From Chlamydiales bacterium (lineage in GTDB: Bacteria; Chlamydiota; Chlamydiia; Chlamydiales; JAAKFR01), in the NCBI GenBank assembly GCA_041395025.1, contig JAWLBH010000001.1, positions 1 through 32,000 of the forward strand: 32,000 nt of DNA, written 5' to 3'. The notes under the pieces were generated by a model, which was not told where the DNA came from, ran no database searches, and was given only the letters and a program-made list of their open reading frames with translations. Made by a program: the position numbers and the translations under genes. Below, in pieces: positions 1 to 32,000 of this stretch. How positions within the stretch are numbered: the first letter of the stretch is position 1; the number at the start of each line of letters is the position of its first letter.

Positions 1-1804
1 AAAGGGCATAATTTTTAAAAGGATCTGACAGCACAAAGGCAATAAATTTACTATTTCTGCTCCAGTCAGGTTTTCCAACTTTAGTTCCATGCCATTGGAT
101 ATCTGAATCTTTTAAAAATTGAGAGCGTGTTAAGATGGGGTGATTTTTACGAAAAGCAATTGTTTTTTGATAAAAACGGAAAAATGACTGATTGTGATTT
201 AGATTATCCCATTGAAACCAATTGATGCGTGAATCCTCTTGCCATGAGTTATTATTTCCTTCTTTGGTATGCCCGTATTCATCTCCCATTAATACCATAG
301 GAACTCCTTGAGAAACCATCAAGGCTAAATGAAAATTTTTTCTTTGTCTTAAGCGGAGTTTTAAAATTTTTTCATCTTCTGTTGGTCCTTCGGTACCGCA
401 ATTCCAGCTTTCATTGTGATTGGATCCATCTTGATTGAGTTCACCATTTTTCCAGTTATGTTTTTCATTATAAGAAACAAGATCTATCAGTGTGAATCCA
501 TCATGTGCTGTGACAAAATTAATACTTTGACTAGGGAGTCTTGCATTTCCGTATAGATCTTCCGAACCACTGAGCCTTGTTGCAAATTCTCCAGCCATTC
601 CCTCATTTCCTTTTATAAAACGCCTTATAGAGTCGCGGTATTTTCCATTCCATTCAGCCCATCTTCTTGTCCCTGGAAAAGAACCTACTTGATACAATCC
701 ACCAGCATCCCATGCTTCAGCGATCAGTTTAGTGGTCGCAAGCATGGGGTCTTGAGAGATCATCTCTATGATAGGTGGATTTTTTAGGACATTGCCATGA
801 GAATCTCGTGTAAAAACTGAAGCAAGGTCAAAACGAAATCCATCGACATGCATTTCTGTTACCCAGTAACGTAGACTATCTTTAATCATTTCAGAAACAA
901 TACTATGGTTGCAGTTTAAGGTATTTCCACAACCCGAAAAATTGTAATATTTTCCATAAGAATCGACCATATAGTAGATTGAATTATCAATTCCTCTAAA
1001 AGAAAGATTAGGGGTTTCTCCAACTCCTTCTCCCGTATGGTTATAAACTACATCGAGAATCACTTCAATTCCATGAGTATGCAACTCTTTAACAAGGTGC
1101 TTGAATTCATTAATTGAACCATACCGTTCCATCGGGGCAAAAAAATTCACTGTCGAATATCCCCAATAATTATAAAAATGCCTTCCTATAGAACGAGGTG
1201 GGAGATCAGTATTTTCATTAAAGTAATGAATGGGCATAAGTTCAATTGCATTGATGCCAAGATCTTGAAGATAGGGAATTTTCTCAATGATTCCTTCAAA
1301 TGTTCCTTTATTCTTGACACAACTAGAGGAGTCTTGAGTGAATCCTCGGACATGCATTTCATAGATAATCAAGTCTTTCATTGGAATATTTGGATGATGA
1401 TCTTCTTCCCATGCAAAGGGATCAAGAAAAGGATCCACAGATCCTAAGTAGACATTATCTATCAATGCAGAAGAACGCGTTACTTCCTTAGCATAGGGAT
1501 CAAGCAGAATAAATTGGTTATCAAAATAATGTCCTGTTATAGGATCATAAGGACCGTCTATTCTATATCCATAATAGAAATTTCCTGGGAGATTTTTAAC
1601 AAAAATATGCCAAATATTTCCTGTTTTATTCGTTTTAGGATTCAGAGAAATTTCAGTTTTTAGCTTCTGATTTTCAGGATCAAAAAGCACTAAAGAAACA
1701 GCATATGCATTTTTAGAAAAGAGCGCAAAATTATATCCTTGAGAATGATGAGAAACCCCAAATGGATAGGGGAATCCACATTCTAATCTAAAGCCTTCTT
1801 CCAT
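1..1804 (-). CDS. glgX: Glycogen debranching enzyme GlgX (GH13 isoamylase-type), 3' end cut by the window edge
   Basis: Absent from the ORF track because it runs off the window. My reverse-strand translation from the ATG at 1804 gives MEEGFRLECGFPYPFGVSHHSQGYNFALFSKNAYAVSLVLFDPENQ...GNIWHIFVKNLPGNFYYGYRIDGPYDP. Around 1025-1105 it gives EFKHLVKELHTHGIEVILDVVYNHTGEG (GH13 region I, DVVYNH). The frame is still open at position 2 (...SRNSKFIAFVLSDPFKNYAL). Confidence 0.85.
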   Translation of the reverse strand, partial: MEEGFRLECGFPYPFGVSHHSQGYNFALFSKNAYAVSLVLFDPENQKLKTEISLNPKTNKTGNIWHIFVKNLPGNFYYGYRIDGPYDPITGHYFDNQFILLDPYAKEVTRSSALIDNVYLGSVDPFLDPFAWEEDHHPNIPMKDLIIYEMHVRGFTQDSSSCVKNKGTFEGIIEKIPYLQDLGINAIELMPIHYFNENTDLPPRSIGRHFYNYWGYSTVNFFAPMERYGSINEFKHLVKELHTHGIEVILDVVYNHTGEGVGETPNLSFRGIDNSIYYMVDSYGKYYNFSGCGNTLNCNHSIVSEMIKDSLRYWVTEMHVDGFRFDLASVFTRDSHGNVLKNPPIIEMISQDPMLATTKLIAEAWDAGGLYQVGSFPGTRRWAEWNGKYRDSIRRFIKGNEGMAGEFATRLSGSEDLYGNARLPSQSINFVTAHDGFTLIDLVSYNEKHNWKNGELNQDGSNHNESWNCGTEGPTEDEKILKLRLRQRKNFHLALMVSQGVPMVLMGDEYGHTKEGNNNSWQEDSRINWFQWDNLNHNQSFFRFYQKTIAFRKNHPILTRSQFLKDSDIQWHGTKVGKPDWSRNSKFIAFVLSDPFKNYAL

Positions 1805-1918
1805 AATTCTATGAATTAACATGGCTTTTCTCAAAAGGCAATAAAAACGTGTGATGAAATTGATTATATGATACAATGATCTATTATTTTATATGACACC
1901 CAGAAGGAAGGATCAGCC

Positions 1919-2416
1919 ATGTCATTTGAAAACGCTAAAGAAAATTTAAAAGATTTCGGAAAAGAACTTGGTTTAGAAGGATTGAATTTTGATGAGAACA
2001 ATACCTGTATTCTTGGCATTGATGATGAGTTTTCAATGCATCTTACATATGAGCCAAATTCTGATCGTCTCTATGTTTATTCTCCACTACTTGATGGTTT
2101 GCCAAAAGATGTCAATATCTGTAAAAAACTCTATGAAAAACTTTTAGAAGGATCTATGCTTGGTGGTCAAATGGCTGGTGGTGGTGTTGGAGTTGCTGTT
2201 AAGGAAGAGCTTATCCTTTTGCATTGTGTGATTGATATGGCATATGCAGTACCTTCTTTACTTCGGGCATTTGCTCCTTTATATGTTGAAACAGTGGAAA
2301 AATGGAGAACTGTTTGTCGTGATATTTGCGAAGGCCGTGAACCTTCTGTCGATACTATGCCAACGCCTCCACAAACGCAGTTGCCTCCAAAGCCTGGAAC
2401 GGGTATTCGTGCTTGA
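1919..2416 (+). CDS. slc1: Type III secretion chaperone, CesT/SycE-like (homolog of chlamydial Slc1/CT043)
   Basis: 165 aa. NNTCILGIDDEFSMHLTYEPNSDRLYVYSPLLDGLP...LYEKLLEGSMLGGQMAGGGVGV...LILLHCVIDM closely resembles my recollection of C. trachomatis Slc1. ATG with a GAAGGAAGGA RBS upstream. Sits between glgX and ssb as in Chlamydia. Confidence 0.8.
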   Translation: MSFENAKENLKDFGKELGLEGLNFDENNTCILGIDDEFSMHLTYEPNSDRLYVYSPLLDGLPKDVNICKKLYEKLLEGSMLGGQMAGGGVGVAVKEELILLHCVIDMAYAVPSLLRAFAPLYVETVEKWRTVCRDICEGREPSVDTMPTPPQTQLPPKPGTGIRA

Positions 2417-2730
2417 TGATTAATCGATAGAGATTTTTAAAGGGAATTTTCTGGAATTTTCTGGTTTTTGTCTTTTTTGAATATCTTTTTTAACGATAAG
2501 TCTTTTGAAAAAAGGTTTTTTTAATCTTTTTCTTACTGCCCATCTGTTTTTTCTTTAAGCATCAAGTTAGAGAGTTTTGTCTTTTCCCTTGATTTTTCAA
2601 ATTGCATTCCTCTGATCCTTTGTATTACATTCAATGAATCGGGATGTAGAAAGCGAATAGTTAGGTTGCATTTTTTTCTAAGATTTCGTTAGCCTATTCC
2701 TTATATATCTACATTCATAGGGGAATAGTT

Positions 2731-3186
2731 ATGATTATTGTTGAAATAGCAGGATTTCTTGGTGCTGATCCTGAAGAGCGTTTTACATCGAATGGGAAAC
2801 GCATTGTCATGCTTCGTGTAGCAACACGTGTGCGCCAAGGAGGACGTGATGAAACAGTATGGTGGAGAGTGAATATTTGGGGAAATAGATTTGATAATAT
2901 GATTCCTTATTTAAAAAAAGGATCTGGTGTGATTGTCTTAGGAGATATGAGCAAACCAGAAACTTATGTAGGAAAAGATGGAACTCATCAAATTTCTCTC
3001 ACTCTTTCTGCAGAATTAATTAAATTTAGTCCATTTGGACGTTCTGAAACCCAACGACATTCTGAAAATCAAGAAATTGCCACCTCTTCTGTTTCATCTG
3101 AAGTCGAAGAGAATCAGCAAGGAACCTATGTGACTACAGGAGCCGACCAAGAATCAGCTTTTGTTGGGGATGATTTACCATTTTAA
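2731..3186 (+). CDS. ssb: Single-stranded DNA-binding protein
   Basis: 151 aa. OB-fold N-terminus (GFLGADPEERFTSNGKRIVMLRVAT...WWRVNIWG), a low-complexity tail and the canonical acidic C-terminal tip DDLPF. Confidence 0.9.
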   Translation: MIIVEIAGFLGADPEERFTSNGKRIVMLRVATRVRQGGRDETVWWRVNIWGNRFDNMIPYLKKGSGVIVLGDMSKPETYVGKDGTHQISLTLSAELIKFSPFGRSETQRHSENQEIATSSVSSEVEENQQGTYVTTGADQESAFVGDDLPF

Positions 3187-3209
3187 ATTATAAAATAAGG
3201 GTGGACTAG

Positions 3210-4700
3210 ATGTTATTTTCAGCAGTCACTCGTTTAGGGCAACGCAAAGAAGCAGACATAATTATCTTTCCTTTTTGGCAAAAACAAAAAAAGTCTGTGC
3301 CTGCAGCATTATTAGAGACTTTTTCAGATTTAGTCAAATTTCCTGTTGATGCTAAAGATTTTAATGGGAAAGAAGGGGAAACTCTTTTGCTTTATATACA
3401 AGGAATGAAAGAAAAGAGATGTCTTTTACTTGGATTAGGAGAGGAAAAAAACCTTTCGGTAGAAGTTTTACGTAAAGCTTATTCGAATGTAACACAAGAT
3501 TGTCAGAAAAGAGGTTTTTCTAAGATTAATCTTGTCGTTCCGACGATTGGAAAATTGCAATACATTGATGCTAAACAGTGTTTACAAGGAATTGCAGAAG
3601 GTATTTTACTCACTAACTATTCATGGAAAGAAAGTGACCATTTTTCAGATCAAAAAAAGAAAGTTTTAATTAAAGCTGTTCTACTTATCGGAATTCGTTC
3701 TGAAATGCTTGATACAGTACGTGTTTGTCAAGAGGTTGCAGAAGGTGTTTGTTTTGCACGTGACTTAATTAATGACAATGCTGACACTGTGACTCCCTAT
3801 TATTTAGGAGAAGCAGCTAAAAAGATTGCTACAAGATTTTCTAATATGACTGCCCATGTTTATGATCGTGCATGGATTGAAAAGCAGAAAATGGGACTAT
3901 TTGCTGCTGTTGCACGTGGTTCAGTGAATGAACCAAAGTTTATTGTTCTTACTTATCAAGGATACCCTCGTTCAAAAGAGCATACAGTGTTAGTGGGTAA
4001 AGGAGTCACGTATGATACTGGTGGATTAAATTTAAAGCCTACCAATTCAATAGAAGATATGAGGTCTGATATGTCTGGAGCTGCCACTGTCCTAGCAACA
4101 GTGGCAACAGCCGCATCTTTAAAATTAGAACAAAATGTGACTGCAGTGGTAGCAGCTACTGAAAATGCCATTGGATCTAATAGCTACAAGCCAGGGGACG
4201 TTTATGAGAGTCTTTCTGGCATCACTGTTGAGATCGGTAATACTGATGCTGAAGGGCGTCTTACTTTAGCAGATGCTTTAACCTATAGTCTGCAAAAATT
4301 AAAACCTACCCGTCTAATTGATTTAGCGACTCTGACAGGATCAATGGTAGTGGCATTAGGAGATAAGATGTCTGGTTTATTTTGTAATGATGAACAGCTG
4401 GCACTTCAATTATTAGATGCAAGTAGCCGTACTTCTGAAATATTATGGCGTATGCCTCTTTTTAAACCTTATAAAGAGCAACTCAAATCTGATATTGCTG
4501 ATATCAACAATATTGGTGGACGTTCAGCTGGATCGATTACAGCGGCTTTATTTCTTGAAGAATTTGTGAATCATCTTCCTTGGGCACATATTGATATTGC
4601 TGGACCAGCCTTTGGCAATAAGGCATGGGATTATCACCCTAAAAATGGCATTGGCTTTGGAGTGCGTTTATTAATTGATTTTCTTCAACATCTATCCTAA
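3210..4700 (+). CDS. pepA: Leucyl (cytosol) aminopeptidase, M17 family
   Basis: 496 aa. M17 signatures VGKGVTYDTGGLNLKP and NTDAEGRLTLADAL. RBS AAGGGTGG upstream of the ATG. Confidence 0.9.
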   Translation: MLFSAVTRLGQRKEADIIIFPFWQKQKKSVPAALLETFSDLVKFPVDAKDFNGKEGETLLLYIQGMKEKRCLLLGLGEEKNLSVEVLRKAYSNVTQDCQKRGFSKINLVVPTIGKLQYIDAKQCLQGIAEGILLTNYSWKESDHFSDQKKKVLIKAVLLIGIRSEMLDTVRVCQEVAEGVCFARDLINDNADTVTPYYLGEAAKKIATRFSNMTAHVYDRAWIEKQKMGLFAAVARGSVNEPKFIVLTYQGYPRSKEHTVLVGKGVTYDTGGLNLKPTNSIEDMRSDMSGAATVLATVATAASLKLEQNVTAVVAATENAIGSNSYKPGDVYESLSGITVEIGNTDAEGRLTLADALTYSLQKLKPTRLIDLATLTGSMVVALGDKMSGLFCNDEQLALQLLDASSRTSEILWRMPLFKPYKEQLKSDIADINNIGGRSAGSITAALFLEEFVNHLPWAHIDIAGPAFGNKAWDYHPKNGIGFGVRLLIDFLQHLS

Positions 4701-4840
4701 AAAATCTTTTGTAATAGATTGTGATGATATAGTCGTTGTAATGAATAAAAAAAGGTAATTAGTGATTAATGCAACCCATTCTTTTTCATGACTTTATTTT
4801 TTTTCTCTCGAATTCGAGAACTTTTATTAAAAAAAAACGC

Positions 4841-4868
4841 TAAAGTCTCTCGTAAGATTTTCCGATGA
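4841..4868 (+). promoter_or_regulatory. Candidate sigma-28 (FliA-type) promoter for hctB: TAAAGTCT-N12-TCCGATGA
   Basis: The -35 TAAAGTCT (4841-4848) and -10 TCCGATGA (4861-4868) compare with the FliA consensus TAAAGTTT-N11/12-GCCGATAA. The site lies 45 nt upstream of the hctB ATG, with an AGGAGG RBS at 4900-4905. hctB is a known sigma-28 target in C. trachomatis. Confidence 0.5.
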
Positions 4869-4912
4869 ATCGTATAGACCATTTTTGGAAATAAAAGATA
4901 GGAGGCAAAACC

Positions 4913-5464
4913 ATGCTGAGACTCCAACGACGTCGAGCATCTGCATCTTCAAGCAGTCGTCGCACAAAGAAACGAGCTTCTATTAAGAGCACGGCAAAGC
5001 GATCTACTGCGAAAAAGACTTTAGCTCATAAATCTTCCACAGCTAAAAAGAGAGCTTCTACCCGTAAAGCAGCTCCAAAACGCAAAGTTGCATCTAAGAG
5101 AACAACTGCTACTCGTAAAGCAGCTCCAAAACGCAAAGTTGCATCTAAGAGAACAACTGCTACTCGTAAAGCAGCTCCAAAACGCAAAGTTGCATCTAAG
5201 AGAACAACTGCTACTCGTAAAGCAGCTCCAAAACGCAAAGTTGCATCTAAGAGAACAACTGCTACCCGTAAAGCAGCTGCTCATAAAAAAAGATCGGTAA
5301 CAAGAAAATCAACTTCTTCAAATCATCGCCATTCTCTCTCTGCTGCTTCTTCACCTCGTTCTAATACACGTTCAAATCGACGTGCTTCTCGTAAACGACT
5401 ACAGACTGCAGAAGGCTGGCGTCGTAATGTCATGAAATTTTATAGAAGCAAGATATCACATTAA
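4913..5464 (+). CDS. hctB: Histone H1-like nucleoid protein (Hc2/HctB-like), Lys/Arg/Ala/Thr-rich with tandem repeats
   Basis: 183 aa of extremely basic low-complexity sequence with a repeated TRKAAPKRKVASKRTTA unit. Position immediately after pepA matches CT046 hctB. Strong RBS and a downstream intrinsic terminator. Confidence 0.75.
   Translation: MLRLQRRRASASSSSRRTKKRASIKSTAKRSTAKKTLAHKSSTAKKRASTRKAAPKRKVASKRTTATRKAAPKRKVASKRTTATRKAAPKRKVASKRTTATRKAAPKRKVASKRTTATRKAAAHKKRSVTRKSTSSNHRHSLSAASSPRSNTRSNRRASRKRLQTAEGWRRNVMKFYRSKISH
5063..5278 (+). repeat. Perfect tandem repeat, 51 bp x 4 plus a 12 bp partial fifth copy, in frame within hctB
   Basis: The unit cgtaaagcagctccaaaacgcaaagttgcatctaagagaacaactgctact starts at 5063, 5114, 5165 and 5216. 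The only difference is the last base of copy 4. A partial copy at 5267-5278 then diverges. Confidence 0.95.
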
Positions 5465-5490
5465 AATTTTTTGATAGATCTTTTGTTAAA

Positions 5491-5522
5491 GATAGCAGCT
5501 TAAAGAAGCTGCTATCTTTTTT
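5491..5522 (+). terminator. Rho-independent terminator of hctB
   Basis: A perfect 11 bp stem (gatagcagctt at 5491-5501, aagctgctatc at 5506-5516) with loop aaag, followed by TTTTTT (5517-5522). It lies 27 nt after the stop codon. Confidence 0.75.
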
Positions 5523-5692
5523 ATAAAGGTCTTTTAAATCGTTTTCTCTTTTTTAATTAAATAAAAAGTCATGAAGGATGGGAGACTTTCTTGTTGGCTA
5601 AGTAGAAAAAAAGCACGTTTTTTTAAAAATCTTCTTCTCTTTTATCTTAGCAAAATTCATTCATAAAATACCTAATTTGATGGTATCTTAGG

Positions 5693-6646
5693 ATGGATAT
5701 GGGATTAATTATTGCTAAAGACTATGAAGAGAGAAGACGTCTTCTTCATACCTACCTTAAAAAAACTGTAGGTCCTCGCTTCTTTTTTAAACCTGAGCAA
5801 TTTCGAGAGTTTCTTGAAGAGATAGAGACATTGTCTTGTATTTCAAAATCAAAAATAGTTGTTTTACAAGATCTTGACCTTCTTAAAAAAGAGCAATTTC
5901 AAGAAGTCATTAATTATGTGAACAAGCCAAATCCATCGATCGATCTTTATCTCACAACCGCTTGCCCTCCTGTACAAATTCAGGTGTTTAAAAAATTAGG
6001 CCCTATTATTCATCTTAAAGAAGAAAAGCCTTGGGAAAAAGAAAAAAGGTTAATTCAATGGGTAATAGAAGAGGCTGCTGCTGCTGGTGTAATTTTAGTT
6101 GCTGAAACAGCTCAAACTTTTGTGAGAAGAGTAGATTCCCATTTTTTGAAAGAAGAAATTGAAAAACTCATTTGTTATGTTGGTAAGAAACATGAAATTA
6201 CGAATGAAGATATTGATGCTGTCTGCATTCCTGTTCATCATGAAACTCTATGGGAATTAGGTCAGGCGATTTTTACGAAACGACCTTCTTTAGCTATTCA
6301 TATTGGCCAGATTCTTATAGAGGATGGGATGGTACTTCTTCCTTTAATTGCCCATTTGCGTACACAATTCCATACAGCTTTGAAGATGGTAAATCTTTAT
6401 CATCTTCATGGGAAGGGGGCTGTTTTAAAAGAGTTTCCTTATTTAAAAGGGGAATTGATCGATAAAAAAATTTCTATTTTTAAAGACTATGGTCTTGAGC
6501 GTTTAAAACAAGGAATAATGCATTTGTTTGAAGCAGAACTAAAAGCAAAAAATAGTCATTTTAATCCAATTTATCTTCTTGAAATTTTAATATTTAAGGT
6601 TTCTTATGCCACTCTTTCTCCTACCAAATTTACTAGGTTTTGTTAA
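5693..6646 (+). CDS. holA: DNA polymerase III delta subunit (HolA)-like
   Basis: 317 aa. The layout resembles HolA: an N-terminal clamp-loader-like region (KIVVLQDLDLLKKEQFQEVINYVNKPNPSIDLYLT) and a later WELGQAIFTKRPSLAIHIGQILIEDG helix region. Similarity was judged by eye only. An alternative ATG at 5699 has better spacing to the AGGA. Confidence 0.55.
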   Translation: MDMGLIIAKDYEERRRLLHTYLKKTVGPRFFFKPEQFREFLEEIETLSCISKSKIVVLQDLDLLKKEQFQEVINYVNKPNPSIDLYLTTACPPVQIQVFKKLGPIIHLKEEKPWEKEKRLIQWVIEEAAAAGVILVAETAQTFVRRVDSHFLKEEIEKLICYVGKKHEITNEDIDAVCIPVHHETLWELGQAIFTKRPSLAIHIGQILIEDGMVLLPLIAHLRTQFHTALKMVNLYHLHGKGAVLKEFPYLKGELIDKKISIFKDYGLERLKQGIMHLFEAELKAKNSHFNPIYLLEILIFKVSYATLSPTKFTRFC

Positions 6647-7304
6647 AAATATTCAGATGTTTCTACCACAGTACCTTTACGAAGTGATGGGAAAAATTGA
6701 TGGTTTAATTGCTGAAAGTGAAGGGGGTGGACGGCGTTATCTAGCCCATTTTTCAATAAAGAAAAAATCCCATGAAATTCCAATCGCTCTGCTGAAAAAA
6801 GATCGATCCAAAGACTATCTTGATTTTCTATTACAACCAGTTTTACAAGGGGAGACTTGGGGTATTGTTTCTGATGCAGGACTTCCATGTTTAGCTGACC
6901 CTGGAGCTCATTTAATCCGGCGTGCACAAGAACTGGATATACCAGTTGAAGCTTTGGTTGGACCTTCATCGATCATACTTGCGCTGATGCTTTCTGGATT
7001 ATCGGGTCAACAGTTCTTTTTTCATGGCTATCTTTCAAAATACCCTGAACAAAGAGAAAAACATCTTAGAAGATGGGAACAGGTCAAGGATACGACGCAT
7101 ATGTTTATTGAAGCTCCTCATCGCAATCAATATCTCCTTAAGGATTGTTTAAGGATTTTAAAACCCAATACCTTATTTTGCCTAGCTACCAATCTTACCC
7201 TTTCCGATCAGATGGTCAAGACAGCTCCAATTAAACAATGGAAAGAAATAGATCTCGCAAAAAACCCCACTATTTTTTTATTTCATGCTTCTTCACGAGG
7301 TTAG
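6606..7304 (+). CDS. SAM-dependent methyltransferase, tetrapyrrole-methylase fold (RsmI/YraL-like)
   Basis: 232 aa. GIVSDAGLPCLADPGAHLIRRAQELDIPVEALVGPSSIILALMLSGLSGQQFFFHGYL matches the RsmI/YraL core pattern (SDAG.P...DPG...V....G..V..LPG.S....AL..SGL....F.F.GFL). Overlaps holA by 41 nt. Position matches CT048 yraL. Confidence 0.75.
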   Translation: MPLFLLPNLLGFVKNIQMFLPQYLYEVMGKIDGLIAESEGGGRRYLAHFSIKKKSHEIPIALLKKDRSKDYLDFLLQPVLQGETWGIVSDAGLPCLADPGAHLIRRAQELDIPVEALVGPSSIILALMLSGLSGQQFFFHGYLSKYPEQREKHLRRWEQVKDTTHMFIEAPHRNQYLLKDCLRILKPNTLFCLATNLTLSDQMVKTAPIKQWKEIDLAKNPTIFLFHASSRG

Positions 7305-7333
7305 GATAAATTGTAATAGACCTTTTACATTTC

Positions 7334-8407
7334 TTAATCATTCATAATAATTTCTCCTACAGAATCATGAAACAAAATGCCTCGATCTGATAAGTTTAAA
7401 GTATAGGGATTGAGAAAACCCTGATCACATAGTTTTTTATAAATACTTTTAAATCTATAAGGCCAGCTATTGACTCCTTTGAGAAGACGGAGTTTTAAAG
7501 CTAATATTTCTTTCGTCGCCTCGATTGGAGGAAGTTTTTCATAAAAATCAGTTGGTAGCTGGTTTTGATCTAGTAGTTTTATATAACGGTTGAGGTTAGC
7601 GCAGTTTTGAAAACGCGCTCCTTTCCAATAGCTAAATGCAGAAGGGCCAAACCCAAGAAAAGGGCGTCCTTCCCAATAACCTGTGTTATGGCGTGATTCA
7701 CAATGAGATTTGGAAAAAGCAGATATTTCATATTGTTTGAATCCGAAGGTTTTTAATTGGTTGATTGCCATCTTTAACATTTTAGCACTGATCTTTGGAG
7801 GGGGGATTTGTGGAAGAAGGGTGGTTCGATGTTGATAGAAAGAGGTATGGGGTTCAATCGTAAGATTGTAGAGAGAAATATGGGAAATAGGAAGAGAAGA
7901 GGCCTTTTTCAGTGTCGCTTCCCAACTTTCCAGGGTTTGTTCAGGCAGATCATACATTAAGTCAATAGAGATATTTTGCAATCCAGAGGAAGCAAATTGA
8001 TCAATCGTCTCTTCAGCCTTTTTAGCGGTATGGGTACGAGTCAATTTTTTGAGGAGAATAGAATCAAATGACTGAACTCCAAGACTAATACGGTTAATGC
8101 CAGGAAAATGGAAGCAAGAAGTCTCAGGATTTATTTCTAAGGTCACTTCAACTTCTTTATCAGGATTAATCCATGATAAAATCATTTCGATAGCCTTGGG
8201 TCCTAGCAAAGAAGGAGTTCCTCCTCCAAAGTAGATGGATATCAGTCTTTCCTTTTGAGATAAAAAGTGGTGACGTAAATCCCATTCTTTTTTAAGTGCC
8301 TGTAGATAGATTTTTTGTGAGTCTTCTCTAAAAGGCAGGACATAGAAATGGCAATAACCACATTTCTGCACACAAAAAGGGACATGAAAATAAAGACTAT
8401 AACTCAT
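7334..8407 (-). CDS. hemW: Radical SAM heme chaperone HemW / oxygen-independent coproporphyrinogen oxidase-like (HemN family)
   Basis: 357 aa. Radical SAM CxxxCxxC (FCVQKCGYCHFY) at the N-terminus, GGGTPS, and a HemN-type C-terminal region. Confidence 0.85.
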   Translation of the reverse strand: MSYSLYFHVPFCVQKCGYCHFYVLPFREDSQKIYLQALKKEWDLRHHFLSQKERLISIYFGGGTPSLLGPKAIEMILSWINPDKEVEVTLEINPETSCFHFPGINRISLGVQSFDSILLKKLTRTHTAKKAEETIDQFASSGLQNISIDLMYDLPEQTLESWEATLKKASSLPISHISLYNLTIEPHTSFYQHRTTLLPQIPPPKISAKMLKMAINQLKTFGFKQYEISAFSKSHCESRHNTGYWEGRPFLGFGPSAFSYWKGARFQNCANLNRYIKLLDQNQLPTDFYEKLPPIEATKEILALKLRLLKGVNSWPYRFKSIYKKLCDQGFLNPYTLNLSDRGILFHDSVGEIIMND

Positions 8408-8479
8408 TTCATGACTTAGTTTAAACTGGGTGCCAATGCATTTTAAGGAGATTGAGGTAAGCTCTCTATCTTTTGCAAA

Positions 8480-8935
8480 TTACCATTCAGTGGTATCTGG
8501 ATCCATAATTCCTCCACGGCGCCACCTGTTCTTATCACTAAAAGGATCCTCATCTTCTTCGATAAACTCGGTGTCATGAGTGGTATCACTTTCGTCTCTC
8601 TCATCTTTCTCTTCATCCTGCGTCTGGAGATCGAGCGATTCTGTTTCCATTTCTAAACCTGCCTCTGTTGTTTCTCCGAATGCTACATCTGACATACTCG
8701 GTGTATCAGGGTAGATGACTTTAGCAGCATTGCGTCGTGGAGCAGTAAATTCTTCTATCTCACCACTCTCTTTAAGAAATTGGAGGCGTTCCTTTTCTTC
8801 AACAATTCGCGCTTTAAGATGCGCAATTTCCTCTTTATGACGTTCGATCTCATTCTTAGGCACAAGGCCTAATTTCATCCATTGTTCAAGATCATTTAAT
8901 TCGGATTCTAGTTTTTTTACTCTTTCACTTTTCAT
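8480..8935 (-). CDS. Hypothetical protein with an N-terminal coiled coil and a strongly acidic C-terminal half
   Basis: 151 aa ORF with an ATG start, directly upstream of hemW on the same strand (the position of CT053 in C. trachomatis). I recognise no domain. The composition is coding-like (heptad Lys/Glu N-terminus, Asp/Glu/Thr-rich tail ending in W). Confidence 0.5.
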   Translation of the reverse strand: MKSERVKKLESELNDLEQWMKLGLVPKNEIERHKEEIAHLKARIVEEKERLQFLKESGEIEEFTAPRRNAAKVIYPDTPSMSDVAFGETTEAGLEMETESLDLQTQDEEKDERDESDTTHDTEFIEEDEDPFSDKNRWRRGGIMDPDTTEW

Positions 8936-9206
8936 ATCTACCTATATTAAGAAATGAAAGGATGTACCTTCTTAGATCTTTTTTTTCAATCATCCAATTT
9001 TTGTAAATGGTTTTTTTTCGAACACAACATGAAAATCAAATAAAAGAATTACGAGTATACATCCATTCTCTTATTTCCATATTTTAAAGAAATTGGATCA
9101 ACCGCTCTCTTTTTAATAGAGAGTAATAATACATTTGATCTTCGTGATCCAATGATTGGTATGCAAAATGCATGTACAAAATTAAACATAGCAAATAAGT
9201 CCATTT

Positions 9207-11909
9207 ATGTCTTTTTCACATTCTTTTGATTATATGCATCTTACTAATATTCAATTTATTGAAAAGCTTTATATGCAATTTTTATCTGATCCTAATAGGA
9301 TTGATGATTCTTGGCAGTATTTTTTTAGAGGGATGGAGTTTGGAATCAACCAGGTCATTCGAAAAGAACCCAAAGAGGCTATATCAGATCTACGTATTTA
9401 CCATCTAATCTATACTTACCGTACCTATGGATATTTGCAAGCCACTTGTAATCCTATCGCTTTAGACCATCAAAAAAAAATTGAACCACTGCTTTTATCT
9501 TCTTTAGGATTTGATAAAAAAGATTTAGATCAAAAATTTCCTACTTATGGATTAATGAAGGAACCGAAAGCTCCTTTATCAGCAATTCTTCATCTTTTAG
9601 AAGAAACGTATTGTGGAGAGATTGGAATTGATTATATGAGACCGAATCAACCAAAACTTCAATCTTGGATTCAAAATAAGATCGAAACGCAGAGGATGAA
9701 ACCGAATTTTTCCCTCAATGAAAAGCATACAATATTTGAATACTTGACTAAGGCAGAGTTGTTTGAGGTTTTTTTACACACGAAGTATGTTGGACAAAAA
9801 AGATTTTCTTTAGAAGGAGGGGAAACTCTGATTCCGATGTTAGTCTACCTTATTGAGAAAGGAGGAGAGAGTGGAATAGAGGAGTTTGTGATTGGAATGG
9901 CACATAGAGGAAGATTAAATGTACTCTGTAATCTACTTAAGAAATCTTATTCTACAATATTTAGTGAATTTCAAGACGGTATTCATCCTATCGAATCTGT
10001 AGGAGATGTTAAATACCATCAGGGATATGAATCGACTTTCTCTACTCTCTCTGGGAAGGATGTGCATCTTAGTTTAACTCCTAATCCTAGTCATCTTGAG
10101 TCAGTGAATCCAGTGGTAGAAGGAGAGGTCTATGCTAAACAACTTCAGCGTGGTGATCATAAGCAAACGAAAGTTGTTCCTATTTTGATTCATGGAGATG
10201 CAGCTATTGCAGGTCAGGGGGTGGTCTATGAAACGATGCAAATGCATTCTATTCAAGGCTATTCAACAGGTGGCACAATTCATATTATTCTCAATAACCA
10301 AATTGGGTTTACTACACTATCACATGAATATCGTTCAAGTCACTATAGCACAGATATTGCTCATGCATTTGGGTTTCCCATATTTCATCTTAATGCAGAA
10401 GACCCAGAAGGTTGTCTTTATGTTGCAGAACTCGCTTTACAGATTCGTCAGGAATTTCATATTGATGTGTTACTCGAACTCAATTGCTACAGAAAATATG
10501 GACATAATGAAAGTGATGAACCCCTATTTACTCAACCTCTTGAATACACTTTGATAAAAAAGAAACAGTCAATAAGAGAAATCTATAGAGATAGGCTATT
10601 CAATCAGAATAAATTAGAGAGAAAAATAGCTCTTAACATTGAAAAAAACATGAAGGAGATTTTTGACCTTAACTTAGAACAAGTCAAGCTCTTAAACCAT
10701 CTACCTGAACCACCATCTGATAAAAAATCTGATGAGATCGAGATTTTTGAATCTCTAACTACGGCAATTCCATCAATTTTATTAAAAGAGATCGCGAAAA
10801 AATTTACAATTGTCCCAGAAGGACTGGAAATTCATAGCAAGTTAAGAAAACTGATTCAACATCGTCAAGAGGTGATAGAAAAAGAACTAGAGGTTGATTG
10901 GGCTATGGGAGAACATTTAGCTTTTGCCACCCTTTTATGGGAAGGGATTCATGTCCGCTTATCAGGTCAAGATAGCCAAAGAGGCACTTTTACCCAGCGT
11001 CATGCTGTTTGGGTCGATCAAAAAACAGGCAATCGTTATTTTCCTTTATCTCATCTTAAACAGGAACAAGGACTTTTTAGAGTCTATAACTCCTCTCTGT
11101 CTGAATTTGGAGTCTTAGGATTTGAATTTGGGTATAGCTTAGCCTATCCTAGTGCTCTTGTCCTATGGGAAGCACAATTTGGAGATTTTGCCAATGGGGG
11201 ACAGGTCATTTTCGATCAATATCTTGCAAGCTCTGAAAAAAAATGGCTTAGAGCTTCTGGGTTGGTTGTCCTGCTACCACATGGATATGAAGGACAAGGA
11301 GCGGAACACTCTTCTTCTCGCATTGAGCGTTTTTTACAACTAGCGGCTCAATCAAATATGCAAATTGTCTATCCAACAACTCCTGCTCAATATTTTCATC
11401 TTTTAAGGCGTCAGGTTAAGCGCAAGAGACGGATTCCTTTGATCATATTCACACCAAAAGGATTATTAAGATCTCCTGGGTGTAAGAGTCCTTTTGAAGA
11501 TTTTTCAAAAAAAACATTTCAGGAAATCCTCGATGATCCAACAACTCCTATTGAAGCAGAGCGATTAATCTTATGTTGTGGACGGATCTACTATGACCTA
11601 ATTGAGGCAAGAAGGCATCAGCAGAAAAAGACTGCAATTATTCGTCTTGAACAGCTTTATCCTATCCACCTTGAAATGATGAAAAAGCTGATAAACGAGT
11701 ACAAACATATTAAAGAATACTATTGGGTACAAGAAGAGCCTTTCAATATGGGAGCCTACAGATATATCTTGCCTATTTTGCAGCAAGTCTTGCCTAAAAC
11801 AGCTTCTATAAAATATGTAGGAAGAAAAGAAAGTGCTGTGACTGCTACAGGTTCTTATAGACAACACTTATATGAACAGGATCAAATCATGAAAGAGGCA
11901 TTTGGTTGA
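9207..11909 (+). CDS. sucA: 2-oxoglutarate dehydrogenase E1 component
   Basis: 900 aa. Motifs seen: GMAHRGRLNVL, HGDAAIAGQGVVYETMQM, NNQIGFTT, RKYGHNESDEP, GQDSQRGTFTQRHAV, EAQFGDFANGGQ, LLPHGYEGQGAEHSS. Confidence 0.95.
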   Translation: MSFSHSFDYMHLTNIQFIEKLYMQFLSDPNRIDDSWQYFFRGMEFGINQVIRKEPKEAISDLRIYHLIYTYRTYGYLQATCNPIALDHQKKIEPLLLSSLGFDKKDLDQKFPTYGLMKEPKAPLSAILHLLEETYCGEIGIDYMRPNQPKLQSWIQNKIETQRMKPNFSLNEKHTIFEYLTKAELFEVFLHTKYVGQKRFSLEGGETLIPMLVYLIEKGGESGIEEFVIGMAHRGRLNVLCNLLKKSYSTIFSEFQDGIHPIESVGDVKYHQGYESTFSTLSGKDVHLSLTPNPSHLESVNPVVEGEVYAKQLQRGDHKQTKVVPILIHGDAAIAGQGVVYETMQMHSIQGYSTGGTIHIILNNQIGFTTLSHEYRSSHYSTDIAHAFGFPIFHLNAEDPEGCLYVAELALQIRQEFHIDVLLELNCYRKYGHNESDEPLFTQPLEYTLIKKKQSIREIYRDRLFNQNKLERKIALNIEKNMKEIFDLNLEQVKLLNHLPEPPSDKKSDEIEIFESLTTAIPSILLKEIAKKFTIVPEGLEIHSKLRKLIQHRQEVIEKELEVDWAMGEHLAFATLLWEGIHVRLSGQDSQRGTFTQRHAVWVDQKTGNRYFPLSHLKQEQGLFRVYNSSLSEFGVLGFEFGYSLAYPSALVLWEAQFGDFANGGQVIFDQYLASSEKKWLRASGLVVLLPHGYEGQGAEHSSSRIERFLQLAAQSNMQIVYPTTPAQYFHLLRRQVKRKRRIPLIIFTPKGLLRSPGCKSPFEDFSKKTFQEILDDPTTPIEAERLILCCGRIYYDLIEARRHQQKKTAIIRLEQLYPIHLEMMKKLINEYKHIKEYYWVQEEPFNMGAYRYILPILQQVLPKTASIKYVGRKESAVTATGSYRQHLYEQDQIMKEAFG

Positions 11910-11921
11910 GAGGTGAAAGAT

Positions 11922-13061
11922 ATGAAGGAAGAGATAAAAGTTCCTCCTATGGGAGAGTCGATTAATCAAGTCGAAATTGGGAGATTATTAAAACCCTCTG
12001 GTTCTTTTGTCACTAAGGAAGAAGAAATCATTGAACTTGAAACAGAAAAAGTGAATCAAGTGCTTTATGCTTCTGTTGATGGAAGAGTGGATTGGGAGGT
12101 AAAAGAGGGAGATACTGTGAGAATTGGAGATCTCCTTGGATACATTAATTATGAAGAAAATAGCCTCGATCTTTCGAAGAAAAACTGTAGAAATAAAGAT
12201 ATAGAAAGTACTTTGTCATCGAAAGATGAATCAATTCCACCTTCCTCTTTAGGTCAAGGAGAAAGGCATATGCAAGAAGAATTTATTGCAAATGTGACAC
12301 AAGATCCAAAAACAGAAGCCAAAGAAGTGAGGATAGATCATAAGAATAGTAAGGAAATCCGTCGAGATATGAGCAAAATCCGTAGAACCATTGCTGAGCG
12401 CCTTGTAGAGGCCCTCCATAGCACGGCGATGCTCACCACCTTTAACGAAGTCAATATGAGTGCTATTATTGATTTACGTGCCAAATATAAAGAGCTTTTT
12501 TTGAAAAAGCATGGAGTAAAAATTGGATTTCTCTCTTTTTTTATCAAAGCTGTTGTTGAAGCGCTTAAAATATATCCTGATTTGAATAGTTATATTGATG
12601 GCAATGAGATTGTTCAAAGACGATATTTTAATATTGGAGTGGCGGTGAGCACTGAGCAAGGATTATTTGTTCCTGTTTTAAAAGAATGTGATCGACTCTC
12701 ATTTCCACAGATTGAGCAAAAAATAGATTGCTATGCGAAAAAAGCACGAGAAGGAAAACTTTCAATAGAAGATCTATCAAAAGGAGGATTTACTATTACG
12801 AATGGGGGAGTCTATGGATCTCTCTTCTCCACACCGATTCTTAATCCTCCACAGGTCGGGATTTTAGGAATGCATGCCATTCAACATCGTCCTATTGCGA
12901 TGAATGGCAAAATCATGATTCAACCGATGATGTACTTAGCTTTGAGTTATGACCATCGATTGATCGATGGGAAAGAGGCTATTATGTTTTTAATGCAAGT
13001 GAAAGAGATTTTAGAAGATCCTTCACGTTTACTTTTGATTGAGACAGATGAAAAAATTTGA
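11922..13061 (+). CDS. sucB: Dihydrolipoamide succinyltransferase, E2 of 2-oxoglutarate dehydrogenase
   Basis: One lipoyl domain (ELETEKV lipoyl-lysine motif) and a C-terminal acyltransferase domain with [12 protein letters not shown]. The ORF track starts at GTG 11913. The ATG at 11922 has a GAGAGG RBS 8 nt upstream, so I prefer it. Confidence 0.9.
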
Positions 13062-14418
13062 TTTGATTGTCGTTGGGGCAGGTCCCGGAGGCTATGTAGC
13101 TGCCATTCGAGCCGCTCAACGTGGCTTAAAAGTGGCTTGTGTAGAAAAACATGCTCTTGGTGGAACTTGTCTTAATGTAGGATGTATTCCTTCTAAAGCC
13201 CTTCTTCATTCTACAGAATATTATGATAAAATTCTTTCGGAAGGTAAAGAACATGGAATTGAAATTCAAGGTCTTAAAATCAATCTTGAGACTATGATGA
13301 AGCGTAAAGAAAAGATTGTGGCTAATCTAATTCATGGAATTCACTTTCTTTTTAAAAAATATCAAGTGGATCAGTTGATTGGAAAAGCGAGTTTATTATC
13401 TCCAAATTCTCTTTCTGTCAATGGTCAATCTTATTCAAGTCAACATATTCTCTTAGCCACGGGATCAGAACCGATCCCCATGGACTCTCTACCTTTTGAT
13501 CAAAGACATATTTTCTCTTCCACAGATTTACTCAGTTTTTCTCATATCCCTAAAAAACTGTTAATTGTTGGAGGGGGGATCATTGGATTAGAGCTTGGTT
13601 CAATTTATCAACGTATGGGTACAGAAATAGAGGTGGTTGAACTCTTCGATCGTCTAACTCCTTTTTTTGACTATGAAATCTCTGAGATATTGTTAAAAAT
13701 GTTCAGTAAAAGAGGAATGGTATTTCATTTTAAAGAAAAAGTGATTAGAGGAAATATCGAAGGAAATACTGTTGAACTGTTACTTGAATCTAATAAGCGG
13801 TTAAAAGGAGAGGGTGTCTTATTCGCTATTGGAAGACGCCCTTATACAAAGGGCCTTGGATTAGAAAAAGTAGGCATTCAAACTGATCCTAAAGGAAGGA
13901 TTCCTGTAGATGGATCATTTCGCACCTCTATCCCTACCATTTATGCGATAGGAGATCTCATCAATGGACCTATGCTTGCTCATAAGGCTTCAGAAGAGGG
14001 AATGGCCGTGGTAGATCTTATCTGTGGAGATAAGGTGAAGATCGACTATATGACCATTCCTAATATCATGTATACATGGCCAGAAGTTGCTTCTGTGGGA
14101 ATGACAGAAGAGGCTGCGCGACAATCAGGACTCTCTCTAAGAATCGGTAAAATACCTTTTCAGATGATTCCAAGAGCACGTTGTAGTGGAGATACTGAAG
14201 GGATAGTCAAATTAATTGGAGAGAAAAAAAACGATCGACTCATCGGGATGCAGATCATGGGACCCAATGCCTCTGAGATGATTCATGAGGGAGTGATCGC
14301 CATCAAAAAGGAAATGACGTTATTAGAAATTGCACGAATTTCACATGCCCATCCCACATGCAGTGAAGCAATCAAAGAAGCTGCTATGCTAGCTCATCAC
14401 CAAGCGATTCATCTCTAA
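13048..14418 (+). CDS. lpdA: Dihydrolipoyl dehydrogenase (E3)
   Basis: Contains [13 protein letters not shown] (FAD-binding site), [13 protein letters not shown] (redox disulfide) and the C-terminal HAHPT. The ORF track starts at TTG 13039. The ATG at 13048 gives the typical [13 protein letters not shown]-terminus. Overlaps the end of sucB. Confidence 0.9.
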
Positions 14419-14477
14419 AAGTTTTGAGATATAGGAGGTGTTTTACTAGCCATCATTTAGAATTGCTGGAAGCCATT

Positions 14478-17400
14478 TTACTGCTTCTTCTTTATTTCAC
14501 CTTTCTTTATTTCACTTTTGCGCTTGTCTAATTTCGCTGAAAGGTCTAAAACATGTTTTAGAAATTCTACACTTTTTTGATGACACTTAGCCTCATCTTC
14601 GGTAAAAGCTTTAAAGGCAACCTTATGGTTAGGCATATCTCCCTCCACAAGTTTACGATATTTTGGAGTTTTTGCTTTTATCTTGATAGTTTGTTGAAGA
14701 TCATTGTTAATGAATGGTAGAAATGGAAACTGATTTAAAAATTCGATATCCTTATAGAGGATCCCTTTTCCTTTCAAATCCCTAAATATCTCTACATTGT
14801 ATTCCATAATAGTTTTTGAAATCTCGATTGATTTTTCTAAGTCTCGTATTTGTTTTTCTAATACTAGGATATTTTCTTGAGTTTGTCTTATCTCCTCTTG
14901 TGACTTTTTTACTTCAGCAATTAGATGAAGAGTATTTTCAAGATTTTGTGCGGCTCCAGGAAGCGTTGAGTTAAATAAATTGTTACAATCATCTACCGTG
15001 CAGCTTGATGCCGTATCTAAATTATTGCCATGAACTATATGAAGGATCATCCCATATATGAAATCTAGTAATTTGGGCTCTGGATAGTTCTCAATCGGCA
15101 TATTGTTATCGAGCTGTTTTTTAGCATTTGTCAGAATACTCCTCATGTCCTCTTTACTTACCAGAATCTTATTTTTAAATTCATCTGGGGTCTTACTCTG
15201 CCATTTTCTCGGATTACCTAGTTTTGAAAAATTTATCTCTAAATTATTCGCTAGTGTAGGGTCTGCTGCAAAGTTTGCTAGGTCGCGATTGATCTCTTGA
15301 AATACCGTTATTGCATACCGTATCATATCTCGATATGCCGTCATATAGTTCGATTGGCTTGCTAGATCTAAATTCGATATATCCATCTGAAGGTTCCATT
15401 TATACCGTGCTGTTAAGTCCGAGTCATCCATTGAAGTTCGTCGTCTATTCAAACCTTCGATCATCCTTTCTGATAAACTAAAACTCTTTGTGTTTCGTAT
15501 CCGGTTAATCATCCCGCGCTGGATCTCACTTATCTTTGTCTCCTGATTAGTTAATTCGGTGTGCATAGTATGAAGTTCCTGCTGTTTCCCTAGTAAATGG
15601 GCATTTATTGATAATGCTTTCGAACTATCTACCCATGGGTATGGGAAATCATCATCTTCAATAGCTTGGATAGCTTGATTAATGTAGTAATTATTCCTAG
15701 GAAATGAGAGGTTGCTATCCAGACCATCACCCCCCGATATCTTGATCTGAACATTTTCACCTATAGATGCTATAGAAATCTCATATTGATAATCTTTTGT
15801 CACTCCAAAATGTTCATTAGGTGTAAAAAGATTCAGTTGAGGCTCTGGCGGTACGATTTCGTAAGTTAGAGTAGGCAATAGGTCCTCTGGGAGAACGTTA
15901 CTAATTTCATAACAGTTGCGTAATGCTGCTGTATTTGGGAATTGACTTGGTTCTGGAATCTGATCTGCATTCGCAAGAGCAAGACCTCGGATTTGTCCCC
16001 ATGTGCTATCAAGGATATCGTCAGGTTTATTCTTTCGAATATCGATGAGTTGTTCTGGTTTTGCTTTTTTTGCAATTTCAGCTTCTTCAAATGTGATTAA
16101 GCAATACCTCCTGACCTCGTCCTGATCTGGATCCGGATTAGAATGAAAAATAAAATGAGAATATGCTCCATCATTTACGACTCCTTGGCTTAAATAAAAC
16201 AACGGTGGTTTATACAACTGTTGATTGCCATTTCTGAAAAGACGAGCAATCATATGTTTTAATTCCTTGCATTCAGATAGTCGTCTCCAGTTCTTCTCAT
16301 CAAGGAAAGAATCATCTACTTCTACAGACTTTTCTTTAGCCATTTGAAGATCTAAACGAGGGAGACCTGGTTGTGAGTGCACTTCAGCCTGAGCTAGTGT
16401 TTCTGTGCATGCTTCTGCTTCCGCTTCTGCTTGTGCTTGCGCTTCTACTTGTGCTTGCGCCTGTGCTTGGACTTGAGAATTAGTATCTAAGATCTCTACC
16501 TTTCTATTTTCAGGATAAACTTTTTTAAATTGATTAATAGAGTGAGCTATTCTATTTGTTGAATAGTGATTTATATATTCATTTTCTTCTTCAAATTCTA
16601 CATCTTTGTTTTCCTCTCTATAATAACGCCTTTTTAATGCTCGATAAGCATTGAATATTTCCTGTATGTTCAATGTAATCTCTTCTTCTATTGTTTCTAC
16701 AAACTCGTCACGAGACATACTTTTCATCGCTTGGCCATATTTACCGTAGAGTTCTTTCTGAGATTCATCGATCAAAGATTGTAATTTATTTCTCCTTTTT
16801 AGAAACATTTTATAGGAATCTCGTATATGCGTATTTCCTACACCATTTTGACTAAAAAAAAGTTTCAGTATTCTACTTTCTAAGTAACCTGCAGCTGTTT
16901 TAAAATGAGCATTCATCTCTTTTTTGAAAATGATTAGAGATTGTTCAATCTCTATATCTTTCTCACAAAGACAGAGATAGCGAGCAATTTCCTTAGCCTC
17001 GATTTTAAAGGGAGGTTTTATACTCCTTATCCTATTCAATTTTTTATTTAATTTCTCGTGTTCGGTCTGTAAGGCAATTATTGGTTCTGATACTTCTTTC
17101 TTCTGGTTTCTTCGTCTATCGTCCAATTTCTTTTGTAGACACGTTAGTTGTTTATTTGTTTCATTTATAGAAATAAGTACTTCATTTTCTAAACGCTTCT
17201 TGACAATGTTACGAAATTGCTCTGTTCCAGCAAAAGAAAATCTTTGTTCAGAGGCTGGATTCACAATATTACGTAAACGTAAAATCGTTTGTTTTGCATC
17301 ACTATTCGTCACATTTTCATCAATTGTGACTAAGCAATGAATCCCCATAGCCTGTTTCACATCTGAACCACGACAGTTTTTTTGTTTATAAAAAGTAAAG

Positions 17401-20400
17401 TACTTTTTACTACTAAGGGCTGCAATTTCCATATCTGTTGTGCAAGGAATCGCTAGCTTGTTTGGGCCACGATAAAGACGCTTGATATTATCTTTTCCGT
17501 AGTAAATGATTCCTTCAATACCATTAAATATCTCTCTTTTGTTTTGGATTTGTTGCCATAATTCCTGAACAACCGTCTCTGGAGTTCCATCACGACTCTT
17601 ACAAATCCCTGCGCTATCTGCAATTGCACGTGTTGAAGACTCACAACAATTAAGCAAATGTTCAATGGTGCTTTTTAGATAATTATTAGAATCTGGAGGT
17701 GGAAACCATTTAACTTCTTGGTTATTTTCTCTTCCCATGATATCAAAGGTCAATAATCCATCAGCAGCAGGATCAGGTGCTTGTTTTTCAAAGTATGAGG
17801 AAGTTCCACCTACTGTCCCTGAACATCCTACGATAAGATCATTGGGAGAGCCTTGTTCGTAACGATTACTTTTTGCACATCCCTGATCAGCTCGTACTTG
17901 TTTGGCTACAACTAATGCTCCAAAAAATTGGCGAAACTTTAGAGTAGGCTGAGCCATAAATTCATTATAAAATTTTTCTTTAGATCGATTTAAATCATCT
18001 ATATCTAGATTTTTAGAGAGTAATTTTAGTTCTTTAATAACTTTATCCGCTGTATCTTTTCCTAAATAGTTTTCACAAAATGGCAATGCCGCATTTTGTT
18101 GGATTTGGGAAATTAAAAAATCTAAATGAGGATTAATAGCAAAACTGGTTTCCAGAGAATTGTAGTAGAGCAAGGTAGTAATAGCAGCGACTTCAGTATT
18201 ATCAAAAATAGAATTTCCTTTAGGATTATTTGCCCCTTCATAAGGAACAGAAATAAGCAAAGAGGCTTTCGAGTCAGCATCATACGAATACTCTCTTGCA
18301 CCTGTTGCCGGATTAATCACAAATCGTGCTCCAAATTCTGTATTAGCTTTTTTGGTAGTAATTATGGAGAGCATATAGCTATCAAGAAGCAACATACGTA
18401 TTAAAAAGATGGTTATATTCCAACGATCATCATGACTAACACAGTCTTTATCCCAATTAAAGTGCTCTGGACTGTATTTTACCTTTGGGTCTATTAGATA
18501 ATCAATTAGGCCAGTCTTGAAATCAGGCAGTGAATTGGGATTCAGCATATGATCAATTAGCTCGCTCGCTCGTTCCTTTTTCTTAGTCCAATCTTTATTC
18601 TTATTTTTTTGAATATAGTCTGTTAGTTCTGCAAGAGGTATAACGATGGCTTCGCGAATAGGGACTTTTTCACCTCGGGTAAAATTGACTTCACGAGATC
18701 TAATATCTTGAGTATCATCCAGCTCATCAAAAATAGTATAAGAGGATAAACTACGAATTTTCGATAACCATGTTTTTGCCTCAAAACGCAAATTGTCTGC
18801 ATCCGAGTATTCATCATTAAGTAATATCTTTGAAAACTCAATTTCTTGGGCTTCTAAAGCACACCGAGTTTCTGGAGGTTGAATCAGAACATCTCCATTA
18901 TTACGCACTTTTTCGTAAAAAGCATATCGGGTTTTTAAATCTTCTAGAATCCAGTGAAAAGATTTTTTGGGGTTTTTAGCATCAATTTGATAGCGTAAAA
19001 ATTCTGTATCTTTGATCACATGACTTCCAAGAATTCCTTGGATTTGATGGTTGAAAGATTTAGCATTATCTTCAAGGACAGCACGAGGAACCACATAACG
19101 TACAAGGTGTCGTTCTTCTTTAGGTAAATTACGTTCTTTTGCAACCTGTGCAATTGATAAAAGGGGAAGTAGGGCAGTTTTACCAAAACCCATACGCGCT
19201 TGAATCGCATCGATGCCTTCTGGATCTTTTTTTCCTAACATCAAAGCACGGAAAATACGTGCTTGCATCATATTACAGCGATTTCCGTACTGACCTTCAA
19301 AAACAAGAAATGTACGTTGAATAATTTGTTCTAAGAGTTTTTCACCTTCCAAGTTCTCTTCAGAAAGAAGATCGACAGAATAATTTCTCTTTGTCTGTAA
19401 TAGCTGAAACTTATTCCGCTCTCCTTTTAAAGGAGCTGCAAAAATATTTTTTACGTGTTGACATTCCGTTTTATAGATTAGGTAGTGTGTCAACGTCTGT
19501 TTTAGGCGAGACTGGGTACCGGGTTTTTCTCCTTCTTGAACTGAAAATTTAGAAAAGTCATTCGTAATATAAGCGTATTTAAGATCTCCCATCGATTGTC
19601 CAGGACGCAACTCTGCTTTTAAAACTGCTTTTGCTTCAAGATAGTGTTGCAAATCTTTCTTATACTTCTCTTTTAATTGAGCCGAAATCTCTTTTTCTGC
19701 ACCTTTTTTAAATGCAAATTCAAAACCTGACTGCGCAGCTCGAGATAAGAAAACATGAAGTCTTTGAATAGCTTGGGTCGTTTCTTTCTCTGTTTTTAGA
19801 CATTGAACAAGAAGAGATCTTAATTCATCTCGCGGAAAATCTTTTCCTAGCCGATCCAAAGAGGCAACACGATAGTAATTGTCGACTGGATCTCGAGTAG
19901 GTTGAATAATATTTAACTCCACTAATTTATTAAAAATCGTTCTAATATCTTCTTTTTTAAGCCCATAAAGCGCTTCACCTTGGCTATTAGTTTGATAATC
20001 TGCGAGCAATGCATCGCAATTAAAGACCCCAATACTTTCAAGATAATACCCTCTGACTTGATCATAGATAATTTTTCTAGATTCTTGTATAAGAGATTTT
20101 TGTGATTGTGAAATCTCTTTTTTAAGGTTTTTTAGTTTTCCTTCAATTTTTTCAGTAGAAAAAATCTGTTCTAGAGGTGTCTTTGTAGCTAGAGCTACTA
20201 TTGTTTTGATAGCCTCAGATTTAGAAAGAGAAGCAGCTGGGGCTTCTTCCTCTATCTCTTGGTCGCTAAATACAACTGGGGCTTCTTCCTCTATTTCTTT
20301 GTTGTTGAATACTTCATTGATCCGTACGAAAAAACCCTGCAAGATTTTTAGGTTATTTTGATCCTGAGAGGCTTGGTCGGACTGTGGGCTTGGTTTAGAA

Positions 20401-23400
20401 TTATTTGTCAAAAAAAACAATATTGTCGATTGATATAACTCCTCTAATTCTTTCCAAATAGGATATGATTTATCGAGAATATGAAGGCATTTTTCTATCT
20501 GCTCAATACTGGTGTCGAGTGGTTGAATAAACTTTTCTACTAATTGTGCTGGATGAGAGGAAGTTTTGCATAGCTGATGGTTATAGTGTTGGTATTCAAT
20601 TAAATGAAGATAGATCTTAAACTGAGTATATTCATTCAGCATGTTTTTACATTCTTTCGAACTCAGTTGATGATTCTTTAAATATTGATCTCCTTCATAA
20701 AAATCGTTGAGTTTCCCTAAGGCTTGATCGTAACCTCCCAGATAATCCAACATTTCTTGTTCTGCTTGAACATTAATCTCTGCGCTATTTTTCTGTTTTT
20801 GATTGTTCTCTATCATAGAAGCCACGTGATCACTATTAGATGCTTTCTGCCTTGCATCTTCTATTGTCTCGTCAATTAACTTTTGTATCTCTTCAATGAG
20901 GGTTAATTGAGTTTGCGTTAAATTGGCTTGAGTATAATGACGACTTAGCTCTTTTATCATGTAATGCACGCTGATTGGATCTTTTTTTTCGATCTCTTTC
21001 AGAGTAATCAGTAGAGCACCTGTGAAGTCTTCTACAAGAGGACTAGAATTTGCCCCTGCTTTATAGAAGACGATTTCTGTAGAATGGTCACATTGAACAG
21101 AAAGGGATTTTTCAATTTCTTGATATTGTTCAAGAGTCTTAGCAGCGGATGATAAATTATTTCTGAAAATATATCTGTCAATCTCCGTTCGATAATAGCT
21201 TAATTTGCCCATGAGATCTTTATAAGAGTATTCTGCCTTTGTAACTATCTTTTCTGGAGCGTCATCATACGGCTCTATATTGTGTTTAACTTCCTCATAC
21301 GCTCGATCCGGAAGAGGGACTAAAAATGTGGTTTCTTGAAGATCCATAAGCTCTTTTTTTAATCGGTGAATTTCTTCTCTTCTTTTTTTCGCATGATAAT
21401 GACTTAAATGGGATCCATCTTTATTTTGCGCTACTTTGTCAAGGTATTCTGCTTTTTTAATTTCTAGTTCTTTTTGTTTGAATTGGGTTTTAGAAATAGG
21501 GTTTTTCAACATCAAAGGTAGGTTTGATCTCTCTACCCCTACTTCTAACACTTTTGTTGTCATACCTGGGCGCTCACATGACCAATGGTCATTGATTTTA
21601 TCAAGATAAATAGTTAACCCAGCAGCAGGAATTAGATATTTATCTTTATTAGAAGAGACAAGAATTTCTTCAGGAGAAAAGTTTTCTAATAGCCTTTCTT
21701 CAAGGTTAGCCTCTTGCCGATCGATTTCGTCTAATCGGTGTGAACAATCCGGTCCCAATAATCCATTTTCTGGATCTATAGGCTGGAATTGCTCTGTAAA
21801 ACCTTCTATATAGATCTCATGTGGTAACCCATTTTGAAATTTCGTCTTTGCAATCAAATTTCCATCTTTTCCATATCCAAAAAGAGTCCTTTCATTATCC
21901 ATCCAAAAATGCTGAATCTTCATGCGATAAAGAAGAGAAATAGGTGCAGTGATCTCTTCCCTAGGAACAAATTGAAGAGTTTTATTATGAGAATTCTTGT
22001 TAGAAAAGCTAGTACTCATATCTTTGTAAACAAGAGGAGTGCGATCTTCTGTTTCTCTAACTATGATTAGAGGATCACCTTTTGAACTAAAATACACATA
22101 ACTTTTTGTAGCTTGATCCCATCGATAAGGAAAGTATTCTATTCCTAAAGTCCGCACGGTTGGATGATTTTGCAGATTAGGAGGGAGGTTCAAAGTTTGT
22201 TCGCCATTTTTATAAACGATCCCTGATAAAATATCTAAAGTGAGGTCATGGCCTAGATCTTTAAACCGAGGATCATCGGTATTGTTATATTGAATATCCC
22301 CTCTTACTCCATTAAAGACCCCATTTTTTAAAAGTCTTTGAGAGGCTGTGTCTGCCTTGTTTTTTTCTTCTTCTAGAAAATTAGCGATCTCTTTTGAATC
22401 GATATTTTTTAGGGTTGCTATGAGTATTTTATCAGATGCGACTAGGCTAGCCTCTGCTTCATCGCATGCACTTTTTAAAAATCCATGAATCTCCTCTTTA
22501 CCTTCAAAGTAGTTAAATTTTATGTGTTGATAAAGCATTTTTGAAACAAGAAAGTCTAGAGCAGTTTGTTTTTTGTTAGAATTCTTAAGAATTTCATTAG
22601 TATTGAATATAATACTGCGTGCATGACCCATAAGAAGGCGATGGATTTCATTGCCTTCAATCAGAGATTGATTAAATCGTAAGATCGCTTTTCTTGTGTC
22701 GAAATTCGGATTCCATTTCTGTAAAATATCTTGATAGAAAATCTTTAGAGGAGGAGCTAAAGTTTCTGGATTACATTCATCATCGTTATTCTCGATTGCT
22801 TCTATCTTATTAGATAGATATTCTAGAGTCTGATCTTCATTCCAAAGATATGCGTGGTTCAAAATTCGAGCAATTTGCTCTCTTTGTTGATAATGATCGG
22901 CTTTAAGATTTACAAGAGGATAGTCTATTAAATCAAATGCAAGTTTATCAACTCCTTGAGCCATAAGAGCATCTAATTTTTGCCTAGTTTCAGGGGTCTC
23001 AGGTAATTTATGGTTATTTGTATCTAGCTTAAATGAGGCTCTTATTAATTCTCCATCCAATCCCTCTAATTCAATAGGGGAGTCTTGTAGTGCTTCGCTT
23101 AAATTTTTTAAATCTTCATAAAATGTTCTAGTGTTATCGTCTGCTTGGTCCAGATCTAAATCGTTATTTTTGATTGTATTAGCCAATCTGTTAAATAGGA
23201 GTTTTTGATCATCTAAATTTAGATTAGAGTGTCTACAGACCTGCTTTAGACGATACGCTGCTTCTTCTGAGCATCGGTTAGGTAAGCTAAAGTATTTGAT
23301 CATCAACCAGTATTTCAAAAAGGTAGCACGTTCTTCATTATGCATCTCTTGTAGATACAGAGTTTTTTGATTGTCTATTGTTTTAGAATATAGATTTAAG

Positions 23401-26171
23401 AATATTTGCTTAATATCATCTGGCGGAGATGTGTTGCTCTTCCAAAATATTTCAAGTACTTCTTGAGTATCTGCAAGGAATATTGATCTCAAAGAAGAAG
23501 GGTAGCCATGTATGTTTGCATATGCATCTAGTTGTTGAATCCATCCGACTTTGTATTCTAATGAATCTAAATCATTATCGCAATAATCTGATAGATCTTT
23601 GCGAATTTGAGTAAGATCTTCGATAAGATTTACAATTTTTCTGTTCTCTACCTTTTCCATCTGAATAAATTCACTGTCAATCTTATAAACTGTTTTGCCT
23701 AACCAGTTGGTACCGTGAGGAGCTAAAACCTCTTGCTGAAAGGAGTCTGCGTGAATTTTATTGGCGGCATCTTTCTGTTTTCTAAGCTGTTCGCCTATAC
23801 TCTTTCGATAATAGCTTAAAACGGTTTCTCTTTTCCGCTCATCTTTCTTGATAGCTTTTTCTTTTTTATCACTTGGATTAGGTAGTTCTTTTAGAATGGG
23901 TATTTCTGTTCGATGATACCGATTGAAGGCAAGACGAGCTTTTTTTAAGCCCTGTTCTCTGATTTCATTATTCCCTTTAGGAAGAGAGAGATTTTTGAAT
24001 GAAATCGAGACAGTATTAATTTGGTAGCCTGTTTTTATTTGAAACCAACTTCTAAAGAAATCAGCCATTTTTTCTTGACGTATTTTTTTGTCCGAAATGC
24101 CTTGAAGAGCCTCTTCTTGATCTCTTGGAAGATGTGTGATCCAAATCTGTACAATTGTTTGATGCCAAGTAGATAAAGCATTACTAACATCGAGGAGCTC
24201 TGCTAGATTCTTAAGATCTAGCTTTGGCCTCTCTTTTTCTTTTTTATTCATTGAATGAGTGTTGTCATTAAAAGGAAGGCTAATTATCCCTTTTTCTATC
24301 GGATCAAGGGCGATAAATTTTTCGATCTTTGAAAGTTGATTAGAAGAAAGATGATCAGCAAACTGCTTTGCAGCTTTTTGAATTTCGCTTAGGACACCTC
24401 GATCACCGATTGATAGATCCTGATTGATTGGTAGATTAATAGAAAAACTATCTTTTTTTGCTAGTTGCAGAGGAGTTTGACACTGAGGCTTTGTCTCTAA
24501 AGCCATATAAAAGACTTTTTCTGCGTACCGATGTTTATGTTTTTCTTTTCGTTCTTCATATGTAGTCAGTTGATGAAACGTTTCGAAATCGCCTACTACT
24601 AAATATCCGAGGCTATCTTCGATAGCTTTATATTCTGATATGTTACGGTCTATTTTTTCTCGATAATCTGAATCAATCGATTGCGGATTTTGAGATAAGA
24701 TAGACAGTTCAGCCTGGTGGATATTACTCATTAGGTTTTTAAAGCATGTGATCAATTCATCATCTGATGAGTCGTCAAAATCTGGCAAATCGCTTGCTAT
24801 TTTTATGAGTTTTTCAGATAATTGCTTATCTACTTTCTTATCTAGCTTATGCTTATCTACTTTCTTATCTAGCTTACCTAAAAGATCATACAATCTACCA
24901 ATTAAGAGTTTTCCTATTTCCTCTCCACCTTTTTCCCAAATGTCTATGAATTGTTCTTTTATTGCCTCTTCGCTCTTTTGTATCTTTTTAAAATTGAACC
25001 TTGCTTTTTTATAATCATCTAAATGTTCTTGCCAACTGTTTATTTGAAGCATAAGCAAGGTTTTGTCAAAACCTTCTTTGGCCTCATCGAATTTTTCTTT
25101 AGCTTTAAGGTGTTTCCATTTTATAAATTCTTTTTCTTTCTTGCCGTAAGAGAAATACCTCTCTTCTTCATCTAATTTCTTATTAATAAACAACTCAATA
25201 TCTTCATTATTAGGACATCCCTTGTAAAAAGACTGCAATTGCGCATATTTAGACAAAACCTCTAGCAAGGTTTTCTCTTGTTTGTGTTGCTCTTCTAAAA
25301 CGCGTAATTTAACATTAGAAGACTCTTTCCGCAGCTGGTTATGTAGTTTTTTATCAGATATTTGGCTCAAATAAGAGTCTATCTCATCTTTTAAAAAAAG
25401 ATGAGGGTAGATAAAAAGACAAGCAGGGTTGCTCCTAATCTCTTCGACGCTCAACGCCTCTGCTGTTTCATCTCTTGTTTCAAAAGCTTTTAAGAAACTC
25501 TCCACTAGATAACAAAAAGCAAGGGGGATGGGGTTTTTGATTTTTCTGGGTTTGATCTTCTGGTCTTGTTTTCCCTTGTCGTCTTCTATAAATCTGCTCA
25601 CCGACTGTTTAAGTTTGGTTTTTATTGTTGATAATTCATTTTTAGGGAGATCGTGATAAGCAATATGCTGGATCGATTCTAATATCTTTTGAATCTCAGG
25701 ATCTTGGTTTTCTTTCCAAGGGTGAATGAGTAATTCATTCATGAGTAAGATGACTTCCTCATGTGTATGCAATTTCGGTTCACTTCCTAAAATCATTTCT
25801 GAAGAAAACGTCGATGTTTGGAGAGCATTTTTACATGTTTGAATGAGATGTTGGTTTTGAGCTGCTTTGGAAGGAAAAAAATAACGTTTCACAGAGATGG
25901 GCATGTCTACGAATAATACCTTCACGTTACGTCCAGTGAGTCTACCTACACGAGCGGTCTGTTTACCTATAGCTTTTATACCTAAAAAAATGTTGTGTGC
26001 TACCTTTTCAGTTAGGGAAACTGTTTTTCTAAGTATTTGATATCCAATACGCGATACTAGACGCCTTGCTCTGTTTTCAACGAGATGTGTGCTCGCATCT
26101 AGTTCACGCAAAAAATTGTCTACACGAGGATGCCTAGATGAATGTTGAGCTGAGTGAAAAGAAGATTCCAT
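14478..26171 (-). CDS. Giant (~3900 aa) protein of unknown function with an internal SF2/SecA-like P-loop NTPase core; candidate secreted effector
   Basis: A single uninterrupted reading frame. The maximal ORF reaches a TTG at 26261. The first ATG (26171, MESSFHSAQ...) is the more likely start, because the 30 codons upstream are A/T homopolymer-like. Motifs: QARMGFGKTALLPLLS (19176-19193), IFDELDDTQD (18714-18728), VGCSGTVGG (17814-17825), NCRGSDV (17361-17375). I saw no obvious signal peptide or TM segment at the N-terminus. Confidence 0.85.
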   Translation of the reverse strand: MESSFHSAQHSSRHPRVDNFLRELDASTHLVENRARRLVSRIGYQILRKTVSLTEKVAHNIFLGIKAIGKQTARVGRLTGRNVKVLFVDMPISVKRYFFPSKAAQNQHLIQTCKNALQTSTFSSEMILGSEPKLHTHEEVILLMNELLIHPWKENQDPEIQKILESIQHIAYHDLPKNELSTIKTKLKQSVSRFIEDDKGKQDQKIKPRKIKNPIPLAFCYLVESFLKAFETRDETAEALSVEEIRSNPACLFIYPHLFLKDEIDSYLSQISDKKLHNQLRKESSNVKLRVLEEQHKQEKTLLEVLSKYAQLQSFYKGCPNNEDIELFINKKLDEEERYFSYGKKEKEFIKWKHLKAKEKFDEAKEGFDKTLLMLQINSWQEHLDDYKKARFNFKKIQKSEEAIKEQFIDIWEKGGEEIGKLLIGRLYDLLGKLDKKVDKHKLDKKVDKQLSEKLIKIASDLPDFDDSSDDELITCFKNLMSNIHQAELSILSQNPQSIDSDYREKIDRNISEYKAIEDSLGYLVVGDFETFHQLTTYEERKEKHKHRYAEKVFYMALETKPQCQTPLQLAKKDSFSINLPINQDLSIGDRGVLSEIQKAAKQFADHLSSNQLSKIEKFIALDPIEKGIISLPFNDNTHSMNKKEKERPKLDLKNLAELLDVSNALSTWHQTIVQIWITHLPRDQEEALQGISDKKIRQEKMADFFRSWFQIKTGYQINTVSISFKNLSLPKGNNEIREQGLKKARLAFNRYHRTEIPILKELPNPSDKKEKAIKKDERKRETVLSYYRKSIGEQLRKQKDAANKIHADSFQQEVLAPHGTNWLGKTVYKIDSEFIQMEKVENRKIVNLIEDLTQIRKDLSDYCDNDLDSLEYKVGWIQQLDAYANIHGYPSSLRSIFLADTQEVLEIFWKSNTSPPDDIKQIFLNLYSKTIDNQKTLYLQEMHNEERATFLKYWLMIKYFSLPNRCSEEAAYRLKQVCRHSNLNLDDQKLLFNRLANTIKNNDLDLDQADDNTRTFYEDLKNLSEALQDSPIELEGLDGELIRASFKLDTNNHKLPETPETRQKLDALMAQGVDKLAFDLIDYPLVNLKADHYQQREQIARILNHAYLWNEDQTLEYLSNKIEAIENNDDECNPETLAPPLKIFYQDILQKWNPNFDTRKAILRFNQSLIEGNEIHRLLMGHARSIIFNTNEILKNSNKKQTALDFLVSKMLYQHIKFNYFEGKEEIHGFLKSACDEAEASLVASDKILIATLKNIDSKEIANFLEEEKNKADTASQRLLKNGVFNGVRGDIQYNNTDDPRFKDLGHDLTLDILSGIVYKNGEQTLNLPPNLQNHPTVRTLGIEYFPYRWDQATKSYVYFSSKGDPLIIVRETEDRTPLVYKDMSTSFSNKNSHNKTLQFVPREEITAPISLLYRMKIQHFWMDNERTLFGYGKDGNLIAKTKFQNGLPHEIYIEGFTEQFQPIDPENGLLGPDCSHRLDEIDRQEANLEERLLENFSPEEILVSSNKDKYLIPAAGLTIYLDKINDHWSCERPGMTTKVLEVGVERSNLPLMLKNPISKTQFKQKELEIKKAEYLDKVAQNKDGSHLSHYHAKKRREEIHRLKKELMDLQETTFLVPLPDRAYEEVKHNIEPYDDAPEKIVTKAEYSYKDLMGKLSYYRTEIDRYIFRNNLSSAAKTLEQYQEIEKSLSVQCDHSTEIVFYKAGANSSPLVEDFTGALLITLKEIEKKDPISVHYMIKELSRHYTQANLTQTQLTLIEEIQKLIDETIEDARQKASNSDHVASMIENNQKQKNSAEINVQAEQEMLDYLGGYDQALGKLNDFYEGDQYLKNHQLSSKECKNMLNEYTQFKIYLHLIEYQHYNHQLCKTSSHPAQLVEKFIQPLDTSIEQIEKCLHILDKSYPIWKELEELYQSTILFFLTNNSKPSPQSDQASQDQNNLKILQGFFVRINEVFNNKEIEEEAPVVFSDQEIEEEAPAASLSKSEAIKTIVALATKTPLEQIFSTEKIEGKLKNLKKEISQSQKSLIQESRKIIYDQVRGYYLESIGVFNCDALLADYQTNSQGEALYGLKKEDIRTIFNKLVELNIIQPTRDPVDNYYRVASLDRLGKDFPRDELRSLLVQCLKTEKETTQAIQRLHVFLSRAAQSGFEFAFKKGAEKEISAQLKEKYKKDLQHYLEAKAVLKAELRPGQSMGDLKYAYITNDFSKFSVQEGEKPGTQSRLKQTLTHYLIYKTECQHVKNIFAAPLKGERNKFQLLQTKRNYSVDLLSEENLEGEKLLEQIIQRTFLVFEGQYGNRCNMMQARIFRALMLGKKDPEGIDAIQARMGFGKTALLPLLSIAQVAKERNLPKEERHLVRYVVPRAVLEDNAKSFNHQIQGILGSHVIKDTEFLRYQIDAKNPKKSFHWILEDLKTRYAFYEKVRNNGDVLIQPPETRCALEAQEIEFSKILLNDEYSDADNLRFEAKTWLSKIRSLSSYTIFDELDDTQDIRSREVNFTRGEKVPIREAIVIPLAELTDYIQKNKNKDWTKKKERASELIDHMLNPNSLPDFKTGLIDYLIDPKVKYSPEHFNWDKDCVSHDDRWNITIFLIRMLLLDSYMLSIITTKKANTEFGARFVINPATGAREYSYDADSKASLLISVPYEGANNPKGNSIFDNTEVAAITTLLYYNSLETSFAINPHLDFLISQIQQNAALPFCENYLGKDTADKVIKELKLLSKNLDIDDLNRSKEKFYNEFMAQPTLKFRQFFGALVVAKQVRADQGCAKSNRYEQGSPNDLIVGCSGTVGGTSSYFEKQAPDPAADGLLTFDIMGRENNQEVKWFPPPDSNNYLKSTIEHLLNCCESSTRAIADSAGICKSRDGTPETVVQELWQQIQNKREIFNGIEGIIYYGKDNIKRLYRGPNKLAIPCTTDMEIAALSSKKYFTFYKQKNCRGSDVKQAMGIHCLVTIDENVTNSDAKQTILRLRNIVNPASEQRFSFAGTEQFRNIVKKRLENEVLISINETNKQLTCLQKKLDDRRRNQKKEVSEPIIALQTEHEKLNKKLNRIRSIKPPFKIEAKEIARYLCLCEKDIEIEQSLIIFKKEMNAHFKTAAGYLESRILKLFFSQNGVGNTHIRDSYKMFLKRRNKLQSLIDESQKELYGKYGQAMKSMSRDEFVETIEEEITLNIQEIFNAYRALKRRYYREENKDVEFEEENEYINHYSTNRIAHSINQFKKVYPENRKVEILDTNSQVQAQAQAQVEAQAQAEAEAEACTETLAQAEVHSQPGLPRLDLQMAKEKSVEVDDSFLDEKNWRRLSECKELKHMIARLFRNGNQQLYKPPLFYLSQGVVNDGAYSHFIFHSNPDPDQDEVRRYCLITFEEAEIAKKAKPEQLIDIRKNKPDDILDSTWGQIRGLALANADQIPEPSQFPNTAALRNCYEISNVLPEDLLPTLTYEIVPPEPQLNLFTPNEHFGVTKDYQYEISIASIGENVQIKISGGDGLDSNLSFPRNNYYINQAIQAIEDDDFPYPWVDSSKALSINAHLLGKQQELHTMHTELTNQETKISEIQRGMINRIRNTKSFSLSERMIEGLNRRRTSMDDSDLTARYKWNLQMDISNLDLASQSNYMTAYRDMIRYAITVFQEINRDLANFAADPTLANNLEINFSKLGNPRKWQSKTPDEFKNKILVSKEDMRSILTNAKKQLDNNMPIENYPEPKLLDFIYGMILHIVHGNNLDTASSCTVDDCNNLFNSTLPGAAQNLENTLHLIAEVKKSQEEIRQTQENILVLEKQIRDLEKSIEISKTIMEYNVEIFRDLKGKGILYKDIEFLNQFPFLPFINNDLQQTIKIKAKTPKYRKLVEGDMPNHKVAFKAFTEDEAKCHQKSVEFLKHVLDLSAKLDKRKSEIKKGEIKKKQ
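16408..16474 (-). repeat. Degenerate GCTTCT/GCTTGT hexanucleotide tract encoding a (Gln/Glu-Ala)n linker inside the giant gene
   Basis: The plus strand reads catgcttctgcttccgcttctgcttgtgcttgcgcttctacttgtgcttgcgcctgtgcttggacttg. It translates on the minus strand to QVQAQAQAQVEAQAQAEAEAEA. Confidence 0.85.
20237..20297 (-). repeat. Two copies of a 22 bp motif spaced 39 bp apart, encoding a duplicated EIEEEAP segment in the giant gene
   Basis: ctggggcttcttcctctatctc (20237-20258) and ctggggcttcttcctctatttc (20276-20297). The protein reads EIEEEAPVVFSDQEIEEEAPAAS. Confidence 0.85.
24825..24878 (-). repeat. 27 bp x 2 tandem duplication in the giant gene (HKLDKKVDK / HKLDKKVDK)
   Basis: cttatctactttcttatctagcttatg (24825-24851) is followed by cttatctactttcttatctagcttacc (24852-24878). 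Confidence 0.9.
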
Positions 26172-26345
26172 GCTAAAAATACCTAATTCTTTATTCTTTT
26201 TTTTTAAAAATAATGCGTTAATATTGTTAAGTTTAAAGGAAAAAGTCTTTTTTAAACACAAAAAAATCTATAAAAAAAATTTATTAAGAGATGGAAGCAA
26301 AAAAGAAATAAAATAAGCGCGAAAAATTAATCAAATCTTAACAAA

Positions 26346-26374
26346 ATTGTAGAAAAAAAAACTAAAATTTTCAA
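26346..26374 (-). promoter_or_regulatory. Candidate sigma-66/70 promoter TTGAAA-N17-TACAAT upstream of the giant gene
   Basis: Minus strand: -35 TTGAAA (26374-26369), an exact 17 nt spacer, and -10 TACAAT (26351-26346). It lies in the 134 bp A/T-rich gap between the iscA-like stop (26396) and the giant ORF. Chance matches are plausible in AT-rich DNA. Confidence 0.35.
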
Positions 26375-26395
26375 ATAAGTTGGAGGTTATTTTAT

Positions 26396-26962
26396 TTAAT
26401 AGCCTTGTGACTGTCCGCAACCGCATGCGGATTTTACATTAGGGTTGGAGACTTTGAATCCTGCGCCTTGTAGCCCATCTACATAATCGATTACTGAGCC
26501 GATTAAACGGTCAACCATTCCTTTTTTAATATGAATTTCAATCCCTTCTGATTCATATAGGAGATCTTCTTCAGTGGGAGCATCAGAAAAATCGAGAAGA
26601 TATTGAAATCCTCCACATCCACCAGCTGTATCTCCAAAACGCAATGCGGCATCTGGTTGACCTTCTTCTTTAGCAAATTGACGGAATTTTTCAGCTGCTT
26701 TTGGAGTCAGGGTAATTGTATCGAGAGGGGTCTCTTCTTGAAGAATTTCGTTGAGTTCCTCAATGAGTCGATCCATGGCTTCTTTGCTCATCCCATGCCC
26801 GAGGATACCCGCTTCAATTGTCTCCCAAGTGGCAGCACTGCAACTTGTACAATGGAGACCTGCTTGTGTCATTTTTTGTGCTAAACGTTGGCTTTTTTCA
26901 GGATATTTAGAAAAAACGTCTGCGATCGTCATCTCGGGTGTAATTGGTTCTTTTTTTTCCAT
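26396..26962 (-). CDS. Fe-S cluster assembly protein: N-terminal DUF1858/ScdA-N-like domain fused to a HesB/IscA-type domain
   Basis: The N-terminal part (TIADVFSKYPEKSQRLAQKMTQAGLHCTSCSAATWETIEAGILGHG) resembles the hybrid-cluster-associated redox disulfide domain. The C-terminal part (ITLTPKAAEKFRQF...LRFGDTAGGCGGFQYLLDF...GFKVSNPNVKSACGCGQS) is the IscA/HesB signature with its three Cys. The ATG at 26962 is preferred: a GAGGA RBS overlaps the ferredoxin stop. The ORF track starts at 26992. Confidence 0.8.
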   Translation of the reverse strand: MEKKEPITPEMTIADVFSKYPEKSQRLAQKMTQAGLHCTSCSAATWETIEAGILGHGMSKEAMDRLIEELNEILQEETPLDTITLTPKAAEKFRQFAKEEGQPDAALRFGDTAGGCGGFQYLLDFSDAPTEEDLLYESEGIEIHIKKGMVDRLIGSVIDYVDGLQGAGFKVSNPNVKSACGCGQSQGY

Positions 26963-26970
26963 AGATATCC

Positions 26971-27243
26971 TCAGAATGAAATTTTTACGCATCCTTTTTT
27001 CAACTTACATTGACAAGCCAATCGTTCATCTTCCATTTCACCCAAAAAATCTTCTTCTTCTTGGGTGAATGGAGAGAGATTTTCCATATGTTCTTCTACT
27101 TTAATGACACAGGTTCCACAAACGCCCTCAGTACATGCAAAAGGCACGCCTGCTTCTTCACAGACATTTGCAATTGAATCTCCATCATTCACTTCATATT
27201 CTTCGTCACTATCTTGAAAGATTATTTTACCCACAATACAAAT
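26971..27243 (-). CDS. fdx: 2Fe-2S ferredoxin (plant-type Cys pattern)
   Basis: GTG start at 27243, preceded by AAGGAG 9 nt upstream. The 90 aa product carries C-x4-C-x2-C (ACTEGVCGTC) and a distal Cys (LACQC). The ORF-track extension to 27378 runs through the tRNA and is an artefact. The position matches CT059 fer, next to flhA. Confidence 0.75.
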   Translation of the reverse strand: MCIVGKIIFQDSDEEYEVNDGDSIANVCEEAGVPFACTEGVCGTCVIKVEEHMENLSPFTQEEEDFLGEMEDERLACQCKLKKGCVKISF

Positions 27244-27319
27244 CTCCTTATCAATTGCAAAAGCAATTATGAGATAGAGGAGATTAAAAAGCGAGTCCAA
27301 ATAGAAGTCGAAAAATGAT

Positions 27320-27394
27320 TCGGAGTAGAGGGATTCGAACCCCCGACCTACTGGTCCCAAACCAGTCGCGCTAACCAAGCTGCGCTATACTCCG
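27320..27394 (-). tRNA. tRNA-Pro (anticodon UGG)
   Basis: Minus-strand sequence: CGGAGTATAGCGCAGCTTGGTTAGCGCGACTGGTTTGGGACCAGTAGGTCGGGGGTTCGAATCCCTCTACTCCGA. The cloverleaf folds: 7 bp acceptor stem CGGAGTA/TACTCCG, D stem GCGC/GCGC, anticodon stem ACTGG/CCAGT with loop TTTGGGA (anticodon TGG, G37), and a T arm GGGGG-TTCGAAT-CCCTC. CCA is not encoded. Confidence 0.9.
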
Positions 27395-27404
27395 AAAAGA
27401 GGAG

Positions 27405-27434
27405 AATATAGCGAGGTTTTTAGTTTTCATTCAA
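27405..27434 (-). promoter_or_regulatory. Candidate sigma-66/70 promoter TTGAAT-N18-TATATT for tRNA-Pro (and possibly fdx and the iscA-like gene)
   Basis: Minus strand: -35 TTGAAT (27434-27429), an 18 nt spacer, and -10 TATATT (27410-27405). The -10 ends 10 nt upstream of the mature tRNA 5' end. Confidence 0.4.
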
Positions 27435-27611
27435 TAAGAAATCCTCTCTTTTCCTCGTGTGTGTTGATTTTTGACTAGAGATAAGAATGTATTGTATTTC
27501 TTCTTATTTTATCAACTTACCATAGATTCTTATGATTTATCTAAAGAACTAAATCAAATCTGAGTTTAACATGGTTTTTTTAATCTTTTTGATTTACTCG
27601 TTGTAAAAAAG

Positions 27612-28280
27612 ATGAATCAAGAAAAAACAGAACCACCAACAAAACGTAAGCTGAAAAAAGCACGGATGAAAGGGGAGATCGCTAAGTCTTCTTTTTTTGC
27701 AGGCGCCCTTATATTTATGGGAGCAATACTTTGCATCTGGGGATCAGCTACCCTTTTAGGAAGTCGATTTATCACAAGTATGCAAAATGGTTTAAGGAAC
27801 TTTGAGATGGAAGGGGCTTTTGCAAAGGTCATGGGTCCTTTAATTTACCCAGTGATTCTCATCATGGTAGGGATTTTCCTTCTGTCGATTATCGCCCATT
27901 TACTTCAAACAGGTTGGGTTTGGTCTATAGAAACTCTTTACCCTAGGTGGCATAAACCAAAGAGAGAATATCGATTCGTAATGCCAATCTTATACATGAT
28001 TCTTATGATAGGGGGGACCTATTTTGCGATCAAAAGGGGGCTAAATTTGGAGATTTTTTTCATTTCAGTTAAAGAGCAAGGAAAATTTTTTTTTAAAAAC
28101 ATCATGAGATTTTCATCTATAGTGGGAATTTTCTCGATCCTTCTAGGGCTTTGTGATTTTTTCTATCAAAAATCACGCTATTACAAACGGATGTATATGA
28201 CTCCTCAGGAAAAAAATGAGGAACTAAGAGAAGCAGAAGGGAATCCTCATTTAAAAGGGCTTTTAAGAAAACGTCACTAA
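27612..28280 (+). CDS. flhB: FlhB/SctU-family export-gate protein, membrane domain only (no C-terminal autocleavage domain)
   Basis: 222 aa. The N-terminus EKTEPPTKRKLKKARMKGEIAKSS matches the FlhB/SctU start. Hydrophobic segments follow. The protein ends at ...PQEKNEELREAEGNPHLKGLLRKRH, which is the linker (compare Salmonella FlhB ...QSEGDPHVKGRIRQ) that normally precedes the NPTH domain. Confidence 0.7.
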   Translation: MNQEKTEPPTKRKLKKARMKGEIAKSSFFAGALIFMGAILCIWGSATLLGSRFITSMQNGLRNFEMEGAFAKVMGPLIYPVILIMVGIFLLSIIAHLLQTGWVWSIETLYPRWHKPKREYRFVMPILYMILMIGGTYFAIKRGLNLEIFFISVKEQGKFFFKNIMRFSSIVGIFSILLGLCDFFYQKSRYYKRMYMTPQEKNEELREAEGNPHLKGLLRKRH

Positions 28281-28394
28281 AATAGTTTTATGAAAAGATT
28301 TTTTACTAAAAATCTACAAGGGGATAAAACTTTTAATTTTTATTAATTATAATTGATTGCGTAAAAAATCAAGGTTTCTTACACATAAAAAATC

Positions 28395-30239
28395 ATGGGG
28401 GAGATTTTTTATCGTCTACGTAGGCTGGTTACAGATACAGATGCTGTTTTAGCTATTGGGGTATTAGGGCTTGTTCTTTTGCTGATTGTTCCTATTCCTC
28501 CATTTTTACTGGATACGTTGATTTGCTTTAGTATTGTCTTTTCTGTCATGGCTCTTTTATTAACCTTATACATAGAAAATGCCTTAGAGTTTAGTGCGCT
28601 TCCATCACTTTTATTGTTTTTAACGATTTATCGCTTAGGATTGAATATCACCTCGACTCGTATGATTTTAACAGATGGAGAAGGAGGGGATATTATCAAG
28701 ACATTTGGTGGATTTGTGACAGCAGGAAATTTGGTGGTGGGTTTAATCCTATTTGCCCTGCTTACTATTATTAATTTCACTGTAGTCACAAAAGGAGCAG
28801 GAAGAATTGCAGAAGTTGCAGCTCGATTTATGCTAGAAGCTCTTCCAGGAAAGCAACTCGCAATTGATGGGGAACTTACAGGAGGATTGATTAATCAAGA
28901 GCAAGCTAAAGCAGCTAGAGAAAAAATTGCTCAGGAAGCTGAATTTTATGGAGCCATGGATGGGGCATCAAAATTTGTGAGAGGAGATGCTATTGTCGGT
29001 CTTGTTATTACCTGTGTGAATATTTGTGGAGGGTTAGTTGTTGGGCTCACTATGAAGGGGATGACATGGCAAACTTGCTTTGCGATTTTTACACGTTTAA
29101 CGATAGGAGATGGATTAGTTTCTCAAATTCCAGCTCTTTTCACTTCTATTGCAGCAGGAATCATGGTGACACGTGCCTCTTGTGGCAGTCTAGGAAAAAC
29201 TTTGACTAAACAAGTTTTCCATCATCCAAAAGTACTATTGATGGCGGGTGGAACAATGGTGCTTTTGAGTTTTGTTCCAGGAATGCCTATGCTAGTGATG
29301 GTACCTATTGGAGCGATATTTTTGATTTGTTCTTATTTTCAATTTAAAGCAGATACTCCATTAGATCAGAGAGAAAAAAAACCCACATCTTCTCTCTTCG
29401 TTCATCCTTTAGAAATTGAACTTGGATATGAGGTGGTCTCATTAGCTGAGGCTTTTCTACAAAATTTACCCAAGATCCGAAAAACGATTGGAAGACATTT
29501 AGGTGTTTCAGTACCTTACGTTCATATTACAGATCATGCTGAACTTGGACCAACTGCTTGGCGCATGCGTGTGAAGGGGATGGTTGTGGCCTCAGGTAGA
29601 GAAGCAAATTTACAGATTCTAATCAAAATATTCACGGAAATTGCTGAAGAACATATTTATGAGTTATTAAATCGACAGGATATTGCGCAGATGATTCAAG
29701 ATGTTAAATGTTATGATTCAGCTGTTGTGGAAGAGTTAATTGGAAAAAAGCTTACGATAGGTCAACTTGTTAAAGTTTTGCAGAATTTACTTAAAGAGAA
29801 GATTCCCATTCGGGATTTTGTCACGATTTTAGAAATTTTAGCAGATCATGCGAAAGGAGAACGTAGTGATATTATGGAATTAACAGAGGCTGTAAGAATG
29901 GGTCTGTCTAGAGGGATCTCTGAAGAATTTTTTGGAAAAACACATATTGCTTATGCCATTACAGTCGACCCAAAGGTAGAACAAATTCTTGATGTATCCA
30001 AAGGGAAGATACGCCCTGCTATGTTTAATAAACTCATGACCTCTTTGGTCAAGCTCACAGAAGAAGCAGAACAACGAGGGATTCATCCTATTTTAATTAC
30101 TACGGTGACTACTCGTGCAAAACTCAAAAAAATCATAGAAAATAAATTTCCCCAGCTTCCTGTGTTATCTTACAAAGAAGTAGGACAAGATGTAGAAGTT
30201 AAAGAAATTGGTCATCTATCACAAGAAGTTTTAATTTGA
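28395..30239 (+). CDS. flhA: Flagellar-type export apparatus protein FlhA (FHIPEP family)
   Basis: 614 aa. FHIPEP membrane domain (LPGKQLAIDGEL, SKFVRGDAIVGLVIT, QIPALFTSIAAGIMVTR) plus a cytoplasmic C-terminal domain. Adjacent to the sigma-28 gene, as in Chlamydia (CT060/CT061). Confidence 0.9.
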   Translation: MGEIFYRLRRLVTDTDAVLAIGVLGLVLLLIVPIPPFLLDTLICFSIVFSVMALLLTLYIENALEFSALPSLLLFLTIYRLGLNITSTRMILTDGEGGDIIKTFGGFVTAGNLVVGLILFALLTIINFTVVTKGAGRIAEVAARFMLEALPGKQLAIDGELTGGLINQEQAKAAREKIAQEAEFYGAMDGASKFVRGDAIVGLVITCVNICGGLVVGLTMKGMTWQTCFAIFTRLTIGDGLVSQIPALFTSIAAGIMVTRASCGSLGKTLTKQVFHHPKVLLMAGGTMVLLSFVPGMPMLVMVPIGAIFLICSYFQFKADTPLDQREKKPTSSLFVHPLEIELGYEVVSLAEAFLQNLPKIRKTIGRHLGVSVPYVHITDHAELGPTAWRMRVKGMVVASGREANLQILIKIFTEIAEEHIYELLNRQDIAQMIQDVKCYDSAVVEELIGKKLTIGQLVKVLQNLLKEKIPIRDFVTILEILADHAKGERSDIMELTEAVRMGLSRGISEEFFGKTHIAYAITVDPKVEQILDVSKGKIRPAMFNKLMTSLVKLTEEAEQRGIHPILITTVTTRAKLKKIIENKFPQLPVLSYKEVGQDVEVKEIGHLSQEVLI

Positions 30240-31165
30240 TGGAAAGAAAAAAAAATATTGCGGAAATTAAACGTTTAATCAAAGAAAAAAAAGATCTCTA
30301 CCCTCTAGTCGGAAGATCAATTCCTTATCAAAAGAACACTGATAGTAAAAACCTATCTTTGTCTTACTTCTCTGGATTTAAGGATAGTAAGCCATATGTT
30401 GAAAAAGAGTCGAGAGAGTCTATTTTAGCTTTAACTCATTTCTTACTTTCTAAAGGGATTTCTCAGAAGATTATCCAAAAAATTACCCTGCCATTTTTAG
30501 GAAAAAGCTGGTCGATGGATGAGTTAAAGAATTCTCTTGTGAAGGAGATAGAGACTGTAGGGGATCTTGCTGTTCCTAATCGTCTTGCCCTTGTTGGGCC
30601 AACTGGGGTAGGGAAAACAACAACCATCATGAAACTAGCAAAGTACTATAGCCATCGAGATAAAACTGTGGCGATTGTAGAATTAAATAAAAAAGCTCAC
30701 TATTCCCAGCTTAAGCATTATAGTGATCAAGAAGGAATTGCCTATTATCAGTCGCTAAACAAGGTTGAGGGAGATCTCATTTTAATCGACACTGAAGGGT
30801 GTAATTTTTACCAATCTAATCAAATTGATAATCTTGGAGAGCAACTCTCATCTTTTCGCCCTGTTGAGATTCTTCTTACTTTAAGTGCAGCTACTAAAGA
30901 AGTTGACTTATATGGAGCAATTCACCAATTTTCTCCTTTATGCCCAAATAGTCTGATTTTTACTAAGCTTGATGAGACTCTTACGAGTGGGATATTGATC
31001 AATATCGCATCTAAAACAGATCTTCCAATTCGTTATATTACATCTGATTTTCCTCTACCAGGTAAGGTAGAAATTGCGAATCCTTATAAGATTATTCACA
31101 AAATTCTGACTGAATTCAATAAAAAGGAATTTAATCAGATCAGATATTTATCATTGTATAATTAA
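30239..31165 (+). CDS. flhF: FlhF-like SRP-type GTPase
   Basis: G1 LVGPTGVGKTTTIMKLA, G3 LIDTEG, G4 FTKLDET (FlhF-typical TKLDET). The ATG at 30239 overlaps the flhA TGA in TGATG. The ORF track begins at TTG 30236. Confidence 0.75.
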   Translation: MERKKNIAEIKRLIKEKKDLYPLVGRSIPYQKNTDSKNLSLSYFSGFKDSKPYVEKESRESILALTHFLLSKGISQKIIQKITLPFLGKSWSMDELKNSLVKEIETVGDLAVPNRLALVGPTGVGKTTTIMKLAKYYSHRDKTVAIVELNKKAHYSQLKHYSDQEGIAYYQSLNKVEGDLILIDTEGCNFYQSNQIDNLGEQLSSFRPVEILLTLSAATKEVDLYGAIHQFSPLCPNSLIFTKLDETLTSGILINIASKTDLPIRYITSDFPLPGKVEIANPYKIIHKILTEFNKKEFNQIRYLSLYN

Positions 31166-31217
31166 AAATAATTAATTAAACTATGAATAGGGTTTTTTAT
31201 ATTCTGGTGATTTTAAT

Positions 31218-31991
31218 TTGAATGAAATAAAAAACGATCACAATTTAATCAAGGATCTTTGGACACGCTATCAAGAGACCAGAGACACTGAATATCGTGA
31301 TGAATTGATTCTTCATTATCTTTATCTTGTTAAATATGTTGTAGGGCGTCTAGCTGCTGGATTACCTGCTCATATTAAGCTGGATGATCTTTATTCTTCT
31401 GGTGTGACTGGTTTAATTAGATCGATTGAAAAGTACGATCACTTACGAAATATTAAATTTGAAAGTTATGCCGGTTTACTGATTAAAGGGGCGATTATTG
31501 ATGAAATGCGCGAGCTTGACTGGATTCCTCGTAGTGTGCATCAAAAAGCCAATGAAATTTCAAAGGCCCAAGAAAAATTGCAACAGGAACTAGGTCGTAA
31601 TCCAAATGATGAAGAATTATCTTCAGTCATGGGCCTCAATAAAGAAGAGCTTGGAAACTTACTCAATCGGGTACGTCCCGCAGTGCTTATCTCATTAAAT
31701 CGCGAAGAAAGGGATGAAGAAGAAAATGCTCCTTTATCAGAGAGAATTCCTGATTCACGTGGACATACGAGTGTTGAAATAGCAGAACGCAATGAGTCTG
31801 CTTTAATATTAGCGAATGCGATTGAGGGTTTACCTAAACAGGAAAAACAGGTTTTAAATCTCTATTATTATGAGGAATTGATGCTTAAGGAAATTGGAAA
31901 GATTATGGGGATTAGTGAATCAAGAGTTTCTCAAATTCACACAAAGGCGCTTCTAAAGTTGCGTACTAGGCTCTGTCGTGCCAAGTTTTAG
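31218..31991 (+). CDS. fliA: RNA polymerase sigma-28 factor (FliA/WhiG family; chlamydial RpsD)
   Basis: 257 aa. Region 2 (YRDELILHYLYLVKYVVGRL...SSGVTGLIRSIEKYD...FESYAGLLIKGAIIDEMRELDW) and region 4.2 HTH (LKEIGKIMGISESRVSQIHTKALLKLR). The apparent TTG start has GGTGA 7 nt upstream; no in-frame ATG lies nearby. Confidence 0.85.
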   Translation: MNEIKNDHNLIKDLWTRYQETRDTEYRDELILHYLYLVKYVVGRLAAGLPAHIKLDDLYSSGVTGLIRSIEKYDHLRNIKFESYAGLLIKGAIIDEMRELDWIPRSVHQKANEISKAQEKLQQELGRNPNDEELSSVMGLNKEELGNLLNRVRPAVLISLNREERDEEENAPLSERIPDSRGHTSVEIAERNESALILANAIEGLPKQEKQVLNLYYYEELMLKEIGKIMGISESRVSQIHTKALLKLRTRLCRAKF

Positions 31992-32000
31992 CTGGTCTTT

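Follow-up and report, generated by a model that had tools for sequence, protein, structure and literature searches.

An 11.7 kb gene on the minus strand dominates the 32,000-nt stretch of a Chlamydiales bacterium genome analysed here (the window), raising the question of what a protein of this size does and whether it acts in the bacterium or in its host. The gene is real: as the first-pass annotation had claimed, a single uninterrupted frame (14478..26261, 3,927 codons from TTG) covers ~37% of the window (36.8% in the ORF listing), a length with a chance probability of ~e^-283 (36% GC; ~7% of random codons are stops), and its 3,897-aa product is 100% identical over the full length to the NCBI entry 'MAG: hypothetical protein R3E91_00065 [Chlamydiales bacterium]'. 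Orthologue N-termini align with the Met encoded at 26171, and this ATG is likely the true start; the frame upstream of it is AT-rich and of low complexity, is absent from the database protein and has no orthologue counterpart, and is therefore probably untranslated. The promoter in the 224-nt gap ahead of the coding sequence is a candidate only, since total sites in the region do not exceed those in shuffled sequences.

Table 1. Features of the giant gene and its predicted product (window coordinates; aa numbered from the ATG).
Feature	Position (nt)	Strand	Residues (aa)	Basis or remark
Giant-protein CDS	14478..26171	-	3,897 + stop	ATG at 26171; ORF list, translation
In-frame upstream extension from TTG	26172..26261	-	30 codons	Probably untranslated
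Sigma-70-like promoter candidate, TTGAAA-17-TACAAT	26346..26374	-		10/12 consensus matches (consensus scan)
N-terminal region	23175..26171	-	1-999	Collinearity, conservation profile, composition, hydropathy
Mid module	20862..23174	-	1000-1770	AlphaFold model m046aaf50423a
Beta-rich domain	21486..22256	-	1306-1562	hhalign homology to DUF3638/DUF3645-type giants
Acidic linker with EIEEEAP duplication	20217..20834	-	~1780-1985	Poorly conserved; alignment occupancy 0.07-0.57
Pre-ATPase region	19242..20219	-	1985-2310	Model m55774b110375, invariant residues, hhalign
First RecA-like lobe	18654..19241	-	2311-2506	Pfam DUF3638 match, invariant residues
Walker A, ARMGFGKT	19176-19199	-		Within first RecA-like lobe
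Walker B, FDELDD	18714-18731	-		Within first RecA-like lobe
Insertion between Walker B and motif III, ~250 aa	17895..18653	-	2507-2759	Mostly helical
Conserved VPYEGANNPKGNSIFDN block	18189-18254	-		Inside insertion; aligns to DUF3645 motif
Motif III and second RecA-like lobe	17220..17894	-	2760-2984	Invariant residues, Foldseek
Motif III, GCSGT	17814-17828	-		Start of second-lobe segment
RGSD motif	17352-17375	-		Second RecA-like lobe
KQxxLRxR motif	17268-17297	-		Second RecA-like lobe
Long post-ATPase helices	16632..17219	-	2985-3180	Model m55774b110375, blastp
Gln/Ala/Glu repeat AQAQAQVEAQAQAEAEAEA	16410..16469	-		Tandem repeat search
C-terminal region	14481..16304	-	3290-3897	blastp, invariant residues

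An exhaustive phmmer search returned 90 matches (65 with E <1e-30) to proteins of 3,000-5,200 aa, giving about 70 relatives of this size, which are collinear with the window protein over nearly the full length, with ~3,000 residues conserved in collinear orthologues (blastp). A genome scan located the family at 48 loci, in Waddlia, Simkania, Parachlamydiaceae, Rhabdochlamydiaceae and at least ten Legionella species. All are amoeba-associated bacteria with an intracellular life, drawn from two unrelated lineages (Chlamydiae and Legionella/Legionellales), and the family is confined to them. A second subtype is found in these Legionella species as well as in Parachlamydiaceae; its core identity is 44-49% between these two groups, against 32-36% to the other subtype. 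Several genomes encode two to three copies, and the family loci show no synteny with the window; some lie near TLC translocases or a TopA-SWIB fusion, confirming the chlamydial origin of those loci. A RasGEF-domain gene adjoins the L. quateirensis homologue. Fragmentation in relatives, set beforehand as grounds for refutation, was seen just in a minority of assemblies (L015, L019, L022 and L040).

The NTPase core noticed in the first-pass annotation is upheld by its catalytic motifs: Walker A, DELD, SGT, RGxD and QxxxRxR are strictly conserved in all three alignments (11, 47 and 28 relatives), as are G2328, G2330, K2331, T2332, D2482, E2483 and D2485 in the first lobe (alignments of relatives) and S2784, G2785, T2786, R2934, D2937, K2960, Q2961, R2965 and R2967 in the second (across 11-47 relatives). 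These motifs are intact, and the protein would be expected to hydrolyse ATP. The AlphaFold model of aa 1985-3180 (m55774b110375; pLDDT 86.4, pTM 0.83) predicts an alternating strand/helix pattern in the first lobe, and its top PDB matches by Foldseek are all superfamily 2 (SF2) helicases (RIG-I, MDA5, UvrB, DdmD and SNF2), the best with E 1.9e-3 and probability 0.98, at marginal E-values and low TM-scores (0.16-0.27). Sequence profiles reached no solved SF2 protein in PDB sequence searches, and hhalign comparisons with E. coli SecA, RapA, UvrB, DeaD and RecG were not significant. Residues ~2250-3000 are assigned, with modest confidence, to an SF2 helicase-like ATPase with two RecA-like lobes.

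The sole Pfam match of the window protein is to DUF3638 (aa 2303-2506) and is sub-threshold, at 23.3 bits for a cut-off of 31; 10 of 11 relatives match this family, and Legionella members exceed the cut-off. Comparison with DUF3638/3645-type giants by hhalign gave a probability of 100% (E 1.1e-54, 810 columns), with homology beginning in the pre-ATPase region from aa ~2190 onward. Within the insertion, aa 2640-2661 align with the 'AIPY..SNTPN..S.F' block of DUF3645-type proteins (hhalign), and the Pfam DUF3645 match of one such protein, P0083, falls at the position equivalent to VPYEGANNPKGNSIFDN. The beta-rich domain, in which D1313, G1317 and Y1320 are invariant, aligns with P0083 aa 1149-1423 (probability 89.7%, E 1.8e-6, 219 columns; hhalign). 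At least 1,100 residues, comprising this domain and aa ~2190-3000, thus fall within the DUF3638/DUF3645 superfamily, of which profile alignment makes the present family a divergent bacterial branch, distantly related to the eukaryotic giants. DUF3638 has been described as widespread among eukaryotes, with an undefined function (PMC12615304); in microsporidia it makes up a large gene family (PMC5423893). The earlier description of the protein as largely unrecognisable holds for curated libraries, in which nothing beyond the sub-threshold Pfam match was found (no match in NCBIfam, PDB sequences or PADLOC), and fails for the regions outside the NTPase, given the collinear orthologues and the superfamily homology. 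Nor is the protein undescribed at family level: the bacterial variant is new, and the family itself was already described, though uncharacterised.

Outside the core, aa 1-999 begin with a polar stretch rich in Ser and His, continue with amphipathic helices (aa ~35-110) and then turn to K/E-rich helical and coiled-coil stretches; they have no Pfam matches, and their conservation, at just 22-29% identity, is limited to the chlamydial subtype (blastp). The mid module, common to both bacterial subtypes (blastp), is predicted to contain an alpha-helical repeat (aa ~1012-1285), a beta-rich domain (aa ~1300-1560) and further helices (pLDDT 81.3, pTM 0.56), and Foldseek found no significant PDB match to it (best E 0.35) and none among viral models. 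The NGVFNGVRGD block, originally placed at ~1180, begins at aa 1283 (1313 when counted from the TTG). The pre-ATPase region, modelled as one or more small alpha/beta domains with long helices after them, is retained by both subtypes and includes a QxxGFYxExxGLF motif (aa ~2038-2050), while the post-ATPase helices, modelled at 20-50 residues each, are covered by blastp matches to Legionella-type proteins extending to aa ~3175-3190. The repeat AQAQAQVEAQAQAEAEAEA is a probable flexible spacer, and similar A/Q/E runs occur in the orthologue consensus. The C-terminal region, with a small beta-containing block (FYLSQGVV...CLITFEEAEIAKK; E3363/A3364 invariant) followed by helical sequence, has 30-39% identity across chlamydial-type orthologues (blastp) and no Pfam or PDB sequence matches. 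Lineage-specific sequence makes up the first ~1000 and the last ~700 residues. Composition and models confirmed the reported alternation of K/E-rich and globular-looking blocks, and hydropathy agreed with the reported lack of a signal peptide and transmembrane segment: the maximum Kyte-Doolittle 19-residue mean, 1.92, is reached inside the ATPase core, against a peak of 0.82 in the first 160 aa.

The chances are about even that the gene product is a working giant ATPase of the DUF3638/DUF3645 branch, with an SF2-like motor, that is delivered into the host as an effector. The secreted-effector proposal of the first-pass annotation gains indirect support from the amoeba-associated distribution, the eukaryote-type homology, the multi-copy, non-syntenic loci, eukaryote-like neighbour genes and the acidic C-termini of Legionella members (D/E fraction 0.30 at positions -18..-6 vs 0.15 background), from which we infer host translocation. 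Acidic tails of this kind have been described for substrates of Dot/Icm type IV secretion; chlamydial members show no such enrichment. The giant protein has no demonstrable secretion signal, and to our knowledge 3,900-4,800 aa exceeds the well-documented type III secretion (T3S) and Dot/Icm substrates. The argument drawn from an Slc1 chaperone gene in the window holds insofar as the organism has T3S and says nothing specific about the giant gene: the Slc1/CesT gene (1919-2416) lies 12 kb away inside a conserved housekeeping block (ssb, pepA, Hc2), and no chaperone gene adjoins the giant gene.

In such an effector, the conserved engine consists of the helical-repeat scaffold and beta-rich domain (aa ~1000-1560) and the motor (aa ~2250-3000), whose two RecA-like lobes, with the insertion between motifs II and III and the long helical stalk after the second lobe, would close and open as ATP is bound and hydrolysed at the lobe interface. 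This cycling would most likely clamp, move along or remodel a polymer, either RNA/DNA or polypeptide, with the insertion and mid module gripping the substrate or partner proteins. The lineage-specific N-terminal ~1000 and C-terminal ~700 residues would provide targeting, with delivery by T3S into the cytosol of an amoebal or protist host in Chlamydiae and by Dot/Icm in the Legionella relatives. Inside the host, the protein would imitate, rival or subvert the DUF3638/DUF3645-type machinery native to that cell.

The same gene could instead encode a cytoplasmic bacterial machine, its SF2 motor acting on the bacterium's own nucleic acid or protein (perhaps during development, in genome maintenance or in an intragenomic conflict system) and its eukaryotic kinship reflecting old horizontal transfer without an effector role, which we regard as unlikely, if far from negligible. 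The protein shows neither a signal peptide nor a transmembrane segment, it has no demonstrable signal for secretion, and its size is beyond that of usual secretion substrates, all of which agree with this reading. So do a GC content equal to that of the neighbours, indicating that the gene is not a recent acquisition, its location in a housekeeping neighbourhood, between sucAB-lpdA and Fe-S and ferredoxin genes, and an N-proximal segment, LDxF..ELD...ARVGYH, whose conservation among close orthologues is atypical of a mere secretion leader. A cytoplasmic role accords poorly, however, with a multi-copy, non-syntenic family found only in amoeba-associated Chlamydiae and Legionella/Legionellales, whose only more distant relatives form what has been described as a eukaryotic family, whose acidic tails occur in Legionella and not in chlamydial members, and around which no partner gene or operon is conserved.

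It is improbable that the protein is an Inc-like giant scaffold, exported by T3S and anchored in the inclusion membrane by an N-terminal hydrophobic hairpin with ~3,800 aa facing the host cytosol. Hydrophobic segments do occur in the aa ~35-110 range of several orthologues (two in P0002, 55-80 and 87-111, Kyte-Doolittle means at least 1.85; one in P0003, 55-86, mean 2.26; single segments with means of 1.7-1.9 in P0004, P0006, P0010, P0013, P0018, P0021, P0023 and P0028), but these helices may simply be buried, many orthologues have no segment of 1.6 or above, and the aligned segment of the window protein is amphipathic (maximum 19-residue mean 0.82). Searches for similarity to inclusion-membrane (Inc) proteins, lymphostatin-type toxins, adhesins and defence systems found none. 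A giant, non-syntenic, multi-copy protein with an SF2 motor, with DdmD and Hachiman helicases among its weak Foldseek matches and a tRNA-Pro gene 1.1 kb upstream, also recalls a 'polyvalent' helicase of a conjugative element or phage, or an anti-phage system; this is very improbable, as PADLOC finds nothing, the tRNA has no direct repeat, Pfam detects no nuclease or methylase domains, and integrase, transfer and phage genes are absent from the window and from the Legionella and chlamydial flanks. Membership among the large cytotoxins or adhesins, whether of the type of lymphostatin (LifA/Efa1), the chlamydial cytotoxins or the polymorphic toxins, is suggested only by size and by the ~3,200-aa cytotoxins that some Chlamydia species carry. 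We give this almost no credence, because there is no glycosyltransferase, cysteine-protease, RHS/YD or haemagglutinin-repeat domain (Pfam, E up to 1) and no signal peptide, and 0/90 homologues are of toxin or adhesin type.

Among known systems, lymphostatin and the chlamydial large cytotoxins are likewise very large, belong to pathogens that live inside cells or attach to them, and have been proposed as secretion substrates, but they differ in fold and family and share no domain with the giant protein. The giant protein belongs to no characterised family, which upholds the first-pass annotation. RIG-I/MDA5-type and other SF2 helicases (UvrB, SNF2, DdmD), the best structural matches, also have two RecA-like lobes (with motifs I, II, III, V and VI), an inserted helical segment and a further helical element behind the second lobe, but have no detectable sequence relationship to the window protein. 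The insertion of RIG-I lies inside the second lobe, whereas that of the window protein lies between motifs II and III, within a protein about five times larger in which no nucleic-acid-binding motifs were identified. By eye, the motif pattern (ARMGFGKT, DELD and a large insertion, then G-C-S-G-T, RGSD and Q...R.R) resembles SecA, and PMC3482391 refers to 'SecA-like helicase-related domains' in connection with Amoebophilus effectors; this likeness is a lead rather than a finding, with hhalign E-values of 0.16-0.26 against E. coli SecA and no SecA among the top 50 Foldseek matches. The Legionella/Parachlamydiaceae proteins of 4,500-4,900 aa (L. pneumophila subsp. fraseri, L. quateirensis, L. drancourtii, L. 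brunensis and others) belong to the same family, sharing the invariant catalytic residues, the mid module (aa ~1020-1580) and the pre-ATPase, ATPase and stalk regions (aa ~1990-3190) at 28-36% identity. Their length is ~800 aa greater, their N-terminal ~1,500 and C-terminal ~1,100 residues are unrelated to the window protein, and they pass the Pfam DUF3638 cut-off that it does not reach. The DUF3638/DUF3645 giants (PF12340, PF12359) of microbial eukaryotes (protists and fungi), some auto-named 'ubiquitinyl hydrolase 1' and as uncharacterised in function as the window protein, have a similar size (~3,000-5,000 aa) and an ATPase about two-thirds along, with homology in the pre-ATPase helices, both RecA-like lobes, the insertion with its PY..NTP..S.F (DUF3645) block and the collinear beta-rich mid domain. 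Core identity to them is just ~23-28%, the N- and C-terminal thirds are unrelated, and the window protein lacks the N-terminal 'GGW..GH..LYE ... QRxGTC' peptidase-like motif of their group consensus. It is encoded, moreover, by an intracellular bacterium, and Chlamydiae also have the canonical DUF3638/DUF3645 type, as in P0083.

Profile comparison places the 3,897-aa product of the giant minus-strand gene on a divergent bacterial branch of the giant DUF3638/DUF3645 ATPases; the homology extends over at least 1,100 residues, and the collinear orthologues form a full set. The protein is encoded by a single, unbroken ORF (14478..26261; 3,927 codons counted from TTG in the ORF list), confirming the uninterrupted gene described in the first-pass annotation, and the product of its earliest ATG, at 26171, shares 100% identity over its full length with NCBI R3E91_00065 (hypothetical protein). 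The CDS was set to 14478-26171 because orthologues align starting at the Met of 26171. Chance does not account for such an open frame, since a GC content of 36% gives ~7% stop codons and odds of ~e^-283 by our arithmetic. The composition, the polar, Ser/His-rich N-terminus and the absence of a transmembrane segment reported at first pass also hold; the NGVFNGVRGD block had been numbered ~100-130 residues too low. The gene holds short in-frame repeats, each within a poorly conserved linker.

The neighbours of the giant gene in the window are typical chlamydial housekeeping genes: Slc1/CesT, ssb, pepA, Hc2 and then sucA-sucB-lpdA on one flank, converging on its 3' end, and tRNA-Pro, ferredoxin and an Fe-S assembly gene upstream on the other, on the same strand as the giant gene, with a flagellar-type flhB/flhA/flhF/sigma-28 cluster past the Fe-S/ferredoxin genes. 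The Slc1 gene, previously read as a pointer to an effector, is a member of a conserved housekeeping block, and no dedicated chaperone gene was found for the giant protein; T3S-type genes are present in the organism. The tRNA-Pro(tgg) gene overlaps the ferredoxin ORF, so that the true start of the latter necessarily lies further downstream. A tRNA-anchored island around the giant gene was considered and dropped, as the tRNA-Pro sequence is unrepeated in the window and no integrase is present. The flagellar-type paralogue cluster (27612-31991, +) includes an FHIPEP/FlhA-like protein (614 aa), an FlhF-like SRP54 GTPase, a sigma-28-like factor and an FlhB-like ORF of 222 aa, which covers just profile positions 1-235 of 335 and may be split or degenerate. 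A 151-aa ORF between the radical-SAM gene and sucA (8480-8935, -) has no match in Pfam.

The earlier description of the protein as largely unrecognisable stands for curated libraries, in which a sub-threshold Pfam match to PF12340 (DUF3638) is found alone (aa 2303-2506; 23.3 bits, E 4.6e-5; gathering score 31), but gives way once the collinear orthologues and the divergent DUF3638/DUF3645 branch are taken into account. Pfam DUF3638 is matched by 10 of 11 relatives (best E 1.3e-10), and the Legionella relatives score 36 and 32 bits, above the curated cut-off. Searches of NCBIfam with the window protein gave no match, and its N-terminal ~1000 and C-terminal ~700 residues matched nothing in any library. 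PDB sequence searches with the window protein, the mid-module profile, the core profile and the profile of the family alignment A3 (3,248 positions, C-terminal columns included) returned coiled-coil noise or no match, and neither the A3 nor the core profile reached a solved protein. Word-index homology searching recovered the self-match alone when the query was the full protein, and the self-match plus distant DUF3638 proteins, no more, when it was the family alignment; the relatives emerged by exhaustive phmmer. Likewise, a first genome scan with a single protein as query gave nothing and an alignment-based scan gave the family loci. MAFFT alignments were built on trimmed sequences, because the tail of a window fragment is misplaced when it is aligned to the full-length giants.

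The relation to DUF3638/DUF3645 proteins was established by hhalign comparison of the chlamydial family alignment (A1) with an alignment of 14 proteins bearing PF12340 and PF12359 (A4), which gave a probability of 100% (E 1.1e-54) over 810 aligned columns spanning the helices before the ATPase, its two lobes and the insertion that separates them. In this comparison block VPYEGANNPKGNSIFDN of the window protein aligns to the DUF3645 motif. PF12359 (DUF3645) itself gave no Pfam match at E up to 1; residues 2640-2661 (VPYEGANNPKGNSIFDNTEV) align to the PF12359 block of P0083, a canonical protein with both DUF3638 and DUF3645, and include the invariant positions P2643, Y2644, P2650, K2651, N2658 and E2660. 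A beta-rich domain ~700-1,000 residues N-terminal to the ATPase (aa 1306-1562) also aligns collinearly to P0083 (aa 1149-1423; hhalign probability 89.7%, E 1.8e-6). At the faint end of the phmmer matches stand bona fide DUF3638 (and DUF3645) proteins, ~3,000-3,500 aa long, in which the domain occupies an equivalent place along the chain, and profile search recovered a Chromera velia relative auto-named "ubiquitinyl hydrolase 1". Outside the beta-rich domain, the N-terminal halves and the C-terminal regions are unrelated to the DUF3638/DUF3645 type in hhalign.

The A4 consensus carries, in its N-terminal ~130-330 columns, a 'LIPGGW..GH..LYE...N.G.G...H ... QRxGTC' motif without a Pfam match, which may represent a cysteine-peptidase-like domain of the His-first order and may explain why such proteins are auto-annotated as 'ubiquitinyl hydrolase'. 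The motif has no counterpart in the chlamydial family when the N-terminal halves are compared by hhalign, and no invariant Cys or His occurs before aa 1900 in the chlamydial family alignment. P0083 (3,080 aa; locus L004, 4349-13591) is neighboured by murE, ftsI, rsmH, an amidase and DUF5399, which we take to be a chlamydial family, and is preceded by a 1,404-aa unannotated ORF. With DUF5399 the context looks chlamydial, and Chlamydiae therefore probably carry both the canonical type and that of the window.

Exhaustive phmmer (query aa 2102-3301) recovered 90 proteins, mostly 3,000-5,200 aa in length, of which 65 score below 1e-30. In blastp two types appear. Type I (P0002-P0028; 2,968-4,137 aa) follows the window protein collinearly across nearly its full length, with identities of 22-29% in aa ~10-1760 and 30-39% in aa ~1985-3890, and is present in Waddlia chondrophila, Simkania negevensis (at least two or three copies), Parachlamydiaceae, Rhabdochlamydiaceae and several uncultured Chlamydiae. 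Type II (P0036-P0061; 4,019-5,187 aa when full-length) has only aa ~1020-1580 and ~1990-3190 in common with the window protein, and is present in L. brunensis (two copies), L. shakespearei, L. pneumophila subsp. fraseri, L. lytica, L. rowbothamii, L. quateirensis, L. norrlandica (three copies), L. saoudiensis, L. drancourtii, Legionellales MAGs and Parachlamydiaceae. Identity in the ATPase core is 43-69% within type I, 58-84% among Legionella type II proteins, 44-49% between the type II proteins of Parachlamydiaceae and Legionella, and 32-38% between types. In this way ~70 "hypothetical proteins" of Chlamydiae and Legionella are joined as one family with a domain map.

A pattern-based scan covering a single genome of each species, following the survey of orthologues and synteny proposed in the first-pass annotation, found 48 related loci, and at none of them (0/48) do sucAB, lpdA, Fe-S, ferredoxin or flhBA adjoin the gene, whose context varies from genome to genome. 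Fragmentation in relatives, which had been named as evidence that would count against an effector, affects a few copies, but most are intact giant ORFs (3,265-4,857 aa). The longest open frames at the broken loci are 2,812 aa (L015), 2,430 aa (L019), 780 aa (L022) and 451 aa (L040), with matches still covering most of the protein, and the breaks are either pseudogenes or assembly/long-read errors. Metagenomic members are confirmed as chlamydial by context, two TLC ATP/ADP translocases adjoining one and a TopA-SWIB fusion another. On a contig labelled Pseudomonadota (L008, JAUPUP010000227.1) lies a complete orthologue of type I, the chlamydial type, 3,593 aa long; the flanking genes (RuvC, type III pantothenate kinase, PpiD-like rotamase) are no guide to whether the bin label is right. 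The closest relative, P0002, is preceded in its locus (L002, 1-2421) by genes for an RHS/YD-shell toxin and its neighbour, the Imm53 immunity protein, by a 1,254-aa ORF without a Pfam match and by a TPR protein, together a conflict or effector-type neighbourhood. Among the Legionella homologues, that of L. quateirensis lies beside an 876-aa RasGEF-domain protein (L037, 14386-17016, -) and that of L. saoudiensis beside a protein with a weak SP-RING/MIZ match (L044, 14708-16291, -), other neighbours having no Pfam match.

The AlphaFold model of the core (aa 1985-3180; 34-sequence alignment) is confident (pLDDT 86.4, pTM 0.83) and contains two tandem RecA-like lobes. SF2 motifs I, II, III, V and VI are all present and invariant in alignments of 11, 47 and 28 relatives, which argues for an active enzyme under purifying selection. 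Structure prediction and Foldseek, both suggested at first pass, gave a fold whose top PDB matches are all SF2 helicases, including RIG-I (E 1.9e-3, probability 0.98), MDA5, UvrB, DdmD, SNF2 enzymes and XPB/XPD, with marginal E-values and low TM-scores. The mid module had no significant Foldseek match in PDB or viral models. Taken together, the alignments and model show a predicted intact SF2-type ATPase with a large insertion, a helical stalk and a coupled upstream scaffold/beta module, this conserved assembly being flanked by lineage-specific regions.

Positions of features in the window (nt) and in the 3,897-aa product (aa)
Feature	Position	Strand	Remark
Sigma-70-like promoter candidate, TTGAAA-17-TACAAT	nt 26374-26346	-	scan of 224-nt gap 5' of ATG
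tRNA-Pro(tgg) gene	nt 27319-27395	-	overlaps TTG-extended 5' end of ferredoxin ORF (26971-27378)
AQ/AE repeat	nt 16410-16469	-	inside giant gene
KLDKKVDK, two copies	nt 24823-24876	-	inside giant gene
EIEEEAP, two copies	nt 20232-20297	-	inside giant gene
Small alpha/beta domain(s) and long helices	aa 1985-2310		model and alignments
Walker A, ARMGFGKT	aa 2325-2332		first RecA-like lobe; GFGKT 2328-2332
Walker B, DELD	aa 2482-2485		first RecA-like lobe
Insertion, ~250 aa, mostly helical	aa 2507-2759		between motifs II and III
Motif III, SGT	aa 2784-2786		
Motif V, RGSD	aa 2934-2937		second RecA-like lobe
Motif VI, KQxxLRxR	aa 2960-2967		second RecA-like lobe
Helices of 20-50 residues	aa 2985-3180		after second lobe

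Driven by ATP, the two lobes would close and so clamp, move along or remodel a polymer, either nucleic acid or polypeptide, with the insertion and mid module possibly binding the substrate or partners and the variable N- and C-terminal ends possibly supplying targeting. DUF3638 is widespread in eukaryotes, where its function is undefined (PMC12615304), makes up a sizeable gene family in microsporidia (PMC5423893) and is among the lineage-specific genes of fungi (PMC6237848). No functional study was found in the literature on DUF3638, DUF3645 or giant chlamydial or Legionella proteins. The present results connect ~70 giants of Chlamydiae and Legionella to this enigmatic eukaryotic family and so make culturable systems available, as the homologues of culturable Legionella species, Waddlia or Simkania are tractable for biochemistry and genetics. 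The retention of an intact bacterial branch in two unrelated amoeba-resident lineages suggests that DUF3638/DUF3645 acts at the host-microbe interface.

We think that the family acts in the host cell, because it is confined to two unrelated amoebal intracellular lineages with different secretion systems, because one subtype is common to both, because its copies are multiple and non-syntenic, and because the sole family to which it is more widely related is described as eukaryotic. The L. quateirensis copy also adjoins a gene for RasGEF, a typical eukaryote-like effector domain. Dot/Icm substrates carry a Glu/Asp-rich 'E-block' ~10-17 residues from the C-terminus, and in 19 Legionella-clade proteins, whose tails are partly related, the D/E fraction at C-terminal positions -18..-6 is 0.30 against a background of 0.15, whereas that of chlamydial members is 0.12-0.17; this difference favours action in the host, and the enrichment is no more than suggestive of a Dot/Icm-type signal. 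The secreted effector proposed in the first-pass annotation is thus plausible and somewhat strengthened by the distribution, the eukaryote-type relatives and the Legionella tails, but is unproven; the size of the giant proteins, to our knowledge above that of documented secretion substrates, and the lack of a dedicated chaperone gene count against it. The main alternative, a cytoplasmic bacterial function, appears rather unlikely in view of the same distribution and relatives. A mobile-element or defence role lacks support, PADLOC models matching the window protein with 0 families at E up to 0.1. A lymphostatin, large clostridial-type cytotoxin or adhesin, similarity to which would have spoken against a new effector, is excluded at the domain level by Pfam, and glycosyltransferase (DxD) and cysteine-protease domains gave no Pfam match at E up to 1 and no PDB sequence match.

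Several orthologues have hydrophobic segments near the N-terminus that suggest Inc-like membrane anchoring of the giant protein. These lie in P0002 (aa 55-111), in P0003 (aa 55-86) and, at aa ~35-70, in P0004, P0006, P0010, P0013, P0018, P0021, P0023 and P0028, with Kyte-Doolittle means of 1.7-2.3 across the group; in P0002 the two lobes lie side by side, as in Inc proteins. The corresponding stretch of the window protein, however, is only amphipathic, and a bilobed hydrophobic domain of the Inc type (~40-60 aa) is absent, the maximum 19-residue Kyte-Doolittle mean in aa 1-160 being 0.82. Host-cell action could also be extended to a joint reading, which we regard as quite improbable, in which these giants would be RIG-I/SecA-like ATPases and, as a trans-kingdom set, the largest known secretion substrates (3,300-4,900 aa), injected by the chlamydial T3SS and Legionella Dot/Icm to copy or jam a protist DUF3638/DUF3645 machine. 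The protist machine might in turn be an ATPase of surveillance or immune type, as lineage-specific expansions in microsporidia, ciliates and fungi could indicate, and the bacterial versions would retain the motor and substrate-binding module, with lineage-specific targeting regions replacing the eukaryotic peptidase-like head. Translocation, if confirmed, would extend the substrate size range of T3SS and Dot/Icm, and an effector role, if true, would bring an ATP-driven motor into the set of known effector activities.

Among known systems, the window-protein family differs from the DUF3638/DUF3645 type in the N-terminal peptidase-like motif, which the latter has and the former does not. In hhalign against E. 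coli SecA, RapA, UvrB, DeaD and RecG the motor gave no significant match (best RecG, E 0.01, at Walker A only; SecA, E 0.16-0.26), and SecA is missing among the top 50 Foldseek matches. The likeness to SecA is therefore by eye alone, and consists of the motifs and of an insertion placed between motifs II and III; "SecA-like helicase-related domains" have been noted in the effectors of another amoeba symbiont (PMC3482391).

Follow-up and report, generated by a model that had tools for sequence, protein, structure and literature searches.

The window, a stretch of 32,000 nucleotides from a Chlamydiales bacterium, contains a giant open reading frame (14478..26261, minus strand), which raises the question what kind of ATPase is embedded in its product, whether it is related to the DUF3638/DUF3645 module of eukaryotic giant proteins, and on what it could act in a bacterium. 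Translation is uninterrupted over 3,927 codons when it is started at a TTG. The deposited protein, MEZ5314602.1 (GenBank; the source is a MAG labelled 'Chlamydiales bacterium'), has its start codon at 26171 (ATG, Met31) and a length of 3,897 aa, and is 100% identical to the ORF product from Met31 on. The giant protein is encoded stand-alone, and neither a transmembrane segment nor a signal peptide is predicted in it.

The initial annotation had placed an SF2/SecA-like two-lobe NTPase core at 17292-19274 and had named four motifs. All four were found at their positions inside one intact ORF, and the two further conserved blocks that had been proposed, VRYVVPRAVL and VLIQPPETRCALE, are both present in the translation. 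The core indeed lies within this range, but the true module is wider and, based on the extent aligned with the eukaryotic module by hhalign, comprises residues ~2251-3030 (17172..19511, minus strand, as are all features of the module). The earlier 3' limit, 17292, corresponds to residue 2990 and cuts off motif VI, which extends beyond it.

Upstream of the P-loop, the element RCNMMQARIF (19251..19280) aligns with the eukaryotic 'iR.vQ'. R2328, Q2333 and F2337 are invariant in the family alignment, and we infer that the element is a Q motif. Motif I (Walker A, QARMGFGKTALLP, 19164..19202), with GFGKT at residues 2358-2362 (19176-19190), aligns with the eukaryotic QLNMGEGKSSVIvP, and the motif Ia-like strand LVRYVVPRAVL (19074..19106) with LVRVvVlKpl. 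Motif II (Walker B, YTIFDELDDTQD, 18705..18740), assigned from the family and the eukaryotic alignment, contains DELDD at residues 2512-2516 (18714-18728), and after it comes a conserved VNFTRG (18672-18689), the eukaryotic counterpart of which is eLVYTvG. Motifs II and III are separated by an insertion domain of ~255 residues (~2540-2795, 17877..18644; delimited from model secondary structure and the alignment), which is helical for the most part in the AF2 model and has a small beta unit in addition. It harbors a DUF3645-equivalent motif (LISVPYEGANNPKGNSIFDNTEVAAITTLLYY, 18162..18257), which is matched by hhalign to the eukaryotic LAVPyrAKDvPs.RaEF.HPDV, and in which P2673, Y2674 and T2696 are invariant and P2680 and K2681 are 98% conserved. 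Motif III (LIVGCSGTVGGTSSYF, 17790..17837), with SGTV at residues 2814-2817 (17811-17822), aligns with TTGFSGTND. Lobe 2 starts with a motif IV-like strand and loop (TRAIADSAGICK, 17598..17633; eukaryotic vrVilDVGAQ). Motif V (FTFYKQKNCRGSDVKQ, 17352..17399) aligns with VyLDeaHTRGTDLkLP, and motif VI (NSDAKQTILRLRN, 17268..17306; core KQTILRLR, residues 2990-2997), which carries the probable arginine fingers, with tKDrLvQ.CMRMRkLG. CRGSD (residues 2963-2967, 17361-17375) had been taken for an arginine-finger-like motif, but its eukaryotic counterpart is HTRGTD, which identifies it as motif V; the probable arginine fingers belong to motif VI. The SF2 motifs I, II, III, V and VI are present in this order (GFGKT 2358, DELD 2512, SGT 2814, RGSD 2964, KQTILRLR 2990).

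The relation to DUF3638/DUF3645 had been proposed in the initial annotation. Comparison of the family profile with 17 fungal DUF3638/DUF3645 modules by hhalign revealed a match with a probability of 99.8% (E 1.9e-28) over 682 columns, with all motifs collinear, while shuffled-column controls had scores of 16-25 (E 0.09-0.75), and five E. coli SF2 proteins had no hhalign match to the bacterial family profile. An HMM of the full fungal module matched all 42 family modules and none of the five E. coli SF2 decoys; at 25.9 bits, the query protein was among the most divergent members. The Pfam matches were weaker. The gathering cut-offs are 31 bits for DUF3638 (PF12340) and 25 bits for DUF3645 (PF12359), and hmmscan with DUF3638 stayed under the cut-off both for the whole protein (23.3 bits, E 4.5e-5) and for the module alone (25.9 bits, E 7.5e-6; residues 2333-2536 corresponding to 26-201 of the 225 model positions). 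By its E-value the DUF3638 match is nevertheless significant. Within the family, 14 of the 15 members searched matched DUF3638 at E<=1 (best 3.1e-12). With an excised piece of 71 aa, DUF3645 was the sole Pfam match, and a weak one (E 0.22, 11.3 bits), and seven of the 15 members matched it at E<=1 (best 0.026). Its motif, LISVPYEGANNPKGNSIFDNTEV (residues 2669-2693), is at the expected place; the motif of the PF12359 model has 33 residues and lies ~290 residues after Walker A. Thus the proposed resemblance is borne out by the profile-profile comparison, but not by the Pfam cut-offs.

The likeness to the fungal proteins comprises collinear motifs over ~700 residues (Q..MG.GK[ST], LVR.vV, QPE, DE.D...V.[FY]T.G, the patch VPY...P...F..[PT][DE]V, GxSGT, D.[AG]G, RG[ST]D, and Q...R.R) and the location of the module about two-thirds along a very large protein. 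In contrast, the identity is only 17-18%, the host is a bacterium, and the query lacks DUF6606, which is often present N-terminally in the fungal examples (automatically named 'ubiquitinyl hydrolase 1'). Regions outside the module had no detectable relationship to eukaryotic proteins (E >= 0.005). Judged by its sequence, the module is a divergent bacterial branch of the DUF3638/DUF3645 lineage, and the chlamydial giant is a further member of a known, uncharacterised family that occurs in fungi, protists, giant viruses and Legionella.

The structure prediction agrees with a two-lobe SF2-type NTPase core. The AF2 model of the module (m728114e09bda) has a pLDDT of 75.9 and a pTM of 0.45, with low confidence in the catalytic loops (pLDDT < 50 in segments 103-109, 270-286 and 571-591). 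Strands and helices alternate around each motif, and in this model the module is composed of two tandem RecA-like lobes of the SF2 type. PDB chains gave no match on the sequence level at E<=10. A Foldseek search of the PDB had MDA5 and RIG-I at the top (9f2l_A, 9f3p_A, 5f9f_E; E 4e-4 to 1e-3, probability 0.96-0.99), followed by DdmD, Dicer-2, SWR1/INO80, SecA and UvrB. RIG-I-like receptors and Dicer, the closest solved structures, are duplex-RNA-dependent SF2 ATPases, and their helicase domains combine two RecA-like lobes with an inserted helical domain, as does the query; the TM-scores are, however, only 0.18-0.23 and the identities 11-13%, and the RIG-I-like insertion, Hel2i, is situated within lobe 2 and not between motifs II and III. 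Giant-virus DUF3638 proteins match the AF2 model much better than these helicases. They were the best structural matches in BFVD (E 6e-18 to 8e-7, TMq 0.41-0.50, 700-890 columns), and they stem from Klosneuvirinae and Megaviridae (Fadolivirus, Hokovirus, Hyperionvirus, Harvfovirus, Yasminevirus), which infect amoebae and other protists. Unlike the query, the viral entries are pieces of 900-1,500 residues, with 13-15% identity over the structurally aligned residues.

The fold matches could also indicate a nucleic-acid helicase that acts inside the bacterium, in genome maintenance, RNA metabolism, or a DdmD/RIG-I-like defence against phages or plasmids, and has no role in the host. The top PDB folds are nucleic-acid-dependent SF2 motors, Snf2-type enzymes included, and six of the 15 members matched Pfam DEAD weakly at E<=1 (best E 5.7e-4). 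However, the gathering thresholds of DEAD/ResIII and Helicase_C were not reached, Helicase_C had no match at all, hhalign with RecQ, UvrB, RapA and RhlE gave no match, and no nucleic-acid-binding or nuclease domain is recognisable in the giant protein outside the module. None of the PADLOC defence-protein models matched at E<=0.1, and the neighbouring genes are housekeeping genes that are not conserved from genome to genome. Also the distribution is odd for a housekeeping or defence function. The bacterial family, represented by 46 genome loci, is confined to Chlamydiae (Waddlia, Simkania, Parachlamydiaceae, Rhabdochlamydiaceae) and Legionella/Legionellales, some loci being from MAGs that are labelled less precisely (uncultured bacterium, Gammaproteobacteria, one 'Pseudomonadota'), and its relatives are found in eukaryotes (fungi, protists) and giant viruses. 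We therefore regard a purely intracellular helicase as unlikely.

A SecA-like polypeptide translocase or unfoldase, i.e., a paralogous protein-moving motor, had been suggested by the motif set GxGKT / DExD / GxSGT / RGxD and by the long spacing between motifs II and III. SecA carries its PPXD as an insertion between these two motifs, and thus the large insertion of the query has the same topological position, a likeness by analogy to which the similar motif spelling can be added. E. coli SecA (2fsg_B) was also found by Foldseek. Its alignment spans 852 columns, and its TMq of 0.25 is not surpassed by any other of the top 20 hits, but it was a mid-ranking match (E 0.055, probability 0.75), and RIG-I-like helicases were ranked above it. 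A relationship was not detectable by sequence or profile: the query and the 15 members had no match to Pfam SecA_DEAD, PPXD or SecA wing/scaffold even at E<=1-10, and hhalign with E. coli SecA gave an E of 0.11 and a probability of 0.6% (0.08-0.18 and < 1% across the profiles of the family, the bridge proteins and the eukaryotes). A partner in the membrane or of the SecY type is not encoded nearby. In favour of a SecA-like motor, effectors of Amoebophilus, a symbiont of amoebae, have been described to contain 'SecA-like helicase-related domains' (PMC3482391). A SecA-type motor appears improbable, and the proposed SecA link is reduced to the position of the insertion.

To assess conservation within the bacterial family, its sequences were clustered at 50% identity, and the 42 representatives, which are 35-54% identical overall, were aligned with MAFFT. 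In all 42 sequences G2358-F-G-K-T2362, D2512, E2513, D2515, S2814-G-T2816, R2964, Q2970, K2990, Q2991, R2995 and R2997 are conserved, and along the whole protein residues 2231-3030 are the best-conserved region, with an identity of 40-51% compared to 7-28% elsewhere. Because the catalytic positions are 100% conserved in divergent representatives and the module is the best-conserved block, the motif set is not a chance occurrence. A degenerate, non-catalytic remnant serving as a mere scaffold in a large structural protein would fit the Pfam score under the cut-off and the divergence of the query, but it is hardly credible in view of the invariant Walker A GKT, Walker B DE, SGT, RG.D and motif VI arginines, in a module that is more constrained than the rest of the giant protein.

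Taken together, we consider it probable that the module is an SF2-type ATPase of the DUF3638/3645 lineage, predicted to be catalytically competent, which functions as a polymer motor in a secreted protein that acts on host material. ATP would be bound between the lobes by K2361 (the Walker A lysine), D2512/E2513 (Walker B) and the Q-like element. R2995 and R2997 of motif VI, in lobe 2, would be the arginines that complete hydrolysis, and lobe closure would be linked to the nucleotide state through motifs III and V. The insertion, with its invariant DUF3645 patch 'VPY..N.PK..S.FDN.EV', would be located where the accessory domains of SecA and RIG-I-like proteins clamp a polymer substrate, and thus the most probable activity of the motor is to grip a polymer, either nucleic acid or polypeptide, and to travel along it or to remodel it. 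In the literature no DUF3638/3645 protein was found to have been studied experimentally; the function is called undefined there, and therefore the substrate is a guess. The motor would be embedded in a soluble, stand-alone scaffold; the family proteins are stand-alone giants of 3,300-5,200 residues.

The most likely target would be host-cell material after secretion, by type III secretion in Chlamydiae and by Dot/Icm in Legionella. As a secreted, host-targeting effector, the giant protein may mimic the DUF3638/3645 giants of the host or interfere with them. What it demonstrably has in common with eukaryotes is restricted to the ATPase module, and thus mimicry of a whole host protein is unsupported. 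A protein of ~450 kDa is a demanding secretion substrate, which counts against a role as effector. The C-terminal tails of the Legionella-type copies are polar and rich in Glu, Ser, Thr and Pro, which we take to be weakly reminiscent of Dot/Icm signals. These tails, the restriction of the family to Chlamydiae and Legionella/Legionellales, and the lack of a Sec signal or transmembrane segment would be indirect indications of secretion. Often two to three copies of the family are present per genome.

The initial annotation had viewed the module as eukaryote-like and as a candidate for inter-kingdom transfer. The homology to the eukaryotic module holds, but the module is not purely eukaryotic, because bona fide DUF3638 giants are also encoded on chlamydia-type contigs. 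These 'bridge' proteins (P0073-P0078, e.g., NGX57995.1) have 3,000-3,400 aa and score 65-78 bits with Pfam DUF3638, and thus acquisition of a eukaryote-like module by transfer is still a hypothesis; an exchange between the kingdoms in either direction is plausible. Like the query family, the bridge giants are stand-alone, chlamydial, and contain the same module (hhalign E 3.8e-50), but they are only ~20% identical to it and differ from it by their bona fide Pfam scores. They are equally far from the fungal proteins (hhalign E 3.1e-50), and in an NJ tree they branch between the query family and the fungal proteins. The gene of one of them, P0074, adjoins chlamydia-typical genes for TLC and a fused SecDF.

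The giant protein is encoded on the reverse strand by an uninterrupted open reading frame (14478..26261), which comprises 3,927 codons when counted from a TTG. From Met31 (ATG at 26171) onwards, its sequence matches MEZ5314602.1 with 100% identity; this is the entry for a hypothetical protein in a 'Chlamydiales bacterium' MAG. The TTG start is located 30 codons upstream of the ATG of this deposited protein (26171-26261, reverse strand), and the sequence just before the ATG is very A/T-rich. The protein is a new divergent bacterial member of the known, uncharacterised DUF3638/DUF3645 family, whose very large proteins are widespread in eukaryotes and giant viruses. The initial annotation had proposed this relationship. 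In the hmmscan comparison with Pfam, DUF3638 was the sole notable match on the whole giant protein (23.3 bits, E 4.5e-5), and DUF3645 was not reported on it. The excised module matched DUF3638 with an E-value of 7.5e-6 (25.9 bits), both scores lay below the gathering score of 31, and an excised 71-residue piece had DUF3645 as its sole, weak match (E 0.22, residues 2669-2693). Across 15 family members, DUF3638 was found in 14 (best E 3e-12), DUF3645 in seven and, weakly, DEAD in six.

Although the Pfam score for DUF3638 stayed under the cut-off, the relationship held in profile comparisons. Alignment of the 42-sequence bacterial module with 17 fungal modules by hhalign resulted in a probability of 99.8% and an E-value of 1.9e-28, with 682 aligned columns (positions 7-786 of 791). 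A bridge group of chlamydial bona fide DUF3638 giants matched both sides, the bacterial family with E 3.8e-50 and the fungi with E 3.1e-50. Every motif block was collinear in the profile alignment. The bacterial blocks QARMGFGKT, LVRYVVP, VLIQPPE and FDELD..VNyT.G correspond to the fungal blocks QLNMGEGKS, LVRVvV, GILlQPE and DESDE..LVYTvG. The DUF3645 block reads LLIAVPYegaNTPKg.S.FDNtEV in bacteria and LLAVPyrAKDvPs.RaEF.HPDV in fungi, and the further pairs are GCSGT and GFSGT, IDaaG.CK and lDVGAQ, tRGsDIkQ and HTRGTDLkLP, and KQAIlR.R and vQ.CMRMRkLG. As a control, five column-shuffled fungal profiles were used, which scored 16-25 (E 0.09-0.75), compared with 244 for the real profile. An HMM of the fungal module matched 42 of 42 bacterial modules and none of five E. 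coli decoys (SecA, RapA, UvrB, RecQ, RhlE), and the best hhalign result of the three profiles against the same five proteins was E 0.018 with a probability of 2.5%. These controls show that the similarity is family-specific and not a generic P-loop resemblance. With 25.9 bits against the fungal-module HMM, the query belongs to the most divergent members, and the Legionella-type subfamily is nearer to the fungal profile (70-100 bits).

The ATPase module extends from about residue 2251 to 3030 (17172-19511, reverse strand). Translation of the open reading frame confirmed all four motifs that had been read from the DNA, i.e., the P-loop GFGKT (residues 2358-2362, 19176-19190), DELDD (residues 2512-2516, 18714-18728), SGTV (residues 2814-2817) and CRGSD (residues 2963-2967), all on the reverse strand. 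CRGSD had been taken for an arginine-finger-like motif, but it is motif V, which is aligned with the fungal HTRGTDLkLP. The likely arginine fingers are part of motif VI, NSDAKQTILRLRN, at 17268-17306 (reverse strand). The originally proposed range of 17292-19274 was narrower than the module, and motif VI straddles and exceeds its 3' limit. Motifs II and III are separated by a conserved insertion domain of some 255 residues, in which the DUF3645 patch is located. In the 42-sequence alignment, the P-loop GFGKT, D2512/E2513/D2515 and S2814-G-T2816 are 100% conserved, and the same is true for R2964, Q2970, K2990, Q2991, R2995 and R2997. Conservation along the protein was computed as identity to the query per 100-residue block, and residues 2231-3030 were the best-conserved stretch, with 40-51% identity versus 7-28% elsewhere. 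Because of this conservation, the motifs are regarded as real and under selection. The analysis shows that both Pfam 'domains' belong to a single SF2-type motor of about 780 residues, which has a full catalytic motif set.

The SF2 fold class was corroborated by structure prediction. An AlphaFold2 model of residues 2245-3035, built from a 15-sequence alignment, had a mean pLDDT of 75.9 and a pTM of 0.45. In the model, each motif is surrounded by alternating strands and helices, and the insertion between motifs II and III is largely helical. In a Foldseek search against the PDB, the top-ranked structures were those of MDA5 and RIG-I (E 4e-4 to 1e-3, probability 0.96-0.99), followed by DdmD, Dicer-2, SWR1/INO80, SecA (E 0.055) and UvrB; all of these listed matches are SF2-type two-lobe motors. 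A sequence search of the PDB yielded no match. Among the predicted viral structures of BFVD, the best matches were giant-virus proteins annotated as DUF3638 or 'ubiquitinyl hydrolase 1', from Fadolivirus, Hokovirus (four paralogues), Hyperionvirus and Harvfovirus (E 6e-18 to 2e-12, TMq 0.41-0.50). As a comparison of predicted structures, these matches are an independent structural confirmation of the family assignment. Yasminevirus is a further giant virus of protists with a DUF3638 protein among these best matches.

The specific resemblance to SecA that had been suggested went too far. A relationship with SecA was rejected at the sequence level, as neither Pfam nor hhalign against E. coli SecA revealed a link. 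The PPXD of SecA corresponds in its topological position to the insertion between motifs II and III. Since neither the sequence nor the profiles demonstrated a link to SecA, 'SecA-like' is an analogy and not a classification.

When 1.84 billion representative proteins were searched exhaustively with a profile, 76 relatives were retrieved, of which 64 had E-values below 1e-30. The full-length relatives are nearly all giants of 3,300-5,200 residues, in which the module is located at about two-thirds of the length. The exhaustive search and a search seeded with the metagenomic protein P0079 were required to recover relatives that a word-indexed homology search had missed; the latter yielded only two fragments with the query module and only three proteins with three bridge modules. 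The weak tail of the exhaustive search (P0073-P0076, 65-78 bits) consisted of bona fide DUF3638 proteins, and some bacterial relatives were already labelled DUF3638 by automated Pfam annotation. The P0079 search retrieved 229 proteins; among those with a name are proteins of the fungi Rhizoctonia, Grifola, Fusarium, Aspergillus and Lentinula. The fungal proteins bear DUF3638 together with DUF3645 and/or an N-terminal DUF6606, and several were automatically named 'ubiquitinyl hydrolase 1'.

A scan of genomes, one per species, resulted in 46 loci. The chlamydial-type subfamily is 44-57% identical to the query and occurs in Waddlia chondrophila, Simkania negevensis (three copies), Parachlamydiaceae, Rhabdochlamydiaceae and other chlamydial MAGs. 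The second subfamily (30-36% identity, 4,300-5,200 residues) was found in Legionella brunensis (two copies), shakespearei, lytica, pneumophila subsp. fraseri, rowbothamii, quateirensis, norrlandica (three copies), saoudiensis and drancourtii, and furthermore in Legionellales MAGs and a few Parachlamydiaceae and Chlamydiales. Paralogous giants, two or three per genome, are present in Simkania (loci L007, L008, L033), L. norrlandica (L037, L042, L043) and L. brunensis (L014, L019). A MAG titled 'Pseudomonadota bacterium' has a chlamydial-type copy with 49% identity to the query (locus L004, JAUPUP010000227.1), which is identical to P0018; this contig may be mis-binned, or the label of the MAG may be too loose. 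Bona fide DUF3638 members are present in Chlamydiae too. P0074 (locus L047, 7028-16537) is a Pfam DUF3638 giant of 3,169 aa (78 bits), flanked by a TLC ATP/ADP translocase and a fused SecDF on one side and by a 7TMR-HD protein on the other. The adjoining TLC nucleotide transporter and fused SecDF indicate that P0074 is chlamydial, and, therefore, DUF3638 is not confined to eukaryotes. Besides eukaryotes and the giant viruses of protists, the module occurs in Chlamydiae and in Legionella/Legionellales, two unrelated lineages of bacteria whose cultured members grow inside amoebae.

A neighbour-joining tree recovered the query family as well as the fungal group as monophyletic, each with 100% bootstrap support, and placed the chlamydial bridge sequences between them, not robustly monophyletic (44%). 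A eukaryote-like module acquired by inter-kingdom transfer had been suggested. The relationship to the fungal modules was verified, but a eukaryotic origin is premature; the direction of transfer cannot be read from an unrooted tree with an almost entirely fungal eukaryote sample.

Outside the ATPase module, hhalign revealed no significant similarity between the bacterial and the eukaryotic giants. A collinear, non-significant similarity was seen between residues 1309-1554 of the bacterial relative P0003 and the fungal N-terminal region 1089-1319, upstream of the ATPase (E 0.0047, probability 7.5%), and, judged from this alignment, the eukaryotic giants might share more than the motor. A second block, residues 1035-1650 (21312-23159, reverse strand), is conserved in the chlamydial and the Legionella-type subfamilies, with R1132, G1347 and Y1350 as examples of invariant residues. 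Its AlphaFold2 model (pLDDT 78.6) comprises a helical repeat followed by a beta-rich domain, for which neither a significant PDB fold match nor a Pfam match was found. The C-terminal third is poorly conserved and includes a low-complexity run, QVQAQAQAQVEAQAQAEAEAEA, at about 16407-16475 (reverse strand, residues ~3263-3285).

The full, invariant catalytic motif set argues for the module being an active ATPase, and the predicted fold together with the conserved insertion argue for a motor that would grip a polymer. A reading as a defence system was checked against the PADLOC models, which did not match the giant protein. A placement of the DUF3638 giants in the herpesvirus-tegument-like (VTD) deubiquitinase family was likewise considered, but PMC9741609 did not bear it out and mentions neither an ATPase nor DUF3638. 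The most economical reading is that the giant protein would be a secreted, host-directed effector with the ATPase module as its engine, for which we infer the secretion and host step and the substrate. It is based on the lack of predicted transmembrane segments or a signal peptide, of conserved gene partners in the neighbourhood comparison and of a defence match, on the restricted bacterial distribution, and on the occurrence of homologues in eukaryotes and their viruses. A wider scenario, which we consider rather unlikely, would be that DUF3638/DUF3645 is a distinct, hitherto unstudied SF2 clade that circulated among protists, their giant viruses and their intracellular bacteria (Chlamydiae, Legionella), and that the bacterial copies are giant secreted effectors that act on a host polymer and subvert the pathway of the host DUF3638 giants. 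In this scenario, the substrates could possibly be polypeptide or ubiquitin-linked, as the insertion has a SecA-like topology and relatives in eukaryotes and viruses were automatically named 'ubiquitinyl hydrolase'. The last 30 or so residues of five Legionella-type proteins (P0033, P0038, P0042, P0048, P0050) form a polar tail with many Glu, Ser, Thr and Pro residues, which is reminiscent, by analogy, of Dot/Icm secretion signals.

Modules of the eukaryotic type are familiar from amoeba-associated bacteria, and the giant protein is a large, previously unremarked candidate among the genes shared in the 'melting pot' of amoebae. If it is secreted, it would rank with the largest known effectors and would indicate the host pathway of its eukaryotic homologues. 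The literature describes the mechanism of DUF3638 as undefined; no experimental work on any DUF3638/DUF3645 member was found in it, and no publications were found under PF12340, PF12359 or the InterPro ids. What comes closest in print is PMC3482391, in which 'SecA-like helicase-related domains' are briefly mentioned for effectors of Amoebophilus, a symbiont of amoebae. The giant protein is a reasonable target owing to its size and conservation, its spread over eukaryotes, giant viruses and bacteria, and the lack of functional data. The well-conserved bacterial branch of the family consists of stand-alone giants in Chlamydiae and Legionella/Legionellales, and Legionella species, Waddlia and Simkania are tractable bacterial entry points to the function of the motor.

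The neighbours of the giant gene are ordinary chlamydial housekeeping genes. The upstream neighbours are sucA, sucB and lpdA (9207-14418), and on the other side genes for Fe-S and ferredoxin proteins are located. The G+C content is uniform across the window (about 35-38%), and, thus, the giant gene is inconspicuous by composition. Beyond the ferredoxin genes, a gene cluster of the flagellar/T3SS-export type is found on the forward strand (27612-31165). It encodes a short FlhB/YscU-family protein (222 aa, covering part of the model only), an FlhA/FHIPEP protein (614 aa) and an SRP54-type GTPase, which occupies the position of FlhF.
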